Source of the DNA: Candidatus Berkelbacteria bacterium
GTDB lineage: Bacteria > Patescibacteriota > UBA1384 > JACPKC01
Assembly: GCA_016198415.1 (NCBI GenBank)
Contig: JACQIO010000016.1
Span: 6,084-70,083 of the forward strand
Direction of reading: 5' to 3'
Length of the DNA stretch: 64,000 nt
The position numbers were made by a program, and so were the translations under genes. Below are positions 1-64,000 of this stretch, piece after piece. How positions within the stretch are numbered: position 1 is the stretch's first letter; every line of letters starts with the position of its first letter. The notes beneath the pieces are model-generated. The model was not told the origin of the DNA and searched no databases. It saw nothing but the letters and a program-made list of their open reading frames with translations.

Positions 1-1
1 A

Positions 2-256
2 GCGCAGCTCCGCCTCCGAGAACTGATCGAGCGCCTCAAGCGGGATCCAGCCATCAAGGAGCTCGTCATTGCCACCAATCCCTCACTGGAGGGGGAGGCC
101 ACGGCGCTCTACCTGCAAAAGCAAATCACTGAGGCAGGCCTGAAGATCCAGATCACCCGCATCGCCCACGGGTTGCCGATGGGTGGGGACCTGGAGTACG
201 CCGATGCCGTCACCCTCACTCGGGCCATGGAGGGGAGACGAGCGTACTCCAGCTAA
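2..256 (+). CDS. recR: Recombination protein RecR, C-terminal part (5' end lies outside window)
   Basis: Frame ending at TAA 254-256 translates ...[53 protein letters not shown], the Toprim/C-terminal signature of RecR. Confidence 0.8.
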
Positions 257-294
257 ATTCGAAGCACGAAACCGTTTGGGTTTTTATGCGTCGC

Positions 295-323
295 TTGACG
301 TTTCCATCCAAAGAGTCTACCCT
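295..323 (+). promoter_or_regulatory. sigma70-like promoter candidate TTGACG-N17-TACCCT
   Basis: TTGACG at 295-300, 17-nt spacer, TACCCT at 318-323, upstream of the Zn-ribbon ORF and cysS. Confidence 0.3.
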
Positions 324-383
324 CGCACTCAATTAGGAGCTATCTGGCTTGGTCGACATGGTCGCGAGCCAAAGGGAGGGTAG

Positions 384-557
384 ATGGCACAGCAGACGTA
401 CTTTTGCCTGGAGTGCAAGCAGGAGACGGCGCTCCGCAGCTGCGAGCTCTGTGGCGAGCAGACCGAGGCGCTGAACGTCAAGGACGATCCATTGCTCGGC
501 CAATCCACGAATGGCCTGGCCTACTCAACCGGCCACGAGGACGATCTATACCTGTAG
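384..557 (+). CDS. Small zinc-ribbon protein (57 aa, CxxC-x9-CxxC); not in ORF track because <60 aa
   Basis: ATG 384 preceded by SD GGGAGGG (374-380). Translates [30 protein letters not shown]..., stop TAG 555-557. Four Cys in zinc-ribbon spacing. Confidence 0.5.
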   Translation: MAQQTYFCLECKQETALRSCELCGEQTEALNVKDDPLLGQSTNGLAYSTGHEDDLYL

Positions 558-2008
558 CCATCCAGCTCCACAACACGCGGACCCGTCGTCTCGAGCCCTT
601 CCAGCCCCTTCAACCCAACGAGGCCGGCATCTACACCTGTGGGCCAACGGTCTACCAGTACACCCACCTGGGGAACTTTCGGACCTACGTGGTGTCTGAT
701 CTCCTCCGGCGCCTCTTGGAGTACCAGGGTTTCGCCGTCAAACACGTCATGAACATCACGGACGTTGGCCACCTGGTGGGGGATGGGGACGAGGGCGAGG
801 ATCGGTTGGAAGTGGGTGCCAAGCGAGAGGGCAAGACTGCCTGGGAGATTGCCAGCTACTACACCGATGCCTTCCTCCACGATCTTGCTCGCCTCAACCT
901 CCGTCAGCCCCACGTCCTGCCGCGGGCAACTCAGCACATCCCCGAGCAGATCGCCCTCATCGAGCAGCTGGAGACCAAGGGCTTTACGTACCGAACGGGC
1001 GACGGGATCTACTTTGAGACCAGCAAGTTGTCAGACTACGGATCCCTCCTTGGTCAGGACCGAGACCAGCTCTTGGCTGGGGCGCGGGTTGAGGTCAACC
1101 CAGAGAAACACCACCCCGCCGACTTTGCGTTGTGGAAGTTTTCGGAGGACAGAAGACAGACGACAGAGGACAGAGCCGATTCGTCCTCCGTCATCCGTCC
1201 TCCGTCATCCGAAAGAAGGCAGATGGAGTGGGACTCGCCCTGGGGCGTCGGCTTCCCGGGCTGGCACATCGAGTGTTCGGCCATGAGCGTCAAGTACCTC
1301 GGCCAGCCGTTCGATCTTCACATTGGTGGCGAAGACCTCGTTTTCCCGCACCACACGAACGAGAGTGCTCAGACAGAGGCGGCCACCGGCCAGCCCCTCG
1401 CCAACTACTGGCTCCATGGGGCGTTCATGAGCGTTGATGGCGCCAAGATGAGCAAGTCGCTCGGCAATACCTACACCGTCGAGGACGTGGTCAAGCGGGG
1501 CCACGATCCATTGGCGTTCCGCTACCTCACGCTCCAGACCCACTACCGCAAACCGCTCAACTTTACCTGGGAGGCGGTCCAGGCGGCCGATCAGGCGCTC
1601 GCCAACCTTCGGGCCCTCGTCCGCGAGCTTCCAGAAGAGGGGACCGAGCTCGATCCTGCTACCGAGGAGGAGTTTCGGACCCACATCGGCCATGATCTGG
1701 GCCTGCCGCAGGCGCTGGCGCTCTTCTGGGACGTGCTCAAATCAGACCGAGAAGCAGGGGAAAAGACCACAGCCGTTCAACACTGGGACCAGGTTTTTGG
1801 CTTGGGCTTGGCCGATCAACTCGGGAAGCTCGAAGAAATTCCGACCGAGGTGAGTGCCCTGGTGGCCAAGCGCGAGCAGGCGCGGGGAGCGGGGGAGTAC
1901 GGCCAGGCCGACGAGCTTCGATCCAAGCTGACTGACCTGGGCTACACCGTCGACGACACCCCCGACGGTCCCAAGGTCCATCGAGTCGAAAAGCCAACAG
2001 AACTGTAG
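404..2008 (+). CDS. cysS: Cysteine--tRNA ligase (class I aaRS). Maximal ORF given. Homology to CysRS begins near nt 557-560 ([10 protein letters not shown]...), so the true start is probably a non-ATG codon overlapping the Zn-ribbon ORF
   Basis: HIGH-type motif [14 protein letters not shown] motif ([10 protein letters not shown]), WHIECSAM zinc-site motif. About 22-aa low-complexity insertion before WDSPWG. No SD before ATG 404. Confidence 0.9.
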
Positions 2009-2014
2009 ACTCTT

Positions 2015-2775
2015 TCACCACCCCACCTACACACCGGAAGTGTAGGTTGGGTGGTGTTATAATGCGGGCATGGCAGTCCGGCACGAATCGATCATTACCG
2101 GCGAGGTCTATCACGTCTTTAATCGTGGCGTTGAGAAGCGAGATCTGTTTATTGACGATGTCGATCGTCAGCACTTTCTCGATGTCCTCAGCTTCTACCT
2201 AGACGAAGTTCAGGCAACCCGCTTCTCATTTCTCACCACAAAGCAGCGACAAAGAATGCTGCAGAAAATGCCCACGCATCCGCGCGTTGAGATCTTGGCC
2301 TACTGCCTGATGGGCAACCACTTCCACCTGATCATCCGCCAGTTGGGCGACGAGGGGATTCGGCGATTTCTCCACCGGGCGCTGAACAGCTACGCTCGAT
2401 ACTTCAACACCCGATACGAGCGAGTCGGTGCGCTCTTCCAGGGTCGATTTCGTGCTGTCCGGGTGACGAGTGATGCCCAGCTTCTTCACCTGATCCGTTA
2501 CCTTCATCTCAACCCATACGTGAGCCATCTTGTGGAGACGCTCGACTCGTACACGTGGAGCTCTCACCCCCTCTATGCTGCCCAACGAGAGACACGACTC
2601 GTCCGCATCACTCAAGGCATGAGTTTCTTTGACAATGACCCAGAGCGATACCGGAAGTTCCTTGAGGATTATCAGGAGTACGCACGTTCGTTGCATCTCC
2701 TCCGGGACATCGCCGAGCAAAGCCGCTGATTTCACACCACCACCCTTTCACTCCGGAAGTGTAGGTGGTGTGGTG
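2015..2775 (+). mobile_element. IS200/IS605-family-like minimal element: Y1 (HUH) transposase gene flanked by subterminal hairpins
   Basis: Left hairpin CACCACCCCACCTACAC-ACCGGAA-GTGTAGGTTGGGTGGTG (2015-2055), right hairpin region with the same CCGGAAGTGTAGGTGGTGTGGTG core (2733-2775), both start with TTTCAC(C). Extended -10 (TGtTATAAT 2054-2062) immediately before ATG 2070 suggests a leaderless transcript. Confidence 0.55.
2070..2729 (+). CDS. IS200-like / REP-associated tyrosine transposase (Y1 HUH transposase, COG1943/RAYT-like)
   Basis: 219 aa. N-terminal YHVFNRG, HUH motif LMGNHFHLII, catalytic-Tyr region SYARYFNTRYERVGALFQGRF typical of Transposase_17/RAYT proteins. Confidence 0.85.
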   Translation: MAVRHESIITGEVYHVFNRGVEKRDLFIDDVDRQHFLDVLSFYLDEVQATRFSFLTTKQRQRMLQKMPTHPRVEILAYCLMGNHFHLIIRQLGDEGIRRFLHRALNSYARYFNTRYERVGALFQGRFRAVRVTSDAQLLHLIRYLHLNPYVSHLVETLDSYTWSSHPLYAAQRETRLVRITQGMSFFDNDPERYRKFLEDYQEYARSLHLLRDIAEQSR

Positions 2776-2791
2776 AGGGGTTAGGGTGGGC

Positions 2792-2820
2792 TTGACAGAT
2801 GCCACATCCTGGTGTATCAT
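2792..2820 (+). promoter_or_regulatory. Near-consensus sigma70 promoter TTGACA-N17-TATCAT
   Basis: TTGACA 2792-2797, 17-nt spacer, TATCAT 2815-2820, directly after the IS200-like right end, pointing into an ORF-free region. Confidence 0.5.
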
Positions 2821-2826
2821 CTCGCT

Positions 2827-3526
2827 GTTCCTGGCGCTTCAATCACATGGTTCCTCTTCGCGCCGGGGACGTTCACAACAAAGATGGAGGCGGGCTGGGA
2901 TGCGCACCCCTAGCCACCACGCCTCCTCGTTCCGGCCCTTGTTGGTCGGACGAAAGCCTGGTGCGCACCCTGGGTCCGGTGAGCGTTTGACGCTCCAAGC
3001 CGTACCCAAGGTTCATGGCCTCGCCCTTGCGCCGGTTCGAACCCGGCTGCCACTCATTTGGTTTGTCGGGCGAGGCAAACCGGAGGCGGTGATCTGACCA
3101 GCGATCCGGGCTGGTTAGGGAGATCAAGATCATCGCTGATGCGGGAGCGTCGTGCCGAGGGCTGGGCCTCGGCACTGTCACTGGATTCCCGGAAGAACTG
3201 GGTCCAGGATGCTCCGGGACGGAGAGAGCTGCGCTGGTGGTTGACTCCCACCTAAGCCAACTCGGCTGCTCTCCTCCTATCCCACCCGTCACCCCCACTC
3301 GCGGGACGCGTGCCAGGCCTTCGGGTCTGGACCCACGAGCGGGGCTTGCAGGCCGCACTGCGTGGCCACCCACGAAGACCTCCACTTCCCCCACCGAAGC
3401 GCGCGATGGGGCCCCGGGATCACTCGGCGGAGGCACTCATGAGGAGTCGGCGGGGTGCGTTGCACCCACCCGGGGCACCACCCCGTCGACCTCCTCCCAC
3501 AAAAAGCGCCGTAGGGCGCACACACC
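2827..3526 (+). ncRNA. Candidate non-coding transcript or decayed gene remnant (no credible ORF on either strand)
   Basis: About 0.9 kb between tnpA and the next gene. Only short Arg/Pro/Gly-rich overlapping ORFs. Consensus promoter upstream, canonical T-arm-like hairpin GCCGGTTCGAACCCGGC at 3031-3047, GC hairpin near the 3' end. Confidence 0.2.
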
Positions 3527-3560
3527 GGGCCGGCTCATCGCGAGCCGGCCCTTCCTCATG
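3527..3560 (+). terminator. Terminator-like GC hairpin GGGCCGGCTC-ATCGC-GAGCCGGCCC followed by TTCCTCAT
   Basis: Perfect 10-bp stem seen directly. Weak U-tract, as usual in a GC-rich genome. Confidence 0.3.
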
Positions 3561-3570
3561 TCATCACCAA

Positions 3571-3599
3571 TTGACAACCGCCGCGCCTTCAGGTATGGT
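3571..3599 (+). promoter_or_regulatory. sigma70 promoter TTGACA-N17-TATGGT
   Basis: TTGACA 3571-3576, TATGGT 3594-3599. SD GAGGAG precedes ATG 3710. Confidence 0.5.
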
Positions 3600-3709
3600 G
3601 ACGCGTTCTTGCACCAGAACAATTCGGACAACGAAACGCTCCTTTTGGGGCGCGTTCTGCGTGCAGACAGATCACACGCGGGCGTGGCCCGCATGAGGAG
3701 AAAGTCAAA

Positions 3710-5278
3710 ATGTTCAAAGTTCTGTTCGTTCAAACCATCGGCCTCGTCATGACCCTCGGCCTCGCTGGGCTGGCGCTCGGGAGCCTCCGGCTCCTCTGGG
3801 CAGCGCACCGGGACAATGGGTCCTACTCGTCCCGAACGCCGTGTTGGCCGGAGCGCCGGACCTGGTGGCTGCGGGGTGCCAGTTGCATCGTGGCTGCCTG
3901 GAGTGCGTACGCACTGGGGAGGATCTTGGCGCCAGACACCTGGCTCTGGTTCTTCCTGGTCACGTACACGACGACCTGGCTGACGCTCTCTACGCACCTC
4001 AGCCGGACGATGTGGCGGACCAACTCCCGTCAGCCGCGGATCCATCGCCTCTCATGGGGTGTGGCGATCTTCGCACTGATGGGTGGCACCATGACCGTCC
4101 TCGCGACCACTTGGTCCCTGTTCATGGTGGCGGCAATCTTTGTTGCCCTGCCACGGATCTGGGAGTGGTGGTCCGAGTGGTTCCAGGATGTGCGGTACCG
4201 CCGGCACCGGCCGGTCGCCGCGCTCGGCATGGGGCTGGCGATCCTCGTCGGCCTGAGCTGGATCACAGTCATGAGCGGGCGCGTTGCCATCGAAGCCCTC
4301 TTGGGGACGAAGGTTATCGTGCGGGCCGGCGGAGTCGTTACGCCGCCGCCACCTCCGCCGCCGGTGGCGCTTCCCAAGTGGATCCTCGGCAAAGGGGTCT
4401 GGATCGTCAACCTTGACCACGCCGAGGGCGGGGACCTCGAGGCCATCGTGGCGAAGGCCAAGAAGTACCACGCCGACCACCTCCTGGTGAAGCTCTTTGA
4501 CTCAGAGTGGGATGAGGGGCCGTGGATCCCGTTTCACGGCGCCGACATCCGCCCGGTGGCCAAGGAGCTCATCGCGCTCGCCCACGCCGAGGGCATCAAG
4601 GTCTACCTCTGGGGGTACGTCTACGGCAAGCGGACCCAGTGGGAGATCGGGCTCGTCCGGGAGTGCCTCATGCTCAACCCCGACGGCTTTGTCTATGACG
4701 CCGAGGGGGAGTGCAAGAAGGAGGGCCGAACCGAGAACCTGGAGGAGATCTGCCGGTCGGTTACGGAATGGCGGGACAAGTACCGGCCGAACGCACTGCT
4801 CGGGTTCTCGTCGTTCGACGGGACGATCATGCACGCCGACGGAGGGTTCCCGTACGCGGTCTTCGACCGCTACTGCGAGGTCTTCATCCCCCAGTGTTAC
4901 TGGAAGGATGATGCCACCGGCACTCCAGCCGATCGTCTCAGCTGGGCGTCGGAGCAGTGGGTCGCCTCGGCGGCCAAGTACCGTGCGCGGGGGGCAGGCA
5001 AGTCGTTCGATCGAATCCTCCCGGCTGGCCACGCCTACGACCCCAGACTCAACAGTAACCTTCGGGAGATCCCGTATGAGGAGGTCGTGGACTTCCTTGA
5101 ACGGGCCGAAGGCTTCTGGGGGGTGTCGCTGTACACCTACGAGTTTATGGGGCCGGAGCAGTGGCAGGGCTTCCGGGACGGGCCCGGGTCGCTCCGGGAG
5201 AAGGCCGAGCGGTACGGCGAGGAGCTGCGCAAGGCGCGGGAGGCTAAGCGTAGCGGCAAGAAGGGAAAGGAGGGCTGA
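3710..5278 (+). CDS. Polytopic membrane protein with poly-Pro linker and C-terminal TIM-barrel glycoside-hydrolase-like domain (GHL/DUF4015-type guess), Lys-rich tail
   Basis: 522 aa. About 6 N-terminal hydrophobic helices, PPPPPPP linker, then WIVNLDHAEGGD...IKVYLWGYVYG...LNPDGFVYDAEGE. Good SD. Domain assignment by similarity only. Confidence 0.8.
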   Translation: MFKVLFVQTIGLVMTLGLAGLALGSLRLLWAAHRDNGSYSSRTPCWPERRTWWLRGASCIVAAWSAYALGRILAPDTWLWFFLVTYTTTWLTLSTHLSRTMWRTNSRQPRIHRLSWGVAIFALMGGTMTVLATTWSLFMVAAIFVALPRIWEWWSEWFQDVRYRRHRPVAALGMGLAILVGLSWITVMSGRVAIEALLGTKVIVRAGGVVTPPPPPPPVALPKWILGKGVWIVNLDHAEGGDLEAIVAKAKKYHADHLLVKLFDSEWDEGPWIPFHGADIRPVAKELIALAHAEGIKVYLWGYVYGKRTQWEIGLVRECLMLNPDGFVYDAEGECKKEGRTENLEEICRSVTEWRDKYRPNALLGFSSFDGTIMHADGGFPYAVFDRYCEVFIPQCYWKDDATGTPADRLSWASEQWVASAAKYRARGAGKSFDRILPAGHAYDPRLNSNLREIPYEEVVDFLERAEGFWGVSLYTYEFMGPEQWQGFRDGPGSLREKAERYGEELRKAREAKRSGKKGKEG

Positions 5279-5282
5279 GCAG

Positions 5283-5326
5283 AGGTCCGTGGGGAGCAAT
5301 CCCCCGGACCTCTTTCCTTTTTGGGC
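5283..5326 (+). terminator. Intrinsic terminator GAGGTCCGTGGGG-agcaat-CCCCCGGACCTC + TTTCCTTTTTGGG
   Basis: 12-bp GC stem followed by T-rich tract immediately after stop of 3710..5278. Confidence 0.65.
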
Positions 5327-5553
5327 TGCTTCTGGTCGTAACGACCTCGGCGCGTCTACAAATGACCAATAATCAAACTCCAATAACCAGACAAGTTCCA
5401 ATATCCAATGTTCAGTTTGGTTATTCGGACCTTCGGTTATTGTCTGATCATTGAGGCTTGGTCATTGGTCATTGCCTCGCGCACCCTGCTCCTATTGAAC
5501 CACCCCTGTTGGCAGCGTCGAATGGGTCTGCGGCCGGGTGAACATCAAGGCAT

Positions 5554-5582
5554 TGACAGGAGGAGAGGTACGTGCTAGACTC
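5554..5582 (+). promoter_or_regulatory. sigma70 promoter TTGACA-N17-TAGACT
   Basis: TTGACAGG 5554-5561 and TAGACT 5577-5582, about 250 nt upstream of ATG 5834 (long leader). Confidence 0.35.
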
Positions 5583-5833
5583 CCGAGTTCGCTGCTGGTA
5601 CAGTGCGTTCAGAGGGACGCACGTCCAGTTGCTTTCCACCAAGTAGAACGTCATTCCACTCTGGTCCGGCTAGGAGCTGGGAGAGTTGTCTGCGAGCCTT
5701 GCTCAACGACTTTGCCCCTCCTTCCCAGCTGTCCCCTGAGGATACTCGAGCTCGCTCCGCTTGCCGGAGAGGGTACGTGGCCTGGCTGGACCAGAGGGAA
5801 TGACACTTAAGGAGGGGATCGTGGGGCACGACT

Positions 5834-8548
5834 ATGACCAACGAAACTCTCCGAAGTGGCACCCAATCTCCTGAAACGAACCGGCCGGACAACGCGCCGG
5901 CTTTTGGCGTTGTGGGTGAGCGACTGGCCGCCCTCGGCGAGCGCATCCGCTCGGGGTTCGCAGAGGGTCGCGAGCAGGCGATGGCCGCCGCCCGCGGGCG
6001 GATTGCGGCTGCTCCCACCCTGGAAGCGGCTGCGGCCGAGGGGCTCAAGGATCGCCTGACGCCAGAACTCAAGGCCGCCCAAGAGCGCGATGGCACTGCC
6101 TGGTACAACCAAGCCCGCGCCTGGCTCAAGCATCCCGAGGTTCGCAAGGCCCGGACTGGTCTCTCCATCGCTGCCACCGGCGCCGGCTTCTTTGGGCTGG
6201 CCACCGCTAACCTGCCGCTCGTGGCCGGTGCGGTGGCGGCTCGCTTTGGCCTGGCCGCCCTCGGTTCCTACAACCTGGCCCAAGAAATCCAACTCAACCG
6301 CGATCTCCATAAGGACACTAGCCGCGAACTCACGGGGCTCGAAAAGCTCGTCGGCGTCTTCACGCGGCGTGGCCAGGGCCTCGATGAGGCAACTGTGGCC
6401 GGGATGAGTCGCGATCAAGCCCAGGCCCGGATTGCCGCGACGGTCGCGACGGCCCGGGCGGCCGATATCACCGATGCCCGTGCCATCAGCCAGCAAGCCG
6501 CCTTTGATCAACTGCTCGTCAAGTCGACGCTCAGTGCCCAGACCGAGAAGCGCTTGGAACAACTTCGCAGCGCAATGGCAGCTCGCCTGATTCGAGCTGA
6601 GCGGGGCTTGGGCAAGCGCGCTGCCCTCGATGAGGCCGAGGTGACTGCCTACGCGGTGACTCATCAAGCGGCGATCGATCAAGCCATCGCCGAGCGCGAG
6701 GCCAAGCGGGGCGAGTGGGAGCAGACGAACGGTCAGACGCTCAGCAAGACGAGCGCGCTTGTTCGCGGTCACGCTCAAGCACGTGCCGACGTTGCCACGG
6801 TCCTGGCCGGTGCTGAGATCCAGCTGCCAGCCGCCCGCACGCAGGCCAAGCACCGAACGATCCTCTCCGGTCTGATTGGTCTGGGGATGGGCGCCCTGTC
6901 TCTCTTCATGGGTGGCGTAAGTAAGCTGGAGTCCGCCAAGGACGCAGCTGAGGCCGCTGCCACTGGCGTGACCCCGGACGTGGCCGGCCCGCCTGATGCC
7001 ACAACTTTGGGAGAGACGCCAGTGCCCCGACCCGGTTTGCCGATCCCAGCGCCTGCAGCGGCGGCGCCGGCACATGAGGCTGGTGGTCTTGGCCGTGAGG
7101 CGCTCCAGAACGCTGGGACGGCCGCGCGCGCCATCGCCAGCGGGCGTGAGCACTTCCATGCCAATCTTGTCGACACGCTCCGGGCCGGCCTGGAGCAGGC
7201 TGACTACCAAGGCACCACCCAGCCAATCCACGCGGCGGTCAATGCCCTGGTCCACAACCACCTGACCGACGGCTTTGATCTGTCCGTGGTCAACACGGAG
7301 AATGGCCAGTCGCTCGCGCAGTACCTCCTCTACCACGCGGACGAGCTGGCTGACCCAGCCAATGAGGCCAAGCTCTACGATCTCCTGTCCCATGACTTCT
7401 CAACCGCTGAGCTGGGTGAGCGGATGGCGCTGGCCGTGACTGGTGAGGTGGACGCGTCCGCGCTCGAATCAACCGTTGGGGCTGCCGCAACTGCCGCTGA
7501 GGGCGCGGCCGGAGCGCAGGAAGTCTTTGTCAACGAGCACGTCCAGGCTGCTCTCGATGCCCTTGAGTCCACAGAGACGCGGGGCGTGGTCACGCCGGAC
7601 CAGGTGGCCCCGCTCAACCGATTGATTCTCAAGAGTGAGGATGTCCGTGAGGCGTTGGCCCTCGAGGGTCCCCACGGTGGTGAGACTAATCAGATTACGA
7701 ACGTAGAGAGACTCCACGCAGGCCAGGCCGCTCCTGCGGTGACACACCTGAGCGACGGTCGGCTCCGACTCATCTACATGTTAGACGGTCGGGATATGTC
7801 TCTTGAGCCGGTGGCCGATCCGCAGAAGCTGACGGTCACCCTCGACTCAGCCGGCCACGTTGTCAAGGCCGAGAGCGAGCTCCTGGAGCACGGGAATTGG
7901 ATGAAGGATCCGGAAACGTATCCAGAGCCGGTTCCAGCAGCGCCGGCTGAGCCCGTGCCCGCACCAGAGGCCGTCAAGCCTGGCAACTTCACGGTTGTTG
8001 AGGATGGTCCAACCCAGTCACCGGTAACTGTGGCCACGTCGCCCAGCTTCACGGTCGTAGAGGATCGGGCGACCCTGCCTGTCGAGTCTGCACCAGCGTC
8101 AGTGACCCCAGTTCCAGCCGAGGCACCCCCGCAAATCGCTGCCCCAGCCGAACCGACCGAGCCAGAGGCACCGACTGCTCCGGTGACGACCGAGGAAGTC
8201 AAGGCGACGCCGATTCCTACCGAGGCGCCACCGGCTGAGGCAGTCGTCGAAGAGACCGAGCAGCCGAACCGCACGGTCCTTGACCCCAACCAACCCTGGC
8301 TGACGCTCCCGCCTGAGGGATCCGAAGAGACAGCTGAGGTGGAACCAGAAGCGGCCAAGCCAGAGGAGTCGACTGAGGACACGCCGAACATTACTGCAAC
8401 ACCCACTGATGTAGCCACGCCAGTTCCCACAGAGGAACCACCGGCCGAAGCGTCGGAACCAGTGGTTCGGGAGTCACCTCTCGCCAAGCCGTCGGATGGT
8501 GAGGTGGCACCCACGCCAACTGGCAAGTACGAGGCGGTTGGTATCTAA
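5834..8548 (+). CDS. Large (904 aa) Ala-rich membrane/surface protein with Pro/Glu/Thr/Val-rich repetitive C-terminal half
   Basis: N-terminal region with hydrophobic segments (LSIAATGAGFFGLATANLPLVAGAVAARFGLAALG). C-terminal PEPVPAAPAEPVPAPE... with internal direct repeat NFTVVEDGPTQSPVTVATSPSFTVVEDRATLPV. SD AAGGAGGGG upstream. The 528-aa antisense ORF is rejected. Confidence 0.75.
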   Translation: MTNETLRSGTQSPETNRPDNAPAFGVVGERLAALGERIRSGFAEGREQAMAAARGRIAAAPTLEAAAAEGLKDRLTPELKAAQERDGTAWYNQARAWLKHPEVRKARTGLSIAATGAGFFGLATANLPLVAGAVAARFGLAALGSYNLAQEIQLNRDLHKDTSRELTGLEKLVGVFTRRGQGLDEATVAGMSRDQAQARIAATVATARAADITDARAISQQAAFDQLLVKSTLSAQTEKRLEQLRSAMAARLIRAERGLGKRAALDEAEVTAYAVTHQAAIDQAIAEREAKRGEWEQTNGQTLSKTSALVRGHAQARADVATVLAGAEIQLPAARTQAKHRTILSGLIGLGMGALSLFMGGVSKLESAKDAAEAAATGVTPDVAGPPDATTLGETPVPRPGLPIPAPAAAAPAHEAGGLGREALQNAGTAARAIASGREHFHANLVDTLRAGLEQADYQGTTQPIHAAVNALVHNHLTDGFDLSVVNTENGQSLAQYLLYHADELADPANEAKLYDLLSHDFSTAELGERMALAVTGEVDASALESTVGAAATAAEGAAGAQEVFVNEHVQAALDALESTETRGVVTPDQVAPLNRLILKSEDVREALALEGPHGGETNQITNVERLHAGQAAPAVTHLSDGRLRLIYMLDGRDMSLEPVADPQKLTVTLDSAGHVVKAESELLEHGNWMKDPETYPEPVPAAPAEPVPAPEAVKPGNFTVVEDGPTQSPVTVATSPSFTVVEDRATLPVESAPASVTPVPAEAPPQIAAPAEPTEPEAPTAPVTTEEVKATPIPTEAPPAEAVVEETEQPNRTVLDPNQPWLTLPPEGSEETAEVEPEAAKPEESTEDTPNITATPTDVATPVPTEEPPAEASEPVVRESPLAKPSDGEVAPTPTGKYEAVGI

Positions 8549-8694
8549 GTCACGAACGTAGATCACGTAGCCCGTTGAGGCTGCTTCCCGTCCAGGAGGG
8601 CGGGGAGAGGGCCTGAAGGGGAAGGCAGGTTCCTTCACAACTTGGGGAAGACAAAACATTTTTGCCCGCAAGGGCACGGAGGGAGTACGAGACA

Positions 8695-9621
8695 ATGAAG
8701 AGGTATTTTTCAACGGTGACGGTGACGGTGACGGTGCTGCTCGCGATGGCGATGGTTCTGGTCTTGCTGGGTACGAACCCGGTGCAGGCCAAGGAGACGC
8801 CGCCGCGGAGTGGGTTCTGGGACTTCAAGTGGATCCTCGGGGGCTGGGACGACTGGAAGAAGGTCGGCGTCAAGGCGATGCTCCTGGTCGGCGTGCCGGC
8901 CGAGTATCACCCGGACGACAGCTGGAACTTCGACGACCCGAACACCGGGTTGCCGCAGGGTCTCCAGCTCCGCCTGATCACGGTCGGCGACTCGGTCCGC
9001 AAGGAGATCGATGGCGATGGGGCTGAGTTCGTGGTCCACATGAACAACGACGGCGCCCCGGGCTGGACCGAGGTTGGTCGGTGGCCGACCACCTTCGTGG
9101 ACACCACGATCGATCTCAGCGGTCGCAAGCCGGGTCCGCTGATCATCCGCGCCTACCTGGATGCGGGTGATCACGACGAGGACTCGTACGAGTTGCTCGG
9201 ACGGTGGATCATCCCCCGGGAACAGGTGTTCCGGGCGATGGGCATGGAACCGCCGGCTCGGCCGGGGGATGCCATCCTGCCTCAGGGAACCCTGACCGGC
9301 ACCGTGCTGGTCACCCTGGAAGGTGGGAGCATCGCCGAGGGCTGGGTCTCGGTCTACTGGGACGACCCCAACACCCCGGCTGCCGACTGGCTGAAGATCA
9401 TTAGTCGGCCCGTCCTGGGTCCGACCTACTTCGAACAGGTGCCGGCTGGTCGCGTGACCATCCGGATCTACGACCCGACCGGCACCCAGTGGGAAGTCCC
9501 TGGGCCGGAAGCGCTCCTGTTCCCCGAACTTCGCCCTGGGGGGATGGCCGAGATTCGGATTCGCAGGGTGAAGACGACCGGCGGCCCGACCGCCAGCACA
9601 GGAGGAGGTGGGGTGCGATGA
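8695..9621 (+). CDS. Secreted hypothetical protein (signal peptide)
   Basis: MKRYFSTVTVTVTVLLAMAMVLVLLGTNPVQA signal peptide. SD GGAGGGAG before ATG 8695. (GGTGAC)x3.5 tandem repeat encodes the TVTVTV stretch. Confidence 0.75.
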   Translation: MKRYFSTVTVTVTVLLAMAMVLVLLGTNPVQAKETPPRSGFWDFKWILGGWDDWKKVGVKAMLLVGVPAEYHPDDSWNFDDPNTGLPQGLQLRLITVGDSVRKEIDGDGAEFVVHMNNDGAPGWTEVGRWPTTFVDTTIDLSGRKPGPLIIRAYLDAGDHDEDSYELLGRWIIPREQVFRAMGMEPPARPGDAILPQGTLTGTVLVTLEGGSIAEGWVSVYWDDPNTPAADWLKIISRPVLGPTYFEQVPAGRVTIRIYDPTGTQWEVPGPEALLFPELRPGGMAEIRIRRVKTTGGPTASTGGGGVR

Positions 9622-10622
9622 ACGAGCACCTGAAGAAGACGGCCAGGCGCCCAATGTCGAACGGGACGCTCTGGCTGGTGCTGGTGGTCGCGCTCTGCGC
9701 GCTCTCGCCGGCTTTCGCGTTCGACGCGTCTAACGTCTGGTACTGGGAGAACTACGGCGGGGACAAGCGGAACCCGCTCGGAGTTCGTTCCTGGAGCCAG
9801 TACCGCGACTGGTTCATCTCGGCGGCTGGGCAGAACGATCTCCGGCGGGTCAACCTCCTGCCGGAGGTGGCCGAGAAGATGCTGGAGATGGTCAACCAGC
9901 GGCGCTGGGACGGCCGGGTCTACACCTGGCCGGACGGCTGGTCGGCGCGCCTGTCCAAGGCGGTGGTCAAGAAGGGTGATCGGTACGACGCCCTCACCTT
10001 CAACCCCGCCGGCGTGACGGAGGTGAACGTCGAGGTCGCGTGGAAGGGCCAGAGCTCCGAGACGGTCTACCGCGTGGAGGTCTGGCAACCCGACGGCATC
10101 GGGTGGTCGCTGGACACGTTCCCCAAGTGCGTGAACGGGGGCGTGTTCAGCATCCTGACCATCAAGCCGCCGCCTCCGCCGGTGATTCCGCCCCGGACGC
10201 CGATTCCGCCGGAGACGCCGCCGCCCACTTACCGCTACCGGCCGGTGTCGGTGCCGGGGATCGCCCTCAACTACGGCGAGCACCGGTCCGCGGAGGTGAA
10301 GGGCAACCTGGGTGCCTTCCTGGGGGTCCTGGGTAAGTGGCTGGGAAAGCCGGTCACCAACTTGAGCTTCGCGACGGGTGCCGTGACCGGTGCTAACGCG
10401 TACGCCCAGGGCGGGCAGGTGGGAGCGGTGTCGGCGGTCACGGGACCGATCGACGTCCGCAACGCCCAGTTCCAGGGCCAGGGGCAAGGCCAGCTGACCA
10501 TCGTCCCCATCGTGAACAACGTTGGGGACGGGAATGCTGGCTCGGCGGCTGGGGCTGGGACGGTGACCGCGCCGGTCATCCAGGCCCCGGGCGGGGCCGG
10601 CCCCATCGAGATCAACGACTAA
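9618..10622 (+). CDS. Secreted hypothetical protein with Pro-rich linker and C-terminal QGQGQG-TIVPIVNN module
   Basis: Start ATGA overlap with upstream gene. Signal peptide MNEHLKKTARRPMSNGTLWLVLVVALCALSPAFA. IKPPPPPVIPPRTPIPPETPPP linker. C-terminal NAQFQGQGQGQLTIVPIVNNVGDGNAGSAAGAGTVTAPVIQ. Confidence 0.75.
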   Translation: MNEHLKKTARRPMSNGTLWLVLVVALCALSPAFAFDASNVWYWENYGGDKRNPLGVRSWSQYRDWFISAAGQNDLRRVNLLPEVAEKMLEMVNQRRWDGRVYTWPDGWSARLSKAVVKKGDRYDALTFNPAGVTEVNVEVAWKGQSSETVYRVEVWQPDGIGWSLDTFPKCVNGGVFSILTIKPPPPPVIPPRTPIPPETPPPTYRYRPVSVPGIALNYGEHRSAEVKGNLGAFLGVLGKWLGKPVTNLSFATGAVTGANAYAQGGQVGAVSAVTGPIDVRNAQFQGQGQGQLTIVPIVNNVGDGNAGSAAGAGTVTAPVIQAPGGAGPIEIND

Positions 10623-10796
10623 CCAGCCGGCTCACTCGCGCTTCGGCGCGGATGGGCTCGGCTCTCTGGAGGGAAGGAGGGGAAACCCCACTCCACTGCG
10701 CAAGCGGTGGGGTGGGGGAGTACCTCCTCTGCTTGAACACTCGAGCCGAGGCGCGTACTCCGCGAGACAGAGATTACAACCCGAGGAGGACAACCC

Positions 10797-11399
10797 ATGA
10801 GCAAGTTGCTCACCCTGATCGCCGTTGTGCTGATGGCGATCCCGCAAGCGGCATTCGCGACGGAGGACGGCGTGCACGTCGCGGTCCTGCAGGCCGAGGA
10901 GCTGGCCACGGAGGAGAACAACAACTCCGAGGTCGGGCAGACCCAGACGGTGGATGACGGCGTTCGCTGGGTCGCGATCGAGCCGCCGCAGGTGGAGCTG
11001 CCGGCGCCCCGCATCGAGATGCATCCGGCGACCCTGACCCCCTGGGTCAAGCGGGTCAGCGGCTGCCCGCACTGCGAGCACTGCCAGGCCGAGTCCCAGC
11101 AGCGGACCGACCACGGTCAGGTCCCGAACACCGAGTCGGTGTCGACGCTGCTCGAGCGGTTCATGGGCCGGCCGATCACGCTTCCCGGATCGGGATCGGA
11201 GCAGCAGAACCCGGTCAACATCCAGCTGCTCAACGTGCAGACACTGCCCCCGACGGTTCACCAGCTGGAGCCGACCACATTCCAGCCCACCGAGGAGCAG
11301 ATGCTGCGGGCCCGGTTCCTCTGGGAGGAGCGCGTCCGGCAAGGACTCGAGTCCGACCCTGCCGGCATCGTCGACGGAGGGAGGTACAAGAGCGAGTAG
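10797..11399 (+). CDS. Secreted small hypothetical protein (CPHCEHC motif)
   Basis: Signal peptide MSKLLTLIAVVLMAIPQAAFA. 200 aa. No recognisable domain. Confidence 0.7.
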   Translation: MSKLLTLIAVVLMAIPQAAFATEDGVHVAVLQAEELATEENNNSEVGQTQTVDDGVRWVAIEPPQVELPAPRIEMHPATLTPWVKRVSGCPHCEHCQAESQQRTDHGQVPNTESVSTLLERFMGRPITLPGSGSEQQNPVNIQLLNVQTLPPTVHQLEPTTFQPTEEQMLRARFLWEERVRQGLESDPAGIVDGGRYKSE

Positions 11400-11619
11400 A
11401 ACTGGGGGTCTGACGGCCTGAACCACCACGGGGTGTGTTCGGGCCCTGCCTTCCCACGTCAACACCCGCGTGACCGTCACCGTTTCGATCGCAACTCGAG
11501 AGCGAGTGAGACTGAGCGGTTGGCACAAGGGGGACCGTTGACTGGGGAAGTATAGGAACAGGAGCGGCGTCGAGCGGTCGGTCTCGACCGATAGTGCAAC
11601 GGAAGGGAGGTGAGACAAT

Positions 11620-12519
11620 ATGCAAAAGATTCTTTCTCTGCTCGGAGTGGCGGGCCTCTTGATGGTAGCAGCTGGACCATCAACTGCTGCTGCCCAAGAT
11701 GCCTTTGCCGACCCGATCTTTGCTGGTTTCAACCTCAACTGGGTCAGCAATGCTCAGTTCCAGGGCCAGGGACAAGGTCAGCAAACGATTGTTCCCATTG
11801 TCAATAACAACGGGACCAACAACGCTGGGTCTGCCTCGGGTGCCGGGAACGTGACCGTTCCGGTCATCCAGGTGACGCCGGCGCCAACTGCCGGGACGCC
11901 TGTTTCAGGCGGTTCTGGCACTGGTACGTGCAATGCCAACGCCAGTTGCGCAACCGTTCCGGTCACGATGGACCCGGCCAGGCCGGCGATCATTGTGAAC
12001 GGTGGTGACGCGAATGCGGCGGCTGCGGCCTCGGCGGCCACAGCCGGCAACGGTGGTGGTGGCGAGAACGGTGACGGCGGTTCGTCCGCTGCGTCGAGCT
12101 CGTCTGCTGCCAACGCTGGTGGCAATGAGAACGGCGCCGGTGGTGCCAATGCGGCTGCGGCTGCATCGGCTGCTTCAACTGGTGGCGGTAAGGGTGGCAA
12201 CGGTGGCGGGAGCGCCGCTGCCTCAAGTGCTGCCAATGCCGGTGGCAAGGACGGGGCGAGTGCGGCGGCTGCGGCCGCGGCTGGCCCCAATGCCAACGCG
12301 GAAGCCAGGGCCGGTGACGGCAAGGCGGAAGCTAAGGCTGAGTCCAAGAGCGAACCAACCAAGGTTGCTCTGGCCAAGGGCGCGCTCCCTAAGGAGCTCC
12401 CCAAGGCTGGTGCCGAGGCTGGTGCGCTGGCCGTTGGTCTGACCACGCTGACAGGCGCTGGTTCAGCCCTCCTGGCTCGCAAGCGTAAGCTTGACCTGGC
12501 TGACCTCATCGTCGGCTAA
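11620..12519 (+). CDS. Secreted Ala/Gly/Asn-rich surface protein with N-terminal QGQGQG-TIVPIVNN module and C-terminal LPxAG-type sortase-like sorting signal
   Basis: Signal peptide MQKILSLLGVAGLLMVAAGPSTAAA. NAQFQGQGQGQQTIVPIVNNNGTNNAGSASGAGNVTVPVIQ. C-terminus LPKAG + hydrophobic stretch + RKRK tail. Confidence 0.75.
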   Translation: MQKILSLLGVAGLLMVAAGPSTAAAQDAFADPIFAGFNLNWVSNAQFQGQGQGQQTIVPIVNNNGTNNAGSASGAGNVTVPVIQVTPAPTAGTPVSGGSGTGTCNANASCATVPVTMDPARPAIIVNGGDANAAAAASAATAGNGGGGENGDGGSSAASSSSAANAGGNENGAGGANAAAAASAASTGGGKGGNGGGSAAASSAANAGGKDGASAAAAAAAGPNANAEARAGDGKAEAKAESKSEPTKVALAKGALPKELPKAGAEAGALAVGLTTLTGAGSALLARKRKLDLADLIVG

Positions 12520-12556
12520 GGACGCTCTGGTTGGCTGGTACCAGCTGACTGGAGGC

Positions 12557-12590
12557 AAAGAGACCCCGCCCGGGGTCTCTTTGTGTTGGT
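12557..12590 (+). terminator. Intrinsic terminator AAAGAGACCCCG-CC-CGGGGTCTCTTT + GTGTTGG
   Basis: Perfect palindromic GC stem flanked by A and T tracts after stop of 11620..12519. Could act bidirectionally. Confidence 0.55.
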
Positions 12591-12745
12591 ATCACCTTAG
12601 TCCTCCCCTTGCCAACCCCTCCTCCTGACACGCTCATTTCAACACGTCACTTCCTCAAAGACACTCTTCGTTCCTGACGGCCGAAGTTTCTTTGGGAGCG
12701 TGATGCGTCGAAATGGGGATGGTATCCGCCTTTGGCGGATGGATT

Positions 12746-12800
12746 GGTATCTGTGTGATCTGCGAGTCGCCAGGGAGGCGACCTATGTATCTGTGGTGTG
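12746..12800 (-). repeat. Box-hairpin-box intergenic repeat, copy A (minus orientation)
   Basis: RC reads CTCACACCACAGATACATAGG - GTCGCC..GGCGAC hairpin - CAGATCACACAGATACC. Homologous to copies at 19516-19575 and 43484-43543. Confidence 0.5.
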
Positions 12801-12812
12801 AGCTACCCCTGC

Positions 12813-12841
12813 TTGACAGAGCACCGAGAACGCGGTACCCT
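12813..12841 (+). promoter_or_regulatory. Promoter candidate CTTGACAGAG-N17-TACCCT (weak -10)
   Basis: Shares the CTTGACAG -35 context with promoters at 2792 and 13597. Points into the ORF-poor region. Confidence 0.25.
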
Positions 12842-13064
12842 CCGTCCAGCTGAACGCAGCTTTACCTTTGTGAGAGCAACCCACCGGACCTGATGTTGTC
12901 GGCACGGCCGGTAACCAGTGAAGGGGACGTCAGGTCCCGGTGGGTTCACACGAATTGACGGCTGGCTGTCGCTGGGCTCGGGCCGTGAGGCCGTAGGCCC
13001 CGGGGCTTACACCGAGCACGCCGTGGTCTCAGGAGCCACGGATGGCGCCGAGCTAGCCGTCTCA

Positions 13065-13106
13065 ACAACTGGATCCCGCCGGATTAACCCCCCCGACCGG
13101 CGGGAT
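13065..13106. repeat. Perfect 14-bp inverted repeat hairpin CTGGATCCCGCCGG-attaacccccccga-CCGGCGGGATCCAG
   Basis: Seen directly. Lies inside the ORF-poor region 12830-13500. Confidence 0.5.
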
Positions 13107-13511
13107 CCAGCACCAGAGCCCTGCCCTGGTCCACCTTCCCCCAACCAGGGTGGGGTTCCCAGAGCGCCGGACCCGTGCCGGGTCTGGGCGTTGGTGCGAC
13201 CTCTCGCCCGAGCGAGAGGTATCCGGTGAGGAGAACAGAGGTGGGACGGACTCCGTGGCAGAGTTCCTCCGCTCCCAAAGAGCGTGGGCCAACCACCACG
13301 GTGACACCTCGGCACGGCGGAGCCGCGCAGTGCCAGTTGGGGGATTCACATCGCTGACGAACGCCGAGCCCTGGCTCCGGATCGCGTCGGCCTTGCCCCT
13401 AGCCGTCCAGTTTTTCTTGAGCCTGAACGTCCCACCCCTCCCGGGACGTTCACCGCTCGACCCCCTGAAGAGTCCGCCCACGTGCGGACTCTTCCTCTGT
13501 CATGCGGGCAA

Positions 13512-13586
13512 GGGTGAACGTGAATGGTGAAAGGAGAAGGCAGCGTGACGCTTTGCGCTGTACCTTTCACTTTTCACGTTTCACCC
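13512..13586. repeat. GTGAAAG/C heptad-repeat hairpin element, copy 1
   Basis: Forward arm GGGTGAACGTGAATGGTGAAAGGAGAAGG, 20-nt palindromic spacer, reverse arm TACCTTTCACTTTTCACGTTTCACCC. Confidence 0.6.
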
Positions 13587-13596
13587 AAGGTACCCC

Positions 13597-13626
13597 TTGA
13601 CAGGTGGTCGGCATCTGCAGTATCTT
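13597..13626 (+). promoter_or_regulatory. sigma70 promoter TTGACA-N18-TATCTT (homologous to the promoter at 2792)
   Basis: CTTGACAGGTG...ATCTGCAGTATCTT aligns with CTTGACAGATG...ATCCTGGTGTATCAT at 2791-2820. Confidence 0.4.
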
Positions 13627-13632
13627 GCCCCA

Positions 13633-14184
13633 GCAACCTAACAAGTTGACAGAAATCCCTGGGCGAGTGTCTGGTGGGCTGAGGCTCGCCAACATGACGC
13701 AGCGAGGCACCTCGCCTGCGCCCGTTCGAACCTGCTGCAGAAGAATGGAGAGGCGAGTAGACGTTTATCAGCCTCGCTCAGGGATTCACATAACAAGTTC
13801 ATCTGGCTAGCCCCAGGGCCCTGTGGGCATCGGAGACGTCCCTGACCTCGGTCAGGACCGGTGCGCGCATCCTCCTTGAGAAGCGGAGGGGTGAAAGGCT
13901 CGGCTTCCAACAAAGCCCGTCGTGTGATCTCCGGTTCAGCCGCTTCGGCTTGGTGATCACCTTCGGACTTGGCCGATCTTGCCAGATGAACCCTCTTGAA
14001 CGTTCGGTTGGTGGGCGAGGAGTCGTACGCGACCTCTCCCACCGGCCCAACGCCAGCGGCCGGGCCGCGAGCTCCTACCTGGTCCACCTTCCCTAACCAG
14101 CGGAGTCGCGCGGTGCGGCTGCCTCAACGCAGACGGACGACGAGGGCCCCTGTGCCCCCAGAGCATCTCGCGTCCATCTGCCCC
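13633..14184 (+). ncRNA. Candidate non-coding transcript between a promoter and a strong terminator (no credible ORF)
   Basis: About 580 nt. Contains GGAGGGGTGAAAGGCTCGGCTTCCA and GAATCCCGGCC, which loosely resemble RNase P CR-I/CR-V, but the match is too weak to call. Confidence 0.2.
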
Positions 14185-14220
14185 GAATCCCGGCCCTCAA
14201 AGCCGGGATTCACCTTTTCC
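14185..14220 (+). terminator. Intrinsic terminator GAATCCCGGC-cctcaaa-GCCGGGATTC + ACCTTTTCC
   Basis: Perfect 10-bp stem then T-tract, followed by a half-arm of the TTTCAC repeat (CGTTTCACCC). Confidence 0.6.
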
Positions 14221-14243
14221 GTTTCACCCGCTACAGTACGCTT

Positions 14244-15248
14244 ATGTCCACCCTTGATGATCGGAAATCGAAACTCTACGAGCTCCTCAAGCTTGAGGAG
14301 AAAGACGCCCGGATTCGTGCAATCGAGGCGCTGATGGCCGCGCCCAATTTCTGGGCCGATCAAACCCAGGCCACGCAGCTCAGCACTGAACTGGCCCGGC
14401 TCAAACAGACTATTGCCGAGTGGGAAATAGCCGAGACCGATGATCAGGTTCGGGCGCTGGAACTGAAGTCGCTCCTCTCTGGTAAGTACGACGCCAGCAA
14501 CGCCATCGTCAGCTTCCACGCCGGCGCCGGGGGGACCGAGGCCATGGACTGGGCCGGAATGCTCCGGCGGATGATTGAGCGTTGGGCCGAAGGTCGGGGT
14601 TTGCCGGTGACGGAAATCGAGCAGTCGCTCGGTGAGGAGGCCGGCCTCAAGTCCGCCACCCTCAAGATTGCCGGCGAGCACGCCTACGGCTATCTCAAAG
14701 GGGAGGCCGGCGTTCACCGCCTGGTCCGGATCTCGCCGTTCGACGCCGATAAAGCCCGCCATACTTCTTTTGCGCTCATTGAGGTGGTGCCCGAGCTCGC
14801 AGATCTGGGCGATGTGGTGATCGACGAGAAAGACCTCCGGACCGATCTCTTCCGCTCCGGCGGCAAGGGTGGTCAGAACGTCAACAAAGTGGAAACGGCC
14901 GTTCGGATCACGCACCTCCCCACCGGCCTGGTTGCCACCAGCCAGAACGAGCGGTCTCAGGCTCAGAATCGAGCGCTCGCAATGGGCGTCCTGGTTGCCA
15001 AGCTCCAGGCCTTGGCGCACGAGCAGCGGCTCGAGCAGATTGGCGAGCTCAAGGGCGAGCACCGGAAGGTGGAGTGGGGGAGTCAGATTCGCTCCTACGT
15101 CCTCCAGCCCTACCAACTGGTCAAGGATCTCAGGACCGGGCATGAGGAGAGTGATGCCGAGGCTGTCCTTGAGGGCAGGAAGCTGCAGGGGTTTATGGAT
15201 GCCTACCTTGCGTGGCAGGCCACACAAGGGGTGAAACGTGAAAGGTAA
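14244..15248 (+). CDS. prfB: Peptide chain release factor 2
   Basis: SPF motif (RISPFDADKARHTSF) and GGQ motif (GGKGGQNVNKVETAVRITH). Single uninterrupted ORF with no CTT-TGA-C frameshift site. Last 6 codons plus stop lie inside the GTGAAAG repeat. Confidence 0.9.
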   Translation: MSTLDDRKSKLYELLKLEEKDARIRAIEALMAAPNFWADQTQATQLSTELARLKQTIAEWEIAETDDQVRALELKSLLSGKYDASNAIVSFHAGAGGTEAMDWAGMLRRMIERWAEGRGLPVTEIEQSLGEEAGLKSATLKIAGEHAYGYLKGEAGVHRLVRISPFDADKARHTSFALIEVVPELADLGDVVIDEKDLRTDLFRSGGKGGQNVNKVETAVRITHLPTGLVATSQNERSQAQNRALAMGVLVAKLQALAHEQRLEQIGELKGEHRKVEWGSQIRSYVLQPYQLVKDLRTGHEESDAEAVLEGRKLQGFMDAYLAWQATQGVKRER

Positions 15249-15303
15249 AAGGTGAAAGGTGCACGGAGACAGCCCGTTTCACGATTCACCTTTCACGTTT
15301 CAC
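15228..15303. repeat. GTGAAAG/C heptad-repeat hairpin element, copy 2 (overlaps prfB 3' end)
   Basis: GGGGTGAAACGTGAAAGGTAAAAGGTGAAAGGTG - cacggagacagcccg - TTTCACGATTCACCTTTCACGTTTCAC. Confidence 0.6.
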
Positions 15304-15371
15304 TCGTCTAGAGTTCTCGAGGCCTCTCGGGTATGCTGGCGCTGAGCATCGGTGACCAGAAAGGATGACGC

Positions 15372-15674
15372 ATGCCCGGCATGTTCGATCAAATGAAGGC
15401 GATTGCCAAGGCCAAGAAAGTCCAGAACGACCTGAAAAAGACCGAGATTGAGGCGAGCGGGGGCGATGGCGCCGTGACGGTGGTCTTTACCGGCGAACTC
15501 AAGCTCCAGTCCATCACGATTGCCGAGCGGATGCTCGCACCGGAGCGCAAGCAGGAGCTCGAGCGGCTCATCAAAGACACCATGACCCAGGCGATGCAGC
15601 AAGCCCAGGCCTTGGCGGCCGAGAAGACGCGCGAGGTCATGAAGCAAATGGGCGTCAACCTGCCGGGACTCTAG
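15372..15674 (+). CDS. ybaB: Nucleoid-associated protein YbaB/EbfC
   Basis: 100 aa, MFDQMKAIAKAKKVQNDLKK...LPGL. Typical YbaB length and coiled-coil composition. Confidence 0.85.
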   Translation: MPGMFDQMKAIAKAKKVQNDLKKTEIEASGGDGAVTVVFTGELKLQSITIAERMLAPERKQELERLIKDTMTQAMQQAQALAAEKTREVMKQMGVNLPGL

Positions 15675-15677
15675 GTT

Positions 15678-16104
15678 GGTGAAAGGTGAAACGTGAAAGG
15701 TGAAACGACCACGATCAACCTCTCCCGGCCTCATTACCGTCTCGATGCTTGGAAGGAATCACTCAAGCTGGCCAAACTGATCTACGAGCTCAGTCAACGC
15801 TTCCCCGACTCTGAACGGTATGGGTTAGTCAGTCAGATGCGTCGGGCGGCAGTCTCGGTATTGAGTAACATCGCGGAGGGCGCAGCGCGGAATAGCAGAA
15901 AGGAATTTGCCCAGTTTCTCTCAATTGCTCAGGGGTCACTCAGTGAGCTTGAAGCCCAGGTGATCATTTCACAGGAGCTTGGCTATATTGCAGATTCAGC
16001 AGAGGTGCTTGAGCTCCTCGATCGGGTATCTCGTCTTGTCGGTGGATTGCAGAGGAGTTTGCGATGACCCTGGACCTTTCACGTTTCACATTTCACCTTT
16101 CACC
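15678..16104 (+). mobile_element. GTGAAAG-repeat stem whose loop carries a four-helix-bundle protein gene (rRNA-IVS-like cargo element)
   Basis: Forward arm GGTGAAAGGTGAAACGTGAAAGGTGAAACG (15678-15707) and reverse arm CCTTTCACGTTTCACATTTCACCTTTCACC (16075-16104) flank the ORF. Same arms as the cargo-less hairpin copies. Confidence 0.5.
15693..16067 (+). CDS. Four-helix-bundle protein (23S rRNA intervening-sequence protein family, TIGR02436-like)
   Basis: LAKLIYELSQRFPDSERYGLVSQMRRAAVSVLSNIAEGAARNSRKEFAQFLSIAQGSLSELEAQ matches the family consensus. GTG start lies inside the repeat arm. Confidence 0.8.
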   Translation: MKGETTTINLSRPHYRLDAWKESLKLAKLIYELSQRFPDSERYGLVSQMRRAAVSVLSNIAEGAARNSRKEFAQFLSIAQGSLSELEAQVIISQELGYIADSAEVLELLDRVSRLVGGLQRSLR

Positions 16105-16107
16105 ACT

Positions 16108-16689
16108 ATGAAACTCATCGTCGGTCTTGGAAATCCAGGCAAGGAGTACGCCCAGACGCGTCACAACGTTGGGTGGATGGTGCTCGATCGACTGGCGGAG
16201 CAGCTGGGGACCCATCCGTGGTCGCACTCGGAGAAGTTTACGGCTGAGTTGGCTGAGATAGGGGAGGGGATTCACAGAACAATCCTCCTCAAGCCCACCA
16301 CCTTCATGAACAACTCTGGGCGGGCCGTGGAACGACTCCGCCACTTCTCCAAGCTCGAGCCAGCGGACATTGTGGTTGTCCACGACGAGCTGGCGCTTCC
16401 CCTGGGGTCAATGCGCGTGCGGCTGGGCGGAACCTCGGCCGGCCACAACGGGGTAGGCTCAATCATTCACCACCTTGGAACCGAGGCGTTCTGGCGGGTT
16501 CGGATTGGGATCGAGCAGCCAGGCGCAACTCGACCGTACGGGGAGCAGTCGGACTTTGTCCTGGGACGGTTCAGCGCCGAGGAGCGAGTCATCATTGCGC
16601 CCGTCATTGACCGAGCGGTGGCACTCCTGGTAGACTTCAGCTCTTCAGGAACCCTCAGCGACGAGACCATCACCATTCCAGCAGCGTAA
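16108..16689 (+). CDS. pth: Peptidyl-tRNA hydrolase
   Basis: MKLIVGLGNPGKEYAQTRHNVGW... catalytic His motif. Start chosen at the MKLIVGLGNPG ATG rather than the longer ORF. Confidence 0.9.
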   Translation: MKLIVGLGNPGKEYAQTRHNVGWMVLDRLAEQLGTHPWSHSEKFTAELAEIGEGIHRTILLKPTTFMNNSGRAVERLRHFSKLEPADIVVVHDELALPLGSMRVRLGGTSAGHNGVGSIIHHLGTEAFWRVRIGIEQPGATRPYGEQSDFVLGRFSAEERVIIAPVIDRAVALLVDFSSSGTLSDETITIPAA

Positions 16690-16746
16690 CCACTGGTGGG
16701 AGATCGCCAGCGTCGTGGCGGTCGTTCGGACCACGAAAGGAGCCTG

Positions 16747-17685
16747 ATGGCTAAGCCAGCAGACAAGGCCGAGAAGCCGACTCGGCGGAGCCCAAAGAAG
16801 CGATCGGCGCCGGTGGCTGAGGAGCGTCAGAGCGAGGTGAGCTCAGACCCGGCGCTCGAGGCGGAGGTGCTGGACGCGGAGTCGGGCAGCCAGCTTGTGG
16901 ATGAGACGCAGGTGGCGGCCGAAGGGTACGAGCACGGGACGGACACTGATGCCGTGGTGCCGGCCGAGGTGGAGGCGATCCACACGGACACGCCCGTGGT
17001 CCACGAGGCTTCCCGGGAGAAGAAGCGAGCGAGCGAGGCGCCGCCAACTCGGCGGACCGCCACCAAGCCCAAGCGACGGAGCGTTCGCTACCAGCAAGCG
17101 ATCGCCACGCTCAATCTCACCAAGAGCTACCCACTCAGGGCGGCTTTGGAGCAAGCCGTGGCCGGCTCCTACACCAAGTTTGACGGCACGGTGGAGCTGC
17201 ATGTCCGTCTTGCCCCCAAGAAGCGGGGTGAGCCGGTGGCGCTCCGGGGCCTAGTCCAGCTCCCCCACGGGTCCGGCAAGCCGGTCAAGGCGGCCATTCT
17301 CACCGAGGAACTGATCGCAACCATTGCCAAGGAGAAGAGCACGGACTGGGATATCCTCATTGCCCCCAAGTCGCTCATGCCCAAGGTGGCGACGATCGCC
17401 AAGATCCTCGGACCGCAAGGGAAGATGCCGAGCCCCAAAGCCGGCACGGTTTCTAACACGCCCGAGGACGTCCTGGCCTCGATCCAGTCCGGCCGGATTG
17501 AGTACCGGACGGATGCCGGCGGCATTGCCCACCTGCCGATTGGGAAGACCTCCTGGCCAGCGTCCAAGCTCGAGGAGAATGCCCGGGCGATCCTAGGGGC
17601 GTTGCCCCTCGTCCAGTTGACCTCGGTCACCGTGGCTGCCACAATGGGGCCAGGCGTGCGGGTTGATCGGACCAGTCTCAGCTAG
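16747..17685 (+). CDS. rplA: 50S ribosomal protein L1 with a ~115-aa Lys/Ala/Glu-rich N-terminal extension
   Basis: C-terminal 200 aa align with L1 (VELHVRLAPKKRGEPVALRGLVQLPHGSGK...ILGPQGKMPSPKAGTV). SD AAAGGAG before ATG 16747. Confidence 0.85.
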   Translation: MAKPADKAEKPTRRSPKKRSAPVAEERQSEVSSDPALEAEVLDAESGSQLVDETQVAAEGYEHGTDTDAVVPAEVEAIHTDTPVVHEASREKKRASEAPPTRRTATKPKRRSVRYQQAIATLNLTKSYPLRAALEQAVAGSYTKFDGTVELHVRLAPKKRGEPVALRGLVQLPHGSGKPVKAAILTEELIATIAKEKSTDWDILIAPKSLMPKVATIAKILGPQGKMPSPKAGTVSNTPEDVLASIQSGRIEYRTDAGGIAHLPIGKTSWPASKLEENARAILGALPLVQLTSVTVAATMGPGVRVDRTSLS

Positions 17686-17710
17686 CACTCCGGCGCGCTT
17701 CCCAACCTGG

Positions 17711-18334
17711 ATGATCAAACGAAGGACCCACCCCGGGTTATTCATCGCCTTTGAAGGCTTGGACGGATCCGGTTCAGACATTCACGCAGCGGCCCTGGCT
17801 CGGCTCCTCAGCCGTGACGGGTACAGGGTTGTCCTTCGCCATGAGCCCACCAACAGCATGATCGGTGGGCTCATTCGTGCCCGTCTGGCGGGGGAGTGGG
17901 AGATTGCGCCGGAAACGCTCCAACTCCTCTTCACGGCCGATCGAGCTGAGCACCTCCGGAGCATGATTCTCCCTGGCCTTGAGGCTGGCAAGATCGTCAT
18001 CTGCGATCGCTACGTCCTCTCGGCGCTGGCCTACAACGTGGTCTTAGTCAACGACCGCGAGTGGCTCCGTGCCCTCAACAAGCGCTTCTTGAAGCCGGAT
18101 GTGACGTTCCTCATTCAGGTTGATCCCAAGATCTGCGCGCGTCGGCTGAAAGAGATGCACCTGGAGCTCGAGCTCCATCGGGAAGAGTCCAAGCTAAAAC
18201 ACGTCTGGCGCGAGTACCAGGCCCTGGCGGCGGAGTTTGATGGCGTCCACGTCATCGACGGCGAACGGGACGATGTGGCGATCATTGACGAGATTGCCGA
18301 GCGTGCCAAGGAGGCCCTGAACGAGCGGGCGTGA
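17711..18334 (+). CDS. tmk: Thymidylate kinase family protein with non-canonical P-loop (GLDGSGSD instead of GxxGxGK[ST])
   Basis: IAFEGLDGSGSDI aligns with the IVIEGLEGAGKTT P-loop. DRYVLSALAY matches the Tmk DR(Y/H) motif. P-loop Lys is absent. Confidence 0.7.
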   Translation: MIKRRTHPGLFIAFEGLDGSGSDIHAAALARLLSRDGYRVVLRHEPTNSMIGGLIRARLAGEWEIAPETLQLLFTADRAEHLRSMILPGLEAGKIVICDRYVLSALAYNVVLVNDREWLRALNKRFLKPDVTFLIQVDPKICARRLKEMHLELELHREESKLKHVWREYQALAAEFDGVHVIDGERDDVAIIDEIAERAKEALNERA

Positions 18335-18347
18335 GTTGCCGTACCCC

Positions 18348-18376
18348 TTGACGGTGGGGAGCTCGCAGGGTACCAT
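18348..18376 (+). promoter_or_regulatory. sigma70 promoter TTGACG-N17-TACCAT upstream of rplJ-rplL (about 150-nt leader, probable L10 leader)
   Basis: TTGACG 18348-18353, TACCAT 18371-18376. Confidence 0.45.
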
Positions 18377-18529
18377 CCGGTCAGATTGGTCCCGGAGACT
18401 GCAGGGGTCCGCCGCACTGGCGGACTGAAACCACCACCCTGCTGAGGGCCGTGAACGACCGTGTGCGTTCTCACCTCGTGTCTCGCCGGTCGGCGGGATT
18501 TTTGTATCAAGAAAAGAGTTTGGAGACGC

Positions 18530-19060
18530 ATGGCCAAAACACGGGCCCAAAAAGAGGCGCAACTGGCTCACTTGGTGAGCGATGTGGCGGGCAAGGCGAC
18601 GGTCTTTACGCGCTACGCCGGCTTGACGGTTCGGGACATGGAGACGCTGCGCGCGGATCTCCGCCGGGTGGGCGGAACGTACCGGGTCAGCAAGACGACC
18701 CTCCTGGCCAAGGCGCTTGAGCAGGCCGGGATCACCGATGTCCCAGCCGAGATCCTCTCCGTCCAACTGGCGATCGCTACCAGCCCCACGGACGGGGTGG
18801 AGGCGGGGAAGATCGTGGTTGGCTTTGCCAAGACCAATGAGTCCATCCAGATCCTTGGCGCCTTGATCGACGGGACCTTTGTTGGCGAGGCCGGGGTCCG
18901 CGCGCTGGCCGCGCTGCCGAGCCGAGCCGAGCTGTACGCCAGGCTGGTGGGGAGCCTCAACGCGCCCCTGTCTGGACTGGTCAACGTCCTGGCCGGCAAT
19001 CTCCGCGGGTTGGTGACGGTCCTCAAGCAGTATCAAGCGAAGGTCGCAAGTAGTCAGTAG
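18530..19060 (+). CDS. rplJ: 50S ribosomal protein L10
   Basis: [45 protein letters not shown]... typical L10. Confidence 0.9.
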
Positions 19061-19080
19061 TCAGTGACGAAAGGAACCCA

Positions 19081-19506
19081 ATGGCCGATGAAGCCAAGAC
19101 AGAAGCAACCAAGCCAGAGGCGAACCCAAAATTCACCAAACTCATCGAGGAGATCAAGGGACTCTCGGTGATGGAACTCTCTGAGCTCGTCAAAGCGCTC
19201 GAGGATGTGCTAGGCGTGAGCGCGGCGGCTCCAGTCGCGATGGTCGCGGCCGGTGGTGCCGCTGGTGGTGCCGCGGCTGCGGAGGAGGAGAAGTCCAGTT
19301 TCACCCTCGACCTGACCGACGCTGGCGCGCAGAAGATCGCCGTTATTAAGGCGGTCCGGGAGATTCGCCCCGATCTGGGTCTGAAAGAGGCCAAGGACCT
19401 GGTGGACGGCGCACCCAAAGAAGTCAAGAAAGACCTGCCCAAGGATGAGGCGGAAGCCGCCAAAGGGAAGCTTGAGGCCGCCGGGGCCAAGGTTGAGTTG
19501 AAGTAA
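19081..19506 (+). CDS. rplL: 50S ribosomal protein L7/L12
   Basis: Ala-rich hinge, C-terminal [57 protein letters not shown]. Confidence 0.9.
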
Positions 19507-19515
19507 CTCGCTCGG

Positions 19516-19575
19516 CTTACACCACAGATACACAGGTCGCCTCGCGGCGACAGGCAGATCTCACAGATATCACGA
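19516..19575 (+). repeat. Box-hairpin-box intergenic repeat, copy B (immediately upstream of the tRNA operon)
   Basis: CTTACACCACAGATACACAGG - GTCGCCTCGCGGCGAC - AGGCAGATCTCACAGATATCACG. Confidence 0.5.
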
Positions 19576-19641
19576 ATCGAGCCTTGAGGGCTCTACGTGC
19601 GATCAGATCTGACGAATACGATGGCGTATTGGTCAGATCGA

Positions 19642-19717
19642 CGGCGCGTAGCGCAGCCAGGGAGCGCACTACGTTGGGACGTGGAGGACGTGGGTTCAAA
19701 TCCCATCGCGCCGGCCA
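19642..19717 (+). tRNA. tRNA-Pro (anticodon GGG), CCA encoded. Hand-fold gives a 6-nt anticodon loop
   Basis: Acceptor CGGCGCG/CGCGCCG, D-arm GCGC-AGCCAGGGA-GCGC, anticodon arm CTACG-TTGGGA-CGTGG, T-arm GTGGG-TTCAAAT-CCCAT, discriminator G, CCA. Confidence 0.75.
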
Positions 19718-19759
19718 GTTCGGACTATGAGGGTAGCCTCGTCGTTCGATACTCAATAG

Positions 19760-19837
19760 TTGGGCCAGTAGCTCAGTGGTGAGAGCGGCGGGGCTTTCAA
19801 CCCCAGCAGGTCGTGGGTTCAAATCCCATCTGGTCCA
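19760..19837 (+). tRNA. tRNA-Glu (anticodon TTC), no encoded CCA
   Basis: Acceptor GGGCCAG/CTGGTCC, D-arm GCTC-AGTGGTGA-GAGC, anticodon loop CTTTCAA between G-rich and C-rich stems, T-arm GTGGG-TTCAAAT-CCCAT. Variable region appears longer than usual. Confidence 0.6.
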
Positions 19838-19843
19838 CACACC

Positions 19844-19920
19844 GCAGACGTAGCTCAACTGCGCAGAGCACCCCCGTGGTACGGGGGAAGATGCGGGTTC
19901 AAATCCCGTCGTCAGCTCCA
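19844..19920 (+). tRNA. tRNA-Thr (anticodon GGT), CCA encoded
   Basis: Acceptor GCAGACG/CGTCAGC (one A-A mismatch), anticodon arm CCCCC-GTGGTAC-GGGGG, T-arm GCGGG-TTCAAAT-CCCGT. D-loop lacks canonical GG. Confidence 0.7.
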
Positions 19921-19937
19921 GGGCCTACCCTGGCCCA

Positions 19938-19970
19938 GGGCCCCCTCGGTAAGGAGGGGGCCCTTCCCTT
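19938..19970 (+). terminator. Intrinsic terminator GGGCCCCCTC-GGTAAG-GAGGGGGCCC + TTCCCTT after the tRNA cluster
   Basis: Perfect 10-bp GC stem and T-rich tail. Confidence 0.55.
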
Positions 19971-20035
19971 GCCACTTCCCTCGTTCCACTTCTCAAGTGA
20001 AAATTGACAAGTGGAGAGTGTGGTAGGATCGGCGG

Positions 20036-21322
20036 ATGCGGATGCAGCCCTTCACCGTTCTCGCGACTGAGGGCCAGGCCCGGCGGGGACGAATCACGAC
20101 GGCGCATGGCACCATCGAGACACCGGCTTTTGTGCCGTGTGCCACGCATGGGTCGATTCGCGGAGTGCCGACGGATCGATTGAGACCTCGCCGCTCCCTT
20201 CGACCTCGCTCAGGACCGGCCTCCGCCTCGGGAGAGTCCGACATCACTCCCGGGGAGATCCCGCGGCTCGAACTGATCCTCTCCAACATTTATCACCTGA
20301 TGCTCCGGCCGGGGATTGAGGCGATCGAAGCGCTCGGTGGCATCCACCGGTTCATGGGGTGGGAGCGCGCGATCATCACGGATTCCGGTGGTTTCCAAGC
20401 CTTTGTGTTCGCGGAACGAACATCCTCCCGAAGCTCGAAGAACGAAGGGGGACCAGCCCAACTGCGCCAAGGCTTCGCTGGACAACCATCCTTGCGGATG
20501 TCGGAAGAGGGGATGACCTTCCGGTCACACCTCGATGGCTCGACGCACCTCCTGACGCCGGAATCAGTGATCGAGATGCAAGAGCGGATCGGGGTCGACA
20601 TCGGCACCTGTTTGGACGTTTGCACTGGCTTTCCGGTGCCCGAACGCGAGGTCGCGCAGGCGGTCGATCAAACCAATCGCTGGGCCGAGCGCTCGATCGG
20701 TCACTGGTCAAGTGTCACTGGTCAACTGTTACTGTACGGCATGGTGCAAGGGAGTATCTACGAGGACCAGCGCCGTCGATCGGCTGAGTTCATTCGAGCA
20801 CTGCCGTTCGCTGGGTTTGCGATTGGCGGCAACATGTACACCTTTGGGGCGACCCTCGCCGAGCTCGCAGCCCAGAAGCCACGGATGTGGGAGGTGGTTG
20901 GCTACACCGCCTCGCTTCTGCCAGAGGACAAGCCGCGGCACCTCTTGGGGGTAGGGGAGCCGAGCGACCTGATTGCTGGGGTCAAGCAGGGGATCGACAC
21001 CTTCGATTGCGTCATGGCGACGCGGATTGCTCGGCACGGGTCCGCTTGGGTCCGGACCGAGCCGGAGGGGTGGGCCTATCGGCGCGAGAATCTCCGGTCG
21101 GCCGAGTTTTCCCGATCGACGGCACCCATCGATGCGCGGTGTGCCTGCCTAGCTTGCCGCCGGCGTGTGCCGCGGGGGTACCTGCGCCACCTCCTGGTCG
21201 AACAGGATCCGGTGGCGGCTGAGCTCCTCACCCTCCACAACCTGACCTTCCTGGCCACGCTCATGGCCGAGATTCGCTCAAGCCTCGAGGTGGGGACGTT
21301 CACGGACCGCTTTGGCGGTTGA
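20036..21322 (+). CDS. tgt: Queuine tRNA-ribosyltransferase with two low-complexity insertions
   Basis: GQARRGRITTAHGTIETPAFVP, YHLMLRPG, DSGGFQ, C-terminal zinc site CACLACRRRVPRGYLRHLL. About 25-aa Arg/Pro/Ser-rich insertion after IRGVPTD. Confidence 0.9.
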   Translation: MRMQPFTVLATEGQARRGRITTAHGTIETPAFVPCATHGSIRGVPTDRLRPRRSLRPRSGPASASGESDITPGEIPRLELILSNIYHLMLRPGIEAIEALGGIHRFMGWERAIITDSGGFQAFVFAERTSSRSSKNEGGPAQLRQGFAGQPSLRMSEEGMTFRSHLDGSTHLLTPESVIEMQERIGVDIGTCLDVCTGFPVPEREVAQAVDQTNRWAERSIGHWSSVTGQLLLYGMVQGSIYEDQRRRSAEFIRALPFAGFAIGGNMYTFGATLAELAAQKPRMWEVVGYTASLLPEDKPRHLLGVGEPSDLIAGVKQGIDTFDCVMATRIARHGSAWVRTEPEGWAYRRENLRSAEFSRSTAPIDARCACLACRRRVPRGYLRHLLVEQDPVAAELLTLHNLTFLATLMAEIRSSLEVGTFTDRFGG

Positions 21323-21717
21323 CAACGGGCCCACTAACAGGTATACTCGAGCCTGCAATGACCCCCGACGAGGCACGACGAATCCCACCAGCCGGCGAGC
21401 CAATCGCACCGGCCCCAGTGGCTGAGCCGAACGTCCAGAGTGGTGACATCCTGCCCATCCCTGAGTCAAGCGGTCCTCCGGAAGCTGCCCCGGCCGCGGA
21501 GACGGTTCAGAGCGAGTTGATTGAACCGACACCAGACCAATCGACACCAACGTCTCCAGCGCCTCAGACCGAAGCCAAGCCCGGTGTTGCTGCCGATCCG
21601 CCCCATCCCGAGACCAAGCCAGTCGCCCAGAGCTCTGTGGTCGCAGGACCCAACGGGGCCGTCACGGGCCTGCCCAGCATCGAAGCCACCGTTGGCACGC
21701 TCACCAACGCCGCCTAA
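21319..21717 (+). CDS. Pro/Ala/Glu-rich low-complexity hypothetical protein
   Basis: ORF overlapping the tgt stop (ATGA). No domain. Real coding status uncertain. Confidence 0.35.
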   Translation: MTTGPLTGILEPAMTPDEARRIPPAGEPIAPAPVAEPNVQSGDILPIPESSGPPEAAPAAETVQSELIEPTPDQSTPTSPAPQTEAKPGVAADPPHPETKPVAQSSVVAGPNGAVTGLPSIEATVGTLTNAA

Positions 21718-21780
21718 GGCGCTCATCACGCCGTCGTCCCGTCACTCCTCCTCTGGTACAATGGACTGGAGCGAGTCACA

Positions 21781-24261
21781 TTGACGGGTTTTGCATTTCT
21801 CCTCCTGATACTGGGACTGGCTGGGGCTGGTGGCTGGCTCTGGCTTGATCGTTATCGAGAACGATTGGGGAGTGAGCGCGCCCGAGACCTCGTCCTCTTG
21901 AAGGTCCTAGTCCCCAAGGAGTCTGGTGAGTCGCAAGACGAGACCGGAAAGCGAGACTTCCGGGAAACGATGTCGGTGGCGGAGCAGTTCCTGGCCAGCT
22001 TTGCCTCGCTCCACAAAGAGGGGCTCCTGGAGTGGATTCCCGGTCAGCCCACCATTAGCTTGGAGTTCGTGGCCAAGAACGGGCTCCTGACGTTCTACAT
22101 TGCTGTCCCCAAGGCGTTCCGAGAGCTGGCCGAGCGGCAGCTTCACAGCTACTACCCCTACGCCCAGATCGAGCCGAGCGAAGCGTTCCGCATCTTTTCC
22201 GAGACGGTCTATCCGGAGGGCATGTACGTCAAAACCAAGAAGACGTACGTCCTCCCTATCAAAACCTACAAGGAGCTCGAGAGCGATCCGCTGAACGCCA
22301 TCACCAACGCCTTCAGCAAGCTCCCCGATGGAGTCAATGCCGGGTTCCAGCTCCTCCTCCGGCCCACCTCGGGAGCCTGGCGGGACAAGACCGTCCACGC
22401 CGCCAAATCGGTGGCGCAAGGCAAGAATCTGACCAAATCGCACTGGGCGCTTCAGGCGCTCAATGCGGTTGTGTCCTCGCTTCGCAGTGGCGGAGCCGCG
22501 GCTGAGGAGAAAGAGAAGGAGAAGGAGACCGTTCGCCTGACGCCCATCCAAGAAGAAGTGATGAAGGGAATCCAGGAGAAGGGGAGTAAGGTCGGTTTCT
22601 CGGCCCAGCTGCGGGTGATTGTCCTGTCTCCCACCTCCACCAACGAGGCCAAGATCGCCCTGGACAACATCGCCTCGTCGCTCGGCCAGTACACCGCGCC
22701 CGAGATGAACTACCTGAAGAAAGTTGGGGCGACGGACGCCAAGCAGTTTGCCACCGATTTCATCCTCCGCCGGTTCCGAGAGCGCGCCCCGTCGTCCATC
22801 CTCAACACCGAGGAGCTGGCTTCCCTCTACCACGTGCCCAACGAGTTCATTGAGACGCCCAACATTGAGTGGCTGGCCGCTCGGACCATGGCGCCCCCAT
22901 CTAACTTACCGCCGGAGGACCCCAACGCCGTCATCCTCGGCAAGAGCGTCTACCGAGGTGAGGAGCGGCCGGTCAGGATCAAGCAGGACGATCGGCGCCG
23001 TCACCTCTACTCGATTGGAAAAACTGGCGTGGGCAAGACGACGCTCTTCATCCACCAGATCGAACAGGACATCAAGGCGGGCCGAGGGGTGGCGTACCTG
23101 GATCCCAATGGGGACGCCATCGAGTCGATTCTGACGATCATTCCCAAGGAGCGGGCCGAGGACGTCGTCCTCTTTGATCCGGCCGACCTGGAGCGGCCGA
23201 TGGGACTCAACGTCCTTGAGTGGAAGCGGCTGGAAGACCGCGACTTCCTGGTGGCCGAGTGGCTGGAGATCTTCTACAAGCTCTTTGATCCCAATCGAAC
23301 CGGCATGGTCGGTCCGCAGTTTGAGCACTGGGGGCGGAACGCCTCGCTCTCCGTCATGGCCCGGCCCGGTGGGGGGACGCTCATCGATATCCCACGGCTC
23401 TTCACGGACGATGCGTTCCGGGACGACACGCTCCGGTACGTGACCGATCCGGTCGTCAAGGCATTCTGGGAGCAACAGATGGCCAAGACCGCTGACTTCC
23501 ATAAGTCGGAGATGTACAACTACTTCATCAGTAAGTTCGGTCGTTTCATGACGAACGATCTCATTCGCAACATCATTGGCCAGACCAAGAGCGCCTTCGA
23601 CATTCGCGAGTTGATGGATGGCCATAAGATCTTCCTGGTCAACTTGAGTAAGGGGAAGATTGGTGAGACCAACTCTCACCTGCTGGGTATGATCTTAGTG
23701 GCCAAGATGCAGGTGGCGGCCTTTCAGCGCGCCGACACGCCCGAGGCAGATCGGAAAGACTTCTACCTCTACGTGGATGAGTTCCAGAACTTCACCACCG
23801 ACACGTTCAAGACGATTCTCTCTGAGGCACGGAAGTACCGCCTGAACCTCAACATCACCAACCAGTACATTGCCCAGTTGCCAGAAGAGATTCGAGACGC
23901 TGTCATCGGCAACGCCGGGACCCTCATCTCCATGCGCGTGGGCGCGGCTGACGCTGAGTTTCTCGAGAAGGAGTTCCCCAACGTGACCGAGCACGACCTC
24001 GTCAACCTGCCCTTTGCGAGCTCCTACACCAAGCTCCTGATTGACGGGACACCCACCAAGCCGTTCTCGATGATGACCATCAAGACGGCCACTCCGCCGA
24101 ATGCGGAACTGGGAGCGGCCATCCGTGAGCTCTCGCGCCTCAAGTATGGGAAGGAGAAGCGGCAGGTTGAGCAGGAGATGGAACAGCGCTACCAAGCCAA
24201 GAATCCCTTTGCACCAGACAATCTTCACATTCCGGACGTGCCGCCGGGACGGGAAGGGTAG
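21781..24261 (+). CDS. Membrane-anchored P-loop ATPase, type IV coupling protein (VirD4/TraG/TrwB)-like, paralog 1
   Basis: TTG start, one N-terminal TM helix. Walker A SIGKTGVGKTTL, VAYLDPNGD (as TrwB VIVDPNGD), FDPADLERPMGLNVLE, Walker B DFYLYVDEFQNF, NQYIAQLPEE. Confidence 0.8.
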   Translation: MTGFAFLLLILGLAGAGGWLWLDRYRERLGSERARDLVLLKVLVPKESGESQDETGKRDFRETMSVAEQFLASFASLHKEGLLEWIPGQPTISLEFVAKNGLLTFYIAVPKAFRELAERQLHSYYPYAQIEPSEAFRIFSETVYPEGMYVKTKKTYVLPIKTYKELESDPLNAITNAFSKLPDGVNAGFQLLLRPTSGAWRDKTVHAAKSVAQGKNLTKSHWALQALNAVVSSLRSGGAAAEEKEKEKETVRLTPIQEEVMKGIQEKGSKVGFSAQLRVIVLSPTSTNEAKIALDNIASSLGQYTAPEMNYLKKVGATDAKQFATDFILRRFRERAPSSILNTEELASLYHVPNEFIETPNIEWLAARTMAPPSNLPPEDPNAVILGKSVYRGEERPVRIKQDDRRRHLYSIGKTGVGKTTLFIHQIEQDIKAGRGVAYLDPNGDAIESILTIIPKERAEDVVLFDPADLERPMGLNVLEWKRLEDRDFLVAEWLEIFYKLFDPNRTGMVGPQFEHWGRNASLSVMARPGGGTLIDIPRLFTDDAFRDDTLRYVTDPVVKAFWEQQMAKTADFHKSEMYNYFISKFGRFMTNDLIRNIIGQTKSAFDIRELMDGHKIFLVNLSKGKIGETNSHLLGMILVAKMQVAAFQRADTPEADRKDFYLYVDEFQNFTTDTFKTILSEARKYRLNLNITNQYIAQLPEEIRDAVIGNAGTLISMRVGAADAEFLEKEFPNVTEHDLVNLPFASSYTKLLIDGTPTKPFSMMTIKTATPPNAELGAAIRELSRLKYGKEKRQVEQEMEQRYQAKNPFAPDNLHIPDVPPGREG

Positions 24262-24267
24262 GGGAGG

Positions 24268-27200
24268 ATGCTGACCATCATTCTCCTCCTCATTCTCGCG
24301 GTGGCCGGTTGGTTTGGCTGGCGGGCCTTCCAGCAGTGGCGCTTGGCCCGCCGGGCCGAGGAGTACGCCGGCTGGCTGGGCTCGCAGCGCTCGATCATTC
24401 TCCACGTCCTCGTCCCCAAGAACAACGAGAAGACGCCCCTGGCGGCCGAGCAGTTCTTTGCGGCCATCCACGGCGTCTTCCGGGAGGGCGCTGACTTTCA
24501 GGAGCAGATCAGCTTTGAGCTGGTCAGTCACGACACCTTCATCCATTTCTACCTCCACGTCCCAGCCCACCTCAAAGAGTTCGTTGAGGGCCAGCTCTAC
24601 GCCCAGTACCCGCAGATTGAGATTCAGGAGGTCGAGGATTACCTGACGCCGCTCGTGCCTTCCCAGGCGATGCTCGGTGCCGAGCTCGTCCAGACCAAGG
24701 ACCCGGTCTATCCCATTCTGACCTTCCAGAATTTCACCGTTGATCCGCTCTCGGGGATCACGGCCGTGCTCGGCAACCTCGGTGCGGGCCAGCAGCTCTA
24801 CGTGCAGATCGTCATCAAGCCGGTTGCCGAGTCCTGGCAGGAGCGAGGCGTCAAGTTTGTGGCTGCCAAACGACTCGGCGTTCCGCTCAAAAAGCCGAGC
24901 GGCTTTGTCCAGCTCATCGGGGTGGCCAGTCGCGTGGTCGTCAGTATCCTCCAGACCATCTTCCTACCGTCTGGTGGGGGCGGGGAAGGGGCGGCTGAGG
25001 CGGCGCCCGCCAAAGAGCCGGACAAGCGGCCCGAACTCTCGGCGCCAGAAGAAGCGGCCTTGAAGGGGATTGAGTCCAAGGTCACCAAGTTGGGGTATGC
25101 CGTCAGGATTCGTCTCCTCGCCGTCGCGTCGGATCCCTACACCGCCCGGAGCCGGATTGAGGCGATCAGCGGTGCCTTCAAGCAGTTCAACACCAATAAC
25201 CTGAACGGCTTTCGCTCGGCGATTGTGGACCAGGTTGAGCCATTCCTCCACGCCATGAAGGCGCGTGAGTTTGCTGGCGACGGCATGATTCTCAACACCG
25301 AGGAGCTGGCCTCGCTCTACCACTTGCCGTCGGTCAGCGTGGAGACCCCCAATATGATGTGGGCCGGGAGCAAGAAGGGGGAGCCTCCGGCCAACCTACC
25401 GGTAGCCGGCCGAGACGACGAGTCAGACATCACCTTCCTGGGCATGACGGACTTCCGGAACAATCGGCACAAGTTTGGGATCAAGTCGAAAGATCGCGGT
25501 CTCCACATGTACACCATCGGCAAGACCGGCACGGGGAAGTCAACCCTCCTCCTCAACATGGTCATCGACGATATCCAGAAGGGGAAAGGGGTGGCGGTGG
25601 TTGATCCACACGGGCAGCTCATTCAAGACGTCCTCGAGCGTCTCCCACCCCACCGGACGAACGACGTCATCTACTTCAATCCGGCCGATCGAGATCACCC
25701 GATCGGTTTCAACCTGTTTGAGAGCGTTGATCCAGACCTTCGCAACGTCGTGGCCTCTGGCATCCTGAGCATCTTCAAGAAGCTTTGGGCCGACTCCTGG
25801 GGCCCGCGACTTGAGTACATCCTTCGGAATGCCATCCTCGCCCTCATGTACTATCCGGACACGACCCTCCTGGGGATCAACCGGCTCTTGACCGATCCAG
25901 CCTATGAGCGGCGGGTGATTCGCAAGGTGACCGATCCCGTGGTCCGAGACTTCTTTGAGAACGAGTACGACATGTACGATCCCAAGTTCCGCCGTGAGGC
26001 GATCGCGCCCATTCAGAACAAGGTGGGCCAGTTCCTCTCCTCGAGCACCATCCGCAACATCCTCGGTCAACCGCAGAGCTCCTTCAACATGCGCGAGGTC
26101 ATGGACGAGGGGAAGATTCTGCTCCTGGATCTCTCGATTGGCCGGATTGGTGAAGACAACGCCTCGCTCCTTGGTTCCATGCTGATCACCAAGATTCAGT
26201 TGGCGGCGATGAGTCGGGCCGATATCCCAGAGGCCGAGCGGCGCGACTTCTACCTCTACGTTGATGAGTTCCAGAACTTTGCCACCGAGTCCTTTGCCGT
26301 CATTCTCTCTGAGGCTCGGAAGTACCACCTCAATCTGAGCCTGACGAACCAGTACATTGCCCAGATGCCAGAGGTAGTGGCTAAGGCCATCTTTGGGAAC
26401 GTCGGCACGATTATTTCGTTTCGAGTTGGTCCGAGCGATGCGGCTGGCCTGGCCAAAGAGTTTGAGCCAGTCTTTGAGTCGCAGGACCTGATCAACCTCG
26501 ATAACTACCACATCTACGTGAAGATGGCGATCGATGGGGTGACGCGGCCGGCGTTCTCGTCCAAGACGTTACCGCCCATGAATGTCCAGCCAAGCCGGGA
26601 GAACTACGAGAAGGTTGTTCGGGTATCCAGAGAGCGCTACGCCTCACCACGCGTCTTTGTGGAACAGAAGATTCAGGACTGGGCGGACGACGTCCAGGTC
26701 AAGCAGGCGCAGGAGTGGCGCCGGAAGATTGAGGAGCGAGAGCAGGGGAGTGGTGGCACCCCGGGGACGCCACCCTCACCAGCTGGGGCCAGTCAGCCGC
26801 GACCGGAACCGCGCCGGGAGCCGGAGTACCGCAATCGGAACGACTTTGTGAAGTTTGTCGACGATACCAAGCCGACTCCATCGCCAGCGCCACGCTCAGT
26901 TGCTCCACGACCCCCAGCGGCGCCGAGTGGCCAGGGTGGCCGGCCCTCCTCCAATCGGGATGCCGATCGGAGTCGTCGGTCTCGAGGAGGGAGGAATCGC
27001 CGTGGTCCCGCTGGATCTGGAGGGCAGGGGAGTGGTCAGGCCCCATCCACTGGATCTCGGCCGAGCGGGCCACCGAGAACTCGCGGGCCGGAGCAGGGGA
27101 GTCGACCAGCTCCAGCAGCTCTGAGCCCGAGTCAACCACAACCGGCGCAGCCGCCCAAACAAGAGGGGAGTGCCGAACCCATTCGACCCAACCCACCGCC

Positions 27201-27363
27201 AGCGCCACGATCGGTGTCGGCTGTACCAGCGCGACCAATCATCTCAGCAGAGGACATCCAGGCCCTGAGAGAAGCGGCCGGGGCTGAGCCGGAGGCGGAC
27301 CTCGGCACGCTCACTCCCGGTGAAGAGATCTCGCTTCACGATGACCGGGACGTCACACCCTAG
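24268..27363 (+). CDS. Membrane-anchored P-loop ATPase, T4CP-like, paralog 2 with ~230-aa Pro/Arg/Gly/Ser-rich C-terminal tail
   Basis: Same motif set as paralog 1 (TIGKTGTGKSTL, VAVVDPHGQ, DFYLYVDEFQNF, NQYIAQMPE). SD GGGAGG before ATG 24268. Confidence 0.8.
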   Translation: MLTIILLLILAVAGWFGWRAFQQWRLARRAEEYAGWLGSQRSIILHVLVPKNNEKTPLAAEQFFAAIHGVFREGADFQEQISFELVSHDTFIHFYLHVPAHLKEFVEGQLYAQYPQIEIQEVEDYLTPLVPSQAMLGAELVQTKDPVYPILTFQNFTVDPLSGITAVLGNLGAGQQLYVQIVIKPVAESWQERGVKFVAAKRLGVPLKKPSGFVQLIGVASRVVVSILQTIFLPSGGGGEGAAEAAPAKEPDKRPELSAPEEAALKGIESKVTKLGYAVRIRLLAVASDPYTARSRIEAISGAFKQFNTNNLNGFRSAIVDQVEPFLHAMKAREFAGDGMILNTEELASLYHLPSVSVETPNMMWAGSKKGEPPANLPVAGRDDESDITFLGMTDFRNNRHKFGIKSKDRGLHMYTIGKTGTGKSTLLLNMVIDDIQKGKGVAVVDPHGQLIQDVLERLPPHRTNDVIYFNPADRDHPIGFNLFESVDPDLRNVVASGILSIFKKLWADSWGPRLEYILRNAILALMYYPDTTLLGINRLLTDPAYERRVIRKVTDPVVRDFFENEYDMYDPKFRREAIAPIQNKVGQFLSSSTIRNILGQPQSSFNMREVMDEGKILLLDLSIGRIGEDNASLLGSMLITKIQLAAMSRADIPEAERRDFYLYVDEFQNFATESFAVILSEARKYHLNLSLTNQYIAQMPEVVAKAIFGNVGTIISFRVGPSDAAGLAKEFEPVFESQDLINLDNYHIYVKMAIDGVTRPAFSSKTLPPMNVQPSRENYEKVVRVSRERYASPRVFVEQKIQDWADDVQVKQAQEWRRKIEEREQGSGGTPGTPPSPAGASQPRPEPRREPEYRNRNDFVKFVDDTKPTPSPAPRSVAPRPPAAPSGQGGRPSSNRDADRSRRSRGGRNRRGPAGSGGQGSGQAPSTGSRPSGPPRTRGPEQGSRPAPAALSPSQPQPAQPPKQEGSAEPIRPNPPPAPRSVSAVPARPIISAEDIQALREAAGAEPEADLGTLTPGEEISLHDDRDVTP

Positions 27364-27703
27364 CACTCCCTCACCCCACTCCCCTGCACTGACCGGGGGA
27401 GAGGGGGAGGAGGCGCACCGTTTTATGTCAGTCGTTCGGCTGCGCCCGATTGTCTCCACGATCACTCACCCGTCGTTTGATCCCGGAGGTGGTGGATGAT
27501 GGGTACGCGATTGGACGTGACGGGTTGCTGGCCGGATCACCGCCCGCCATGCCAGTATTGTCGTACAACTTACATTGTACGACACGCCATCAGGTTGGGT
27601 AACGCCTTCCACTGTTGAGGACTCCCCCGCCGCCCCTTCTCCTACTCTGTCAGGTCTCGAGGCTCCAGCATGCGCTCTGTGGCGTTTTCTCTGCTAAGAC
27701 GAC

Positions 27704-28630
27704 TCACGCCCTGTTCGACTTGACCTTTTGCCACACAATCAGGAGCTGGGCCGCCAGGAAGATCGAGCTGTAGACGCCCACGATCACCCCGATGAGCAGG
27801 GCGCTTGTGAAGGCACGGATCGAACTCCCCCCCAGCAGGAGGAGTGTGGTCAGTACCAGTACGAGCGTGAGGGATGTGCTGATCGATCGGACGACCGTCT
27901 GTGCCACCGAGACGTTGACGACGTCCTCAAACGGTGCCGTTGGGTTTCTGAGGAGATTCTCGCGGATCCGATCGTACGTGACAATCGTATCGTGGACGGA
28001 GAAGCCCATGACGGTCAGCATGGCCGTGATGAAGAGCGAGTCGACCTCGTAGCCAAAGAGGTGGCCAAGGAGGGCAAAGGCGCCCACGGTGATCAGGAGG
28101 TCGTGGAGGAGCGCAATCACAGCCGTCACACCAAAGCGCCAGGAGTTGGTGGGGGCAGGGACGCGCCGGAAGGCCCAGGCAATGTAGAGGATGATTGCAC
28201 CCGAGGCCAAGACGATCGCCCAGATGGCCTTGCGGGTCAGATCCTGGCCCACGGTTGGGCCGACGTTCTCAAACCGTAGCTCCTCCCACTCGCCCACCTC
28301 GCTGAGCGTCGTTCGGAGCCGGTCCAGCTCCTCGCTCGACGCTCGGGTTCGGATGAGGAAGCTCGCCTCATCGGTTGGGGCCACGCTCGCGGCTGGGATG
28401 ATCCCCGCTGCCTCGGCCTGGGTGACTCGGTCTCGGAGATTTTCACTGGCCACCGGTGCCAGGTAGCGGAGCTCTAGGAGCTGACCGCCCGTGAAGTCGA
28501 TCCCGATCCGGAGACCGTACCCCCACAGGAGGGCCACGCTCGCCAGGGTCAGGACCAAGGACAAGGTGAACCACATACGCCGCTGTGCCAACCAGCGGAC
28601 AACTTGAGGGTTACTGGAGTTGTTTGGCAT
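27704..28630 (-). CDS. secF: Protein translocase subunit SecF
   Basis: Six-TM SecF topology, GIDFTGGQLLELRY, C-terminal RND-like helices. Confidence 0.9.
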   Translation of the reverse strand: MPNNSSNPQVVRWLAQRRMWFTLSLVLTLASVALLWGYGLRIGIDFTGGQLLELRYLAPVASENLRDRVTQAEAAGIIPAASVAPTDEASFLIRTRASSEELDRLRTTLSEVGEWEELRFENVGPTVGQDLTRKAIWAIVLASGAIILYIAWAFRRVPAPTNSWRFGVTAVIALLHDLLITVGAFALLGHLFGYEVDSLFITAMLTVMGFSVHDTIVTYDRIRENLLRNPTAPFEDVVNVSVAQTVVRSISTSLTLVLVLTTLLLLGGSSIRAFTSALLIGVIVGVYSSIFLAAQLLIVWQKVKSNRA

Positions 28631-29909
28631 AGCGGGCCACTCCGTTGAGATTGAGCCTGAGTAGCGTTCGGCTCACGGTCACGGCCGTGAACATGGAGAC
28701 CAGAATGCCGATGGCGAGCGTGACGGCAAAGCCGCGGACCAGACCGGTCGTTGTGTAGTAGAGAATGGCGGCCGTAATCAGCGAGGAGACGTTCGAGTCC
28801 AAGATGCTCGACCACGCCCGGCGGAACCCGTCTTCAACGGCCTCGGCACTCCCCTTTCCGCCCCGAATCTCCTCACGCATTCGCTCAAAGATAAGGATGT
28901 TGGCGTCGACGGCCATGCCAATCGAGAGGATGAAGCCGGCAATGCCTGCCAGGGTGAGCGTGACGGGAATGATCTCAAAGAGCGCCAGGGTAATGATCCC
29001 GTAGATCATGAGGGCCATCGTGGCCAGGAATCCCGGCAGGCGGTAGTAGAGGATCATGTAGAGCGCCACCAGTAAGAGACCAACGACGCCGGCCAGGAGG
29101 CTCTCTTGGACCGAGAGTGCTCCGAGCGTCGCCCCGATCGTCCGTTCTTCCACCAGCTCAACGGGCACGGGCAGGGCGCCGGCGTTCAACTGGATGGCCA
29201 GCTCCTTGGCCTCGTCGATGCTGAAGCCGCCACTAATGATCGCGGTCCCATCGGTGATCTCGCTCTGGACCGTTGGAGCCGTGATCAGTTCCTCGTCTAG
29301 GAAGACCGCGATCGGCTGACCAAGGTGGGACTCAGTCAAGGCGCGGAACTTCTCACGGCCGTCGGCGTTGAAGTCGAGCTGGACCACGGGCGAGCTCCCC
29401 AGCCCCAGGCTCCCGGTTGCCCCGGATTGATCAAAGCTGACGCTGGCTCGCGTCAGGTCGGCGCCGGTCAGATCCGTTGGGGCAAAGCTCCCCACAAACG
29501 TTGCTCGGATGCCCTCGTCACCCTCCAGGGCCGGCTGCCAGAACTCAAGCCGGGCCGTCCGGCCAATTAGAGACTTTGCCTCACCAACGTCTTGGACCCC
29601 CGGTAGCTCCACCAAAATGGCCTCTCGCTCCCCCACTCGGCTGGTCTGAATGACCGGTTCGGCCACGCCCAGGGCATCGACGCGGCGGCGAATCGCTTCC
29701 TGAACGCCGGCGATCGCATCGTCCTGTTCGTTCGGCTCGACCGTCGCCAAATCAAGCTCGTAGACCAGCTGCGTCCCCCCTTGGAGATCCAAACCCGGGT
29801 GGAGGCGGACGCCCTTCACAAACCACACGTCCGTTGGCCACGCGAACATACCGGCCACGACCGTGAGAAGTGCAATCAACCAGAATGTCCACCACGTGCG
29901 TCGGCGCAT
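28611..29909 (-). CDS. secD: Protein translocase subunit SecD (start taken at internal Met MRRRTWW, just downstream of manC stop)
   Basis: LDLQGGTQLVYELD periplasmic domain and SecD TM bundle. The longer ORF would overlap manC by 107 nt. Confidence 0.9.
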   Translation of the reverse strand: MRRRTWWTFWLIALLTVVAGMFAWPTDVWFVKGVRLHPGLDLQGGTQLVYELDLATVEPNEQDDAIAGVQEAIRRRVDALGVAEPVIQTSRVGEREAILVELPGVQDVGEAKSLIGRTARLEFWQPALEGDEGIRATFVGSFAPTDLTGADLTRASVSFDQSGATGSLGLGSSPVVQLDFNADGREKFRALTESHLGQPIAVFLDEELITAPTVQSEITDGTAIISGGFSIDEAKELAIQLNAGALPVPVELVEERTIGATLGALSVQESLLAGVVGLLLVALYMILYYRLPGFLATMALMIYGIITLALFEIIPVTLTLAGIAGFILSIGMAVDANILIFERMREEIRGGKGSAEAVEDGFRRAWSSILDSNVSSLITAAILYYTTTGLVRGFAVTLAIGILVSMFTAVTVSRTLLRLNLNGVARYAKQLQ

Positions 29910-29916
29910 CGTGCTC

Positions 29917-30999
29917 CTAGAGGTACTGCCGGAGCCCTTCATTGGTGAGGAGCTCGACGACCTTCTTGACCTCTTGCGATCGTTCTTTTGGAGTGACCAG
30001 GAGGGCGTCGGGGGTGTCAACAATCACCAGCCCGGAGACGCCAATCGTCGCGATCAGCTTCTCAGGAGGACCGTACACGAGCGTATTCTGTGTATCAATC
30101 CCCCGCCAGTGTGCCTTGACGAGATTGCCGTGCTCGTCGGCTTGCTCAGCGAGCTGCTCGGAGAGCATATGCCAATCTCCCAGATCAGCCCAGCCAAAGT
30201 CGCCGCGGACGGTCCGGACCTCGCTTGAGTCCATCTTCTCAATCACCGCGTAGTCAATCGATTTCGCTTCCATCCTGGCGAACGCAGCGTGCAGTGCGTC
30301 TTCGTTCTTCTTCTCGAGTGCGTCGATGATCGCTGGCAACTGGCGACCGATGGATGGTGCAAACCGTTCGTAGGCGTCCATAAAGCGTTGTGGCGTCCAC
30401 AGGAAGTAGCCACCGTTCCAGAGGTAGTTGCCCTCAGCGAGAAACTGCTTGGCGGTCTTGGCGTCTGGTTTCTCGCGCTGGCCTTCGAAGGCGAAGACGT
30501 GGACTCCGCCACGCGTTTCGAGTTCCTCGCCGACCTTGAGGTAGCCGAGGTTTGTGTTTGGGAACGTTGGCGGCAGGCCAATGTTGACCATCACGCCGAG
30601 CTCACGGACTAGCGCCTCGCCGACCGAGAACGTTGCCCGATACATCGCCGGATTCTTGATGTGGTGGTCAGCCGGCATGAGGATCATCGGCTCGTCAGCG
30701 CCGACCCGTGACATCCAGGCGGCGACGAACGCCATGGCCGGGCCGGTATCACGCCGTTCCGGCTCGATGATGTAGTGGTCCTTGGGGACCTTCGGTAGGA
30801 GGCGGTGGACGACTGGCGCAAACGGGCCGATCGTCGAGATGTACGTGTTCGCTGGGGTCGCGAGTCCGTCGAGCCGCTTGACCGTTTCCTCGAGCATGGT
30901 GAGCTCAGTGACGAGCTGGGCAAACTGCTTTGGCTGCGTGAACCGGCTCCGTGGCCAGAGTCGCGTCCCCGATCCCCCGCACATGATGACGTAGTTCAT
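29917..30999 (-). CDS. Mannose-1-phosphate guanylyltransferase (GDP-mannose pyrophosphorylase) family
   Basis: MNYVIMCGGSGTRLWPRSR...KQF nucleotidyltransferase signature. 360 aa. Confidence 0.85.
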   Translation of the reverse strand: MNYVIMCGGSGTRLWPRSRFTQPKQFAQLVTELTMLEETVKRLDGLATPANTYISTIGPFAPVVHRLLPKVPKDHYIIEPERRDTGPAMAFVAAWMSRVGADEPMILMPADHHIKNPAMYRATFSVGEALVRELGVMVNIGLPPTFPNTNLGYLKVGEELETRGGVHVFAFEGQREKPDAKTAKQFLAEGNYLWNGGYFLWTPQRFMDAYERFAPSIGRQLPAIIDALEKKNEDALHAAFARMEAKSIDYAVIEKMDSSEVRTVRGDFGWADLGDWHMLSEQLAEQADEHGNLVKAHWRGIDTQNTLVYGPPEKLIATIGVSGLVIVDTPDALLVTPKERSQEVKKVVELLTNEGLRQYL

Positions 31000-31613
31000 G
31001 CTCCTCCCTGTGTTCCGGGTACGCTACCAGAAGCCGAGTGCCGTCGCAAACCAAGGTGGTGCTCGATGATCTGGGCGACCTCCTCGACCGCCTCATCGAG
31101 CTTCCCTGCTCGGTTGATCACGGTCGCTTCACAGACGTCTTGCTGCTCCATTTCACGCTGAGCAATCGCGAGCCGCCCCGCGATGTCTTGCTCCGTCATC
31201 ATTGGTCGGGTCCGACGCAGCCGATCCGGCATGTCGCCGAGCGACTCGTAGGCAATGAAGATGGCCAGCGTGCCGGGAAAAGTACGCTTGTAGCTGACCA
31301 CGCCGCGGACGTCGATCGCTGAACGTGGCACTGGGTACTGGCCCCGATCCAAGATCTCCCGGAGGTGGCGGATTTGGGTGCCGTAGCGGTGGTGGTCGAA
31401 CTCCTCCCACTCTAGGAACGCCCCAGCCTCAATGAGGCGCGTGAACGCCTCTTCACTGACAAAGTGATACTTATCCTCGCCTGGCGTCCGTTGCGGGCGG
31501 GTTGTCGTCGTCTTGTAGAACTCAAGGTTCGGAAACATCGGGACGATGCGATCAATGATGACGTTCTTCCCTACTCCAGAGGGTCCAACGACGAGAACTG
31601 GTACGGGTTTCAT
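30996..31613 (-). CDS. gmk: Guanylate kinase
   Basis: P-loop GPSGVGK, TTRPQRTPGEDKYHFV guanylate-binding motif. Confidence 0.85.
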   Translation of the reverse strand: MKPVPVLVVGPSGVGKNVIIDRIVPMFPNLEFYKTTTTRPQRTPGEDKYHFVSEEAFTRLIEAGAFLEWEEFDHHRYGTQIRHLREILDRGQYPVPRSAIDVRGVVSYKRTFPGTLAIFIAYESLGDMPDRLRRTRPMMTEQDIAGRLAIAQREMEQQDVCEATVINRAGKLDEAVEEVAQIIEHHLGLRRHSASGSVPGTQGGA

Positions 31614-31720
31614 GTGGCGAGTATATCGAACTCACGGCGAATGGCACCCTTTCGTATGTGTTCCCCGGTATCCACTTCGGGAGTTGATACCCCGAGACAC
31701 ATCGGGAGATGGCAGTGCAT

Positions 31721-32509
31721 TTAGCCTTGAAGTGAGTCGAAGACGTGTTGGAGGTCGGGTGCCAGGGGGCTCTTCATCACGACGCGCTCTTGGCGGAGTG
31801 GGTCGGTAAACGTGAGCGATGTCGCGTGGAGGAACTGGCGATCGAGGCCAAGGGATTTGCTCACTTCCCTGCTCTCCTTGGTGCTGTACATTGGGTCGCC
31901 GATGATCGGGGTGCCTGCGTCGAGGAGCTGAACGCGCAGCTGGTGGGTCCGGCCCGTCTTGGGCCGAAGCTCCAGCCAACACAGGCGCGTGCCTACTTCT
32001 TGGTTCAACCCTAAGGGTCGAACCAAGAACCGATCGATCACATGGAAGTCGGTTTCGGCGGGTTTCGGCGTGCGCTTCTCCCAAGAAAACGAGAGGTGTT
32101 TCACGCCCTGTCGTGTGTCCTCCCCCACTCTCCCGATCGACCCACGGAGTGTCCCACGTTCGCCTGGATCGCCCAGGACGAGGGCTTGGTAGACCTTCTC
32201 AACCGTCCGCGCTCGGAACTGATCCTGGAGTGCTGTCAGCGTCTCTGGATCCTTGGCCACCAGGATGATGCCGGAGGTATCAGTATCGAGTCGGTGAACA
32301 ATCCCTGGTCGTAGATCGTCTGAGGAGAAGTTCCTTGTGATCTCCGGTACGTTCGCCCTCAGCCAGTTGGCCAGCGTCTCTCCCGCGTGCTTTGCGCCGG
32401 GGGCAGGATCGCGTCCTACCATCGCCTCGGGCGAGGGCGGATGGACAACCAGGCCGGGCGGTTTCTCAAGCGCCAACCAGCGTGCTGTCTCGTGAAGAAT
32501 CCGAATCAA
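31721..32509 (-). CDS. RluA-family pseudouridine synthase
   Basis: Catalytic HRLDTDTSG motif. 262 aa without S4 domain. Confidence 0.85.
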   Translation of the reverse strand: MIRILHETARWLALEKPPGLVVHPPSPEAMVGRDPAPGAKHAGETLANWLRANVPEITRNFSSDDLRPGIVHRLDTDTSGIILVAKDPETLTALQDQFRARTVEKVYQALVLGDPGERGTLRGSIGRVGEDTRQGVKHLSFSWEKRTPKPAETDFHVIDRFLVRPLGLNQEVGTRLCWLELRPKTGRTHQLRVQLLDAGTPIIGDPMYSTKESREVSKSLGLDRQFLHATSLTFTDPLRQERVVMKSPLAPDLQHVFDSLQG

Positions 32510-32528
32510 TTGAGAGCCTCACTGCCAA

Positions 32529-33578
32529 CTACTGAGCGTCTGGTTCCGGTACCGGTGGCCTGAGGGTCGGTTGACTCTCCCCGACTGCAAGTCCCTCAGC
32601 GGTGTCTGGGGCGTCGAGTTGCAAGACCCGATCAACCTTTTCTGCCAGACGGATGTAGTCTGACTGGACAGAGTCAGAGACATTCTTTGCGTTCGTGATA
32701 TGTTTCCCCAAAACCCGCACGCCGTCGCCGAACTTGTGGGTTTCCTGCTGAATGGCCCGGACCGTGGTCAGGACCTGGTGGGCCATGCGGTTCAGACGCT
32801 GGCCCTCTAGGCCAACCATGATGGTGCGCAGGTAGTAGAAGAACGTAGCGGGACTGGTCACAATCACCTTCTCGGCTGCTGCATGATCGTAGAGATCGCG
32901 GAACTTGTCGTTGGTCACCAGCTCGTAGTAGACGGACTCGCTCGGCACGTACATGACGGCAAAGTCAACGGTGCCTTCGTCTGGGAGGAGGTACTTCTTG
33001 CTGATCTCATTGACCCGTCCACGGAAGTCTCGTCTGAAGGCGTTGGCGTAGTTGGTCTTCTCACGTTCGTCTGAAGACTGAAGGTAGCGGTTGAAGTTCT
33101 CCAGCGGGAACTTGGCGTCAATTGGCACAATGCCAGCCTGAAGCTTGATGGCGGCATCGACGATATCGCCGGTCGTAAACCGGTACTGGAAACGAAGCAT
33201 CTCGGCCGGCAGGGCTTGAGCGAGCATGTCCTTGAGTCCCTGCTCACCCAGTCCTCCGCGGAGCTTCGGTGACTTGAGGAAGTCCTGGAACTGCGTCAGT
33301 TGCGTCCCAATCTGGCTCATGGTGCCGAGTTCGCGGTGGACTTGTCCCACCACCGTGGCTGCTCGGTCAAGTCGTTCATTGATGGCCTTGGTTGTGGCGT
33401 CAATCCGCTCTTGCATCCCTTGGATGTTTTGATTGAGCAGGACGGCGGACTGATCATTAGCGCGGGACTGCTCAATCTCGCGCAAGCGCCGCAGGACAAT
33501 CGCAAAGCCTACGCCGAGTCCGACGGCGAGGAGAACGAGTCCAACAATCAGAATGAGTTCCATACCCCGCATTATCAA
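32529..33578 (-). CDS. rmuC: DNA recombination protein RmuC
   Basis: N-terminal TM, long coiled-coil, C-terminal RmuC domain (KYLLPDEGTVDFAVMYVPSESVYYEL). Confidence 0.85.
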   Translation of the reverse strand: MIMRGMELILIVGLVLLAVGLGVGFAIVLRRLREIEQSRANDQSAVLLNQNIQGMQERIDATTKAINERLDRAATVVGQVHRELGTMSQIGTQLTQFQDFLKSPKLRGGLGEQGLKDMLAQALPAEMLRFQYRFTTGDIVDAAIKLQAGIVPIDAKFPLENFNRYLQSSDEREKTNYANAFRRDFRGRVNEISKKYLLPDEGTVDFAVMYVPSESVYYELVTNDKFRDLYDHAAAEKVIVTSPATFFYYLRTIMVGLEGQRLNRMAHQVLTTVRAIQQETHKFGDGVRVLGKHITNAKNVSDSVQSDYIRLAEKVDRVLQLDAPDTAEGLAVGESQPTLRPPVPEPDAQ

Positions 33579-33595
33579 TCATTCATCATGAATCA

Positions 33596-36517
33596 TCAAT
33601 CATAGTCCCGGAAGGGATTGTTTGGATTCGGATCAAACTTTCCTGCCTTGATCGCTTCAACGGTCTCGACGATGAGTTGTCGAGTTGACTCCATCAAAGG
33701 CTCGTCGGGTTCGATCACACCCTCCAGATCGTGCTCGACAAAGTCCAGGACCACGCGCTTGGGCATGTGGCCAAACTGCTGCTGGTAGGCAAGAGCATAG
33801 ATCCGAATGGGGACGTTCTCCCTAGCCTTCTTGGTTGCTTCCTTCTGATCAGTGACGTGACTGGTCTTGAAATCGCGGATCTCATCACGGCTGGTGAAGA
33901 TGGCGTCCATGCGACCACTGATCCTTGTGCCCGGCAGACCGAGCTTGAAGCTGTGCTCCACCAGCTCGGGGACGGCCTGCGTGTGAGCTCGCTTCACGAA
34001 TCGTTGGAGCGTCTCTTGGCCGTGCTCAAACTGTCGGTTCTCGTCCGCCTTTGACTCAAAGCCTTCGCTCTTCCATGCCTCGCTGTAGCGGCGGAGCACG
34101 TCGTCGAGAGTCGGGCTCTTCCCCTCTTTCCGGAATCTGTGGTAGGCCTCGATGGCCGAGTGAATCGCGTTTCCATAGACCAAGTGACGACTCGGCTCCT
34201 GCGGCGCCTTGAGGACGTAGCGCCAGTAGAACTGGTAGGGATCCTGCTGGTAGCACTCGATCGCGGCTGGTGAGAGGAACAGGAGGCCATCGTAGGTGGG
34301 CAGCTGAATCGTTGGCTTGACCGGCAGACTCGGTGCAAACTCGTGCAGGCGAGCCATTGGTTCCACCACGGAGAGTGGCTCGGGGGCCTGCGTCAGTTCG
34401 AGCGCCTCGAGGACAAACGGACTGATCTTGCCCGCCCGCGTTCCACTGCCAGAGCGTTCGGCGCCAGAGAGAATGAGCTGCTGCTTGGCCCGGGTCATTG
34501 CCACGTACATCAGGCGCCGCTCCTCTGCGAGGTGCCCGTCACCCGTCGGCAGCTCTTCGGCGATCAGTTGGCCCGGCAGCTCGATGGGATCGCGTCGGCG
34601 CCGGGCCGGGAATCGGCTGTTGGTCAAGCTCGGGAGGAAGATCGTATCAAACTCTAGCCCCTTGGCCGCGTGGACGGTCATCACCTGCACCGCCGGAGTA
34701 TCCGGGCCAAGGCTGACGCTCGGCGGTACCACCGATCCCAGGAGTTCGTCGAGCTGGTCAACAAACGCGAAGGCAAAGGGATCGCGGCCCGCATCGAGAT
34801 AGCTCTTGATGGCCTCAAAAACGGCGGCAATGTTCTGAATCATGACCAATCGATCGGGCTCGGGGGCCTCGAGAAAGAGCGACCGTTGCGTGCCACTGTC
34901 CGCCTGGTCCAGGGTGAGTACCCCGCGCTCGCGCAAAAACTGGTAGAGAATCTCACCCGGGTTCTTGGTGCCGATCATGGCTCGGTAGCGGACAAGATCG
35001 TCGCGAAAGGCCTCAATTGCTGCCTGGCCTGACTCAGGCACTCGTTGCCACGCGACCGAATGAGGATCATGGAGCACGTCGTGGATACCCCGATTGCCTC
35101 GTCGCGAGGCATCGTTGAAAGGCAGGATCCACTCTGGCTCGAGGTGGTAGTAGGGACTGAGTGCCAACTTGAGGTGGGCGAGGGAATCATCGGTCCGGGT
35201 CAGACACTTGAGGAAGGCGACGATCCCGCGGATCTCCGGCCGAGCCGTGAAGCCCTGATCCTTGCTGGTTCGGTACGGGAGCCCAGCGGTAGTGAGGGCT
35301 GAGGTGACTGAGCTGATCAGGGAGTTGGAACGAACCAAGATGGCGATGTCCTGGAGCGGCACCTGCATTGATCGCTGTTGGATCTCAGTGGCGAGGGCGG
35401 CGAGTTCGTCGGCCTCATGAACGTACCACCGGAACACGGGTTGACTCCCCGGCTCCTGCCCGTGGAGTCGTTTCTGGATGTCGAGTTTACTCTCTAAGCG
35501 ATCGGGATCATTGTGACGGATCAGCCGGTAGGCGCTGTCAAGAATCGACTGCGTCGAGCGATAGTTCTCCGTCAGGACCACCTGCGCAGCCTTTGGAAAG
35601 TCCTTGATGAAGCCCAGGATGTTTGAGACGGCCGCTCCACGGAACTTGTAGATGGCTTGGTCATCATCGCCAACGACCGTGAGATTCCGAGACGGTCCGA
35701 GAAGCCGCTTGACCAATTGGTACTGGGCGATGTTCGTATCTTGGAACTCATCAACAAGGACGAACGAGAACTGTTGCTGCAGCCGCGCCCGGATGGTCGG
35801 ATGGGCATCGAGGAATGTCACCAAGCGCAGGATCTGGTCGCCAAAGTCGATGACGCCTTTCTCGGCCTTGAACTCCTCATACGCCGCATAGATGGTGGCA
35901 ACGTCCAGCTGGCGCCGTGCTTCCTGAACTTCATCCTCATTGCTGGCCTGTGCCAGGAGTTGCTCGGCAACAACCCGGTACCGGGCCGGTGTTACCAGCT
36001 CATCTTTGGCCCGTGAAATGACGGTCAAGATCGGCTGGATGAATTTGCGTGGATTGCCCAGTGGCCGAAGCTCTGCTAGGCCCTCGATCGCATCGAATCG
36101 ATCAGCCAGGAAGATGGCCTGCTCGTTCGCCCCCAAGACCGAGAACTCAGGTGGCAAGCCGAGGTCGAGCGCGTACTCACGTAGGAGCTGATCGCCAAAG
36201 GCATGAAAGGTGGCAACGGTGGCGCCGGTCTGGCCGTACGGTAGGAGCTGGTCAACCCGAGCTTCCATCTCCCCTGCCGCCTTCTCCGTGAAGGTTAGTG
36301 CCAAGATCTCACTTGGCTTGGCTAGGCCTTCAGCAACTAGCCAGGCCACCCGGTGCGTCAGGACCTTGGTCTTGCCGGTGCCGGCTCCCGCCACCACTAA
36401 CAGAGGTCCTGTGCCATGGGTGACGGCCCGGCGTTGGGCGGCGTTCAGGCTCTCTAGGAGGGTGTCCGTCGGCTGAGTCGGGACCGACGGTGTGGTTGGA
36501 GATCGAGGCTTGACCAT
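33596..36517 (-). CDS. UvrD/PcrA-like superfamily-1 helicase fused to a C-terminal PD-(D/E)xK RecB-family nuclease domain (AddA-like)
   Basis: Walker A AGAGTGKT, UvrD motifs throughout. C-terminal GRMDAIFTSRDEIRDFKTS nuclease motif. Confidence 0.85.
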   Translation of the reverse strand: MVKPRSPTTPSVPTQPTDTLLESLNAAQRRAVTHGTGPLLVVAGAGTGKTKVLTHRVAWLVAEGLAKPSEILALTFTEKAAGEMEARVDQLLPYGQTGATVATFHAFGDQLLREYALDLGLPPEFSVLGANEQAIFLADRFDAIEGLAELRPLGNPRKFIQPILTVISRAKDELVTPARYRVVAEQLLAQASNEDEVQEARRQLDVATIYAAYEEFKAEKGVIDFGDQILRLVTFLDAHPTIRARLQQQFSFVLVDEFQDTNIAQYQLVKRLLGPSRNLTVVGDDDQAIYKFRGAAVSNILGFIKDFPKAAQVVLTENYRSTQSILDSAYRLIRHNDPDRLESKLDIQKRLHGQEPGSQPVFRWYVHEADELAALATEIQQRSMQVPLQDIAILVRSNSLISSVTSALTTAGLPYRTSKDQGFTARPEIRGIVAFLKCLTRTDDSLAHLKLALSPYYHLEPEWILPFNDASRRGNRGIHDVLHDPHSVAWQRVPESGQAAIEAFRDDLVRYRAMIGTKNPGEILYQFLRERGVLTLDQADSGTQRSLFLEAPEPDRLVMIQNIAAVFEAIKSYLDAGRDPFAFAFVDQLDELLGSVVPPSVSLGPDTPAVQVMTVHAAKGLEFDTIFLPSLTNSRFPARRRRDPIELPGQLIAEELPTGDGHLAEERRLMYVAMTRAKQQLILSGAERSGSGTRAGKISPFVLEALELTQAPEPLSVVEPMARLHEFAPSLPVKPTIQLPTYDGLLFLSPAAIECYQQDPYQFYWRYVLKAPQEPSRHLVYGNAIHSAIEAYHRFRKEGKSPTLDDVLRRYSEAWKSEGFESKADENRQFEHGQETLQRFVKRAHTQAVPELVEHSFKLGLPGTRISGRMDAIFTSRDEIRDFKTSHVTDQKEATKKARENVPIRIYALAYQQQFGHMPKRVVLDFVEHDLEGVIEPDEPLMESTRQLIVETVEAIKAGKFDPNPNNPFRDYD

Positions 36518-36546
36518 GCTCCAACTGTACCAGACCGAGCGGAGCC

Positions 36547-37578
36547 TTACCGTGGCTGAATCGATTCGAGGATTCGCTGGAAGAGGCCTCGGCTCCCGGC
36601 GCTCTCGCGAAGCTCAAGGGCTCGCGCCGCTTGGTCGCCTGGCAGCGTCATGAAGCCTTTGAGTTCGCCCTCAGTCGTCATGAACGCTCTGAGTCCTCCC
36701 GCTTCCTTGATGAGCTCACACCGTTGGCCGTTGCAGGTATTGTTCGCCTCATCAAAGGTGGTGATGGGGGTGATGGTGAACGAGAGTCGCTCCACAAAGT
36801 AGTACCGACCATCCTCGGCCAGGGTTGGGTGGCCATAAGCCTTGGGATAAGCAAGCTTGATCCCGTGCTCGCCGAGTGACACGGTCTGCCACGTCTCGTA
36901 ACTGGGAGCATCTGGAAAGCCCAAGCTGGCGAGGATGGTGTCCCTGGAATTTTGGAGTGCTCCACCGACACAGAACCGAAACGTCAGTACGACGCTCACG
37001 TTCCCGTTCGGCCGTGGCACCAAGTAGGCTTCCCGGCGGCACCCGTCCTCGTCCGGGAGTTGGACGGTGGCGTAGAGTCGCTCGCCAATCCGGACCACCT
37101 CAAACGTATCCATCCGTGCGCCGCGTTCCTCAAAGGCTCGGTAGGCCTGTGAGGCCAGGCGGAGGTAGTCGATCAGCTGGAAGGCGAAGGCGTCGTTCCC
37201 AAGAGTGAAGACAACTCGGCTGCTCGTAGTGTCAAAGCGAACCGGCATAGCGGGCGGATACCGAAGGGCGACGTCCGAGGACGTTTCCCAGTATGTTTTC
37301 CAATCCTGGGAGGGCGGTGCGACGTCCCGCGTCTGCACGTCCTGCTCGGCAAGTTTCTTGCCGGGGTTCTCGGCGGACTGCCACTGCCCTTCGCCCTGGG
37401 CTGCGGTATCGAGCTGGACGCCCAGCTGATCGGCTGGAACCAAGCCACGCAAGAGTCCAGTGGATCGGTTCGGATGAGTGACCTGCCAGAGCGCGAGGGC
37501 AGCGACGATGAGCACGCTCGCCGCCACCAGCAGACGTGCCGATGAACCCCGCTGCATGAGGTACGAGCGTGACTTCAT
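36547..37578 (-). CDS. Membrane-anchored hypothetical protein
   Basis: N-terminal signal-anchor helix. 343 aa. No recognisable motif. Confidence 0.6.
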   Translation of the reverse strand: MKSRSYLMQRGSSARLLVAASVLIVAALALWQVTHPNRSTGLLRGLVPADQLGVQLDTAAQGEGQWQSAENPGKKLAEQDVQTRDVAPPSQDWKTYWETSSDVALRYPPAMPVRFDTTSSRVVFTLGNDAFAFQLIDYLRLASQAYRAFEERGARMDTFEVVRIGERLYATVQLPDEDGCRREAYLVPRPNGNVSVVLTFRFCVGGALQNSRDTILASLGFPDAPSYETWQTVSLGEHGIKLAYPKAYGHPTLAEDGRYYFVERLSFTITPITTFDEANNTCNGQRCELIKEAGGLRAFMTTEGELKGFMTLPGDQAARALELRESAGSRGLFQRILESIQPR

Positions 37579-37693
37579 TCCTGAACTCTAGCGAGCTTGG
37601 AGAAAAATGCAACGCTTCGAGACGGGTATCGCCTACTCGTTTTACGGACGTGCGACGTATCACGGGCTGACGGTTCTCGACCTCGAGCGACCG

Positions 37694-38356
37694 TCAATCC
37701 GTCACGAACGGCACAAAGACAAAGCCGGGATGGCGCTGCTCGTCGAACTCGCCTGTCTCTAGCTTCTCGAGCCGAATGATCTCAGAACCAACCGGCAGGA
37801 CAATTCGTCCACCAACCTCCACCTGCTCTTGCCACGCTGCGGGGACCGCGCTCGCGCTGGCGGCACCAATGATCCCATCAAAGGGCGCCTCATCGGGTAG
37901 GCCTGGCTCGGCGTTCTGACAGAGAATCTGACAGACCCCACGGTCAGCAAGTGAGTAACGACTGACGGTGTGCTCAGCCAGGTCTGCGAGCTCGGGAATG
38001 CGCTCGATCCCAATCACCCTCCCCCGCTTCCCATGCTGAGATACAATGTGTGACAGGAGTGCCGTTTGCCAGCCGGAGCCGCAGCCAACGTCCAGGATGG
38101 TGTTGCCCGGCTGAGGATCAAGCAGCTCGAGCATGAAGGCGACGGTATACGGCTGGGAGATGGTCTGGCCGTGGCCAATTGGTAGCGGCGTGTTCTCGTA
38201 GGCGCGATCACGAAGGCTGTCCGGGACAAAGTCAGCTCGATCAATCTCACGGAAGGCTCGAATGATCGAATCACTCTCTAGCACACCGGTCTCAACCAGC
38301 CCGTCGACGAGCTGGTCGTTCTGACTCAGCGTAGTCAACCTACGTTCGTAGTCCAT
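37694..38356 (-). CDS. pcm: Protein-L-isoaspartate O-methyltransferase
   Basis: SAM-binding LDVGCGSGW, TISQPYTVAFMLELL. Confidence 0.85.
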   Translation of the reverse strand: MDYERRLTTLSQNDQLVDGLVETGVLESDSIIRAFREIDRADFVPDSLRDRAYENTPLPIGHGQTISQPYTVAFMLELLDPQPGNTILDVGCGSGWQTALLSHIVSQHGKRGRVIGIERIPELADLAEHTVSRYSLADRGVCQILCQNAEPGLPDEAPFDGIIGAASASAVPAAWQEQVEVGGRIVLPVGSEIIRLEKLETGEFDEQRHPGFVFVPFVTD

Positions 38357-39104
38357 AGCCGCGGCGGAATAGGAACTCGGTGAGTAAGCCCAGGACGAGG
38401 ACCGAGCCGATCACCATGACGTAGCCCACGGTTGCGTTGCCCTCGCTAAAGCCAATCATCGAATGACGAATGCCGTCAATGAAGTAGAAGAACGGGTTCC
38501 ACTGAGCGATCGCCCGGAGGCTCTCCGGGAGCATATCGAGCGTGTTGAAGACACCGCCCACAAAGCTGAGGGGTGTGATCACGAACGTGCCGAGAATGTT
38601 CAGCTGCTCAAAGCCCTTGGCCCAGAGGCCAACAATGATGCCCAGGAAGCCAAAGACAATCGAGACCGCCACGAGGTAGAAGAGGAAGAGCCAGAAGTGA
38701 CTGATGGTGGCAGCTGAGAAGAAGATGGCAATCACGTAGATCCCCACGCCTACGGTCAGTGAGCGGATGACAACGCCCACAATGAAACCTAAGATCATCT
38801 CCGCGTAAGAGAGTGGCGAGACGAGGATCTCCTCAATGTGCCGGGCAAAACGGGCAAAGTAGATGGAGCTGGAGCTCTGGCCAAAGGCCGCGCCAATCAC
38901 GCTCATCATAAGGACGCCGGGCAAGACAAAGTCGATGTAGGAGTGGCCGCCAATCTCACTGATCCGCTGGCCGACCACCTGGCCAAAGACAAAGATGTAG
39001 AGCAGCGCACTGATCCACGGGGTCACGAGCGTCTGGCCGGAGACGCGGAAGAAGCGCTCCACCTCGCGTCGCATAATGGTGTACAGGCCAATCCAGTTGC
39101 CCAT
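38340..39104 (-). CDS. ABC-2 type transporter permease
   Basis: Six predicted TM helices. Overlaps the upstream ATPase gene stop. Confidence 0.8.
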   Translation of the reverse strand: MGNWIGLYTIMRREVERFFRVSGQTLVTPWISALLYIFVFGQVVGQRISEIGGHSYIDFVLPGVLMMSVIGAAFGQSSSSIYFARFARHIEEILVSPLSYAEMILGFIVGVVIRSLTVGVGIYVIAIFFSAATISHFWLFLFYLVAVSIVFGFLGIIVGLWAKGFEQLNILGTFVITPLSFVGGVFNTLDMLPESLRAIAQWNPFFYFIDGIRHSMIGFSEGNATVGYVMVIGSVLVLGLLTEFLFRRGYGLRT

Positions 39105-39865
39105 TACTTTTTCCCTACTTTCTCACGGTTCTTGGCGTCTCTCGTGAACTTGAGGTACGTGTCTTCCAGTCGGCCGCCCTTCGTCAGATTCTTCATGCTG
39201 TCATCGGCCACGATCGTGCCATCGACAATGATCACACACCGTTCGCACAGCTGCTGCACCTCCTCAAGGTAGTGTGAGGTGAAGAAGATCGTCTTCCCCT
39301 CTTTATTGAGCCCTCGAAGATACTCCCAGAGTTCCAGCCGGAGCTCCACGTCAACGCCAGCCGTTGGTTCGTCGAGGACGAGGAGTTGTGGGTCGTGCAT
39401 GAGGGCCCGGGCCAGAATCGCCCGGCGCTTGAGCCCGCCAGAGAGCTGACCGAATGGCTTCTGAGCGTGCTGCTCCAGTTCAAAGCGCTTCAAGAGCTCC
39501 TTGATGCGTTCGCCTCGATCGTACCCAGGCATGCCATAGTAGCCACCCATGTAATCGAGGATCTTCCAGAGCGGCGCAAAGATGTCCACGTTGAACTCTT
39601 GTGGCGAGAGCCCAATCTGCCGGCGCGCCTGGCGGTACTGGGACTGGACGTCATAGCCGTAGACCTCAATCGCCCCCTCTGTGAAGGTTGAGATGCCGGT
39701 CGTGCAGTGGATCGTGGTGGACTTGCCGGCGCCGTTCGGTCCCAGGAAGCCAAAGAACTGACCCTGCGGAATCGTCAGGGTGATGTTGTCCACCGCCAGT
39801 GTTTTCCCGTAGCGCTTGGTGAGATCGCGGATCGCCAGCGCCGGAGTGTTTGGGCTCGTCGTCAC
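39104..39865 (-). CDS. ABC transporter ATP-binding protein
   Basis: Walker A GFLGPNGAGKSTT, signature LSGGLKRR, Walker B LLVLDEPTAGVD. Confidence 0.9.
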   Translation of the reverse strand: MTTSPNTPALAIRDLTKRYGKTLAVDNITLTIPQGQFFGFLGPNGAGKSTTIHCTTGISTFTEGAIEVYGYDVQSQYRQARRQIGLSPQEFNVDIFAPLWKILDYMGGYYGMPGYDRGERIKELLKRFELEQHAQKPFGQLSGGLKRRAILARALMHDPQLLVLDEPTAGVDVELRLELWEYLRGLNKEGKTIFFTSHYLEEVQQLCERCVIIVDGTIVADDSMKNLTKGGRLEDTYLKFTRDAKNREKVGKK

Positions 39866-40113
39866 CGGTCCTCCAGCTTGGCGAACCGTGGTCCCTGGTA
39901 GCCGTACTCCGGTTTGTCAACGTGCTCGACGAACATCTCGTACGGCCGGACGCAGAGGGGACGATCACCGTACTCGGCCTGGTAGACCACCATCGACTCG
40001 CCGGTTTCAGTGTGCCGGGCGACGCCCAAAACAGTGTACTCTTTTCCCTTGAAATGCCGATATCGACCAGCTGGAAGCGTCTTCACCTGGTCGATCGACG
40101 TGGCTTCGGTCAT
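39862..40113 (-). CDS. DUF1653-family small protein
   Basis: YRHFKGKEYTVLGVARHTETGESMVVYQAEYGD matches the DUF1653 pattern. Confidence 0.7.
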   Translation of the reverse strand: MTEATSIDQVKTLPAGRYRHFKGKEYTVLGVARHTETGESMVVYQAEYGDRPLCVRPYEMFVEHVDKPEYGYQGPRFAKLEDR

Positions 40114-40670
40114 TCCTCCTCCTTGAACGTACCTTCTACGACGTGGTCCTCGGTGATGCCGTCGAGGCCCATGATCTCAGTTTCCTCGGTGATGACAACG
40201 CGGGTGAGGCCCCGAAGATCCTCGCTCGAGTTATAGGTGAGCCGGTATGTGTCATCGTCTGTGCGCTCAAGGCGACCGGTCGAGAGGACGCGCGAACCGT
40301 CAGTCAGCCACCCTTCGTAGAAGCGACCAGTTGCTGGACTTGGCAGCGAGGCAGTCACGGTATGATCAAAGCGTCCGTTGACGTACGTCCGAGTTGCACT
40401 CCCCGATCCTGTCCGTCCGGCCACGGGTGTGAGCGTAATGGTAGCGGCGTGGGTCTCCTGCCCGTTGGTCCGGAGATTGATGGTGGTCCGGTTCGTACTG
40501 GTACCGGCAGACGTAACAGCGGACGATGTGGTCGAGGTGCCCTCCGCTAACGGCACCGGGGTTGTATCTCTGTCACGCTGCGTTGGCAGGAGTTTCTGGT
40601 CCCAGGCGATCCAGCCGAGGAGCAGAATAGCAAGCACGATCCAGAGGTATACCCAGGGAGAACTTCTCAT
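40110..40670 (-). CDS. Membrane-anchored Thr/Ser-rich hypothetical protein
   Basis: N-terminal TM. 4-bp overlap with the downstream gene (operon with the ABC genes). Confidence 0.6.
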   Translation of the reverse strand: MRSSPWVYLWIVLAILLLGWIAWDQKLLPTQRDRDTTPVPLAEGTSTTSSAVTSAGTSTNRTTINLRTNGQETHAATITLTPVAGRTGSGSATRTYVNGRFDHTVTASLPSPATGRFYEGWLTDGSRVLSTGRLERTDDDTYRLTYNSSEDLRGLTRVVITEETEIMGLDGITEDHVVEGTFKEEE

Positions 40671-40873
40671 GAAATGAGTCTAGTCCTCTTCCCCGGTATC
40701 GTCCATACATTATACGACCGTCTGATGTGTGAAGAGCGCTGCGTATAGGGTGACGTTCAGTGATCGTATCGTTCCAGCGACATGACTACAAAGCCTTGGT
40801 CGTGGATCTCGTCGGCGTTCCAGACGGGTAGGTCGCGGGTGTGGAGGACGTCGGAGATCCGCCGCATCGCGCG

Positions 40874-41341
40874 CTACGGTCGGTCTCGGTTCGCCAGGAT
40901 GATGAGGCCCACAATGACGAGGAGGAGCGGCCAGAGTTTCCCAAAGACGATCAGGCTGACCACGCCCAGGTTGCCAAGGAGAAAGACCACGCCCAGGAGA
41001 ATGAGGATCACTGCCCACCAGGTCTTGATCCCGGCTCGCTCGGCCATGGCCTCCAAATCCTCACCGAGCGCCTCGGCTCGCTCCCCAAGCTCTTCGGCGT
41101 TCGTCCTGACCACCTTCTCCACCGCCTTACTCCCATGGTAGGACTGGCTCGGCACGAGGATCCAGAGGATGAGGTAGAGGACGAGCCCTCCCCCGCCCCA
41201 GAGCGTCAGGAGGACAAAGAGAACGCGAACCAGTGTGGCATCAATATTGAGGTGCTCGGCAATGCCGCCGGCCACCCCGGCAATGACGCGGTCGGTCTCG
41301 GATCGGTAGAGACGCTGCTTGGTGGTCTTGGTCATACGCAC
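40874..41341 (-). CDS. PspC-domain membrane protein
   Basis: YRSETDRVIAGVAGGIAEHLNIDATLVRVLFVLL is the PspC domain, followed by extra TM helices. Confidence 0.8.
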   Translation of the reverse strand: MRMTKTTKQRLYRSETDRVIAGVAGGIAEHLNIDATLVRVLFVLLTLWGGGGLVLYLILWILVPSQSYHGSKAVEKVVRTNAEELGERAEALGEDLEAMAERAGIKTWWAVILILLGVVFLLGNLGVVSLIVFGKLWPLLLVIVGLIILANRDRP

Positions 41342-41353
41342 TCAGTATACCAG

Positions 41354-41941
41354 CTACCGCTGGAGGAAATCGTCAAGCAACCGGACCTGCTCGGCAGTTG
41401 AGAGTGGCTGGAGGGTCCCCGCAGCCAGTCGCTGTCGGGTGGCCTCGGCCAGTGCCAGGGCTGCGGTCACCGAAACATTGAGACTCTGGACCAGCCCGCG
41501 CATGGGGATCATGGCCACCGCATCAGCCACCTCGAGAGCTCGTGTAGACAGGCCAGCCTTCTCGTTGCCCACCAGGAAGGCGAGCCGCGGACCCGTCAGA
41601 TCAAGCTCGTAGAGATCCTTGGCCTCGGCCGCCAGGGCGAGGGCAATCGTCTGATAGCCGTCTGACCTCAGTGTGTTGATCCCAGCATCAATTGACCGGT
41701 GGATTGAGAAGTCCAGCCAGCGGTTGGCGCTGGACGAGCTCGCCTTGCCCACCTGTCGGGGATTGAACGGCGCCTCTCGCGCAAACACACAGTGGACGCG
41801 TTGGACGCCCAAGGCATCGGCTGTGCGCAGGATCGCCGCGGCATTGTGCGGATCGTGCATGTCTTCCAGGAGCACCGTCAGGCCGGCCTGTCGCTGCTCG
41901 ACCACCCGACGGAGTCGCTGGTGCCGTGCCTCAGTCACCAT
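41354..41941 (-). CDS. TrmH/SpoU-family tRNA/rRNA 2'-O-methyltransferase
   Basis: LEDMHDPHNAAAILRTADALGV and C-terminal SPOUT knot motifs. Confidence 0.85.
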   Translation of the reverse strand: MVTEARHQRLRRVVEQRQAGLTVLLEDMHDPHNAAAILRTADALGVQRVHCVFAREAPFNPRQVGKASSSSANRWLDFSIHRSIDAGINTLRSDGYQTIALALAAEAKDLYELDLTGPRLAFLVGNEKAGLSTRALEVADAVAMIPMRGLVQSLNVSVTAALALAEATRQRLAAGTLQPLSTAEQVRLLDDFLQR

Positions 41942-42434
41942 GGCGGAGGGGTCGAAGTGGTGAGGCGAGCGTGACCGCCACGAGTGAGAGCGTAATCCCG
42001 GCCGAGAGGAGGCAGTAGAGGCAGTAGGCGTTCAGGATGACGGCTTGTATGTAGAACAGGCCGAGCGTCGTGAGGCTTCCCAGCCCGACGAGGAGCCAGA
42101 GTCCTCGTCGTCGCATCTGAACCGTCAAGCGCGCTGATGGCAGCGTCACGAGGAAGACGGCCAGGTAGTAGAACGCGCCTAGGAGTGCGATGGGAATCGG
42201 TCCCAGTGTGGCGTACTCGCTCGTGAGCACCAGCTCACAGCCACCCACCGTGCAGGGCGGGATCGTCCCAAGGAAGTGCTCGACCGTCAGGTAGGTCGCA
42301 TCAGCCAGGCCCACGAGCGCGAGGCCGCGGACGATCAGCCAGGCCGAGGCGGCCGGTGTCTTACTGCCCAAGTTCGGTGCGGACGAGCGTGCGGAGGGTG
42401 TCATAGCTGTTGGGGTTGTCGATCTTCTTCCCAT
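41931..42434 (-). CDS. Vitamin K epoxide reductase (VKOR) family membrane protein
   Basis: Multi-TM protein with CTVGGC active-site pair. Adjacent to DsbA-like gene. Confidence 0.75.
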   Translation of the reverse strand: MGRRSTTPTAMTPSARSSAPNLGSKTPAASAWLIVRGLALVGLADATYLTVEHFLGTIPPCTVGGCELVLTSEYATLGPIPIALLGAFYYLAVFLVTLPSARLTVQMRRRGLWLLVGLGSLTTLGLFYIQAVILNAYCLYCLLSAGITLSLVAVTLASPLRPLRHGD

Positions 42435-43005
42435 TCAAGATGAAGGTGGGCGTGGCGGTCACTTGCGCAACGTTGCCGGACCGAACATCGGCCTGGACAG
42501 CCTCCTTGGTTTCCGGCCGGTCCAGGGTCTCCCGGAAGAGGGCGAGATCGAGCCCAAGGTCCTCGGCGTAGGTGGCGAAGACGTCCGTGGGATCGTCGAG
42601 CTCGGACCACTCAGGCTGGCGTTCGTAGAGAAGATCGTGCATGGGGAAGAACTTGCCCTGCTCCCCGGCGGCCTCGGCGGCATGTGCAGCGGCCCGCGCG
42701 TTGGAGTGAATGTTGTCCAGCGGAAAGTGTCGGTAGATCACGCGGAGTTCCTGGGGCGGAAACTCGGTCTTGAGTTGGCGCAGCAGTTCAAAGAAGAACC
42801 GGCAAGCCGGACACTGGAAGTCGCCGTACTCAATAAGGGTCACCCGCGCCGACTCGTTGCCGGTTGACCACTCGTCCGTTGCCACCTCGGCCACAGACTG
42901 AGGGATCGTCACAGGTGCAGTGACTTGCTTGGCGTCGAAGAACGCAATTCCCACCACCAAGCCGATGATGCCCAGCGCCGCTAACGTCCAACCCCAACTT
43001 CCCAT
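42361..43005 (-). CDS. DsbA-family thioredoxin-fold oxidoreductase (secreted)
   Basis: N-terminal signal anchor, CPAC active site (GDFQCPACRFF). Confidence 0.8.
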   Translation of the reverse strand: MGSWGWTLAALGIIGLVVGIAFFDAKQVTAPVTIPQSVAEVATDEWSTGNESARVTLIEYGDFQCPACRFFFELLRQLKTEFPPQELRVIYRHFPLDNIHSNARAAAHAAEAAGEQGKFFPMHDLLYERQPEWSELDDPTDVFATYAEDLGLDLALFRETLDRPETKEAVQADVRSGNVAQVTATPTFILNGKKIDNPNSYDTLRTLVRTELGQ

Positions 43006-43022
43006 GACAACTCCTTCTCTCC

Positions 43023-43463
43023 TTAGGTCTGCTCGTACCGGCCCATCAGCTCGGCGTGGTTGACGATGTGACCTTCCATCGCTGCTTCGAGGTCGGCCTT
43101 CGCCGTGGAAGGCGGCAGCTCGAGGAGGGTATCGAGCGCGAACACCTTGAAGTAGTAGCGATGCTCGCGGTCGGGTGGACAGGGACCGTGGTAGCCGGTG
43201 GTCTTTGCACTCGTGGTGCCCTCAACCCCACCCCGCGGGACTGTCCCGGCCGGGATCTCGGTCAGTGTTGGGTCGAGATTCCAGACCAGCCAGTGGACCC
43301 AGAGGCCGACCGGCGCATCTGGATCGTCGACGATGAGCGCCAGGCTCTTGGTCCCGTCCGGCACGTCGGCAATCGCAAGCGGCGGACTGACATCGCCACC
43401 TTGGCAGGTGTATCGAGTCGGAATTGCACCACTCTGCTCAAAGGCAGGCGAAGTTAGCTTCAC
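43023..43463 (-). CDS. YbhB/YbcL-family (PEBP) protein; start set at GTG matching the family N-terminus (ORF track extends to 43511 through the repeat)
   Basis: VKLTSPAFEQSGAIPTRYTCQGGDVSPPLAIADVPDGTKSLALIVDDPDAP aligns with YbhB MKLISNDL...DPDAP. Confidence 0.8.
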   Translation of the reverse strand: MKLTSPAFEQSGAIPTRYTCQGGDVSPPLAIADVPDGTKSLALIVDDPDAPVGLWVHWLVWNLDPTLTEIPAGTVPRGGVEGTTSAKTTGYHGPCPPDREHRYYFKVFALDTLLELPPSTAKADLEAAMEGHIVNHAELMGRYEQT

Positions 43464-43483
43464 GGCTCCAGCTCCGATCCCAG

Positions 43484-43543
43484 CATCTGTGTGATCTGTG
43501 TGCCCCGACAAATCTGCCGGGGCCTGTGCATCTGTGGTGTGAG
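43484..43543 (-). repeat. Box-hairpin-box intergenic repeat, copy C (upstream of PEBP gene)
   Basis: RC reads CTCACACCACAGATGCACAGG - CCCCGGCAGATTTGTCGGGG - CACACAGATCACACAGATGCTG. Confidence 0.5.
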
Positions 43544-43544
43544 A

Positions 43545-44105
43545 CTAATCTTTGGCTGCGTCAATCACCTCTTGGGCGCCGTCCACGGACGAGACGAGGA
43601 CGTCCTTGACCGCATCCACCGCCGTCCCGCCCACCTCGCCGGCGCCCTTCAAGGCACCGGTCACGGCGGACTTGGTGACCGCTCCCACATCGCCACCCAC
43701 CTCGCGCGTGGCGTCAATTAAACTCATGACGACGGCTTTGGCGGCCTCGGCGGTGTCTTCTCCAGTCTCCCCGGCTTCACTGACGGCCGTACTGGCCACT
43801 TCCCCAGCGGCCGTGGTCAGGTCGCCGCCTACCTGAGAGACGCCCTCAATGACGCCGCGGGCGACGCCGCGAATCCCATCGAGCGTGCTCGCACCAGCCT
43901 CAGCTGCACCCTCAATCGCCCCTCGGGTGACGTCGCTGACGACTGCCACGAGTTTCTCGGCCACATCGCCGGTCCCGCCTAGAGCGGTCTTGGTGGTATC
44001 GGCCACCGTCTGGGCGGCCGTGCCAGCCACGTCCCCGGCTGTCCCCAAGACGCCCATCAAGGCATCGTGTGCCTGTTTACCCAACTCTCCTAGTGGATGA
44101 GCCAT
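43545..44105 (-). CDS. Ala/Gly/Thr/Val-rich repetitive hypothetical protein
   Basis: Strong SD GAGGAGGAA 4 nt before ATG. Periodic GxVAxTAxxxVxDxxxxA repeats. 186 aa. Confidence 0.6.
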   Translation of the reverse strand: MAHPLGELGKQAHDALMGVLGTAGDVAGTAAQTVADTTKTALGGTGDVAEKLVAVVSDVTRGAIEGAAEAGASTLDGIRGVARGVIEGVSQVGGDLTTAAGEVASTAVSEAGETGEDTAEAAKAVVMSLIDATREVGGDVGAVTKSAVTGALKGAGEVGGTAVDAVKDVLVSSVDGAQEVIDAAKD

Positions 44106-44267
44106 CGTTCCTCCTCTCAGCTGATTTTCTCCACTCTAGCGCACGGTCTGCGTACCTCCAAGCCCAGTTGGACACAGCTTGACACCCCCTCAACCCTCCA
44201 GCTAGCCTCAACTCCAGAGCGTGCCGCTGGCACCTCAACATCTTGTGGAAGAACGGAGGTGAGCGCT

Positions 44268-45815
44268 GTGACGGAAGTCAACGGACTCACCAAGCTGGTC
44301 GGAGCATACCGACCCACCCGGATCGAACCCTTTCTCCTGAGATTCTTGCAACTAGCCGACGCGCAACCGTTGGTGGGAGAGATCGAGCTCGATGAACCAA
44401 CAACCATCAAGCCGCCCCGCGAGGAGTCGGTCTGTTGGTTTGAACACGAGGGCAGCGTGGCCCTGACCGTGACGGTCGAGATTGCGTCCGAGCGTCACAC
44501 CACTCACCAGGTGGCACGGCTCTACGCGGCGGGATCCAAGAAGCGCGGGATCGTCCTCCTTGGGCCACTCGAGCATCGGATGGTTGAGCTGGCTGCAGCT
44601 CACGGCGTCACCTACAGGGGCCGCCACCGACAGAGTCAAGATCGGAAGAGCGAGGCAGATCCCAAGGCGCTCAAGCGACTCGAGGACCTAATGCTTCGTC
44701 TCAGAGAAGAGGTCTCTGCCCTGGGGCCGGCAAACCTCGACCGCATCACCAAGGTGGTGAACGAGCTCGTCCGCAGGGTGGCCGCGCTCGAGAAAGTTGC
44801 CACTGAACCCCGCACCGACGAGGGTTCGAGCGGGCACAGTGAGCTCATCGAGCGGCTGGCCAGGAAAGTCGAAGGTCGCTCGGACGACACCGCTGCGCTC
44901 CAGAATCAGGTGGGCAGGCTGGCGGAGGAGCTCAATCGACAAGGGGCACTGCTCAGGGGGCAGCGCGCCCCGGAGGTCGAGATCAGTTCAAGCCCGACGG
45001 CCCTGGACCAGTTTGAGCGGGCCATCGATCGGCTCAGGACTGCCTCCCAGTGGCACGGGAACGAGCTGGGTCAACTCAAGGAGGCGCTGGAGCAGGGGCT
45101 GGGTGAGCTTTCGGCTCGGCTCCAAGTCTGCGAGGGGCAGCTGGTCGAGTGGTCGCCAAACGCCGCGGCAGAGCCCGAACCCAGCAACTGGCGGCTCGAG
45201 GTCGAGTTGGCGTTGGCTGGGCTCACGGCGCGGATCGACGCCCTGGTAGTGGATCGCAACGTCGCCGAAGATGACCTGCGCTCTCGGGTCGTGACCCTGG
45301 AGATCCGCTTGGCCGAACAGGCCGAGGCTTTCCAGATCCGACTTGCGGCGCTGGAAGCTCGGCAGGCTGACGCGACTTCCGAGGTGGAGGAACAGGAGGA
45401 TCAACAAGAAGAGGACGAAATCGACGAGGACGTCGATCCCCTTCACCTTGTCCTCTTCGCTGTCTACCGGTGCGCCGACGATCAGAGTATCACGACCAAC
45501 CGCCGGAACTGGGACCGGTGTCTGTGGCGCAAGCACCTTCTCCCCATTCCGGTCTCCCAGCTGGTCCGTGATCTCCGGGAACGGTTGCGGAGCTGGAACG
45601 GCAAGCCGGTCACGGAAGCGGTTGCCGAACAGCTCTACGACTACCTCCCCCAGAAAGTCCGGCGCTACGCCAAGCGCCAGGCTGTCCTAACCGTGGCGCG
45701 CTGTATCGTCGATGGCTTCTTTGCCCGCGGCTTGGGCAAGGATGGCCGGCTCACGTTGGACGACGAGGACGCGGTTGCGGCGTTCACGGCCACGCTCGTC
45801 ACCCTCGACGACTAG
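44268..45815 (+). CDS. Coiled-coil hypothetical protein with acidic C-terminal segment (GTG start after SD GGAGG; ORF track extends to 44097)
   Basis: N-terminal globular region, long heptad-like Ala/Leu/Glu/Arg stretches, EEQEDQQEEDEIDEDVD acidic patch. Confidence 0.55.
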   Translation: MTEVNGLTKLVGAYRPTRIEPFLLRFLQLADAQPLVGEIELDEPTTIKPPREESVCWFEHEGSVALTVTVEIASERHTTHQVARLYAAGSKKRGIVLLGPLEHRMVELAAAHGVTYRGRHRQSQDRKSEADPKALKRLEDLMLRLREEVSALGPANLDRITKVVNELVRRVAALEKVATEPRTDEGSSGHSELIERLARKVEGRSDDTAALQNQVGRLAEELNRQGALLRGQRAPEVEISSSPTALDQFERAIDRLRTASQWHGNELGQLKEALEQGLGELSARLQVCEGQLVEWSPNAAAEPEPSNWRLEVELALAGLTARIDALVVDRNVAEDDLRSRVVTLEIRLAEQAEAFQIRLAALEARQADATSEVEEQEDQQEEDEIDEDVDPLHLVLFAVYRCADDQSITTNRRNWDRCLWRKHLLPIPVSQLVRDLRERLRSWNGKPVTEAVAEQLYDYLPQKVRRYAKRQAVLTVARCIVDGFFARGLGKDGRLTLDDEDAVAAFTATLVTLDD

Positions 45816-45980
45816 TCACAGAGGCAGTCGTCACCCAGGCCCCGGTATCACGCCGGGGTCTCATCATGTCCGCACATCCCCTACAGACGTGTCATTCATG
45901 AAATTTCGGGGAACACGTCTGATGGAACACTGGTGGGACACCGACAAGCCCGCTCCCGCTTCTCGAAGTGTTGAAGCCCC

Positions 45981-46022
45981 CCCATCCACCCTTATACTAC
46001 CATGCTATATAGCATGGTAGTA
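45981..46022. repeat. Perfect AT-rich 40-bp palindrome between convergent genes (probable bidirectional terminator or binding site)
   Basis: CCCTTATACTACCATGCTATA|TAGCATGGTAGTATAAGGG seen directly. Stands out in a GC-rich background. Confidence 0.5.
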
Positions 46023-46037
46023 TAAGGGTCTATACGC

Positions 46038-47129
46038 CTAGCGTTTTGACCTCCGATAGCCAGCTGTCACGGCCTCGGGCTCGGTGGCGAAGCAGGCCTC
46101 CGGCTTGGTCCGCTCGTAGAACTCGCCGCCCGGGACGTGGTAGATCATCGACTGGGCGTTCCCTTTGATTGCACGATCCAGTGGGCAGTCTGTGGTTGCG
46201 GCTTGGGGAATCGCCTCGTTGTAGTCGGGACGATTGGTCGATCCTGATGGTGTCGAGGAGGTGGTCGGCGCGTCCTCGCAGGCACCCCAGAGTCCTCTCC
46301 CCTCCTCCCGGGCCTCGGCCGCAAGCTCGGCAAAGTGATCGGCAAACCGGACGTTCGGCGGGATGGTCAGCGTGCTTGCAAACCCCTCAGCCACCAGGAC
46401 CTCGTTCACGAACGTTTTGCCCACCGTCACGTACGCGAGCGTCCGCCCATACTTATCGAACGGCTCGACGTCCCGCTCCAGCCTCACTCGCTGGCCGTCG
46501 ACGAGCTCTCGGTTTCGCTCTACTGCGGCCTGCCCATAGCAGTCATTCTTGCCGAGCGTGGTCTCCGGCGTGTCGATCCCAATGTAACGGACCCGTTCCC
46601 CTCCCTCGACCTCAATCGTGTCCCCGTCAATCACGCTCGTGACCAAGACCCCTTCCAATCCAACCCCCGGGGTTGGATGGTTGGCCGAGATGCTTGGCGA
46701 ATCATCAATCAGCGGGTCCGCATCGTCGCTCTCCTGGTTAGCATTGGCCGGAATCCCAAAGAGCTGTTGAGTAGATGGAGTTGGCGTGCCCACGATTACC
46801 GGCGTGGCTAGCCCTTGCGCCGAGGTCCCCAAGTCTCCAAGCGGTGTCGAAGCGTTCTCGCTGCGCTGTGGTGTCGCCGGCGATGCTGGTCTTACTGGTA
46901 CTCGGCTCGATACAGGGTCATCGGTGGTCGGACGGATCTCCCCTTGGATACCTGCCTGCGGGCGGGGCAGGCTTGACAAGTGGCGAGGGGGAAGTGTCTG
47001 GTCAGTGTTCGCATGAGTCGACTGAATCTGAGGCCGTCCCTCGCTGACGGGCAGGTCTTGCCGTCCAAGCCAGACAAGGCCGACGATCACAATCAGCCCC
47101 ATCCCCCATCGCCATGGCTTGGTACGCAT
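46038..47129 (-). CDS. Membrane-anchored thermonuclease (SNase-like) with Pro/Ser/Thr linker and C-terminal Cys-containing conserved domain
   Basis: SNase core (VTSVIDGDTIEVEGGERVRYIGIDTPETT...YGRTLAYV). C-terminal CPLDRAIKGNAQSMIYHVPGGEFYERTKPEACF. Confidence 0.8.
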   Translation of the reverse strand: MRTKPWRWGMGLIVIVGLVWLGRQDLPVSEGRPQIQSTHANTDQTLPPRHLSSLPRPQAGIQGEIRPTTDDPVSSRVPVRPASPATPQRSENASTPLGDLGTSAQGLATPVIVGTPTPSTQQLFGIPANANQESDDADPLIDDSPSISANHPTPGVGLEGVLVTSVIDGDTIEVEGGERVRYIGIDTPETTLGKNDCYGQAAVERNRELVDGQRVRLERDVEPFDKYGRTLAYVTVGKTFVNEVLVAEGFASTLTIPPNVRFADHFAELAAEAREEGRGLWGACEDAPTTSSTPSGSTNRPDYNEAIPQAATTDCPLDRAIKGNAQSMIYHVPGGEFYERTKPEACFATEPEAVTAGYRRSKR

Positions 47130-47585
47130 TGTTTCACTATACCGGCATCATCGATGCGCAAGACAGAAGTCTCGAGGGAGCGTCCAGAACCAGACGGCCG
47201 TCACGTTATGGACTCTTGCGGCCGCCATTCAATTGTGCGGTCGATCACAAGATCGAACGAACCCGCCTCGGGCGGGGAAACCACTCGTCGAGTGGGATCG
47301 TGGGGAGTGGAAGTCGTTTAGCTTGACGCTCACCTGTCGCCCGTCTTGACACCAGGTTCAGGATGGTGGTACGCTCGCCCGTCTTGCGCTGAGCTGGCGC
47401 GAGACAAATCTCATTGTGGAGTGTGGAACCTTCACAACCCACAGCTCAACCGCCCCGGTGTCATGACCGCCACAAGGCGGTGGATTCACTGCGGCACCAC
47501 CACCGGCAGGAAGTTCGCTGGCCGGCCTTTCGAGCGGTGCTCAAGGTTGGTCCGCGTCCAGGCCTGTCGTTAGGAGGATGAAAGG

Positions 47586-48602
47586 ATGCGTAAGGAGAAA
47601 GAAACGACGCAGCCGACTTGCGAGTGCTGCGTCGAGCACCGAAAGGTGCTTGGAGATCTCACCTGGAGGCGCTCGATGCTTGCGATCGTGCTGATTGGCT
47701 TCCTGGCATTGGGTGTCACCCTGATCTCAAACATGACAAGCGACACCAACGAACCTGAAGAGCTGATAGGGTTCGTCCTGACTCTCGTGGGCCTGGTCTG
47801 GGGTTTCGTATCGGCGCTGATCAGCCTCGCAACTGTGCGCACCCACTTCCTGTTCGAGGACGAGACCGGCTTGGTCCACGTTCACGACGAGGAGCCCGTG
47901 CTGATCAAGGTCTTCAACGAGGGCTCCAGGGAGTACCTGATCCGGATCACGCGCGCTATCCCGACGAACGACGTGAAGGTTATGGCGCAACTTGCCAAGT
48001 TCTTTGAGCTTCCGCCGGGTGTCCTACGGATTCGCGGACCAATCGTCAAGGTGACCCACGAGGTTCTTCGAGGGACCGGAGGTGGTTTCCTGGGCGATCT
48101 CAGCTGGGAAGTGAAGGGATGCAACCTGGTTGCTGACAACGACCTGTTTATTCGCTTCCAGCGTTGTGATGAACGAGGCGGGGTTGAGGTCTCGTTCGAC
48201 CACGTGTTCCGATTCTTCGTCCTTGCCAAGGGAAGGCCAGGGCAGGTTGGGAGCGTTGAGAATCTACTACGGCTGGCGATGCGATCAAGCATGAACCATG
48301 AAGCGGCCGAGGCAAGCAGAGAGGAGGCCGCCAAGCTCCGCGCTGCTTGCCAGGCCTTGAGCCAGGGATTCAGCGACGCCGTCTCGGTTCTTGTTCGTGG
48401 AGAGGAGCGGAGTCAGGTTTGCGCCAAGGCGCGGGATGCTCTGGTGATGGCCATGGCCAACGCTGCCACCGATCTCGGTGACCAGTCGATGTTCGTGAGC
48501 TTCGGGCGGGCGCTCCAAAAGGCTCGAGGTGAGATCGAGTCTGCCAAAGCAGGACGCCGAGGCAAGAGAAAGAAGGGGACCGAGCCGTCGCCGGCCTCGT
48601 GA
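47586..48602 (+). CDS. Hypothetical membrane protein (2 TM) with C-terminal Lys/Arg tail
   Basis: 338 aa. N-terminal CECCVEH. Slightly lower GC than neighbours. Confidence 0.6.
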   Translation: MRKEKETTQPTCECCVEHRKVLGDLTWRRSMLAIVLIGFLALGVTLISNMTSDTNEPEELIGFVLTLVGLVWGFVSALISLATVRTHFLFEDETGLVHVHDEEPVLIKVFNEGSREYLIRITRAIPTNDVKVMAQLAKFFELPPGVLRIRGPIVKVTHEVLRGTGGGFLGDLSWEVKGCNLVADNDLFIRFQRCDERGGVEVSFDHVFRFFVLAKGRPGQVGSVENLLRLAMRSSMNHEAAEASREEAAKLRAACQALSQGFSDAVSVLVRGEERSQVCAKARDALVMAMANAATDLGDQSMFVSFGRALQKARGEIESAKAGRRGKRKKGTEPSPAS

Positions 48603-48649
48603 CGGCATAAGATAGATCGCTACCGCGGCCAGGAGCTGCGGGGCACGCA

Positions 48650-48690
48650 CAGGACCACCTGGAAACGGGTGGTCCTGTCTCGTTGCTGTA
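48650..48690 (+). terminator. Intrinsic terminator CAGGACCACC-tggaaac-GGGTGGTCCTG + TCTCGTTGCTGT
   Basis: Perfect 10-bp stem after stop of 47586..48602. Confidence 0.5.
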
Positions 48691-48756
48691 CTTGTCATTG
48701 GTTCAGCAGGCCGCGCCCCCTCCACTCCCGGAGTGTCCCGGCGCGGATTAGAGCTC

Positions 48757-49089
48757 CTACCCGAGCAGTTTCTCGAGATGTCCCGTCAGTTCGGACTTAT
48801 CCACGAGGCCGACGGTCTGGCCGGCCGGCTTGCCGCCCTTAAAGTAGATCGTCGTCGGAATGCTCATGACGCCAAAGCGCATCGAGATCGGCGACTCCTC
48901 ATCCACGTTCACCTTGAAAAAGTTGATTCGGTCCTGGTACTCGGCCACCACCTCGTTCCACATTGGCTCCATGGCCTTACACGGTCCACACCAGACGGCC
49001 CAGAAGTCAACAACGACCGGCCGCGTCTTGGATCCTTCAATCACCTTCTGGTCAAACGTAGCCTGGGTGAGGTCTTGGGCGTCGCTCAT
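48757..49089 (-). CDS. trxA: Thioredoxin
   Basis: WCGPC active site. 110 aa. Confidence 0.9.
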   Translation of the reverse strand: MSDAQDLTQATFDQKVIEGSKTRPVVVDFWAVWCGPCKAMEPMWNEVVAEYQDRINFFKVNVDEESPISMRFGVMSIPTTIYFKGGKPAGQTVGLVDKSELTGHLEKLLG

Positions 49090-49143
49090 ACGTCTCCTTT
49101 GCTCCGTTCGATCCTGCTCCAGTATTCGGAGGCGGTCAAGGGC

Positions 49144-49200
49144 GGTGAAAGGTGAAACGTGAATCGTGAAAGGACAGACCTTTCGCGTTTCACCTGTCTG
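49144..49200. repeat. GTGAAAG/C heptad-repeat hairpin element, copy 4 (between trxA and nrdJ)
   Basis: GGTGAAAGGTGAAACGTGAATCGTGAAAGG - acagac - CTTTCGCGTTTCACC. Confidence 0.6.
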
Positions 49201-49211
49201 GATTCACTAGA

Positions 49212-51890
49212 CTACGCACACTTGCTGTAGCCGCAGCTGGTGCAGTCCATGCAGCCTTCGCGGAAGGTCAGGGTGCCACCACAGTTGGGACAGGCGGGGG
49301 CGTGACCCAGGTCGGCCAGCCGCACCTTCTCGGCGGTGGCAACGGCCGTTCCCCCACTCGCTAACTGAGCGCCCGTGCCATCGGCGGTGGCGCGGACCGG
49401 TGGAATACCGGGTGCGCCAGCCAAGACGTCGCCTGGCCCTGTCACCAGTGGCGGCTCACTTGTCCCGTCTTTGAACTCGAGCGCTAACTCACCCTGGCCG
49501 CGTTGAATGTGGCGGGTCAAGACCTGGGCGATCGCATCTGGGACGGAGAGGACCATCCCATTCTCGGTCCAGAGCGGACTCGGTCCCCGGATTCCCTTCA
49601 GTTCATCGATGACCTCCTCAATCTTGACGCCCGCTCGGAGCGCCAGTGAGGCCAGGCGTGAAATCGCCTCGGTCTTGGCGGCAAAGAAGCCGCCGGTCTT
49701 GCCGAGCGCCGTGAAGAGCTCAAAGGGTTGGCCTTGCTCGTCATCGTTGACGGTCAGGTACATGCTCCCGTAGGCCGTTGGGACCTTGTAGGTAGTCCCG
49801 CGCATGGTGTCCGGACGCTTCCGAGGCGTGATGCCCACCGCCGTGGCCAGGGCGCTGGCGGCGCTCCCCTGCCCCTGCTTGGCCAGGGCATTGGAGTCGT
49901 TCGATTCGGTCAAGTTGAGGACCTGGACATCGCGTGAACCATCGCGGTAGACCGTGCCCCCCTTGCAGCCGAGGTCGTACATGAGCCGGTAGAGCTCCCC
50001 CACTTGCTCGCGGGTGTAGTCGTTCGGGACGTTGCAGGTCTTGGAAATCGATGAGTCAATCCAGCGTTGAATAGCGGCCTGGACGCCGATGTGCTCTTCC
50101 GGCGCCAAGTCCATCGCCGTCACAAAGTAGTCCGGCTTCTCCTGTCCGGGGTGGGTGGCCTGCCAGCGCTCGTAGACCTCGACGGTCTCCTCATGCATGC
50201 CCAGGCGGGACTTGCGCTGGTACGTCCAGTAGTAGAAGGGTTCAATGCCGGTGGAGGTACCGACCATCGTGCCGATGGTCCCATTGGGTGCCTGGGTATT
50301 GAGGGTGACGTTGCGGAGGCCGCGCTCCTTGATGGTGGCCCGGATCTCCTCCGGGAGCGTCTGAATGAACCCAGTCTTCAGGTGCTTGGCGGCCTTGAAC
50401 TGCGGGAAGCTGCCCTTCTCAGCTGCCAGCTCCGTGCTCATTCGGTAGGACTCGACCGTGAAGAACTCGTAGAGCGCATCGATGAACTGATTCCCCTCGG
50501 GGCTTCCGTAGCGGATGCCGAGGTTGATCATCATCTCGGCCAGGCCCATGGTGTTCAGGCCAACCCGCCGCTCAGAGAGCTGCTGCTTACGATTCTCCTC
50601 AAAGAAGTACGGCGTGGCGTCAATGACGTTATCGAGGAATCGGGTGGCGGCGCGGATGGTCTGGCGGAGCTCGTCCCACTTGACGCCCTGGATCGCTTCC
50701 TCGGTGGTGTGGGCGGTCTGGGCCTGGTACTCGTCCTTGACGAACTTGGCAAAGTTGACGGCCCCCAAATTACAGACGCCCCACTCCGGCAGGCCTTGCT
50801 CCCCGCACGGGTTGGTGCAGAGGATCGGGGCAAAGTAGGCCGACGGGCTCATCGCGTTGTAGCGATCCATGAAGAAGAGGCCGGGCTCGGCGCTTGCCCA
50901 GGCCGAGTCGATCATCTGCTCCCAGAGCTCCTTGGCGCGGATCGTTCGATAGACCTTGACCTTCTTCCCCGCTGCCTTCCATGTGTCTAGGTTGCCGTCC
51001 CACGCCTCGTCGTAGTCAGGATCGTCTCGATCCGGGAAGACCAGCTGCCACTCCTTGTCCTCCCGGGCGGCTGTCATGAAGTCGTCCGTGATGCCGACGG
51101 AGATGTTGGCGTTCGTGATCTTGCCCATCTTGGTCTTGGAGACAATGAAGTCTTCGATGTCCGGATGCCAGACGTTCAGGATGAGCATGAGGGCACCCCG
51201 GCGGGAGCCGCCCTGCTCAATGAGGCCGGTGGCGAAGCTGTAGAGGCTGCCCCAGCTGACGGCACCGGAGCTCCGGCCGTTGACGCCTTTGACGTGGTCG
51301 TACCGAGGCCGGAGACTGGAGAGGTTGATGCCCACCCCGCCACCTCGGGAGAAGACCTCGTTCATACTTCGGAGGACGTCGATGATCCCGTCGCGGGAGT
51401 CGCGCGGGCTCGGCAGGACGTAGCAGTTGTAGTACGTCAGGGCTTGCTTGGTGCCGCCACCAGCCAGAATCCGGCCACCCGGGATGAACTTCCAGTCGGT
51501 CAGGGCCGCCCGAAACTCGGCCTCCCAGAACTTCCTGAGCTTTTGGGTTGGCTCAACCGCGGCCATCCCCTTGGCGAGCCGGGCATGCATCTGGGCTGGA
51601 TCGGTTTCCACCGGCCGGTCGACGTGTTCGTCGGTCCGCATCACCTCAGAGCCATCAACGCGGAGCCGAACGGTGATCTGCTCATCCGCAATCTTGGTGA
51701 TCGTCCCAATTTCCCGCTGGCTCGTTTCCAGGTTGGTACAGACCACCACCGTGTCTCCCACCTCCATCGCACCCTTGCGGCGGTCCTTGGTGGCGTAGCG
51801 GTCCAGGAAGATTTTGTAGCCGATCTCGTTCAGGGCGTTGACGGTGGCGGTCTTGGGATCGTAGTTGGTGGTGGCAACGTTGGTGGCCAT
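49212..51890 (-). CDS. nrdJ: Class II (adenosylcobalamin-dependent) ribonucleotide reductase NrdJ with C-terminal zinc ribbon
   Basis: TNPCGEQ active-site Cys, radical-transfer region, C-terminal CPNCGG...CMDCTSCGYSKCA. Start set at ATG after SD GAGGAGGG (ORF track starts at TTG inside the repeat). Confidence 0.9.
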   Translation of the reverse strand: MATNVATTNYDPKTATVNALNEIGYKIFLDRYATKDRRKGAMEVGDTVVVCTNLETSQREIGTITKIADEQITVRLRVDGSEVMRTDEHVDRPVETDPAQMHARLAKGMAAVEPTQKLRKFWEAEFRAALTDWKFIPGGRILAGGGTKQALTYYNCYVLPSPRDSRDGIIDVLRSMNEVFSRGGGVGINLSSLRPRYDHVKGVNGRSSGAVSWGSLYSFATGLIEQGGSRRGALMLILNVWHPDIEDFIVSKTKMGKITNANISVGITDDFMTAAREDKEWQLVFPDRDDPDYDEAWDGNLDTWKAAGKKVKVYRTIRAKELWEQMIDSAWASAEPGLFFMDRYNAMSPSAYFAPILCTNPCGEQGLPEWGVCNLGAVNFAKFVKDEYQAQTAHTTEEAIQGVKWDELRQTIRAATRFLDNVIDATPYFFEENRKQQLSERRVGLNTMGLAEMMINLGIRYGSPEGNQFIDALYEFFTVESYRMSTELAAEKGSFPQFKAAKHLKTGFIQTLPEEIRATIKERGLRNVTLNTQAPNGTIGTMVGTSTGIEPFYYWTYQRKSRLGMHEETVEVYERWQATHPGQEKPDYFVTAMDLAPEEHIGVQAAIQRWIDSSISKTCNVPNDYTREQVGELYRLMYDLGCKGGTVYRDGSRDVQVLNLTESNDSNALAKQGQGSAASALATAVGITPRKRPDTMRGTTYKVPTAYGSMYLTVNDDEQGQPFELFTALGKTGGFFAAKTEAISRLASLALRAGVKIEEVIDELKGIRGPSPLWTENGMVLSVPDAIAQVLTRHIQRGQGELALEFKDGTSEPPLVTGPGDVLAGAPGIPPVRATADGTGAQLASGGTAVATAEKVRLADLGHAPACPNCGGTLTFREGCMDCTSCGYSKCA

Positions 51891-51900
51891 GACCCTCCTC

Positions 51901-51963
51901 ATGAATGGTGAAAGGTGAATGGTGAAAGGTGAAACGCCCAAACCTTACGTGTCACGCTTCACC
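51901..51963. repeat. GTGAAAG/C heptad-repeat hairpin element, copy 5 (between nrdR and nrdJ; supplies nrdR stop and nrdJ RBS region)
   Basis: ATGAATGGTGAAAGGTGAATGGTGAAAGGTGAAACG - cccaaacc - TTACGTGTCACGCTTCACC. Confidence 0.6.
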
Positions 51964-52433
51964 TCGATCCTTTCCCCCTCTTTCTGTTGGTCAGCGAGGA
52001 TCTTACCGAGTTCCGTTTCAAAGGCCTCCAGGTCCTCAAAGGATCGGTAGACCGAGGCAAAGCGCAGGTAGGCAATCGGGTCGAGCTGCTTCAAGTGGCC
52101 CAGGACTTGTTGACCGATCTGCTCCGAGCTGACCTCGTCTTTGCAGGTGGCGTAGAGATCGCGTTCGATGGCATCCACCAGCTGCTCGGCGTGCTCGGCC
52201 ACGGCTGACCGCTTCTCCCCAGCCTGGTGAATGCCCGCCAAGAGCTTCTCCTTAGAGAAGGGCTCGCGCCGGCCGTCCCGTTTGACCACCATGAGATTCA
52301 GGACTTCAATCCGCTCAAACGTGGTGAAGCGGAACTGGCAGGCCATGCACTCGCGCCGACGGCGAATCGCTTGCTCGTCTTCGCGCGAGTCAATCACTCG
52401 AGTCTCGCCCTTATTGCAGTGCGGACAAACCAT
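51945..52433 (-). CDS. nrdR: Transcriptional repressor NrdR
   Basis: Zn ribbon MVCPHC...CMAC plus ATP-cone. About 15-aa C-terminal extension ending VKRDT encoded by the repeat. Confidence 0.9.
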   Translation of the reverse strand: MVCPHCNKGETRVIDSREDEQAIRRRRECMACQFRFTTFERIEVLNLMVVKRDGRREPFSKEKLLAGIHQAGEKRSAVAEHAEQLVDAIERDLYATCKDEVSSEQIGQQVLGHLKQLDPIAYLRFASVYRSFEDLEAFETELGKILADQQKEGERIEVKRDT

Positions 52434-52606
52434 ACTGGCTCCTTGGCCGGGAAAAAGAACAGGTTGGGTAAAACCCAACATCTTGTGTTCCCTCACTTAG
52501 TCTAGGCACTAGATCTTGTGGTGCAAGTGGACAAGCTGGGGATAATCTGCTGTACTCCACCCAGGTTTTGAACCTGAAGTATCTGAGGATGAAAGGAGGG
52601 AGGCAG

Positions 52607-53629
52607 ATGAGCCTCGCACCATTGATTGAGCGGCAGGTCGAGGCCGAGGCTGAGCACCGCCTGCTGTTCCAGCGGCTCGATCACGCCCGGACCGTAACGC
52701 TCCGCGAACTGCTGACCGATGCTGCGGCTCCAGAGCGGCTTCAGGCTCCGTGGCTGAACCTTGCAGTCATCCAAACTCGTTTTGGTCGTGCTACTGAGTG
52801 GCTGCATCAACATCAGGGAGTTGGCCGGGTGCGTGGCTGGCAGCACCTGGGCCCGGTCTTCTTCCAAGCCAGTCCCCTCGCTGAGGACGAGGCGGAGCAC
52901 AGCCGTCGGCTGGCTGACCCGTATGGGTTCTGCTACGCCGAGCGCTTTCAGGATTTACCGGCTCAAGCTGCGTACTTGGTGACCAACTACGGGAGTACGC
53001 CCGTTGGTATGGAGGAAGGATGGCAGCGTGGCTGGACCCTCTGGCCGCTCTCGGGCTTTAGTTCGCTGCTCTGCTTTGGAGGCGATGCAGTGTGGCGGGA
53101 GTACTTCCGCTCAAGACGGACGGCGGTTGGGAATCGCGTGCCGGACTGGCCAAGCCTCTTGGGAGTGGGCGGTGCGGTCGCCACTGAGTACCTGGTTCGG
53201 CTCGTGATTCACGATCTCGGACACAGCTTCCTGCCCACCATCGGACCGCTGCGTGAGTCCTACCACAACGTGATGATGCTCCGGGCTGGCGGTGGACCAG
53301 GACTGGTCGATCCCGGCTCGGACTGGGAATCCCTCGTGCTTGCTGAGTGCACGGATCCGTACTTCCCCATGCAGGCAGCCCGCCTCCTGGAATCGTGGCG
53401 CGATCGGATCGGGGAACTCACGCCCGTCCAGCGGTTCCTCCTTAACCTGTGGTCGCGCTGGTACGTGCCAACGTGCTCTAGGCGCCGGCAGCGCTACTGG
53501 GGCTTACGGCCCCGGATGGATGAAGGAGCCTGCTGCCGGCAGGCGGATCGGGTCCTGGATGCGATCGTGGTTGGTGGGTTCGCTGCCTACCATGATCGAG
53601 ATGACAAACGGGTGACACTGAGGAGGTGA
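52607..53629 (+). CDS. Hypothetical protein (Trp/Arg-rich)
   Basis: SD GGAGGGAGG before ATG 52607. No recognisable domain. Confidence 0.55.
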   Translation: MSLAPLIERQVEAEAEHRLLFQRLDHARTVTLRELLTDAAAPERLQAPWLNLAVIQTRFGRATEWLHQHQGVGRVRGWQHLGPVFFQASPLAEDEAEHSRRLADPYGFCYAERFQDLPAQAAYLVTNYGSTPVGMEEGWQRGWTLWPLSGFSSLLCFGGDAVWREYFRSRRTAVGNRVPDWPSLLGVGGAVATEYLVRLVIHDLGHSFLPTIGPLRESYHNVMMLRAGGGPGLVDPGSDWESLVLAECTDPYFPMQAARLLESWRDRIGELTPVQRFLLNLWSRWYVPTCSRRRQRYWGLRPRMDEGACCRQADRVLDAIVVGGFAAYHDRDDKRVTLRR

Positions 53630-53636
53630 GAAAAGG

Positions 53637-53906
53637 ATGGAGGAAATCGAGCACGCGTCAGACGAACAGGTGGCAGCCAAAATGAAGCTTGGGGCCACTC
53701 GGCGTCGCGAGGGCGAGCCGATGGTCTACAAGGTGCCACTGGAGTGGCTCGCGCACCGTGCGCCCCACATGAAGCAGGCGCAGGTCTGGCAGAGTCCGGA
53801 GGGCGAGCTCAAGTTGCGGGGTGATCACCACCAGCGTGGGACGATCACGCCCCTGACGGTGGACAGCATCGAGCACGCGCTCGGGCTGCTCCGCCAGATG
53901 ACGTGA
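53637..53906 (+). CDS. Small hypothetical protein (89 aa)
   Basis: SD GAGGAGGTGAG before ATG. Tightly packed after the previous gene. Confidence 0.5.
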   Translation: MEEIEHASDEQVAAKMKLGATRRREGEPMVYKVPLEWLAHRAPHMKQAQVWQSPEGELKLRGDHHQRGTITPLTVDSIEHALGLLRQMT

Positions 53907-53993
53907 CCAGTGGGCCGGGGATCTTCTTCTCCGGCCCACTCTTTGTCTATGCACGCTCATCACGAGCCCGCACCAGAATGCTATGCTGATCCT

Positions 53994-54575
53994 ATGCCAT
54001 ACAAGCCAAGCGCAATGCTCACACTCGTCCGGCGGGCTCACGGGTCGCAGTCTCGGTCTGGCGGACGCATCCCGTATTGGCATCATTGCGCAGGTGTTGC
54101 GGAACTACTGGCGTGGGCGTTCGAGCGTTCCGGTGAAATACCAGAACCGGTGGCCTACGAAGACTTCCACCTCGCCGCGCTTGGCCACGATCTCTACGAA
54201 GACACTGAGGTAACGCGCGCCGAGATCATTGACGCATTCGGCCCGCGCGTTGACGAACTCATCGAGGCGCTCACCAACCGTCAGGGCGATGATCACCAGG
54301 CCGCGTACCATCGGCAGATCGCTACCGGCCCCGAAGAGGCTCGGCTCATCAAGCTCTGCGATCTCATTGACAACACGCTGAGTGTGGCTGAGGCGCTCCC
54401 CGAGCTTGGTCAGGACTGGGTCAAGAACACCTTCCTACCGATTGTGTCGGGAATGCAAACGGTAGTCCTCGCCGCGACGTACCCAACCTTCCCGGTCACG
54501 GGCAGGGTCCTCGGAGAGCTTCTTGCCTACGTATCCACCCGCCTGGATCACGCCCTCCAGCGGGATGATGCCTAA
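53994..54575 (+). CDS. HD-domain phosphohydrolase (HD_4-like)
   Basis: H...HD...D metal ligands (HHCAGVAELL, ALGHDLYEDT, CDLIDN). Confidence 0.7.
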   Translation: MPYKPSAMLTLVRRAHGSQSRSGGRIPYWHHCAGVAELLAWAFERSGEIPEPVAYEDFHLAALGHDLYEDTEVTRAEIIDAFGPRVDELIEALTNRQGDDHQAAYHRQIATGPEEARLIKLCDLIDNTLSVAEALPELGQDWVKNTFLPIVSGMQTVVLAATYPTFPVTGRVLGELLAYVSTRLDHALQRDDA

Positions 54576-55480
54576 GAGTCCCCGGTGGTTGCGCGGCTCT
54601 CCAGGGTGACGGGAGTGTCGGAACCAGTCTTTGTGGGTTGCACGAGTTGAATCTGCTTGTTTGAGAAGTCCGGATACGGTTCCGGATAGTGGACGACGCG
54701 ATAGGCCTTGAGGTGATCCACGTCGGTCTGGGTGAGTCGTTCGTCGGCAAAGAGTGCCTCGGGGAAGTACGGGACGAGGTCGAGTGTTTGGAAGAGCTCA
54801 ATGAGCGGACGCCAGATCCAGTCTCGCTCCTGCCAGGTGAGGCGGTCGAGGTCGTGGAGGATGATGAGCAAGAGGAGGATGCTCTCGCTCAAGATGGGGA
54901 CGATAATGAGGCTCGTCGTCGTGCCGTCGTTGATGAGGATCAGCCCGGCCCAGAGAATGGCACTCAGGACCAGGAGACTCAGCCAGAGCGCCACCGGCAT
55001 CTCGTCTTGGACGTTGTGCGTCACGCCACTGTGGCCGCGCAGGAGATCGCGCAGCTCGTAGAGCATGTGATCAAGGAGCTGCCGTTGCCGGTCAGTCTTG
55101 ACCTTGAGGGAGAGGATAAAGGCGTTGAGGGCTTGGAGTTCAGGGAGGGTCTTGGTGAAGTCGGTCAGTCGGTAATCGAGCTGGGCCTGGAGGTAGCGAT
55201 CAACATGTCCGAGGTACAGAGCCGCCTCGTCGGCATCGAAGACCTTGGTCAGCTGACGCAAGCTAAAGAGCTGGCCATCCATCTCTCGGAGCGTTGTCCG
55301 GAGGCTGCTCAGTCGGTCGTTCTGCTGGGAGATGGAGAAGCCCAGGAGGATGGCGAAGGTGAACGTGGCAATCGAGAGGAGCGTGTCAAGGACAGGCGAC
55401 TCCACCTTGCCGGGGAGAAGGATGGCGAACGCCAGGAAGATAAGGTAGCCAGCCGTGAGAATCGGTACGTAGCGTCGCAC
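54572..55480 (-). CDS. Hypothetical integral membrane protein (4-5 TM)
   Basis: Hydrophobic helices at both ends, 302 aa. Confidence 0.6.
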   Translation of the reverse strand: MRRYVPILTAGYLIFLAFAILLPGKVESPVLDTLLSIATFTFAILLGFSISQQNDRLSSLRTTLREMDGQLFSLRQLTKVFDADEAALYLGHVDRYLQAQLDYRLTDFTKTLPELQALNAFILSLKVKTDRQRQLLDHMLYELRDLLRGHSGVTHNVQDEMPVALWLSLLVLSAILWAGLILINDGTTTSLIIVPILSESILLLLIILHDLDRLTWQERDWIWRPLIELFQTLDLVPYFPEALFADERLTQTDVDHLKAYRVVHYPEPYPDFSNKQIQLVQPTKTGSDTPVTLESRATTGDS

Positions 55481-55510
55481 TCCCCCTCCTTGCGCAGACC
55501 CCCTGGCGGG

Positions 55511-56722
55511 CTACTTGAGCTTCCGGCGGATGAAGGCCGGGACCTCGAGCTCGTCGTCTTCAACGTGGGGCGAGAGGTCAGCTGGATCGGCTGGACCGGC
55601 TTGCGGGGTGGACTGAGGCTGTGGCTGATACTGGGGATAACTTGGTTGCGGTTGCTCACGGCTGGGGAACCCAAAGCCGCGGCCGGTCAGCGCGCCCAGG
55701 CGGTTGCTCGGCTTGGTGGCCTGGGGCATCGGCTCTGAGGTGGCCTGGGGCTTGGCACCCTGGCGATCTCGAATCTCGTCAAAGCCGGTCGCGATGACCG
55801 TGATCTTCACCTCGCCCGCCATCGCCTCATCAATGATTGAGCCAAAGATAATGTTGGCATCGGTATCGGCAGCTTCGGTGATGGTCTTGGCGGCCTCGTC
55901 GATCTCGTACATCGCCAGGTCCGGTCCACCGGTGATGTTGAAGAGGATCCCCTTGGCGCCCTCAATCGAGAGCTCCAGGAGCGGTGAGTCGATCGCAGCT
56001 CGAGCGGCCTCGACAGCGCGGTTGTCGCCGGTCCCGTACCCAATGCCCATGAGTGCACTGCCAGCATCGGCCATGATGGTCCGGACGTCGGCAAAATCGA
56101 CGTTGATGATGCCGTGGAGCGTGATGAGGTCGGAGATGCCCTGGACGCCCTGGCGGAGGACGTCGTCCACAATCCCAAAGGCATCCATGAGTGAGGTCTT
56201 CTTATCAATGATCTGGAGGAGGCGGTCGTTGGGGATGACGATGAGGGTGTCCACCTTGTCCTTGAGTTCCTGGATCCCCAGCTCGGCCACCTTCTTGCGT
56301 CGAGCCCCTTCAAACGTGAATGGCTTGGTGACCACGCCAACCGTCAGCGCCCCGAGCTCCTTGGCAATCTGGGCCACGAGCGGCGCGGCGCCGGTCCCAG
56401 TGCCACCACCCATGCCACAGGTGGCAAAGACCATGTCGGCACCCTTGAGGACCTCATAGATCTCGTCCTTGTTCTCCTCAGCGGACTTGCGGCCAACTTC
56501 AACATCGGCCCCGGCGCCAAGGCCACCCGTCGTTTCCTTCCCAATCTGGACCTTCGTGGGTGCCTTGTTGTCTAAGAGGGCCTGCGAGTCGGTGTTGATG
56601 GCAATGAACTCAATGCCCTTCACCTTCGCCTCAATCATGCGATTGATGGCGTTACATCCACCACCACCACAGCCAGCGACTTTGATGATGGCAAACGACT
56701 CGATTTCGCTACTCTGGCTCAT
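55511..56722 (-). CDS. ftsZ: Cell division GTPase FtsZ
   Basis: GGGTGTG tubulin signature, NTDSQAL, Pro/Gln-rich C-terminal linker and conserved C-terminal tail. Confidence 0.95.
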
Positions 56723-56740
56723 CGAGCGCTCTCCTTATCC

Positions 56741-57991
56741 TTATGGAAGTAGTTGTTTGAAGAAATCCCGAGCTTTCCCGACCACCCCCTCCACATTGTC
56801 TAAGGAAAAGGATTTCGCGTGTGGTTCATGGGGCGTTTTCCCCTGAAGTCCCCAGAGAACCAAACCAACGCTGGTAGCGTACGTTGGGTCATCCAGCTTG
56901 TCAACGCTGCCTGCAAACTCCGTAATCGGCCGGCCAAGTTTGGCCGGCAGGTGGAGATTCTGCTTGGCCATCTCCACGAGGCCATGAAGCTGGGAACCGC
57001 CCCCGGTGAAGACGGCGCCGGCCGGGAGCGTCCCGTCCTTACCGATCTTGCGGAGCTCGTCGTTGACCATCATGAAGAGCTCGGAGAGGCGGGCCTCAAT
57101 GATCTCAGCAATGTAGCGGAGCTTGGGGCGCTCGAGCTCGCTCGGATCGATGGTGGTCAGGTCGATCGTGTCGATGTCACGGACGTCTTCTTTCAAGGCG
57201 GTGCCGTACTTGATCTTGATCGCCTCTGCTAGATCGATGGAGGTCTTGAGCCCAATCGCAATGTCGTTGGTGATGTGCATCGATCCAACCGGCAGGACCG
57301 CGGCGTGGACCAGATCCCCTTCCTCGTAGACCACCACGCCGGTGGTCCCCGCGCCAATATCAATGAGGACCACCCCGCTCTCACGCTGCCGTTTCGTCAA
57401 GAGCACCTCGGCGGTGGCGAGTGGCGAGAAGACGAGCTGGTCCACCTCCAGCCCGGTCTGATTGACGGCTCGGAGGGCGTTCTTCATGGCTGGTGACGGG
57501 CAGCTGACCACGTGTGCTTCCACCTCCAGGCGAATCCCTGTCATCCCCACTGGATCGACAATCCGATCCTCCGCATCCACCGTGAACCACTTGGGGAGGA
57601 CATGGACAATCTCTCGATTAGCCGGCATCGCAATCGCTCGGGCGGCTTCAATGACGCGGTCAACGTCCTGGGCCGTGATCTCGCCGTCCGGCCGAGAAAC
57701 GGCGATGACGCCTTTGGAGGCGATGCTTTCCACCTGAGCGCCACCCAGTCCAACGATGGCGTTCTTGAGGGGCTGTCCAGCGGTGCGTTCCACCTCCTCA
57801 AGGACGGCTGAGATCGACGAGACCGTTTCCTCCACGTCCACCACCTGTCCGCGCCGGAGTCCGGCGTTCGGCGTCTTGGTCATGGAGAGGATCTCTATGC
57901 CACCCTCGGCATAGTGTCCCGCGCAGGCCGCAATCTTCGTTGTCCCAATGTCGAGTCCCAGCACAATGTTCGATTGGGCCATGGGTGCCAA
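56741..57991 (-). CDS. ftsA: Cell division protein FtsA
   Basis: Actin-fold motifs (LDIGTTKIAA, DIGAGTTGVVV). Confidence 0.9.
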   Translation of the reverse strand: MAPMAQSNIVLGLDIGTTKIAACAGHYAEGGIEILSMTKTPNAGLRRGQVVDVEETVSSISAVLEEVERTAGQPLKNAIVGLGGAQVESIASKGVIAVSRPDGEITAQDVDRVIEAARAIAMPANREIVHVLPKWFTVDAEDRIVDPVGMTGIRLEVEAHVVSCPSPAMKNALRAVNQTGLEVDQLVFSPLATAEVLLTKRQRESGVVLIDIGAGTTGVVVYEEGDLVHAAVLPVGSMHITNDIAIGLKTSIDLAEAIKIKYGTALKEDVRDIDTIDLTTIDPSELERPKLRYIAEIIEARLSELFMMVNDELRKIGKDGTLPAGAVFTGGGSQLHGLVEMAKQNLHLPAKLGRPITEFAGSVDKLDDPTYATSVGLVLWGLQGKTPHEPHAKSFSLDNVEGVVGKARDFFKQLLP

Positions 57992-58144
57992 CTCCTCTTC
58001 TGGAATGCGTAGGCTCAGTATACCCAGCGGTTTGAACGAGTGACAAGTTTTCTGCGGTGAGTCGCTCGGGTGTGGAAAACTTTCTCTCCTGAGCGAGGTG
58101 CTATAGTATGTCTTAAGTAGTTCAACGGTGCGAGGAGGTCATGA

Positions 58145-58348
58145 ATGGAAGATCCACTCCAGAGTCCTCAAGCGGTGCCAGCGAGTTCGCCAGTCCCAGC
58201 CGATCCAGCCATGCCGGCTGATCAGCCATTGCCGGCGGCCCCGCCTCCCGCCATGCCGGAAGAGCCAGCTCCGGCGCTGCCGGCCGATCCAGCCGGTCCT
58301 ATGCCAATGCCGGACCCACTGCCTGGCCAGGGCGACCAAGCGGCGTAG
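58145..58348 (+). CDS. Small Pro/Ala-rich ORF (67 aa), uncertain
   Basis: SD GAGGAGG 6 nt before ATG, followed by a hairpin terminator. Very low complexity. Confidence 0.3.
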   Translation: MEDPLQSPQAVPASSPVPADPAMPADQPLPAAPPPAMPEEPAPALPADPAGPMPMPDPLPGQGDQAA

Positions 58349-58377
58349 TTGCACGTTCGTTGAAGGTATGACCACGA

Positions 58378-58412
58378 GTGGCCCGGTTTCACCGGGCCAC
58401 TCGTCTTGTGGA
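58378..58412 (+). terminator. Intrinsic terminator GAGTGGCCCGG-tttca-CCGGGCCACTC + GTCTTGTGG
   Basis: Perfect 11-bp stem. Confidence 0.5.
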
Positions 58413-58489
58413 TAGATATCGAACGGTCGTGATCTGTCTGTGATACAATCAACAAAAGTAACCATCGTACTCGTACAAAGGAGGGGCAG

Positions 58490-59122
58490 ATGGATCCACG
58501 GAAAGTCACGTTGCTTCGCAGCGTGCTCTCACTCGTCGCCGTCGTAGCGCTCGGCGGTGGCGTCACCTACGCGTTGTTTACCAGTAACCAGGTGACGGTG
58601 TCACAGACCCAGGTCACCACGGGAAGCGCAGATCTGAAGATCTGCAACTCCCTGAACTCAACGCCGGCTGGATCGAATACCTGGAAGACCTCGGTCTCAC
58701 CACTGATCAACTTTGATGGAATCAGCCCGGGTGACTCCGATGTCGATATCTCGACTGGCGTCTCAATCTACGTTGGAAACGACGGCGGACAACTGCAAGA
58801 TAATCTGGGGGCTGAGTGCAATTCCTACGATGCGACCGTAACTGCCGGCAGCTCGACCGTCGACATGAAAATGGTTCCAGTCGTGACCGCAACCAGCTGC
58901 CCGAACCTCTCAGGAGATCTCCAGCTACGGTTCGGCTTTGATGGTACGTTCACAGCGTATAAGACGATCACGAATTGGGGCACGAACACCAGTGCGCTCG
59001 GTCCAACCTTTGCTGTGGACGATGCCAAGCTTCTCGCCATGCAGGCCAAGCTTGCCAACGGAGTCACCCTCCAAGACGAGAACTGCACCTTCGACGTCAA
59101 CTTCACGGGCGAACAGGTCTAA
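58490..59122 (+). CDS. TasA/camelysin-family (SipW-cognate) secreted protein
   Basis: N-terminus LSLVAVVALGGGVTYALFTSNQ matches the SipW-cognate signal (..LGGGTxAxFxD). 210 aa beta-rich. Confidence 0.75.
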   Translation: MDPRKVTLLRSVLSLVAVVALGGGVTYALFTSNQVTVSQTQVTTGSADLKICNSLNSTPAGSNTWKTSVSPLINFDGISPGDSDVDISTGVSIYVGNDGGQLQDNLGAECNSYDATVTAGSSTVDMKMVPVVTATSCPNLSGDLQLRFGFDGTFTAYKTITNWGTNTSALGPTFAVDDAKLLAMQAKLANGVTLQDENCTFDVNFTGEQV

Positions 59123-59179
59123 CTCACCCTAGGTAGAGTCCCGATTCTCGATCGGGACTCTCTCCTGTGGTGAGGTGCG

Positions 59180-59716
59180 ATGCGTATACTTGGATCCATC
59201 GTCAGTAGTCTGAGCTGGGTGATCCTCGGGATCGCGCTGCTCGTTGCCCTCTCCGGCCTCCCGATCCTGCCCGGTGGCTACCGCACGATGGCGGTAGTGA
59301 GCGGTTCGATGGAGCCAGCCCTAGCTGTTGGGAGTCTGGTGCTGACACAACAAATGCCTGATCCTAGTCTTCTCAAGATCGGCGATGTGATTAGCTTCCA
59401 GCAACCTGGGGCACCCGATCGGATCATTACTCACCGGATCGCAAGCATCGAGACGGTTGGGGCTACCCAGTTCTTTCGCACTCAAGGCGACGCCAATCCC
59501 ACGCTCGATTCGTGGAAAGTGAGCTATGGCCAGATTGTTGGCAAGGTCGTCCGCGACGCTCCCAGTCTTGGGTCTCTCATGCAGGCGCTTCGTACGCCCT
59601 GGGCAGTTGCAACCTTTGTCTGGATCCCAGTTCTCGCTCTTGCCTTCCACGAGCTCTACAAGATTCACACAATTCTCATGGAGCTCCAGCTGGAACATCG
59701 ACGGAGTCTCGCATGA
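59180..59716 (+). CDS. sipW: Signal peptidase I, archaeal/SipW type
   Basis: Catalytic VVSGSMEP box, TM anchor at both ends, 178 aa. Confidence 0.85.
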   Translation: MRILGSIVSSLSWVILGIALLVALSGLPILPGGYRTMAVVSGSMEPALAVGSLVLTQQMPDPSLLKIGDVISFQQPGAPDRIITHRIASIETVGATQFFRTQGDANPTLDSWKVSYGQIVGKVVRDAPSLGSLMQALRTPWAVATFVWIPVLALAFHELYKIHTILMELQLEHRRSLA

Positions 59717-60933
59717 CACTGCGGGGTCGGGCGTTATTGATTGGTGCTGCAAGCTTTGCTCTGACGGTCGTGGCAGGACACGCGATCGCTGCCTTTCTCG
59801 GTAACACCGTTATCATCACCGGTATTTCCATTACGACGTCAGGCGGTCCACTGATCTTCGCGGCTCGGCTCTTACCGACTGCCGATACCAAGCTTGTCGA
59901 GAGCGGACCAGATGATAACTTTGGTGCGGCGGACAATCTGTACGTCAGCTCAAAGGTTGGACGCAATGAACGGTCGTTGTTCCGGTTCGATCTGAGTGTC
60001 TTGCCGGCCAGTGCCAGTCTCCAAGCCTGTTCCCTCAATCTCTGGCTTGATGGTGCGCCGGGACGCGGGAGTCGCGATCATGCCGCGTACCGATTGAGCG
60101 ATCATGAGATCGACTGGGGTGAGGGCACGCACATCGGGACAGGGGCTGATCCGGGCGAGAGTAGCTGGGACTGGTTTGCCCAGCCGAACGCCTGGACCAC
60201 GCCGGGTGGTGATCTGGCAGCCACACCAACCGATACCATCGCGACCGGTGAGGAGAGCAACGTCTGGAGGGCCTGGAATGTCTTGCCGGACTGCGATCAG
60301 CTCCAAGAGCGGTCGTGGCTCGTGCGCGACACGGTCGAGGACGCGAGCGACACCCACCGCGCTCGGTACAAGTCCAAGGAAGAGACCCTCACGGAAGAGG
60401 ATCCCTATCTGGCCGTCTCGTTCAGCGCCGATCCGGCAACCACCGCCCACGTGGTGATCAACGAGGCCTTCTACGACGTCAGTTCGGGGCAGGGATCGGA
60501 GGGTGACAACGAGTGGGTTGAGCTCTACAACCCAACCGCTACCCCAATCGATCTAGCGGGTTGGCGGCTCTGCGACAGTCAGTCCTGTGTGATGGTTCCG
60601 GCGGGCACGATCATTCCCGCGACTGAGTTTCTCGTGGCAACGCCCAACGCCTCAACGTTCGATTACTGGACCGTCCCGGCCAACCGGCAACTCGTCTTAG
60701 GCGTGGATGAGATTGGGAATGGTTTGAGTAACGGCAGTGACGCGGTACTGCTGAAGGATGCGAGTAGTGTCTTGGTTGATGCGATGAGCTACGGAGGCAA
60801 CACGAGTGCGTTCAGTCCGTCGGTACCCGGCGTCGACCCAGGCTGGTCACTCCCCCGTCTCATGCCTGGTCACGATACTGACCAGGCCACTGACTTCTGG
60901 CCGAATCCCGATCCAACTCCTGGCACGTTGTAG
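59714..60933 (+). CDS. Secreted DNRLRE-domain plus lamin-tail-domain (LTD) protein
   Basis: DNRLRE-type NLYVSSKVGRNERSLFRFDLSVLP. C-terminal LTD HVVINEAFYD...GDNEWVELYNPTATPIDLAGWRLCD. Signal peptide. Confidence 0.8.
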
Positions 60934-60952
60934 ATGAAGCTGAGCTCGCCGC

Positions 60953-61690
60953 TTACTGACCAAAGTTGAGATCGATCTTGACCTTCCCGTGTTTGACGTC
61001 GCCAACGTCTTGATCCTCAGTGTCTCGGATATCGTTGTTACCAGCGTTGACGTCCTCGTCAACGTCTTCGTCAAGATCATTGTCAGTGTGCTGCCTGACA
61101 CTGACGTCACGGTCAACATCGACGTTCGTTTGATTGCGTGAGCCGTCGAGCGTGCCAGCGTTCTGAACGCTGATGGAGATATCGTCAGAGACCTTTAAAG
61201 ATTCAACCGGTACTGCTTGGCCGTTGACCGTGACCTCGGTGCTGCGCGCCTCACGGCCGGCTGAGTCCTTGACCTGGATGGAGACGGATGCATCCTCGGT
61301 CATGCCACTCACACTGCTCGCGCTGGCCATTGCCGGTGAATCGATCTGGATGCTCGTGGTGCCGGTTGAGCGATCCAGAGTGCCCGCTGCCGGTGGCGCG
61401 CTGGCCCCGCTTCCCGATGAGGCCTGGGCTTCCACGGAGACATCCACCGTCCGTGACTGATCTAATTCTGCGGTGGTGGTGGTTGCTCCACTGGCCGTCG
61501 GCGTTCCTCCGTTTGGGGTAACCTCAACGGCTTGACCGTTGAGGGTCAAGCTGACGGGCGTCGCCTCGGCTTGCATGCTCGCCACCTGACTGGCCGACCA
61601 GCGCGCACTCATAGCAATCACCGCCAGGGCCAGGAGACCCAGGACCAGCGGCAGTCGCTCAGATGGGATGGTCAGTGATGGGCGTTCCAT
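60953..61690 (-). CDS. Secreted Ser/Thr/Asp-rich hypothetical protein (start at MERPSL signal peptide)
   Basis: Signal peptide, repetitive VxV(S/D) segments. Convergent with the SipW cluster. Confidence 0.55.
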   Translation of the reverse strand: MERPSLTIPSERLPLVLGLLALAVIAMSARWSASQVASMQAEATPVSLTLNGQAVEVTPNGGTPTASGATTTTAELDQSRTVDVSVEAQASSGSGASAPPAAGTLDRSTGTTSIQIDSPAMASASSVSGMTEDASVSIQVKDSAGREARSTEVTVNGQAVPVESLKVSDDISISVQNAGTLDGSRNQTNVDVDRDVSVRQHTDNDLDEDVDEDVNAGNNDIRDTEDQDVGDVKHGKVKIDLNFGQ

Positions 61691-61766
61691 TGCCACCTCC
61701 TCGCCCCTTGACGCTCTTACCCTTGCACAGTTTCTCGTGGCGTGCAAGTGGATGGTTTCCAAGGAC

Positions 61767-62306
61767 TCATTTTACGGTCGAGAAGCGTCGAATGGTCTGC
61801 CTGATCTCATCAACAATCCCGTGAATGCAGGGAAGCTCCTGGGCCTCGCCTTCGTTCGCCCAGACGTAGTCAGAGAAGCTCCCCATCTCGAGCTTGACGT
61901 CGCCGCCGGCGTACTCGGCAGCGAACTTGACGAGGATTGCCGGCACGCCGTCGGGGCGGACGTAGGCGACACTATTGAGATACGCCAGCGACCGAGAGAT
62001 CGCAATCCCAGCCTCCTCCATCGCCTCTCGACTCAGAAGATCCTCAATGGCGTTCGGGAAGTCGATCACGCTCCCATTCATTCGGCCGGGGTGTGCCAGA
62101 TCGTAGTCTAGCCACTCAAACTTCCCCCCAATCACGCCGTACTTGCCTGGGTGAACGATCTCTCGATCATGCCGCTTGAGCAGGAGGCAGCGCCCATCGG
62201 AACGCCGGTAGACCACCACGTTGGCCACCACATAGAACAGCTTCTCTGTCTTGGCCTGATCGATCGAAATTGCCTGAGCGGGATGCTGGACTACGGTGTC
62301 TGCCAT
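61767..62306 (-). CDS. NUDIX hydrolase
   Basis: Nudix box GGKFEW...REAMEEAGI. Confidence 0.8.
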   Translation of the reverse strand: MADTVVQHPAQAISIDQAKTEKLFYVVANVVVYRRSDGRCLLLKRHDREIVHPGKYGVIGGKFEWLDYDLAHPGRMNGSVIDFPNAIEDLLSREAMEEAGIAISRSLAYLNSVAYVRPDGVPAILVKFAAEYAGGDVKLEMGSFSDYVWANEGEAQELPCIHGIVDEIRQTIRRFSTVK

Positions 62307-62710
62307 CTTCCCTCCTGATCGTGAGCATGTCCAAGGAGATGTCTCAAGCCATGCCCGGCTAGGCCAAGTATCTCAGCTGGTGTGGTCGCACCAAAGTGAC
62401 CAACCTGCCGCCTGGCTTGCTCGAGTGAGATCACGATCGTGCCCAGGTGACTCGGCTGGTCCGATTCTGGCACCACCCTCCCGTGCTCCGTGTCGATCGT
62501 GATCGGGAGACTCAAGACATCCGTCGTTGTATCCTTGCCCCGATGTTGGTGATTCAGCACCCTCATACGTTCATCGGTCGTGAGCAGTATCTCGACCATC
62601 GCCTCACTCGATCCCCACTCATCGAACGTTCGCTGAAGCACTAAGCGCAGCTCCTCGGCTGGGATCGGAGACGGGACGTCCTCAATGAGTTCAACGTGGA
62701 GCGTGGGCAT
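62291..62710 (-). CDS. ybeY: rRNA maturation endoribonuclease YbeY
   Basis: Zinc motif HGLRHLLGHAH (H..H....H). Confidence 0.85.
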   Translation of the reverse strand: MPTLHVELIEDVPSPIPAEELRLVLQRTFDEWGSSEAMVEILLTTDERMRVLNHQHRGKDTTTDVLSLPITIDTEHGRVVPESDQPSHLGTIVISLEQARRQVGHFGATTPAEILGLAGHGLRHLLGHAHDQEGRWQTP

Positions 62711-63668
62711 GGCGGGCGTGCTTCACAATTGGCTGGGCTGGGTTGGGATAGGCAATCCGCTGGTGATGCATCGACTGAAGCGTTCGGATGAAGCTTTCCT
62801 TGATGGCGGCCACATCCTCATCGCTGAGATCGGCGAGATCGAGCTGGCGGTCCGCGTGCTTAATCCGAACCGCCTCGTCAACCATCTCAGCGAGCCGGGC
62901 CTTGGTGGGTTGCTTGACTGCTCGGGCCAGCGACTCCACGGCGTCGGCGAGCATAACCAGGGCCGTCTCCTTCCGCATCGGTTTTGGCCCTGGGTAGCGG
63001 AAGTCGCGCTTGTAGACACCTCGACCTCCCTGGAGTTGCTTAGCCTTTTGGTAGAAGAAGTAGACCAACGTGGTCCCGGCGTGTTCGGGGATGAACTGGA
63101 TGACCTCCTTGGGGATCTGGTACTGACGGGCCAGGTCCATGCCGTCAATGATGTGTTTGATGATGATGCCCGCGGATTCTTGGGGGGCGATGCTGGCGTG
63201 AGGGCTCTTCGCCTTCCCCACAAGATTCTCGATAAAGTAGGTGGGATTCTTGACCTTGCCAATATCGTGGTAGTAGCCACCAACTCGGGTCAGGACCGCA
63301 TTCGCGCCAATCTCACGGGCGGCCTCATAGGCTAGATGGGCAACCGCGATGCTGTGATGGTAGGTGCCGGGCGCCTCCTTCTGGAGTCGCGTCAAGAGGG
63401 GGTGAGAAAGGCTCTCGAGCCGAAAGAGTGATCGATAGGTTCTGATGAGATTTTGGACGACGGTCGAGCCGGTCAGGAACATGGCCGCCAAGACGAGTGA
63501 GACAATGAGGGATGACAGGACGAGCACCCCGGACATTCCCAGCACGTCGAGCTGGAGAGACTGCCCAAGGAAGTACCCAGCCAACACCACTAGAGATACT
63601 ACGATCGTGAGAGAAGTAATCAGCAGGGCGGCGTATCCGGTTGGTCCAAGGGAGCGCACAGGATCCAC
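62691..63668 (-). CDS. Membrane-associated HD-superfamily hydrolase (PgpH/YqfF family)
   Basis: N-terminal TM helices, HD motif HDIGKV, classic neighbour of ybeY. Confidence 0.8.
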   Translation of the reverse strand: MDPVRSLGPTGYAALLITSLTIVVSLVVLAGYFLGQSLQLDVLGMSGVLVLSSLIVSLVLAAMFLTGSTVVQNLIRTYRSLFRLESLSHPLLTRLQKEAPGTYHHSIAVAHLAYEAAREIGANAVLTRVGGYYHDIGKVKNPTYFIENLVGKAKSPHASIAPQESAGIIIKHIIDGMDLARQYQIPKEVIQFIPEHAGTTLVYFFYQKAKQLQGGRGVYKRDFRYPGPKPMRKETALVMLADAVESLARAVKQPTKARLAEMVDEAVRIKHADRQLDLADLSDEDVAAIKESFIRTLQSMHHQRIAYPNPAQPIVKHARHAHAPR

Positions 63669-63675
63669 TCTCTGG

Positions 63676-64000
63676 TTAGCGTGAGAGCTGTTGCTTGACC
63701 AGGGCCGAGACGCGCCTACCGTCCGCTTTACCCCTCACCTCGGCCATGACGGCCCCAATCACTCTACCCATGTCTGCCATGGTGGTTGCGTCGGCCTGAC
63801 CGATGGCTGTCTGGACCAGCGTCTGGAGCTCTTCATCGCTCAGCTGGGCTGGCAAGTATCGTTGCAGGATCTCGGCCTCATGGGCCTCTTTGTCAGCCAG
63901 CTCGTCCCGCTTGGCAGCGCGGTACTGGTCGATTGAGTCCTGACGCTGCTTGACCTCTTTTTGGAGGACCGGGATGACCTCGCTGTCAGTCAGGGGGTGG
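63676..64000 (-). CDS. yqeY: GatB/YqeY-domain protein (5' end outside window)
   Basis: C-terminus ...MADMGRVIGAVMAEVRGKADGRRVSALVKQQLSR* matches the YqeY consensus. Confidence 0.7.
   Translation of the reverse strand, partial: HPLTDSEVIPVLQKEVKQRQDSIDQYRAAKRDELADKEAHEAEILQRYLPAQLSDEELQTLVQTAIGQADATTMADMGRVIGAVMAEVRGKADGRRVSALVKQQLSR

Follow-up and report, generated by a model that had tools for sequence, protein, structure and literature searches.

An ORF-free block upstream of prfB in a Berkelbacteria genome as a candidate site of lineage-specific structured RNA genes

The large structured bacterial RNAs OLE, GOLLD, ROOL, raiA, and HEARO, whose functions are poorly known or unknown, are families defined by wide conservation and covariation. 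Much smaller are 6C RNA of Actinobacteria and Scr3202 of Streptomyces, RNAs of ~60–100 nt with adjacent GC-rich hairpins and C-rich loops, while the REP/REPIN clusters (BIMEs) that accompany RAYT genes are built from units of 20–100 nt present in many copies. CPR bacteria have small, gene-dense genomes whose non-coding RNAs are, to our knowledge, almost entirely uncharacterized; a literature search for structured RNAs of CPR or Berkelbacteria found nothing. We describe here a block of ~1.7 kb (12520–14243) in the high-GC genome of a member of the Berkelbacteria (CPR), located within a window of 64 kb, the whole stretch of DNA that was analyzed.

The block is ORF-free and non-coding. It is bounded upstream by a gene for a secreted/anchored protein (11620–12519) and downstream by prfB, whose ATG follows directly at 14244 on the + strand. 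In composition it is a mosaic of a terminator, a conserved hairpin, repeat copies, and two unique GC-rich segments, U1 and U2, with dispersed hairpin repeats making up about a quarter of its length. Our favored reading, to which we assign a probability of roughly 0.4, is that U1 and U2 are lineage-specific structured RNA genes. The features on which the discussion draws, including a third unit outside the block (block A), are as follows.

2792–3551 (+): block A, structured and ORF-free, the third such unit and located outside 12520–14243; body of 66.4% GC
from 2792 (+): block A promoter, TTGACA-N17-TATCAT, 11/12 matches
3527–3551 (+): block A terminal hairpin
12556–12583 (+): intrinsic terminator of the upstream gene 11620–12519; 13-bp perfect stem, then UGUGUUGG; conserved in L081, with compensatory changes
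12636–12716 (+): long imperfect hairpin; z = −4.2 (+), −4.7 (−); kept with compensatory changes in one relative (L081)
12748–12803 (+): box-hairpin-box repeat; ATCTGTG.GATCTG, variable hairpin, ATCTGTGGTGT.AG; nhmmer E = 1e-5
12813–12841 (+): U1 promoter-like site read from the sequence, TTGACA-N17-TACCCT; perfect −35, weak −10
~12845–13494 (+): U1, ~650 nt, unique, 66.6% GC, ORF-free; predicted chain of long hairpins
13069–13110 (+): perfect 14-bp hairpin; C-rich loop AUUAACCCCCCCGA including C7; z = −7.8
13116–13158 (+): 15-bp hairpin, three G-U pairs on the + strand; loop CCACCUUCCCCCA; 24-nt core also in U2
13424–13452 (+): 10-bp hairpin; loop ACCCCUCCC; z = −4.4
13467–13494 (+): U1 terminal hairpin; 11-bp stem, then CCUCUGUCAU
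13512–13586 (+): heptamer-array hairpin, (GTGAAAN)3 / (NTTTCAC)3; member of a dispersed family
13597–13626 (+): U2 promoter, TTGACA-N18-TATCTT, 10/12 matches
~13633–14211 (+): U2, ~580 nt, unique, 62.8% GC, ORF-free; multi-branch predicted folds
14056–14122 (+): long hairpin; tip CCUGGUCCACCUUCCCUAACCAG, a repeat of the U1 hairpin tip; z = −3.9
14185–14211 (+): U2 terminal hairpin; 10-bp GC-rich stem, 7-nt loop, −19 kcal/mol, z = −4.8; then ACCUUUUCC
14207–14237 (+): half (right-arm) heptamer-array copy, 86% identical to 13566–13586

The lack of a convincing ORF, asserted in an initial sequence-only reading of the locus, is borne out by stop counts, GC phase, and six-frame protein searches. 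Only overlapping GC-rich ORFs of ≤149 aa are listed for the block; its frames contain 11–18 stops each, with ~14.5 expected from base composition and no frame stop-depleted, and its GC phase differences are 0.02–0.22 versus 0.3–0.39 in the flanking genes. Faint GC3 phasing (0.74 vs 0.57) is seen at 13800–14096, and a weak GC3 > GC2 difference (0.13–0.17) occurs both there and at 13150–13530; stops in the block are at the random level. Pfam detected no domain in six frames of the block or of block A, nor in the long ORFs, and a concatenated six-frame query of the block against 5.8 billion proteins returned no match at E ≤ 10; the lack of even a self-hit suggests that the source record called no CDS here. 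A frameshifted gene, raised at the outset as an outcome that would overturn the RNA interpretation, was sought through protein searches and none was found, leaving one weak, relic-like match of 9 residues. This was the only result of tblastx and tblastn comparisons with the slot genes of relatives, and it aligns LGYQESPSC of L081 with LGFQQSPSC at 13899–13925 (7/9 identical). The string GLGRSC recurs downstream in the same frame, which is that of the weak GC3 phasing. When the L081 repeat was modeled as a mini-HMM, the U2 match came only third among those in the window, and its score was negative and nonsignificant.

In the long hairpin at 12636–12716, the arms read ACACGUCAC/GUGAUGCGU in the window and CACCGUCC/GGACGGUG in L081, such that the sequence differs and the pairing is kept. 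The box-hairpin-box element, originally placed at 12746–12800, is indeed a repeat, being one of three family copies (the others at 19515–19572 on the − strand and 43483–43544 on the + strand) whose inner stem covaries in the alignment (GTCGCC/GGCGAC vs GCCCCG/CGGGGC), but it is not unusually stable (z = +0.7). The GTGAAA hairpin at 13512–13586 is real, with z = −6.8. Dispersed hairpins of three or more families are present in the window, together with a RAYT-like gene. In relatives, the orthologous spacer retains the heptamer-array design with a different unit sequence; a design that stays constant while its unit changes between species is an unexplained feature of these genomes.

Signals expected of independent units frame U2 more clearly than U1. 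The promoter at 13597–13626 was recognized correctly from the start: it is the sole site of its quality reported by a promoter scan within 12000–14800, where 0.2 would be expected, and the six sites with ≥10/12 matches in positions 1–60000 are all intergenic and all face a downstream unit. Its proposed base-for-base agreement with 2792–2820 does cover CTTGACAG.TG plus CATC.TG..GTATC.T but needs a 1-nt gap, the spacers being 17 and 18 nt. The promoter claimed for U1 has a perfect −35 TTGACA, yet its TACCCT matches the −10 consensus at only 3/6 positions and the scan did not report it. At the 3′ end of U2, the hairpin at 14185–14211 is as strong as described, but the label of textbook terminator goes too far, as ACCUUUUCC has only four U and the terminator scan was silent. 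That scan called neither this hairpin nor the one at 13467–13494, both of which carry short or interrupted U tracts; terminal hairpin z values range from −4.8 to −6.1. The terminal hairpins of U1 and block A are each followed by the tail CTTCCTC(A)TGTCAT.

Both segments fold far more stably than their shuffled counterparts, with z = −8.65 (+) and −3.33 (−) for U1 and z = −7.15 (+) and −2.58 (−) for U2, compared with a background of −0.8 ± 1.7 for 600-nt windows. The minimum free energy of the + strand is 13–16 kcal/mol below that of the − strand, although the − strand is richer in G. Counts of G-U pairs in the minimum free energy structures did not differ between strands, and neither G-U asymmetry nor UUCG/GNRA tetraloop enrichment was informative as a strand test. 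The inverted repeat of 14 bp noted earlier at 13065–13106 is perfect and real, with its arms correctly placed at 13069–13082/13097–13110. C-rich apical loops recur in U1 (C7 and CCCCUCCC). Other spacers of this genome also fold very well (ig5279, z = −5.3/−5.9; ig45816, z = −5.6/−4.4), and a very negative z is thus partly a property of the genome. U1 and block A (~66.5% GC) exceed both the window (61.5%) and other spacers (55–60%) in GC content, which argues against unconstrained decay.

Block A lies just downstream of a RAYT-like Y1 transposase (Y1_Tnp) gene at 2070–2729, itself flanked by paired REP-like hairpins at 2016–2056 and 2735–2775. U1 and U2 have in common a 24-nt hairpin tip with a CCACCUUCCC loop (E = 1.3e-4), and block A and U2 a 25-nt motif whose pairing partners differ. 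Beyond the promoter and these two motifs, MAFFT, blastn, and nhmmer found no alignment among the three units, and a paralogous origin was set aside, the units being not detectably related to one another. A T-arm-like hairpin in block A (GCCGG-UUCGAAC-CCGGC) was likewise considered as a tRNA-like element and rejected, having no acceptor partner.

Comparative genomics places the block in a variable slot. It is absent from 10 of 10 relatives, whose prfB genes are 68–76% identical; their slot upstream of prfB is empty or is occupied by HicAB, a Y1 transposase, or orphan ORFs, and a prfB scan of genome contigs added only relatives of ≤54% identity. The relative L081 matches the window in three respects, namely terminator, long hairpin, and position of the promoter; beyond these, a real gene takes the place of U1, and the L081 slot encodes a 250-aa Cys-repeat secreted protein, for which no family was detectable, plus a small ORF.

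At the gathering threshold, no Rfam 15 family matched the block in a scan of the whole window. Relaxed scans at E ≤ 10 on 12300–14500 (2.2 kb) and at E ≤ 5 on 1900–3800 gave only chance-level miRNA/sRNA matches; the best near-miss for the block was Scr3202 (29.7 bits vs a gathering threshold of 52, E = 0.11), and the 6C model had no match in the block. The sequence-only reading had named a negative Rfam scan as evidence against its RNA loci, and the absence of a family goes against it on this point. Blastn of the block against phage and plasmid collections found nothing, and 15-mer and heptamer scans of viral sequences gave chance or coding matches only; a metagenome pattern scan gave one chance match within a coding gene, judged from its sequence to be an inositol monophosphatase gene. 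In nhmmer searches of the window plus ~1.5 Mb of CPR loci, A, U1, and U2 recovered only themselves, and no hairpins with CCACCUUCC-type loops were found in those loci. The unique parts of U1 and U2 have no repeat elsewhere in the 64 kb, and no long direct repeat involves the block. U1 and U2 therefore have no support from covariation, since none of these searches yielded a homologue of either, even in part. With respect to IS200/IS605 elements and TnpB/omega-RNA, the L086 Y1 transposase matches only 2070–2711 and not the block, no OrfB domain occurs in six frames of block A or U1/U2, and Rfam gave no HEARO- or omega-type match. No reverse transcriptase of a diversity-generating retroelement was present among the 42 window ORFs scanned. 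Integron attC sites and oriC (DnaA boxes) were rejected, with core sites missing and no global skew switch, as was a group II intron domain V, with core sites missing and no Rfam intron match.

In the favored reading, the block would have been inserted, in this lineage specifically, into the variable slot that immediately precedes prfB, and U1 and U2 would most likely be two tandem genes, transcribed independently from the + strand into highly structured non-coding RNAs, each starting at a sigma-70-type promoter and ending in a strong terminal hairpin. A third unit of the same style would be block A. The proposal of candidate non-coding RNA loci stands as far as promoter, ORF-free strongly folding body, terminal hairpin, and + strand orientation are concerned, for U2 and less clearly for U1, and is weakened by the lack of an Rfam family or homologue, by the quarter of the block taken up by repeats, and by the variability of the slot, which is home to selfish modules in other genomes. 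The heptamer-array and box-hairpin-box repeats between and around the units are probably terminator and promoter boundary elements, and since a direct copy of the heptamer right arm lies at either end of U2, these repeats may have mediated its insertion. At their hairpin tips the RNAs would present C-rich loops, CCACCUUCCC in U1 as well as U2 and, in U1, also C7 and CCCCUCCC. These loops are complementary to ribosome-binding sites of the GGAGG/GGAGGGG type found in the window, so the RNAs would act in trans on purine-rich sites, through pairing of the kind thought to operate in 6C-type or Scr3202-type small RNAs. A bolder extension, which we regard as unlikely, is that U1, U2, and A are functional large RNAs (~600–750 nt) of an undescribed, fast-evolving kind, that they move between spacers as promoter-RNA-terminator cassettes by recombination at heptamer-array hairpins, and that their anti-Shine-Dalgarno-like CCACCUUCCC loops sequester ribosome-binding sites or a factor that binds the 16S rRNA 3′ end.

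The main rival, a real possibility if short of even odds, is that the block is a nonfunctional relic in which accessory genes with their own promoters and terminators, like those of L081, decayed past recognition while dispersed hairpin repeats accumulated; its strong folding would then result incidentally from palindromic repeats inserted into a genome that is high in GC and rich in hairpins. The accessory or selfish genes that relatives hold in this slot fit such a history, above all the L081 gene standing at the place of U1 after a common terminator, hairpin, and promoter position, and so do the dispersed hairpin families with their RAYT-like gene and the other spacers that reach z ~ −5. 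The 7/9 match of LGFQQSPSC and LGYQESPSC, with GLGRSC in the same frame, hints at an old coding origin of part of U2. Yet stops are at random expectation in every frame and the mini-HMM gives a negative score; the L081 gene, which is intact, shows the folding of ordinary coding sequence (z = −0.8); U1 and A are richer in GC than coding DNA, whereas decay should drift toward AT; and the unique parts of U1 and U2 are without repeat matches elsewhere in the window. In genomes as compact as those of CPR bacteria, 1.7 kb without a function would be expected to disappear quickly, which also counts against a relic.

Small proteins below the ORF length cutoffs, such as type I toxins or leaderless peptides, are improbable products of the block: short ORFs do occur, for example at 12713–12853 (46 aa, hydrophobic N-terminus), and GAAATGGGGATGG around its ATG is conserved in L081, but this string coincides with the 3′ arm of the hairpin kept in L081, no ATG lies 6–7 nt past the three promoters, no ORF has a well-placed GGAGG, and 5.8 billion proteins gave no match. 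Even less credence is due to U2 as a long cis-acting 5′ leader or attenuator of prfB with 14185–14211 as a regulated terminator. U2 does lie directly upstream of the gene in the same orientation, its end 33 nt short of the ATG; the half heptamer-array copy at 14207–14237, however, supplies TTCACC-N17-TACAGT, whose −10 stands 6 nt before the ATG and which, judging from sequence and spacing, is likely the promoter of a near-leaderless prfB. Other −10 boxes placed 6–7 nt ahead of an ATG are frequent in the window, and L081 prfB has the same near-leaderless layout. Relatives, moreover, have only 60–90 nt or unrelated genes upstream of prfB, and Rfam found no riboswitch, T-box, or leader family in 12300–14500. 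A divergent housekeeping RNA (RNase P RNA, tmRNA, 6S, or SRP RNA) missed by standard models in CPR is effectively refuted. Its only point is GGGGUGAAAGG, a string singled out initially that resembles part of what we take to be the J11/12 region of type A RNase P RNA. None of these families matched at E ≤ 10 in the 2.2-kb search, and regular expressions for P4/CR-I (GGAAAGUCC) and CR-V (ACAGAA..GG.UUA) found nothing in the block; the faint RNase P resemblance reported earlier dissolves, and the decision then not to call rnpB was right. ARAGORN found no tmRNA, only three tRNAs at 19.6–19.9 kb, and no tmRNA family appeared in the Rfam output. The absence of the block from all ten relatives also indicates that it is not an essential RNA gene.

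If the three blocks are transcribed and functional, ~2 kb of a single 64-kb window would be orphan large RNAs invisible to existing models, a starting point toward a CPR-specific RNA biology. Should they be relics, the locus instead records a hotspot upstream of prfB with turnover of toxin-antitoxin genes, a transposase, and hairpin repeats.

Among described systems, OLE, GOLLD, ROOL, raiA, and HEARO resemble these units in their length (550–750 nt), ORF-free and strongly structured bodies, and association with variable or mobile regions, block A adjoining a Y1 transposase-like gene; their Rfam models nevertheless match none of the blocks, and the conservation and covariation that define those families are absent here. 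REP/REPIN clusters are similar in their hairpin-rich spacers, a RAYT-like gene between paired hairpins, and several dispersed hairpin families, but most of U1 and U2 is unique and occurs once in the 64 kb, and REP elements are not framed by promoter and terminator. The cyanobacterial STRR heptamer repeats offer a parallel restricted to the GTGAAAN arrays, since they too consist of 7-nt units in tandem, placed in spacers across the genome, with the difference that the units here form inverted pairs and long hairpins at gene boundaries. The block also has likenesses to 6C RNA and Scr3202, with which the adjacent hairpins at 13069–13110 and 13116–13158, the C-rich loops at 13424–13452 and 14056–14122, and a high-GC host with GGAGG-type sites agree; here, in contrast, the hairpins are embedded in units of ~600 nt, in an unrelated phylum and in the sequence of one genome.

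The gene-free 1.7 kb upstream of prfB (12520-14243) may hold two lineage-specific structured RNA genes, a reading to which we assign a probability of about 0.4. The block is a mosaic of the following elements, in which U1 and U2 denote its unique GC-rich segments:

12556-12583: terminator of the upstream gene
12636-12716: long hairpin, also in the relative L081 with other arm sequences and the pairing kept
12748-12803: box-hairpin-box element, one of three copies of a repeat
12813-12841: promoter-like site heading U1
~12845-13494: U1, 66.6% GC, 11-bp hairpin at its end
13512-13586: heptamer-array hairpin, member of a dispersed family
13597-13626: promoter, TTGACA-N18-TATCTT
~13633-14211: U2, 62.8% GC, 10-bp hairpin at its end
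14207-14229: half copy of the heptamer array (right arm; 86% identity to 13566-13586)

The sequence-only reading, which had proposed candidate ncRNA loci here, described the block largely correctly. The GTGAAA hairpin at 13512-13586 is present, and a promoter scan recovers the site at 13597-13626; its likeness to the promoter at 2792, described as base for base, does extend beyond the hexamers but only once a 1-nt gap is inserted. The first promoter combines a perfect -35 with a poor -10 (TACCCT), and the scan does not recover it. The perfect 14-bp inverted repeat is real but lies at 13069-13110, 4 nt from its original placement, and the supposed textbook terminator is a genuine hairpin (14185-14211) with a tail of only four U, on which a terminator scan made no call. 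The right-arm copies at 13566-13586 and 14207-14229 mean that U2 is bracketed by direct copies.

Folding is part of the evidence for structured RNAs.

Table. Folding energy against shuffled sequences (z); negative values indicate better folding
U1: + strand -8.65; - strand -3.33
U2: + strand -7.15; - strand -2.58
Block A (2792-3551, outside the block): + strand -4.6 to -6.9; - strand -4.6
Intact gene in the L081 slot: + strand -0.8
600-nt windows over 64 kb, both strands: mean -0.8, SD 1.7, minimum -5.2

The + strand energies of U1 and U2 lie 13-16 kcal/mol below those of the - strand, though the latter has more G. Against RNA genes, spacers elsewhere in this genome attain z values near -5 on both strands, and neither G-U pair counts nor tetraloop counts tell the strands apart. 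U1 and block A exceed coding DNA and other spacers in GC content. No overall alignment of U1 with U2 is possible, but a 24-nt hairpin tip, CCUGGUCCACCUUCCC..AACCAG (E = 1.3e-4), is common to both, and two further U1 hairpins carry C-rich loops. Since ribosome-binding sites in the window are of the GGAGG/GGAGGGG type, we infer that these C-rich loops could pair with them. All six promoter sites with at least 10/12 matches in positions 1-60000 are intergenic and correctly oriented; one stands at the head of block A and another at that of U2.

Block A resembles U1 and U2 in layout: an 11/12 promoter heads a body free of ORFs, and after the terminal hairpin comes CTTCCTCATGTCAT, a tail also found 3′ of the U1 hairpin. 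Upstream of block A is a RAYT-like Y1_Tnp gene (2070-2729) that stands between two REP-like hairpins (41 nt; 2016-2056 and 2735-2775, 83% identity), and this region is an insertion relative to the cysS-to-secreted-protein arrangement of relatives. A perfect TATAAT box precedes the ATG of the Y1_Tnp gene by 7 nt, and a homologue of the gene (44% identity) sits directly 5′ of prfB in L086. Among the spacers elsewhere in the window, three that fold far better than shuffled sequence matched no Rfam family at gathering thresholds: 58001-58600, 5′ of ftsA (z = -5.2, - strand only), 5279-5833 (z about -5.3 to -5.9, both strands), and 45816-46037 (z = -5.6/-4.4).

The intrinsic signals of the block are strong, but the block is an orphan element. 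No homologue of U1, U2, or block A was found in a prfB contig scan, in phage, plasmid, viral, and metagenome scans, among proteins, or in nhmmer and loop searches of ~1.5 Mb of CPR loci. Candidate ncRNA loci are a plausible but unproven reading. The Rfam scan suggested as a check returned nothing at the gathering thresholds of Rfam 15, and at E ≤ 10 it gave chance-level matches only (top, Scr3202, 29.7 bits where the threshold is 52), with RNase P, tmRNA, 6S, SRP, intron, ribozyme, and riboswitch all absent. ARAGORN found no tmRNA, and the block contains no RNase P signature strings; declining to call rnpB was correct, and a divergent housekeeping RNA is scarcely credible. Small proteins are improbable. 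As first noted, the block lacks a convincing ORF, offering only overlapping GC-rich ones of ≤149 aa; stops per frame number 11-18 (about 14.5 expected from base composition), and GC phase differences are 0.02-0.22 versus 0.3-0.39 in neighbouring genes. A six-frame Pfam search was empty, and a concatenated six-frame query against 5.8 billion proteins gave no match at E ≤ 10, not even to itself; apparently, therefore, no CDS is annotated at the block in the source record. It is very unlikely that U2 is a prfB leader; the half copy at 14207-14229 provides TTCACC-N17-TACAGT six nt ahead of the prfB ATG, and such near-leaderless layouts are frequent in the window.

The main rival is a decayed accessory gene with accumulated hairpin repeats. 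The window (61.5% GC) is a chromosomal segment of a Candidatus Berkelbacteria (CPR/Patescibacteria) MAG, and its RF2 protein (prfB, 14244-15248) is 100% identical to MBI4022861.1. Gene order is kept in ten relatives with prfB identities of 68-76%: topA, recR, cysS, several orphan secreted proteins, prfB, ybaB, pth, rplA, tmk, rplJ, rplL, tRNAs, tgt, and T4SS-like genes. The slot from the last secreted protein to prfB varies and is a hotspot, with selfish genes in other genomes. It spans ~60-90 nt in L087, L089, and L310; L085 and L309 carry a HicAB module there, L086 has a Y1 transposase, and L082 has small ORFs. In L081 the slot encodes a 250-aa secreted protein with Cys repeats and also contains a 55-aa ORF, and in the window it is filled by the 1.7-kb ORF-free block. 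The window and L081 share the pre-promoter elements, after which L081 has a real gene at the place of U1. One frame of the block holds a 7/9 peptide match (LGFQQSPSC versus LGYQESPSC) and a second GLGRSC, and the same frame shows weak GC3 phasing in 13800-14096. However, a mini-HMM of the L081 repeat did not single out this match, and the L081 protein belongs to no detectable family. Orphan status, the hotspot slot, the L081 gene, and the weak peptide match keep such a relic a serious alternative, only slightly less probable than RNA genes.

Several observations accompany these readings. The long hairpin at 12636-12716 (L081 8575-8700) comes just after the terminator that closes the gene for the anchored secreted protein; both genomes keep pairing through compensatory arm changes, and the L081 copy has an insert of ~80 nt in its loop. 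In the window and every relative fetched, prfB is one uninterrupted ORF without the programmed +1 frameshift site that is usual in many bacteria. Many genes lack a Shine-Dalgarno sequence and instead carry a -10-like box (TATAAT, TACAGT, TATACT, TAGAGT, TAGACT, or TATAGT) whose distance to the ATG is 6-7 nt (e.g., 2070, 14244, 30996-31613(-), 33596-36517(-), 36547-37578(-), 40110-40670(-), and 46038-47129(-)), which suggests that leaderless mRNAs are widespread; the remaining genes have GGAGG-type sites.

The block carries copies of two dispersed hairpin repeats. The box-hairpin-box element occurs three times, at 12748-12803(+), 19515-19572(-), and 43483-43544(+), with conserved boxes ATCTGTG.GATCTG and ATCTGTGGTGT.AG and a covarying inner stem; one copy lies ~70 nt 5′ of a tRNA cluster and another just 5′ of the U1 -35 box. 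The tRNA at 19642-19717 is normal in Rfam (52 bits) and has no definite identity in ARAGORN (odd anticodon "(gg)"); by eye its loop looks like UUGGGAC, which would make it tRNA-Pro(GGG). Heptamer-array hairpins, tandem 7-nt units (GTGAAAN)n paired with (NTTTCAC)n, are located at gene boundaries:

Window: 13512-13586, 14207-14229, 15229-15305, 15677-15706 with 16076-16104, 49143-49200, 51898-51970
Relatives, same design built from other units: L081 10982-11085; L085 9172-9252; L086 8044-8128

Their right arms occupy the expected -35 position of the downstream gene, and the orthologous prfB-ybaB spacer of relatives keeps the design while its unit differs (TTCAATT, AGACGAT, or GGTAAGG). Between ybaB and pth, adjacent in relatives, is inserted a gene for a 23S rRNA intervening-sequence protein (15693-16067; PF05635, E = 6e-36) that also matches bAvd weakly; the window ORFs that were scanned include no reverse transcriptase. 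On either side of the gene lie heptamer arrays of four units each, in inverted orientation. These arrays are predicted to be able to pair across the whole gene, an arrangement that would resemble the processing stem of an rRNA intervening sequence.

Follow-up and report, generated by a model that had tools for sequence, protein, structure and literature searches.

The question raised by this locus is what kind of element carries a gene for a four-helix-bundle (4HB) protein, of the family named "23S rRNA intervening sequence protein" (S23p), between two protein-coding genes. The gene lies in a 64-kb stretch of DNA, here called the window, from a Candidatus Berkelbacteria (CPR) bacterium. It is enclosed by inverted arrays of a 7-base unit, GTGAAAS, and arrays of the same unit form hairpins without a gene elsewhere in the window (Table 1). 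The PF05635 4HB gene family is poorly understood at present. The reading favored here, with a probability of roughly 0.6, is a selfish cassette of the intervening sequence (IVS) type that is co-transcribed with its operon and whose arms pair into an RNase III-type stem. Positions 15678–16104 would be an element of the S23p IVS kind that has come to lie between ybaB and pth within an operon of protein genes, and the four gene-less hairpins are probably cassette arms minus the gene, located at other cistron junctions (prfB–ybaB, nrdR–nrdJ, and nrdJ–trx).

With up to one mismatch allowed, the two-heptad pattern GTGAAASGTGAAAS occurs 22 times in the window, whereas shuffles give an expectation of 0.05 and 0 of 100 shuffles reach 22, and period 7 is over-represented among the tandem repeats of the window. 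All 22 matches fall at loci where an earlier note on this DNA had described dispersed GTGAAAG/GTGAAAC arrays, and the arrays amount to four hairpins and one arm pair around the 4HB gene. Every GTGAAAS copy is at a cistron junction, in agreement with the siting at gene 3' ends and short spacers that had been proposed. The hairpin at 13512–13586 is upstream of prfB within a 1.7-kb stretch that lacks a convincing ORF. A promoter-like site (13597–13626) comes after this hairpin. The arms of the hairpin at nrdR–nrdJ are unequal, with five units against about two degenerate units. A half-arm that had been claimed at 14212–14230 did not hold up, as the two-unit match is weak, has no partner arm, and folds no better than shuffles. 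The description of the copies as near-identical was overstated: the heptad arms are common to the copies, but in an alignment of the four hairpins the heptads alone align, and loops and flanks differ. No target-site duplication was seen in this alignment, and no significant similarity was found between the hairpin loops and the cassette interior.

Table 1. Heptad arrays and associated features of the window (positions are those of the whole stretch; a dot marks features assigned to neither strand).
Position	Strand	Feature	Fold or match
1145–1211	+	Second heptad-hairpin family, GACAGAA/GACAGAC/GACAGAG and complement, in frame within cysS	−35.2 kcal/mol, z −5.3
5361–5473	.	Third heptad-hairpin family (AATGACC/AATAATC ... 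TTGGTCA), intergenic, after a terminator-like hairpin	Arms 34 nt, 79% complementary, 45 nt apart
13512–13586	.	Gene-less heptad hairpin with inner loop hairpin	−45.2 kcal/mol, z −5.6
14212–14230	+	3'-arm-like two-unit stretch CACCTTTTCCGTTTCACC just 5' of prfB start	Weak match; fold z −0.7
15228–15303	.	Gene-less heptad hairpin, prfB–ybaB junction	−41 kcal/mol, z −6.7; arms 32 nt, 84% complementary
15678–15707	+	5' arm of cassette, four heptads GGTGAAAG GTGAAAC GTGAAAG GTGAAAC	Pairs with 3' arm in MFE and centroid folds
15693–16067	+	Cargo gene, 124-aa 4HB protein, PF05635 (S23p)	Profile and structure matches
16075–16104	+	3' arm of cassette, inverted complement of 5' arm (CCTTTCAC GTTTCAC ATTTCAC CTTTCACC)	Pairs with 5' arm in MFE and centroid folds
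49144–49200	. (operon −)	Gene-less heptad hairpin, nrdJ stop (49212) to trx start (49089)	Weaker fold, z −2.9
51901–51963	. (operon −)	Asymmetric heptad hairpin, nrdR–nrdJ junction	Weaker fold, z −2.1

The cargo belongs to the 23S rRNA IVS protein family, as had been recognized from its predicted product. The ORF matches PF05635 (23S_rRNA_IVP) with an E value of 5.8e-36, above the curated cut-off, and the protein matches PDB 2GSC (E 6.9e-33). The proposed GTG start in the 5' arm, inside the third heptad, is the first possible start of the ORF, but the public annotation of P0001, a Berkelbacteria protein 99% identical to the cargo, begins 7 codons later, at ATC. The 5' arm begins 4 nt past the ybaB stop (15674) and contains TGA in all three frames; the 3' arm ends 3 nt before the pth ATG (16108), and the cargo gene is on the strand of ybaB and pth. 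In the predicted fold of 15665–16115, both 30-nt arms are paired with each other in the MFE and centroid structures alike. The energy of the whole-cassette fold is no better than that of shuffles (z −1.06), and the terminal stem alone stands out. The cassette is between protein genes rather than inside a 23S or 16S rRNA gene, and no rRNA or Rfam matches besides three tRNAs were found in the window. The cargo protein also weakly matches PF22296 (bAvd; E 1.9e-05). Avd, the DGR accessory protein, has a distantly related fold and forms a pentameric ring, but the cargo gene adjoins neither a reverse transcriptase nor template or variable repeats, its neighbors being ybaB and pth, and we know of no Avd genes with bracketing heptad arrays. 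An identity as DGR accessory Avd was rejected, given a match below the Pfam cut-off (25.6 bits versus 40) and no adjoining reverse transcriptase.

The arms also alter the ends of neighboring genes, the identities of which (prfB, ybaB, pth, nrdR, nrdJ, and trx) agree with profile matches. The prfB reading frame ends in the first arm of the hairpin at prfB–ybaB, which encodes its final residues, GVKRER, and its stop codon (15246–15248); RF2 structures align to the prfB product only up to residue 323–327 of 334. Likewise, the short arm of the hairpin at nrdR–nrdJ encodes the nrdR tail, EVKRDT, and the stop (51945–51947), and NrdR structures align only up to residue 165 of 182. These results uphold the heptad-derived tails that the earlier note had read in both genes. 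Its placing of the nrdJ ribosome-binding site in an arm was incorrect: GAGGAGG is just outside the long arm, which ends beside it. Remodeling of gene ends extends to other genomes, where the arms of cassettes between rmlB and rmlA supply the RmlB stop and N-terminal extensions of RmlA.

Across bacteria, the heptad-bracketed build is the norm for the PF05635 4HB family. Relatives were sampled at 80 metagenome, 27 viral, and 7 plasmid loci. Significant inverted repeats flank the 4HB gene at 53 of 73 testable metagenome loci, heptad arms flank it at 20 of 26 viral loci, and both arms are present at 5 of 7 plasmid loci from cultured cyanobacteria, including Nostoc and Calothrix plasmids; most relatives of the gene share the association seen in the window. 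Period 7 fits best in 62 of the 74 flanks examined upstream of 4HB genes and 61 of the 75 downstream (123/149, versus 12/110 controls), and control regions 600–900 nt away from the 4HB genes have periods that are multiples of 3. The arms mostly contain 4–5 units, the lower bound of which is an effect of the detection threshold. The unit varies between loci and stays matched between the two arms of a locus (Hamming distance 1.17 versus 2.98 for shuffles, with 0 of 1000 shuffles reaching 1.17), revealing that complementary arms co-vary. Polarity is also constant. Stops in three frames are found in 39 of 48 5' arms compared to 8 of 48 arm complements, and the stop-bearing arm is first in 58 of 59 GTGAAAS pairs. 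In a Burkholderiales MAG, too, a 4HB gene with GTGAAAS arms on both sides lies between dnaK and dnaJ, which supports the proposal that arms and gene are one unit. Among cassette loci compared by blastn with E. coli rRNA, the only overlap is at L175, a true 23S helix-45 IVS with heptad arms and a protein of the cargo's subfamily. The heptad-arm build of 4HB loci in metagenome, viral, and plasmid sets, nearly all outside rRNA, is new.

The cassettes are co-oriented with their neighbors. The upstream flanking coding strand is the same as that of the cassette at 21 loci and opposite at 2; downstream, it is the same at 17 loci and opposite at 5. Cassettes were found within rml operons, within cas operons, and between dnaK and dnaJ. 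This co-orientation in operons, with arms giving neighbors stops and N-terminal extensions, is likewise new, as are cassette replacement at one site in near-identical strains and the sharing of a cassette's unit by gene-less arrays. At the rmlB–rmlA site of loci L201 and L204, RmlB is 97.2% and RmlA 97.7% identical, yet identity falls to 67.6% between the 4HB proteins and the arms consist of different heptads; no empty site was recovered. Of 46 extra, gene-less arrays, 15 (33%) have the unit of the cassette on the same contig, a fivefold excess over the 6% expected. Replacement supports mobility or exchange, and unit sharing a link between gene-less arrays and cassettes, both in line with the earlier suggestion of cargo-carrying and cargo-less versions of one mobile element, but the hairpins are not copies in the MITE sense. 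With unrelated loops and no sign of target-site duplication, descent of the hairpins from a cassette is read from the shared heptad only.

The anatomy of the cassette matches that of the S23p-carrying 23S IVSs of Coxiella burnetii and Leptospira (PMC4990558), which bears out the suggested link to rRNA IVSs. In the Coxiella IVS, the S23p ORF comes after 3–4 tandem heptamers, GACAGAT, the number of which varies by strain, and RNase III cuts were mapped inside a 28-bp terminal stem (PMC4990558). The window cassette similarly has a sense PF05635 ORF in its loop, four GTGAAAS units that overlap the first start where the IVS has heptamers directly before the ORF start, and 30-nt terminal inverted repeats compared to a stem of ~28 bp. 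Like the IVS, it would lack a promoter and ride the host transcript. Unlike the IVS, it is between protein genes, and a single blastn-tested cassette locus, L175, overlaps rRNA; its arms are recruited as stop codons and coding sequence of neighbors, gene-less copies occur at several cistron junctions, and another heptad family is in frame in cysS. The stem of the IVS is cut by RNase III, whereas the stem here is known from its predicted fold. The hairpin in cysS shares an identical 6-base core with the Coxiella heptamer (PMC4990558). It adds ~18 residues in the loop between the LWK and WDSPWG motifs, at residues ~200–217 in an alignment to CysRS 3SP1.

According to the favored reading of an IVS-type cassette in mRNA, the element would be transcribed along with the host operon, lacking its own promoter, and the arms would pair in the transcript to form a duplex of ~28 bp (4 x 7), the substrate type cut by RNase III in rRNA IVSs. 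Cutting could excise the cassette RNA or part it from the cistrons on either side, or leave ends capped by stems. That RNase III cleaves inside the stem is established for rRNA IVSs (PMC4990558), and we infer RNase III-type processing in mRNA here. The purine-rich arm would be encountered first on either strand, and the arms may end prfB and nrdR because its TGA in three frames halts incoming ribosomes at the cassette edge. The complementary arm, open in all frames, could be read into proteins. As DNA, arms and gene together would be a single selfish cassette, exchangeable and with precise insertion at gene junctions. In cassettes whose 3' arm encodes the RmlA N-terminus, cleavage of the stem would cut the rmlA mRNA, which argues against obligatory cleavage. 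A sense-strand excess of G.U among arm mismatches was sought and none was found (48 sense versus 43 antisense, p 0.68), and more than half of the mismatches are transversions. Selection for sense-RNA pairing of the arms is thus not demonstrated, and a DNA-level pairing or homogenizing mechanism would fit equally well.

It is possible, though doubtful, that the heptad arrays are instead protein-binding sites, most plausibly for the ring-shaped 4HB pentamer. Every subunit would recognize a single heptad, made up of a conserved G-T-R-A core and a 3-base variable spacer. A parallel is the TRAP ring, which reads spaced triplets. Binding to the 5' arm could autoregulate the cargo gene, whose start is in or beside that arm, and the protein may have effects in trans at gene-less arrays as well, or mark cassette ends for recombination. 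Neither pairing nor stop codons alone is a sufficient reason for the conserved core, in which G precedes TGA/TAA in 39 of 41 units; TGA or TAA is present in 46 of 66 units compared to 32% expected. The protein contains a strongly conserved RRAxxSxxxNIAEGxxR motif, and the solved member of the family, 2GSC, is a homopentameric toroid (PMC4990558). Arms of mostly 4–5 units point to such a ring, but with a lower bound set by the detection threshold. Gene-less arrays carrying the unit of the resident cassette are consistent with binding, and the missing sense-strand wobble bias suits recognition over RNA pairing. The heptad core class tracks protein clade (identity 52.5% within versus 45.6% between, 0 of 1000 permutations), a signal confounded by source collection. 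However, at a finer level than the clade, identity between proteins does not follow the unit (Spearman −0.03), and the proteins of the window and L077 have one common unit at 45% identity. Moreover, the native Coxiella IVS yielded no detectable S23p (PMC4990558), and the inverted layout and matching of the arms need a separate explanation.

It is unlikely that the elements are MITE-type DNA transposons, in which the heptad arrays would be terminal inverted repeats for a transposase supplied in trans, such as a Y1/RAYT enzyme that works on DNA hairpins, the 4HB gene mere cargo, and the hairpins non-autonomous copies. Different cassettes at one site in near-identical strains, occurrence across phyla, one heptad unit at five junctions within 64 kb, heptad repeats in frame in coding genes (cysS here; ybeY at L076), and mismatches symmetric between strands are all consistent with such mobility, and a RAYT-like gene is present in the window (2070–2729; Y1_Tnp, E 7.1e-07). 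However, this gene is flanked by its own CACCACCCCACCTACAC/GTGTAGGT..GGTGGTG hairpins, which are non-heptadic, unrelated to the heptad arms, and found at two places in the window and no others. Neisseria Correia, enterobacterial ERIC, and Rickettsia palindromic elements (RPE) are inverted-repeat, MITE-type elements co-transcribed with genes; Correia elements are cut by RNase III, and RPE are inserted in frame in coding genes, like the cysS hairpin. They have a conserved full-length sequence and target-site duplications, whereas the heptad arms alone are common here and the loops differ, with no conserved internal sequence and no duplication seen. Elsewhere, a 4HB gene is near 1 of 120 GTGAAAS loci, where no recurrent transposase was noticed, and the unit changes fast while arms stay matched, which is unusual for transposase-binding ends.

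The earlier likening to REP/BIME elements with RAYT is valid for siting, as short extragenic hairpins at 3' ends or between operon cistrons, many per genome, and a RAYT-like Y1 transposase gene is in the window; with other hairpins around that gene, the analogy is functional only. A REP is one imperfect palindrome flanked by a conserved tetranucleotide and, to our knowledge, carries no gene in the loop, whereas the heptad hairpins are arrays of a 7-base unit. The GTGAAAS copies conform to the extragenic siting of REPs, but the GACAGAN copy inside cysS does not.

Dispersed heptanucleotide repeats are known in cyanobacteria as STRR. Others are the TAACTGA repeats of Beggiatoaceae, cyanobacteria, and Bacteroidetes (PMC4679880) and the four-heptamer elements of Geobacter metallireducens (PMC2700814). 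Like the arrays here, they have a genome-specific 7-base unit in 2–6 copies, are mostly intergenic near starts or stops, have three-frame stops overlapping gene ends in the forward direction and a translatable reverse, and are patchily distributed in phylogeny; arrays of this kind flank the 4HB genes on Nostoc and Calothrix plasmids. The repeats described in PMC4679880 and PMC2700814 are mostly direct single arrays, with no connection made to a 4HB/IVS gene, whereas the arrays here are inverted pairs enclosing a 4HB gene or a short loop. That the arrays are functionless simple repeats, produced by slippage, made quasi-palindromic by template switching, and incidental beside 4HB genes, is already disfavored and very improbable: in many bacteria heptanucleotides are the most frequent class of long simple repeat (Mrazek 2007, as cited in PMC4679880), other genomes hold 83 solo and 14 long (8–44 units) GTGAAAS arrays, and unit number differs among Coxiella strains (PMC4990558), but the arrays are exactly at 4HB borders, with period 7, tight arm length, arms matched within the locus, constant polarity, and a conserved core.

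Finally, the 4HB pentamer may, tentatively, be regarded as a putative protein that recognizes the sequence of its own arrays, each subunit taking one 7-base unit, such that gene and arms constitute a self-recognizing module. If this is true, the protein would bind its own arms and gene-less arrays of the same unit genome-wide, and would govern translation or processing where cistrons meet and/or direct new copies of the cassette to further junctions. An orphan family of very large size, with 7,880 relatives at E <= 1e-10 in one search, would also gain a function, and rRNA IVSs and dispersed heptanucleotide repeats (STRR, TAACTGA, and similar) would be parts of one system.

The GTGAAAS arrays (S = C or G) described in the earlier note are real features of the window. 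With one mismatch allowed, the two-heptad pattern GTGAAASGTGAAAS has 22 matches in the 64 kb against 0.05 expected, all at loci listed in that note, and period 7 stood out in the window by Tandem Repeats Finder as well as in a scan of periods. The genes named there from sequence (prfB, ybaB, a cargo gene for a four-helix-bundle (4HB) protein, pth, nrdR, nrdJ and trx) were likewise confirmed. The GTGAAAS elements all lie at cistron junctions of two operons, namely prfB/ybaB, ybaB/pth, nrdR/nrdJ and nrdJ/trx. At ybaB/pth the arms enclose the cargo ORF and form a cassette; the other hairpins are gene-less.

Features of the window with their positions, setting and fold or profile statistics
Feature	Position	Strand or setting	Fold or match
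prfB	14244-15248		
ybaB	15372-15674		
Cargo ORF	15693-16067		PF05635, E 5.8e-36
pth	16108-16689		
nrdR, nrdJ, trx		minus strand	
Cassette arm pair	15678-15707 / 16075-16104	encloses ORF	
GTGAAAS hairpin	13512-13586	gene-less	-45.2 kcal/mol, z -5.6
GTGAAAS hairpin	15228-15303	gene-less	-41 kcal/mol, z -6.7
GTGAAAS hairpin, weaker	49144-49200	gene-less	z -2.9
GTGAAAS hairpin, weaker and asymmetric	51901-51963	gene-less	z -2.1
GACAGAA/GACAGAC/GACAGAG and complement hairpin	1145-1211	in frame within cysS	-35.2 kcal/mol, z -5.3
AATGACC...TTGGTCA hairpin, third heptad family	5361-5473	intergenic	
Single period-7 array GGTCACT GGTCAAG TGTCACT GGTCAAC TGTTACT	20699-20734	within apparent tgt (queuine tRNA-ribosyltransferase) coding region	
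Single period-7 array ATCAATC (minus strand ATGATTG/ATGATTC)	33574-33603	directly 5' of small membrane-protein ORF start, minus strand	

The four gene-less hairpins have only the heptads in common, and their loops vary in length and sequence. Descent of these hairpins from the cassette by deletion was rejected, given that the loops have no significant similarity to the cassette interior (p 0.19-1.0). Alignment of the four revealed neither a target-site duplication nor conserved flanks, and the only recurring flank feature is a degenerate outer unit, CAAGGG, in three copies. No intrinsic terminators were found at the hairpins and no T-tracts downstream of them, and Rfam returned nothing relevant for the whole window at the gathering threshold or for 12400-14300 at E <= 1. 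The sequence at 14212-14230, previously counted as a half-arm, gave no significant fold signal; having no partner arm either, it was rejected as the relic of a second cassette.

[quoted passage not shown] A 99% identical protein (P0001) is annotated as Candidatus Berkelbacteria, which, with the 68% DNA match to an Uhrbacteria MAG described below, points to a CPR bacterium as the source of the window. The next relatives of the protein are about 65% identical and mostly proteobacterial. The earliest possible start of the cargo is a GTG within the third heptad, and the public annotation begins 7 codons downstream. When the whole 451-nt segment was folded, the arms paired in the minimum-energy and centroid structures alike. 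The strand reading GTGAAAS has a TGA in every frame within three units, whereas its complement has all frames open. In keeping with these three-frame stops, prfB and nrdR both end within the first arm of their hairpins, as ...QGVKRER-stop and, in minus-strand view, ...EVKRDT-stop, in line with the proposal that heptads supply both tails. Alignment to the solved RF2 and NrdR structures gives out 7-17 residues short of the prfB and nrdR ends. These sequence comparisons fit a repeat-derived origin for the two tails, with the caveat that C-termini vary naturally.

Heptad arms also accompany relatives of the cargo in other genomes. When an alignment of relatives was used as the scanning profile, 80 metagenome loci were recovered. 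They are the relatives nearest to a single query (45-60% identity) and may not represent the whole family. Flanking inverted repeats stood well above shuffled controls at 53 of the 73 testable loci. Period 7 fitted best in 62 of the 74 upstream flanks and in 61 of the 75 downstream ones, the remainder being mostly of period 8, whereas control regions 600-900 nt away gave coding periods, that is, multiples of 3. Most arms contain 4-5 units. The unit varies between loci (GTGAGGC, GTGACAA, GTGATAA, GTGGCGA, GTAAATA and others), whereas the two arms of one locus share theirs, at a mean Hamming distance of 1.17; shuffling arms between loci gave 2.98, and 0 of 1000 shuffles were as low. TGA or TAA is present in 46 of 66 units, against 32% expected from composition, and a G stands before the T in 39 of 41, giving a G-T-R-A core and then three variable positions. 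Of the 48 5' arms, 39 have a stop in every frame; for their complements the figure is 8 of 48.

Viral contigs, which may contain prophage or host DNA, contributed 27 4HB relatives, with heptad or octad arms at 20 of 26 testable loci, mostly built on AGGCTNN or AGTCTNN cores. Core class follows protein clade, with 52.5% identity within and 45.6% between classes (reached by 0 of 1000 permutations) and collection of origin as a confounder. Plasmids of cultured bacteria, chiefly Nostoc, Calothrix and Anabaena, also carry relatives; of 7 loci inspected, 5 have both heptad arms and all 7 have at least one array. Comparison of E. coli rRNA with the cassette loci by blastn matched L175 alone, a genuine 23S helix-45 intervening sequence (IVS) with heptad arms; among the loci tested, the rRNA setting that gave the family its name is thus the exception. 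Together, the results indicate that the general form is a cassette with matched inverted heptad arms, placed at gene junctions within ordinary operons of many phyla and also on viral contigs.

Orientation and neighbouring genes point to the operon as the usual setting. Among loci where the strand of a flank was callable, using heuristic coding-strand assignments, the upstream flank was on the cassette strand at 21 and opposite at 2, and the downstream flank at 17 and 5, respectively. Three different 4HB relatives occupy the rmlB/rmlA junction, where the RmlB stop comes from the 5' arm and RmlA has an N-terminal extension read from the 3' arm (MPNPHHPSPIPHPP..., MTDIQANHQSPITIHQSPITIH...). Loci L201 and L204 have RmlB proteins 97.2% and RmlA proteins 97.7% identical, whereas the 4HB proteins at the same junction are 67.6% identical and the heptads differ (GGGGATG versus GGTGAAT). 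This pair is the best evidence for mobility: either one cassette has replaced another, or two were inserted independently at the same site. The L204 cassette lies at 3001-3381; L203 and L204 come from one sample (JGI 3300056831), a natural system for cassette turnover.

Further cassettes lie at nrdB/nrdA, at cas6/cas4, as on plasmid pANA02 of Anabaena sp. 90 (L240), and at cmr2/cmr3, as between cas10/cmr2 and cmr3 on a plasmid of Picosynechococcus PCC 7003 (L242). In a clustering study on a large scale, "23S rRNA IVP" was listed among proteins tied to CRISPR adaptation modules (PMC10910872), and passenger insertion within cas loci may lie behind that reported statistical association of the 4HB family. 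Within a few kb of the cassettes, the contigs also carry 46 extra heptad arrays that lack a gene, 15 of which (33%, against 6% expected) have the cassette's unit with at most one mismatch, and this sharing generalises the window's pattern of cassette plus gene-less arrays to other loci. No published tie between non-rRNA 4HB genes and heptad arms was found in the literature searched, and the family-wide rule of matched inverted heptad arms, operon-junction insertion and exchange between strains appears to be undescribed there.

The GTGAAAS unit itself is widespread, with the exact three-unit pattern matching over 120 loci spread across many phyla. Among 156 arrays there are 34 tight hairpins, 25 pairs 61-700 nt apart, 83 single arrays and 14 long ones, and the stop-bearing arm leads in 58 of 59 pairs. 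At 120 genome loci, a 4HB gene adjoins the arrays only in a Burkholderiales MAG (L077), where four units and their complement surround the gene between dnaK and dnaJ. As in the window, its GTG start lies within the innermost heptad. The two proteins are just 45% identical, so a common GTGAAAS unit does not imply recent transfer. The broader proposition that the same heptad marks close protein kinship was rejected, since unit distance is uncorrelated with protein identity beyond identical units. A Candidatus Uhrbacteria MAG (L076) with 68% DNA identity to window 55775-56484 carries (CGTTTCA)5 at 795-835 within the ybeY endoribonuclease gene, in the open orientation between the DVLSFP and LGDL motifs, where it translates as SVSRFTFHVSRFT.

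Other GTGAAAS arms enclose different contents. In a Verrucomicrobiae locus (L021, 7427-7803) they surround a 107-aa ORF with no match to the 4HB profile, and in an Alistipes MAG (L061, 2026-2636) a 540-nt insert with no clear ORF and repeat translations of "ARNDK/ARNDIS" type. Very long GTGAAAS-type arrays of 44, 25 and 33 units occur in Methylotuvimicrobium (L023, 3917-4224), Methylomicrobium (L046, 1711-1885) and a Desulfococcaceae genome (L094, 5418-5648), respectively, and look like expanded microsatellite forms of the unit.

The earlier link to IVSs of 23S rRNA turns out to be literal, in that the window cassette has the parts of the Coxiella IVS in the same order, but in an mRNA operon. 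The Coxiella burnetii 23S IVS contains an S23p (PF05635) ORF after three or four tandem heptamers, the number varying with strain; RNase III cuts within its stem in vitro, and RACE places the 5' cut where the first heptamer begins. Once excised, the RNA is unstable, and production of S23p required an engineered ribosome-binding site (PMC4990558). The window element resembles S23p-type IVSs in build and, on the account favoured here, would resemble them in working. Because it lies outside rRNA, it departs from the location by which IVSs are recognized.

The best-supported account is that the cassette would be transcribed together with its host operon, that the arms would pair into a predicted duplex of about 28 bp, and that this duplex would be a substrate for RNase III, by analogy with cleavage of the Coxiella, Leptospira and Salmonella IVSs. 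The gene-less hairpins would be the same device minus the ORF. Two findings temper this account, as does the conserved core considered below. Arm mismatches, used as a test of RNA-level pairing, gave no strand-specific G.U excess (48 sense G.U versus 43 A.C, p 0.68), a negative result for pairing specifically in the sense RNA. At some loci the 3' arm encodes the N-terminus of the next protein, so stem cleavage there would destroy that message; alternatively, ribosomes terminating in the 5' arm may melt the stem, resulting in translational coupling.

The main rival to IVS-type processing is that the 4HB protein would read the heptad array in the manner of TRAP. Such reading is suggested by the G-T-R-A core, which neither pairing nor stop codons account for, by arms of 4-5 units and by the family's pentameric ring; we nonetheless consider it unlikely. 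It is also possible that the elements are DNA-level MITEs served by a trans-acting transposase, but they come without target-site duplications, conserved interiors or a candidate enzyme, and the RAYT-like gene of the window has its own, different flanking hairpins. Pure slippage is disfavoured by border-specific enrichment, matched arms, a narrow length range and constant polarity.

The likeness to REP/BIME elements proposed in the earlier note stands as regards position and probable RNA-level effects but does not extend to membership, and the same applies to Correia, ERIC and RPE elements. In its phenomenology, the window element overlaps with cyanobacterial STRR, with the TAACTGA repeats (PMC4679880) and with the four-heptamer elements of Geobacter (PMC2700814). 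No link of these three to a 4HB gene was found in the literature searched, and the TAACTGA paper mentions neither a 4HB protein nor an IVS.

The window contains other heptads. Alignment of cysS to CysRS 3SP1 places an 18-residue insertion exactly at its hairpin, and the 6-base core of the GACAGAN unit is that of the Coxiella IVS heptamer GACAGAT. The array in tgt may, from its sequence, be a further in-frame heptad insertion. The ATCAATC array is placed like those reported for TAACTGA repeats.

Several separate features were observed. A 219-aa IS200-like Y1 transposase, RAYT-like (2070-2729; PF01797, E 7.1e-07), is flanked on both sides by one 17-bp-stem hairpin, CACCACCCCACCTACAC ... GTGTAGGTTGGGTGGTG, at 2016-2056 and about 2735-2775; CTTTCAC motifs adjoin both hairpins, and the arrangement of 2016-2775 in this CPR genome is REPtron-like. 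About 1.7 kb 5' of prfB (12520-14243) has no convincing ORF or Rfam match, which is unusual for a compact CPR genome; it may encode an RNA, act as a long leader or consist of decayed genes. This region contains a good sigma-70-like site, TTGACA-18-TATCTT (13597-13626), just after a heptad hairpin, and the octamer GGATTCAC at 13343, 13783 and 14205. A perfect 42-bp palindrome, ACCCTTATACTACCATGCTAT/ATAGCATGGTAGTATAAGGGT (45988-46029), is far more AT-rich than the window (61.5% GC). Beside tRNA-Glu and tRNA-Thr, ARAGORN and Rfam (52.3 bits) both place a tRNA at 19642-19717, with the anticodon undetermined by ARAGORN ("gg" at position 35).

IVS elements, with the S23p ORF they carry, became known some 30 years ago, and the PF05635 family takes its name from rRNA. 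To our knowledge, no origin, function or means of spread has been accepted for them. In the present sample, rRNA placement is a rare special case (1 locus) of a cassette that can apparently be swapped between near-identical strains. The arms and heptad hairpins rewrite the ends of essential genes (RF2, NrdR, RmlA, CysRS), and annotators should be warned that terminal tails like VKRER-stop, VKRDT-stop or MPNPHHPSPIPHPP are repeat-derived. Nostoc punctiforme, Anabaena sp. 90, Picosynechococcus PCC 7003 and Xanthomonas campestris are cultivable organisms for direct work on RNase III processing and protein-repeat binding. Finally, the results join three separately described oddities: rRNA IVSs, orphan "four helix bundle" genes and dispersed heptanucleotide repeats.

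Follow-up and report, generated by a model that had tools for sequence, protein, structure and literature searches.

A repeated element made of two sequence boxes around a GC hairpin occurs exactly three times in the window, the 64,000-nt stretch of Candidatus Berkelbacteria DNA analysed in this study, and all three copies are extragenic. We tentatively favour, at somewhat less than an even chance, the explanation that it is a young, species-specific interspersed repeat, which acts, if at all, as an RNA hairpin between cistrons or at 3' ends. A reading as a promoter was not supported. The copies and their parts are as follows.

12748-12802, minus strand: copy A (covariance model, 81.1 bits)
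12802 to 12782, minus strand: left box of copy A, CTCACACCACAGATACATAGG
12783 to 12765, minus strand: hairpin of copy A, GGTCGCC-TCCCT-GGCGACT, stem of 7 bp
12762 to 12748, minus strand: right box of copy A, CAGATCACACAGATA
19516-19569, plus strand: copy B (covariance model, 80.1 bits)
19516-19536, plus strand: left box of copy B, CTTACACCACAGATACACAGG
19536-19551, plus strand: hairpin of copy B, GTCGCC-TCGC-GGCGAC, stem of 6 bp
19555-19569, plus strand: right box of copy B, CAGATCTCACAGATA
43484-43543, minus strand: copy C (covariance model, 75.5 bits)
43543 to 43523, minus strand: left box of copy C, CTCACACCACAGATGCACAGG
43523 to 43502, minus strand: hairpin of copy C, GCCCCGGCA-GATT-TGTCGGGGC, stem of 9 bp
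43498 to 43484, minus strand: right box of copy C, CAGATCACACAGATG, preceded by a perfect tandem of the 9-mer CACACAGAT (x2)

Each copy consists of a left box, CTYACACCACAGATRCAYAGG, a GC hairpin of 6-9 bp, and a right box, CAGATCWCACAGATR, in that order. The 18-nt left box ACACCACAGATRCAYAGG, searched with up to 3 mismatches allowed, gave 3 matches, all 3 of them exact; shuffled sequences are expected to give 0.09, and none of 100 shuffles reached 3 matches. The right box CAGATCNCACAGAT also had three exact matches, at 12749, 19555, and 43485. The heptamer CACAGAT was not enriched in the window (8 matches versus 7.25 expected), and 7 of the 8 lay within the three elements. A covariance model was built from copies A, B, and C, and the window was scanned with filters off. 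The three copies scored 81, 80, and 75 bits, and the next best match only 9.7 bits (E=0.6). These results indicate that the 64 kb contain three copies and no more. A sequence-only reading had previously described three copies with shared boxes, which are present as described. Its coordinates for C (43484-43543) were kept, but A moves from 12746-12800 to 12748-12802 and the end of B from 19575 to 19569. Local alignment of the flanks (85 nt downstream and 80 nt upstream) found no similarity between the copies (p=0.1-0.8 versus shuffles), and the unit is therefore sharply bounded, at ~55-60 nt. A longer box-hairpin-box-hairpin-box composite unit for A and B was dropped because their flanks are not significantly alike.

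The layout common to the copies is CTYACAC-CACAGATR-CAYAGG, the hairpin, 3-4 nt, and CAGATCW-CACAGATR. Both boxes are composed of CACAGAT-like units with a 9-nt period, four units per element at spacings of 9, ~21-27, and 9 nt, and the right side of C is a perfect 9-mer tandem. The left and right boxes are direct repeats, not inverted ones, and flank the small hairpin at a box-pair spacing that differs by copy (21, 22, and 27 nt). Identity of the boxes between copies was ~92% (33/36 for A/B versus C). The terminal 9-mers co-vary inside a copy, as CACAGATAC occurs twice in A and CACAGATGC twice in C; this co-variation concerns one position in three copies. The boxes are unpaired in the predicted folds, and their C/A-only stretches are unable to pair together. 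The base counts were ~8 C to 3 G in the left box and ~5 C to 2 G in the right box. In all copies the hairpin is followed not by a U-tract but by CACA, CAGG, or CTCG plus CAGATC. No complementary ATCTGTG-rich RNA gene was present in the window.

The central GC hairpin, which had also been proposed from the letters, folds as predicted on the sense strand. The predicted sense-strand stems are GGUCGCC/GGCGACU in A, GUCGCC/GGCGAC in B, and GCCCCGGCA/UGUCGGGGC in C. The hairpin of C cannot be aligned to that of A and B, since it has another sequence, length, and loop; the pairing is nonetheless kept. In the five stem columns common to the copies, 15 of 15 cells pair, and two of the five pairs are changed on both sides. 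The same level of compensatory pairing across three sequences was reached by 50 of 500 shuffles, so the retained pairing with compensatory changes is suggestive but not significant. The G·U pairs (G-U in the stem of C and an outer G-U in A) are valid on the sense strand alone. Fold z-scores versus shuffles were -2.1 (A), -1.2 (B), and -2.4 (C) on the sense strand, and +0.7, -0.6, and -0.7 on the antisense strand.

Copy B lies between rplL and a tRNA cluster, with the following neighbours.

19081-19506, plus strand: rplL (L7/L12; Pfam PF00542 and PF16320), the same-strand gene directly preceding copy B
19579-19593, plus strand: second, weak hairpin GAGCC-TTGAG-GGCTC, not conserved, 9 nt past the end of copy B
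19642-19920, plus strand: three tRNA genes downstream of copy B, namely one unassigned (reads as Pro-GGG), Glu-TTC, and Thr-GGT
19937-19963: strong hairpin closing the tRNA cluster

The L7/L12 protein of the window matches MBI4022868.1 from Candidatus Berkelbacteria (a CPR/Patescibacteria MAG) at 100% identity. Copy B begins 10 nt past the stop codon of rplL (19504-19506), and 72 nt separate its end from the tRNA at 19642. The earlier description of B as lying upstream of a tRNA in the same orientation was right; from the earlier end at 19575 the distance is 66 nt. The rplJ promoter of the window is TTGACG-17-TACCAT at 18348, and no sigma-70-like site was detectable between rplL and the tRNA. 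Transcription of the tRNAs therefore probably starts at the rplJ promoter and passes through copy B. In Logan contig L012, which represents the same population, copy B is 100% identical. GATC sites cluster near B, which is unremarkable, as GATC is over-represented genome-wide (543 observed versus 224 expected).

Four relatives (L005, L007, L008, and L009) with L7/L12 proteins 82-88% identical to that of the window were fetched for comparison. Their gene order is as in the window, ybaB-pth-rplA-tmk-rplJ-rplL-tRNA-tgt. The element was absent after rplL in all four, and the relatives contained no boxes and no covariance-model match. In L007 and L008, rplL is followed directly by a classical terminator (CCCCGG...; AAAACCCCGG..CCGGGGTTTTG) and then by a promoter, TTGACAGGT-N14-TAnnnT. 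L005 has only a promoter at this place, with no terminator or palindrome, and L009 has a promoter and a different palindrome, of GTAGC units. The rplL-tRNA spacer of the window is without the terminator and promoter of the relatives, and holds copy B and the second weak hairpin instead. Judging from its position, the hairpin at 19579-19593 may be what is left of an rplL terminator like that found at the same place in the relatives.

Copy C lies between two genes on its own strand.

43545-44105, minus strand: ORF of 186 aa, rich in Ala, Gly, and Val and matching no family; predicted as a gene in Logan contig L010
43023-43463, minus strand: PEBP/YbhB gene with a GTG start and the Shine-Dalgarno sequence GGAG 8 nt upstream

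Copy C begins 1 nt past the TAG stop (43547 to 43545) of the 186-aa ORF and occupies most of the 81-nt intercistronic gap. It ends 20 nt before the PEBP GTG start (43463), and these 20 nt contain the Shine-Dalgarno sequence. The mechanical ORF 43023-43511 extends into copy C. The earlier view that C lies in the PEBP leader and that this ORF is over-extended was confirmed: the 146-aa NCBI YbhB/YbcL protein MBI4022890.1 equals the translation from GTG 43463, and the long ORF through the repeat is therefore an artefact. Copy C was identical in Logan contigs L010 and L011. B and C share their orientation with both neighbouring genes. The orientation relative to the downstream gene that had been pointed out thus holds, but the copies are equally oriented relative to the upstream gene, whose stop codon they follow by 10 and 1 nt.

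Copy A lies in a different kind of surrounding, a ~230-nt gap with a terminator on one side and a promoter-like site of the plus strand on the other.

12556-12583: bidirectional intrinsic terminator with a UCUUUGUGUU tail, closing the LPXTG-like surface-protein gene 11620-12519
12724-12740, minus strand: second hairpin, ATCCGCC-AAA-GGCGGAT, not conserved, 7 nt past the end of copy A
12813-12841, plus strand: promoter-like site TTGACA-17-TACCCT

No recognisable same-strand gene was found upstream of copy A. The copy had been placed before an ORF-free stretch. On its own strand, ~190 nt of non-coding DNA indeed follow before the terminator at 12556-12583, but the large ORF-free stretch (12803-14243) lies behind copy A. 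A 70-nt block downstream of copy A, on its strand, is conserved with L005. The hairpin after A and the hairpin after B showed no significant sequence similarity. A candidate L005 orthologue at the copy-A site (CTCACACAC..GATCACAAGATCT), proposed from a by-eye resemblance, was dropped because the covariance model detects nothing there.

We also investigated the wider occurrence of the element by scanning for the gapped motif CACCACAGATNCANAGG-N8-38-CACAGAT. Among 185,579 GTDB representative genomes there were 3 matches, all in AT-rich gut/rumen MAGs and about the number expected by chance. JGI metagenomes gave a single match, inside coding sequence and attributable to chance, and IMG/VR gave 0. 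BLAST of the element found no match in phages and one marginal partial match in plasmids. A literature search on the motif and on REP elements in CPR returned nothing relevant. The Logan contigs that carry B and C at 100% identity come from SRR12113383/4 and represent the same population. No empty site was found within this population, as L010, L011, and L012 are identical. For an empty-site comparison at C, the nearest PEBP homologues are at most 65% identical and too distant.

The window contains further families of hairpin repeats, located at the ends of genes, and a transposase gene.

13517-13586: GGTGAAA/CGTGAAA heptamer-array hairpin
15230-15303: GGTGAAA/CGTGAAA inverted heptamer-array hairpin after prfB (-41 kcal/mol, z -6.7)
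49144-49200: GGTGAAA/CGTGAAA heptamer-array hairpin after an nrd gene
51902-51969: GGTGAAA/CGTGAAA heptamer-array hairpin between nrdR and nrd
2016-2056 and 2735-2775: CACC/GGTG hairpins flanking the Y1 transposase gene
2070-2729: Y1 (HUH) transposase, RAYT-like, 219 aa (PF01797, E=7e-7; HFHL and YLHLNP motifs)

The tandem-heptamer families are GGTGAAA, GAGGACA, and ATCAATC. A pair of arrays (15677-15717 and 16065-16105) brackets the gene for a four-helix-bundle '23S rRNA intervening-sequence protein', which is inserted between ybaB and pth; these two genes abut in all three relatives that cover the junction (L005, L007, and L008). The hairpins flanking the Y1 transposase gene have the sequence CACCACC..ACAC-CCGGAA-GTGTAGG..GGTGGTG. 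The best NCBIfam match of the transposase was 'REP-associated tyrosine transposase', with a score of 45.9, below the cut-off of 80. A 52%-identical Y1 homologue in another Patescibacteria genome (L014) has its own short palindromes on its flanks, and L005 carries its own 3-copy palindrome. An in-frame palindromic insertion in cysS was also seen in the window. Because several other families are found in the window and L005 has its own palindrome, hairpin repeats appear to be a habit of this lineage with rapid turnover. Species-specific intergenic hairpin repeats are common and short-lived in the lineage, and they include the CACAGAT element, whose layout is unusual.

We compared the element with known repeat and signal classes. 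Like the REP/BIME repeats of Enterobacteria and Pseudomonas, it is tens of nucleotides long, extragenic, hairpin-forming, and located after stops or between cistrons, and there is a RAYT-like Y1 transposase in the same window. The RNA stem-loop of REP/BIME stabilises the upstream mRNA, and these repeats are linked to RAYT transposases. However, REP/BIME copies share the hairpin sequence, whereas here the hairpin differs and the direct-repeat flanks are conserved; the stem and loop of C cannot be aligned to those of A and B, and there is no conserved 20-40-nt palindrome. In REP/BIME the same repeats flank the RAYT gene, whereas the gene at 2070-2729 is flanked by CACC/GGTG hairpins. The GTAG-type tetranucleotide that REP copies have invariably at the 5' foot of the hairpin precedes only A, with TTAGT before C and TCGG before B. 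BOX elements of Streptococcus pneumoniae (boxA-boxB-boxC) resemble the element in their conserved terminal boxes and variable middle, and in being intergenic and non-coding. They are also transcribed with their neighbours, to which the putative co-transcription of the element is likened. BOX elements are 100-300 nt long and their boxA pairs with boxC, whereas the boxes of the element are direct repeats unable to pair. The element is not known to resemble BOX elements in sequence.

MITEs such as Correia, RUP, and Nezha are likewise small, non-coding, multi-copy, lineage-restricted, and intergenic. The suggestion of a MITE-like repeat was right in that the element is a bounded, species-specific repeat absent from the relatives' site, but MITEs have terminal inverted repeats and target-site duplications and the element has neither: its boxes are direct in the alignments, and the flanks of each copy differ (GGGGTAG/CCAATCC, GCTCGG/TCACGAA, and GATTAGT/CTGGGAT). 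Flanking target duplications, which had been named in advance as a sign of a passive MITE, are thus missing at every copy. The short-period repetition of a 7-nt core (CACAGAT) recalls the cyanobacterial STRR heptamer repeats and the heptamer-array hairpins of the window; in the latter, inverted arrays form the stem, whereas in the CACAGAT element direct arrays flank a separate GC hairpin. Single-stranded boxes beside a hairpin in which structure prevails over sequence are also found in lambda nut/tR1 (boxA, rutA-boxB-rutB) and in rrn boxB-boxA-boxC. The rrn antitermination likeness applies to one copy, as B is upstream of stable-RNA genes but the other two are not, and we know of no similarity to the boxA consensus (GCUCUUUAACAA type). 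The terminator scan called no copy as an intrinsic terminator, in agreement with the missing U-tract. In Rfam 15, only three tRNAs of the window passed the gathering thresholds; around copy A nothing scored better than E=0.09, and nothing matched the element itself. Inspection of the three copies showed no GTTRRRY core of an attC site, the boxes being direct, and Pfam scans over most, not all, of the larger ORFs of the window found no integrase. DnaA-box, LexA-box, and sigma-54 readings were discarded as poor matches on inspection only. In the way it works, the element comes closest to intergenic repeats of the REP or BOX type. It lacks the defining features of REP, of MITEs, of intrinsic terminators, and of sigma-70 promoters and matches no Rfam family, and we therefore place it as a variant within the short interspersed intergenic hairpin repeats, a placement that rests on only three copies.

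We infer co-transcription, a role at the RNA level, and copying by a mobility or duplication mechanism. According to the explanation that we favour, the element would have been copied into intergenic spacers by some such mechanism; copy B sits where the relatives have the rplL terminator and takes the place of the terminator-promoter module. In at least two of the three copies the sense strand would be transcribed within the flanking operon, as rplJ-rplL-[B]-tRNAs and as 186-aa gene-[C]-PEBP. The stem-loop right after the upstream stop codon may then protect the 3' end of the upstream mRNA, or it may partially attenuate read-through, in the manner of the REP elements of enterobacterial operons. 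Against a young repeat we count that copy A has no recognisable same-strand gene before it, that the window has only three copies, too few for genome-wide statistics on orientation or position, and that no empty site attests to mobility, L010, L011, and L012 from the same population being identical. Conservation is far higher in the boxes than in the hairpin, which hints at a sequence-specific constraint on the boxes, because neutral decay of a selfish repeat would not conserve the boxes more than the hairpin. This difference in conservation fits an RNA operator better than passive decay and is the main tension in the favoured explanation.

It is rather unlikely, in our estimation, that the element is a sequence-specific cis-regulatory RNA module in which four single-stranded CACAGAU-like units surround a hairpin that matters for its structure only. 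Such a module would offer a binding platform to a multimeric RNA-binding protein, to an RNase, or to an antisense RNA and would control processing, stability, or translation of the flanking cistrons. Selection on box and shape would account for boxes of ~92% identity next to a hairpin that is free in sequence and kept in pairing, and the co-varying terminal 9-mers of A and C, the unpaired C/A-only boxes, and the location of B and C exactly at cistron junctions agree with it. However, the co-variation is that of a single position in three copies, a complementary RNA gene is missing from the window, no relative conserves the module, and the neighbours have no common theme (ribosomal protein and tRNA; PEBP and DsbA; non-coding DNA). 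Less probable still is a CPR-specific RNA operator, whose CACAGAU units would dock an RNA-binding protein or ribonuclease that cuts or protects transcripts at cistron junctions; the factor would, for example, separate the rplJL mRNA from a tRNA cluster that lost its own promoter. We also regard as improbable, to a further degree, that the element is of REP type and moved as single-stranded DNA by a Y1 (HUH) transposase, for example the RAYT-like one at 2070-2729, with the hairpin as recognition structure and the flanking CACAGAT repeats as cleavage or target sites. The 219-aa Y1 transposase, with its PF01797 and REP-associated NCBIfam matches, is ~10 kb away; the hairpins around its gene and the palindromes around the L014 homologue form a RAYT/REP architecture; and a single hairpin between identical direct motifs, with no TIR or TSD, is compatible with Y1-type cut-and-paste. 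However, the hairpins beside the transposase gene belong to another family, its NCBIfam score is below the cut-off, and Y1 transposases recognise a conserved hairpin, whereas the hairpin of C is unlike those of A and B. The left box shares the 9-mer TCACACCAC with the hairpin that follows the transposase gene, at its 5' foot, but a link to the RAYT-flanking hairpins through it was dropped because the 9-mer is not significant (21 matches with up to 1 mismatch versus 16.7 expected).

The readings of the element as a rut-like Rho site or as a promoter or operator have the least support. A Rho-dependent terminator made of two C-rich, G-poor segments around a hairpin after a stop codon is very unlikely. 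The boxes are C/A-rich and G-poor, B and C stand directly after stop codons, where Rho can load, and intrinsic termination is unlikely with no U-tract. The primary binding site of Rho recognises YC dimers, however, and the boxes are CA repeats with few of these; moreover, ~35 nt of total unstructured length is short for a rut site, near-identity of nucleotides is unexpected among rut sites, and termination at B would silence the tRNAs, which have no promoter of their own. We are equally doubtful that the element serves the downstream genes as a promoter or as an operator for a transcription factor. Each copy does point at something downstream (the tRNAs, PEBP, and the 70-nt block conserved with L005), and the tRNA cluster has no other recognisable promoter. 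However, the promoter scan found no sigma-70 site (-35/-10 with a 16-19-nt spacer) at or after any copy, the best candidate being GCGACA-15-TATCAC, in B only, and the promoter part of the earlier proposal was not supported, as sigma-70-type hexamers are missing from the element and from the spacers after it. Canonical promoters occur elsewhere in the window (TTGACA-17-TATCAT at 2792-2820 and TTGACA-18-TATCTT at 13597). The 20 nt between C and the PEBP start codon leave no room for a downstream promoter, and box-pair spacings of 21, 22, and 27 nt give no common helical phase in double-stranded DNA. Being strand-specific, the G·U pairs favour a hairpin at the RNA level, and relatives without the element use an ordinary promoter at the same place.

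Between rplL and the tRNAs, the element has replaced the terminator-plus-promoter module of the relatives. Although it is small and has little DNA to spare, this CPR genome keeps several species-specific hairpin-repeat families together with a RAYT-like Y1 transposase. If the repeat merely marks hairpin turnover, its meaning is chiefly a caveat for annotation, as in the N-terminal over-extension of the PEBP ORF. If the boxes are under sequence-specific selection, the element would open a way to study how operons are processed post-transcriptionally in Patescibacteria, about which, to our knowledge, almost nothing is known experimentally. If the RNA operator is true, minimal-genome bacteria would have in the element an intercistronic processing signal of a new type.

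Hairpins or inverted heptamer arrays accompany the following features of the window.

1145-1211 (+), inside cysS (404-2008): inverted heptamer-array pair, GAGGACA x4 and CGTCCTC-CGTCATC x4
2016-2775 (+), directly 3' of cysS: transposase with its flanking hairpins, about 760 bp
2070-2729 (+): Y1/HUH transposase gene, 219 aa, matching PF01797
15677-16105 (+): intervening-sequence protein gene with bracketing arrays of GGTGAAA/CGTGAAA heptamers
15693-16067 (+): gene for a four-helix-bundle "23S rRNA intervening-sequence protein" (PF05635, E=6e-36)
13517-13586, 15230-15303, 49144-49200 and 51902-51969, 3' of or between genes: long hairpins with arms made of GGTGAAA-type heptamers in tandem

Among NCBIfam models, the transposase best matched REP-associated tyrosine transposase, with 45.9 bits against a cut-off of 80 that it did not reach. 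On each side of the gene lies one of two direct copies of a 41-nt hairpin (CACCACC..ACAC-CCGGAA-GTGTAGG..GGTGGTG), and gene and hairpins together form an IS200- or RAYT-like unit. This transposase family is common across Patescibacteria, and a homologue in another genome of that phylum (L014) has its own flanking palindromes, TTCCACTTTCCAAGTGGAA.

Within cysS, the array pair was predicted to fold at -35 kcal/mol (z -4.1). It lies in frame within the catalytic domain of cysteinyl-tRNA synthetase, where it places about 22 additional residues of low complexity between the conserved motifs DFALWK and SPWG, recalling the Rickettsia palindromic elements inserted in coding regions. A whole gene is enclosed between ybaB and pth, where the intervening-sequence protein gene has inverted arrays on both sides (arms of 41 nt, 85% complementary) and is inserted as a unit together with them. 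In the relatives L005, L007 and L008, ybaB and pth adjoin directly. At gene ends, a GGTGAAA-type hairpin immediately 3' of the prfB stop reached -41 kcal/mol, and in the relative L009 a comparable hairpin, with GTAGC as its unit, directly follows rplL. These hairpins appear to be lineage-typical, terminator-like heptamer-array elements.

Non-coding features were also noted upstream of prfB and downstream of rplL.

12601-12670 in the window and 4081-4153 in L005, just past the terminator that closes the LPXTG-like surface-protein gene: non-coding, CU-rich block, about 70 nt long
12803-14243 (+), upstream of prfB: ORF-free, unusually structured stretch of 1.4 kb
19642-19717 (+): first tRNA 3' of copy B of the CACAGAT box-hairpin-box repeat (Rfam, 52 bits)

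Folding of the region 5' of prfB was stronger on the plus strand than on the minus strand, with z-scores of -8.2 versus -4.2 for 12740-13520 and -6.2 versus -3.2 for 13590-14243. The ORF-free stretch holds numerous perfect palindromes of 10-20 bp and promoter-like sites at 12813 and 13597. An Rfam search of it returned nothing at E<=10, none of its ORFs matched Pfam, and a counterpart sought in L005 was absent. A large non-coding RNA and a palindromic-repeat cluster are both possible readings of the stretch. In the CU-rich block the window and L005 share 77% identity (blastn E=1.5e-5), although the intergenic DNA around it does not align. This block may represent a minus-strand small RNA or 3' element.

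ARAGORN made no assignment for the tRNA, giving its anticodon as "gg". Read by hand, it has an anticodon stem of CUACG/CGUGG and a 6-nt loop, UUGGGA, and would be a tRNA-Pro(GGG) whose anticodon loop is shortened; the alternative is a sequence error. In L009, the tRNA 3' of rplL (1217-1365) appears to be interrupted, between its D-arm and anticodon region, by about 75 extra nt, possibly an intron.

L005 carries a repeat of its own.

L005 557-584, 17978-18005 and 18319-18346, intergenic: three copies of the perfect palindrome CCCTGCCTGCCGGCAGGCAGGTCTCCCC

This three-copy palindrome shows that each Berkelbacteria genome has private hairpin repeats.
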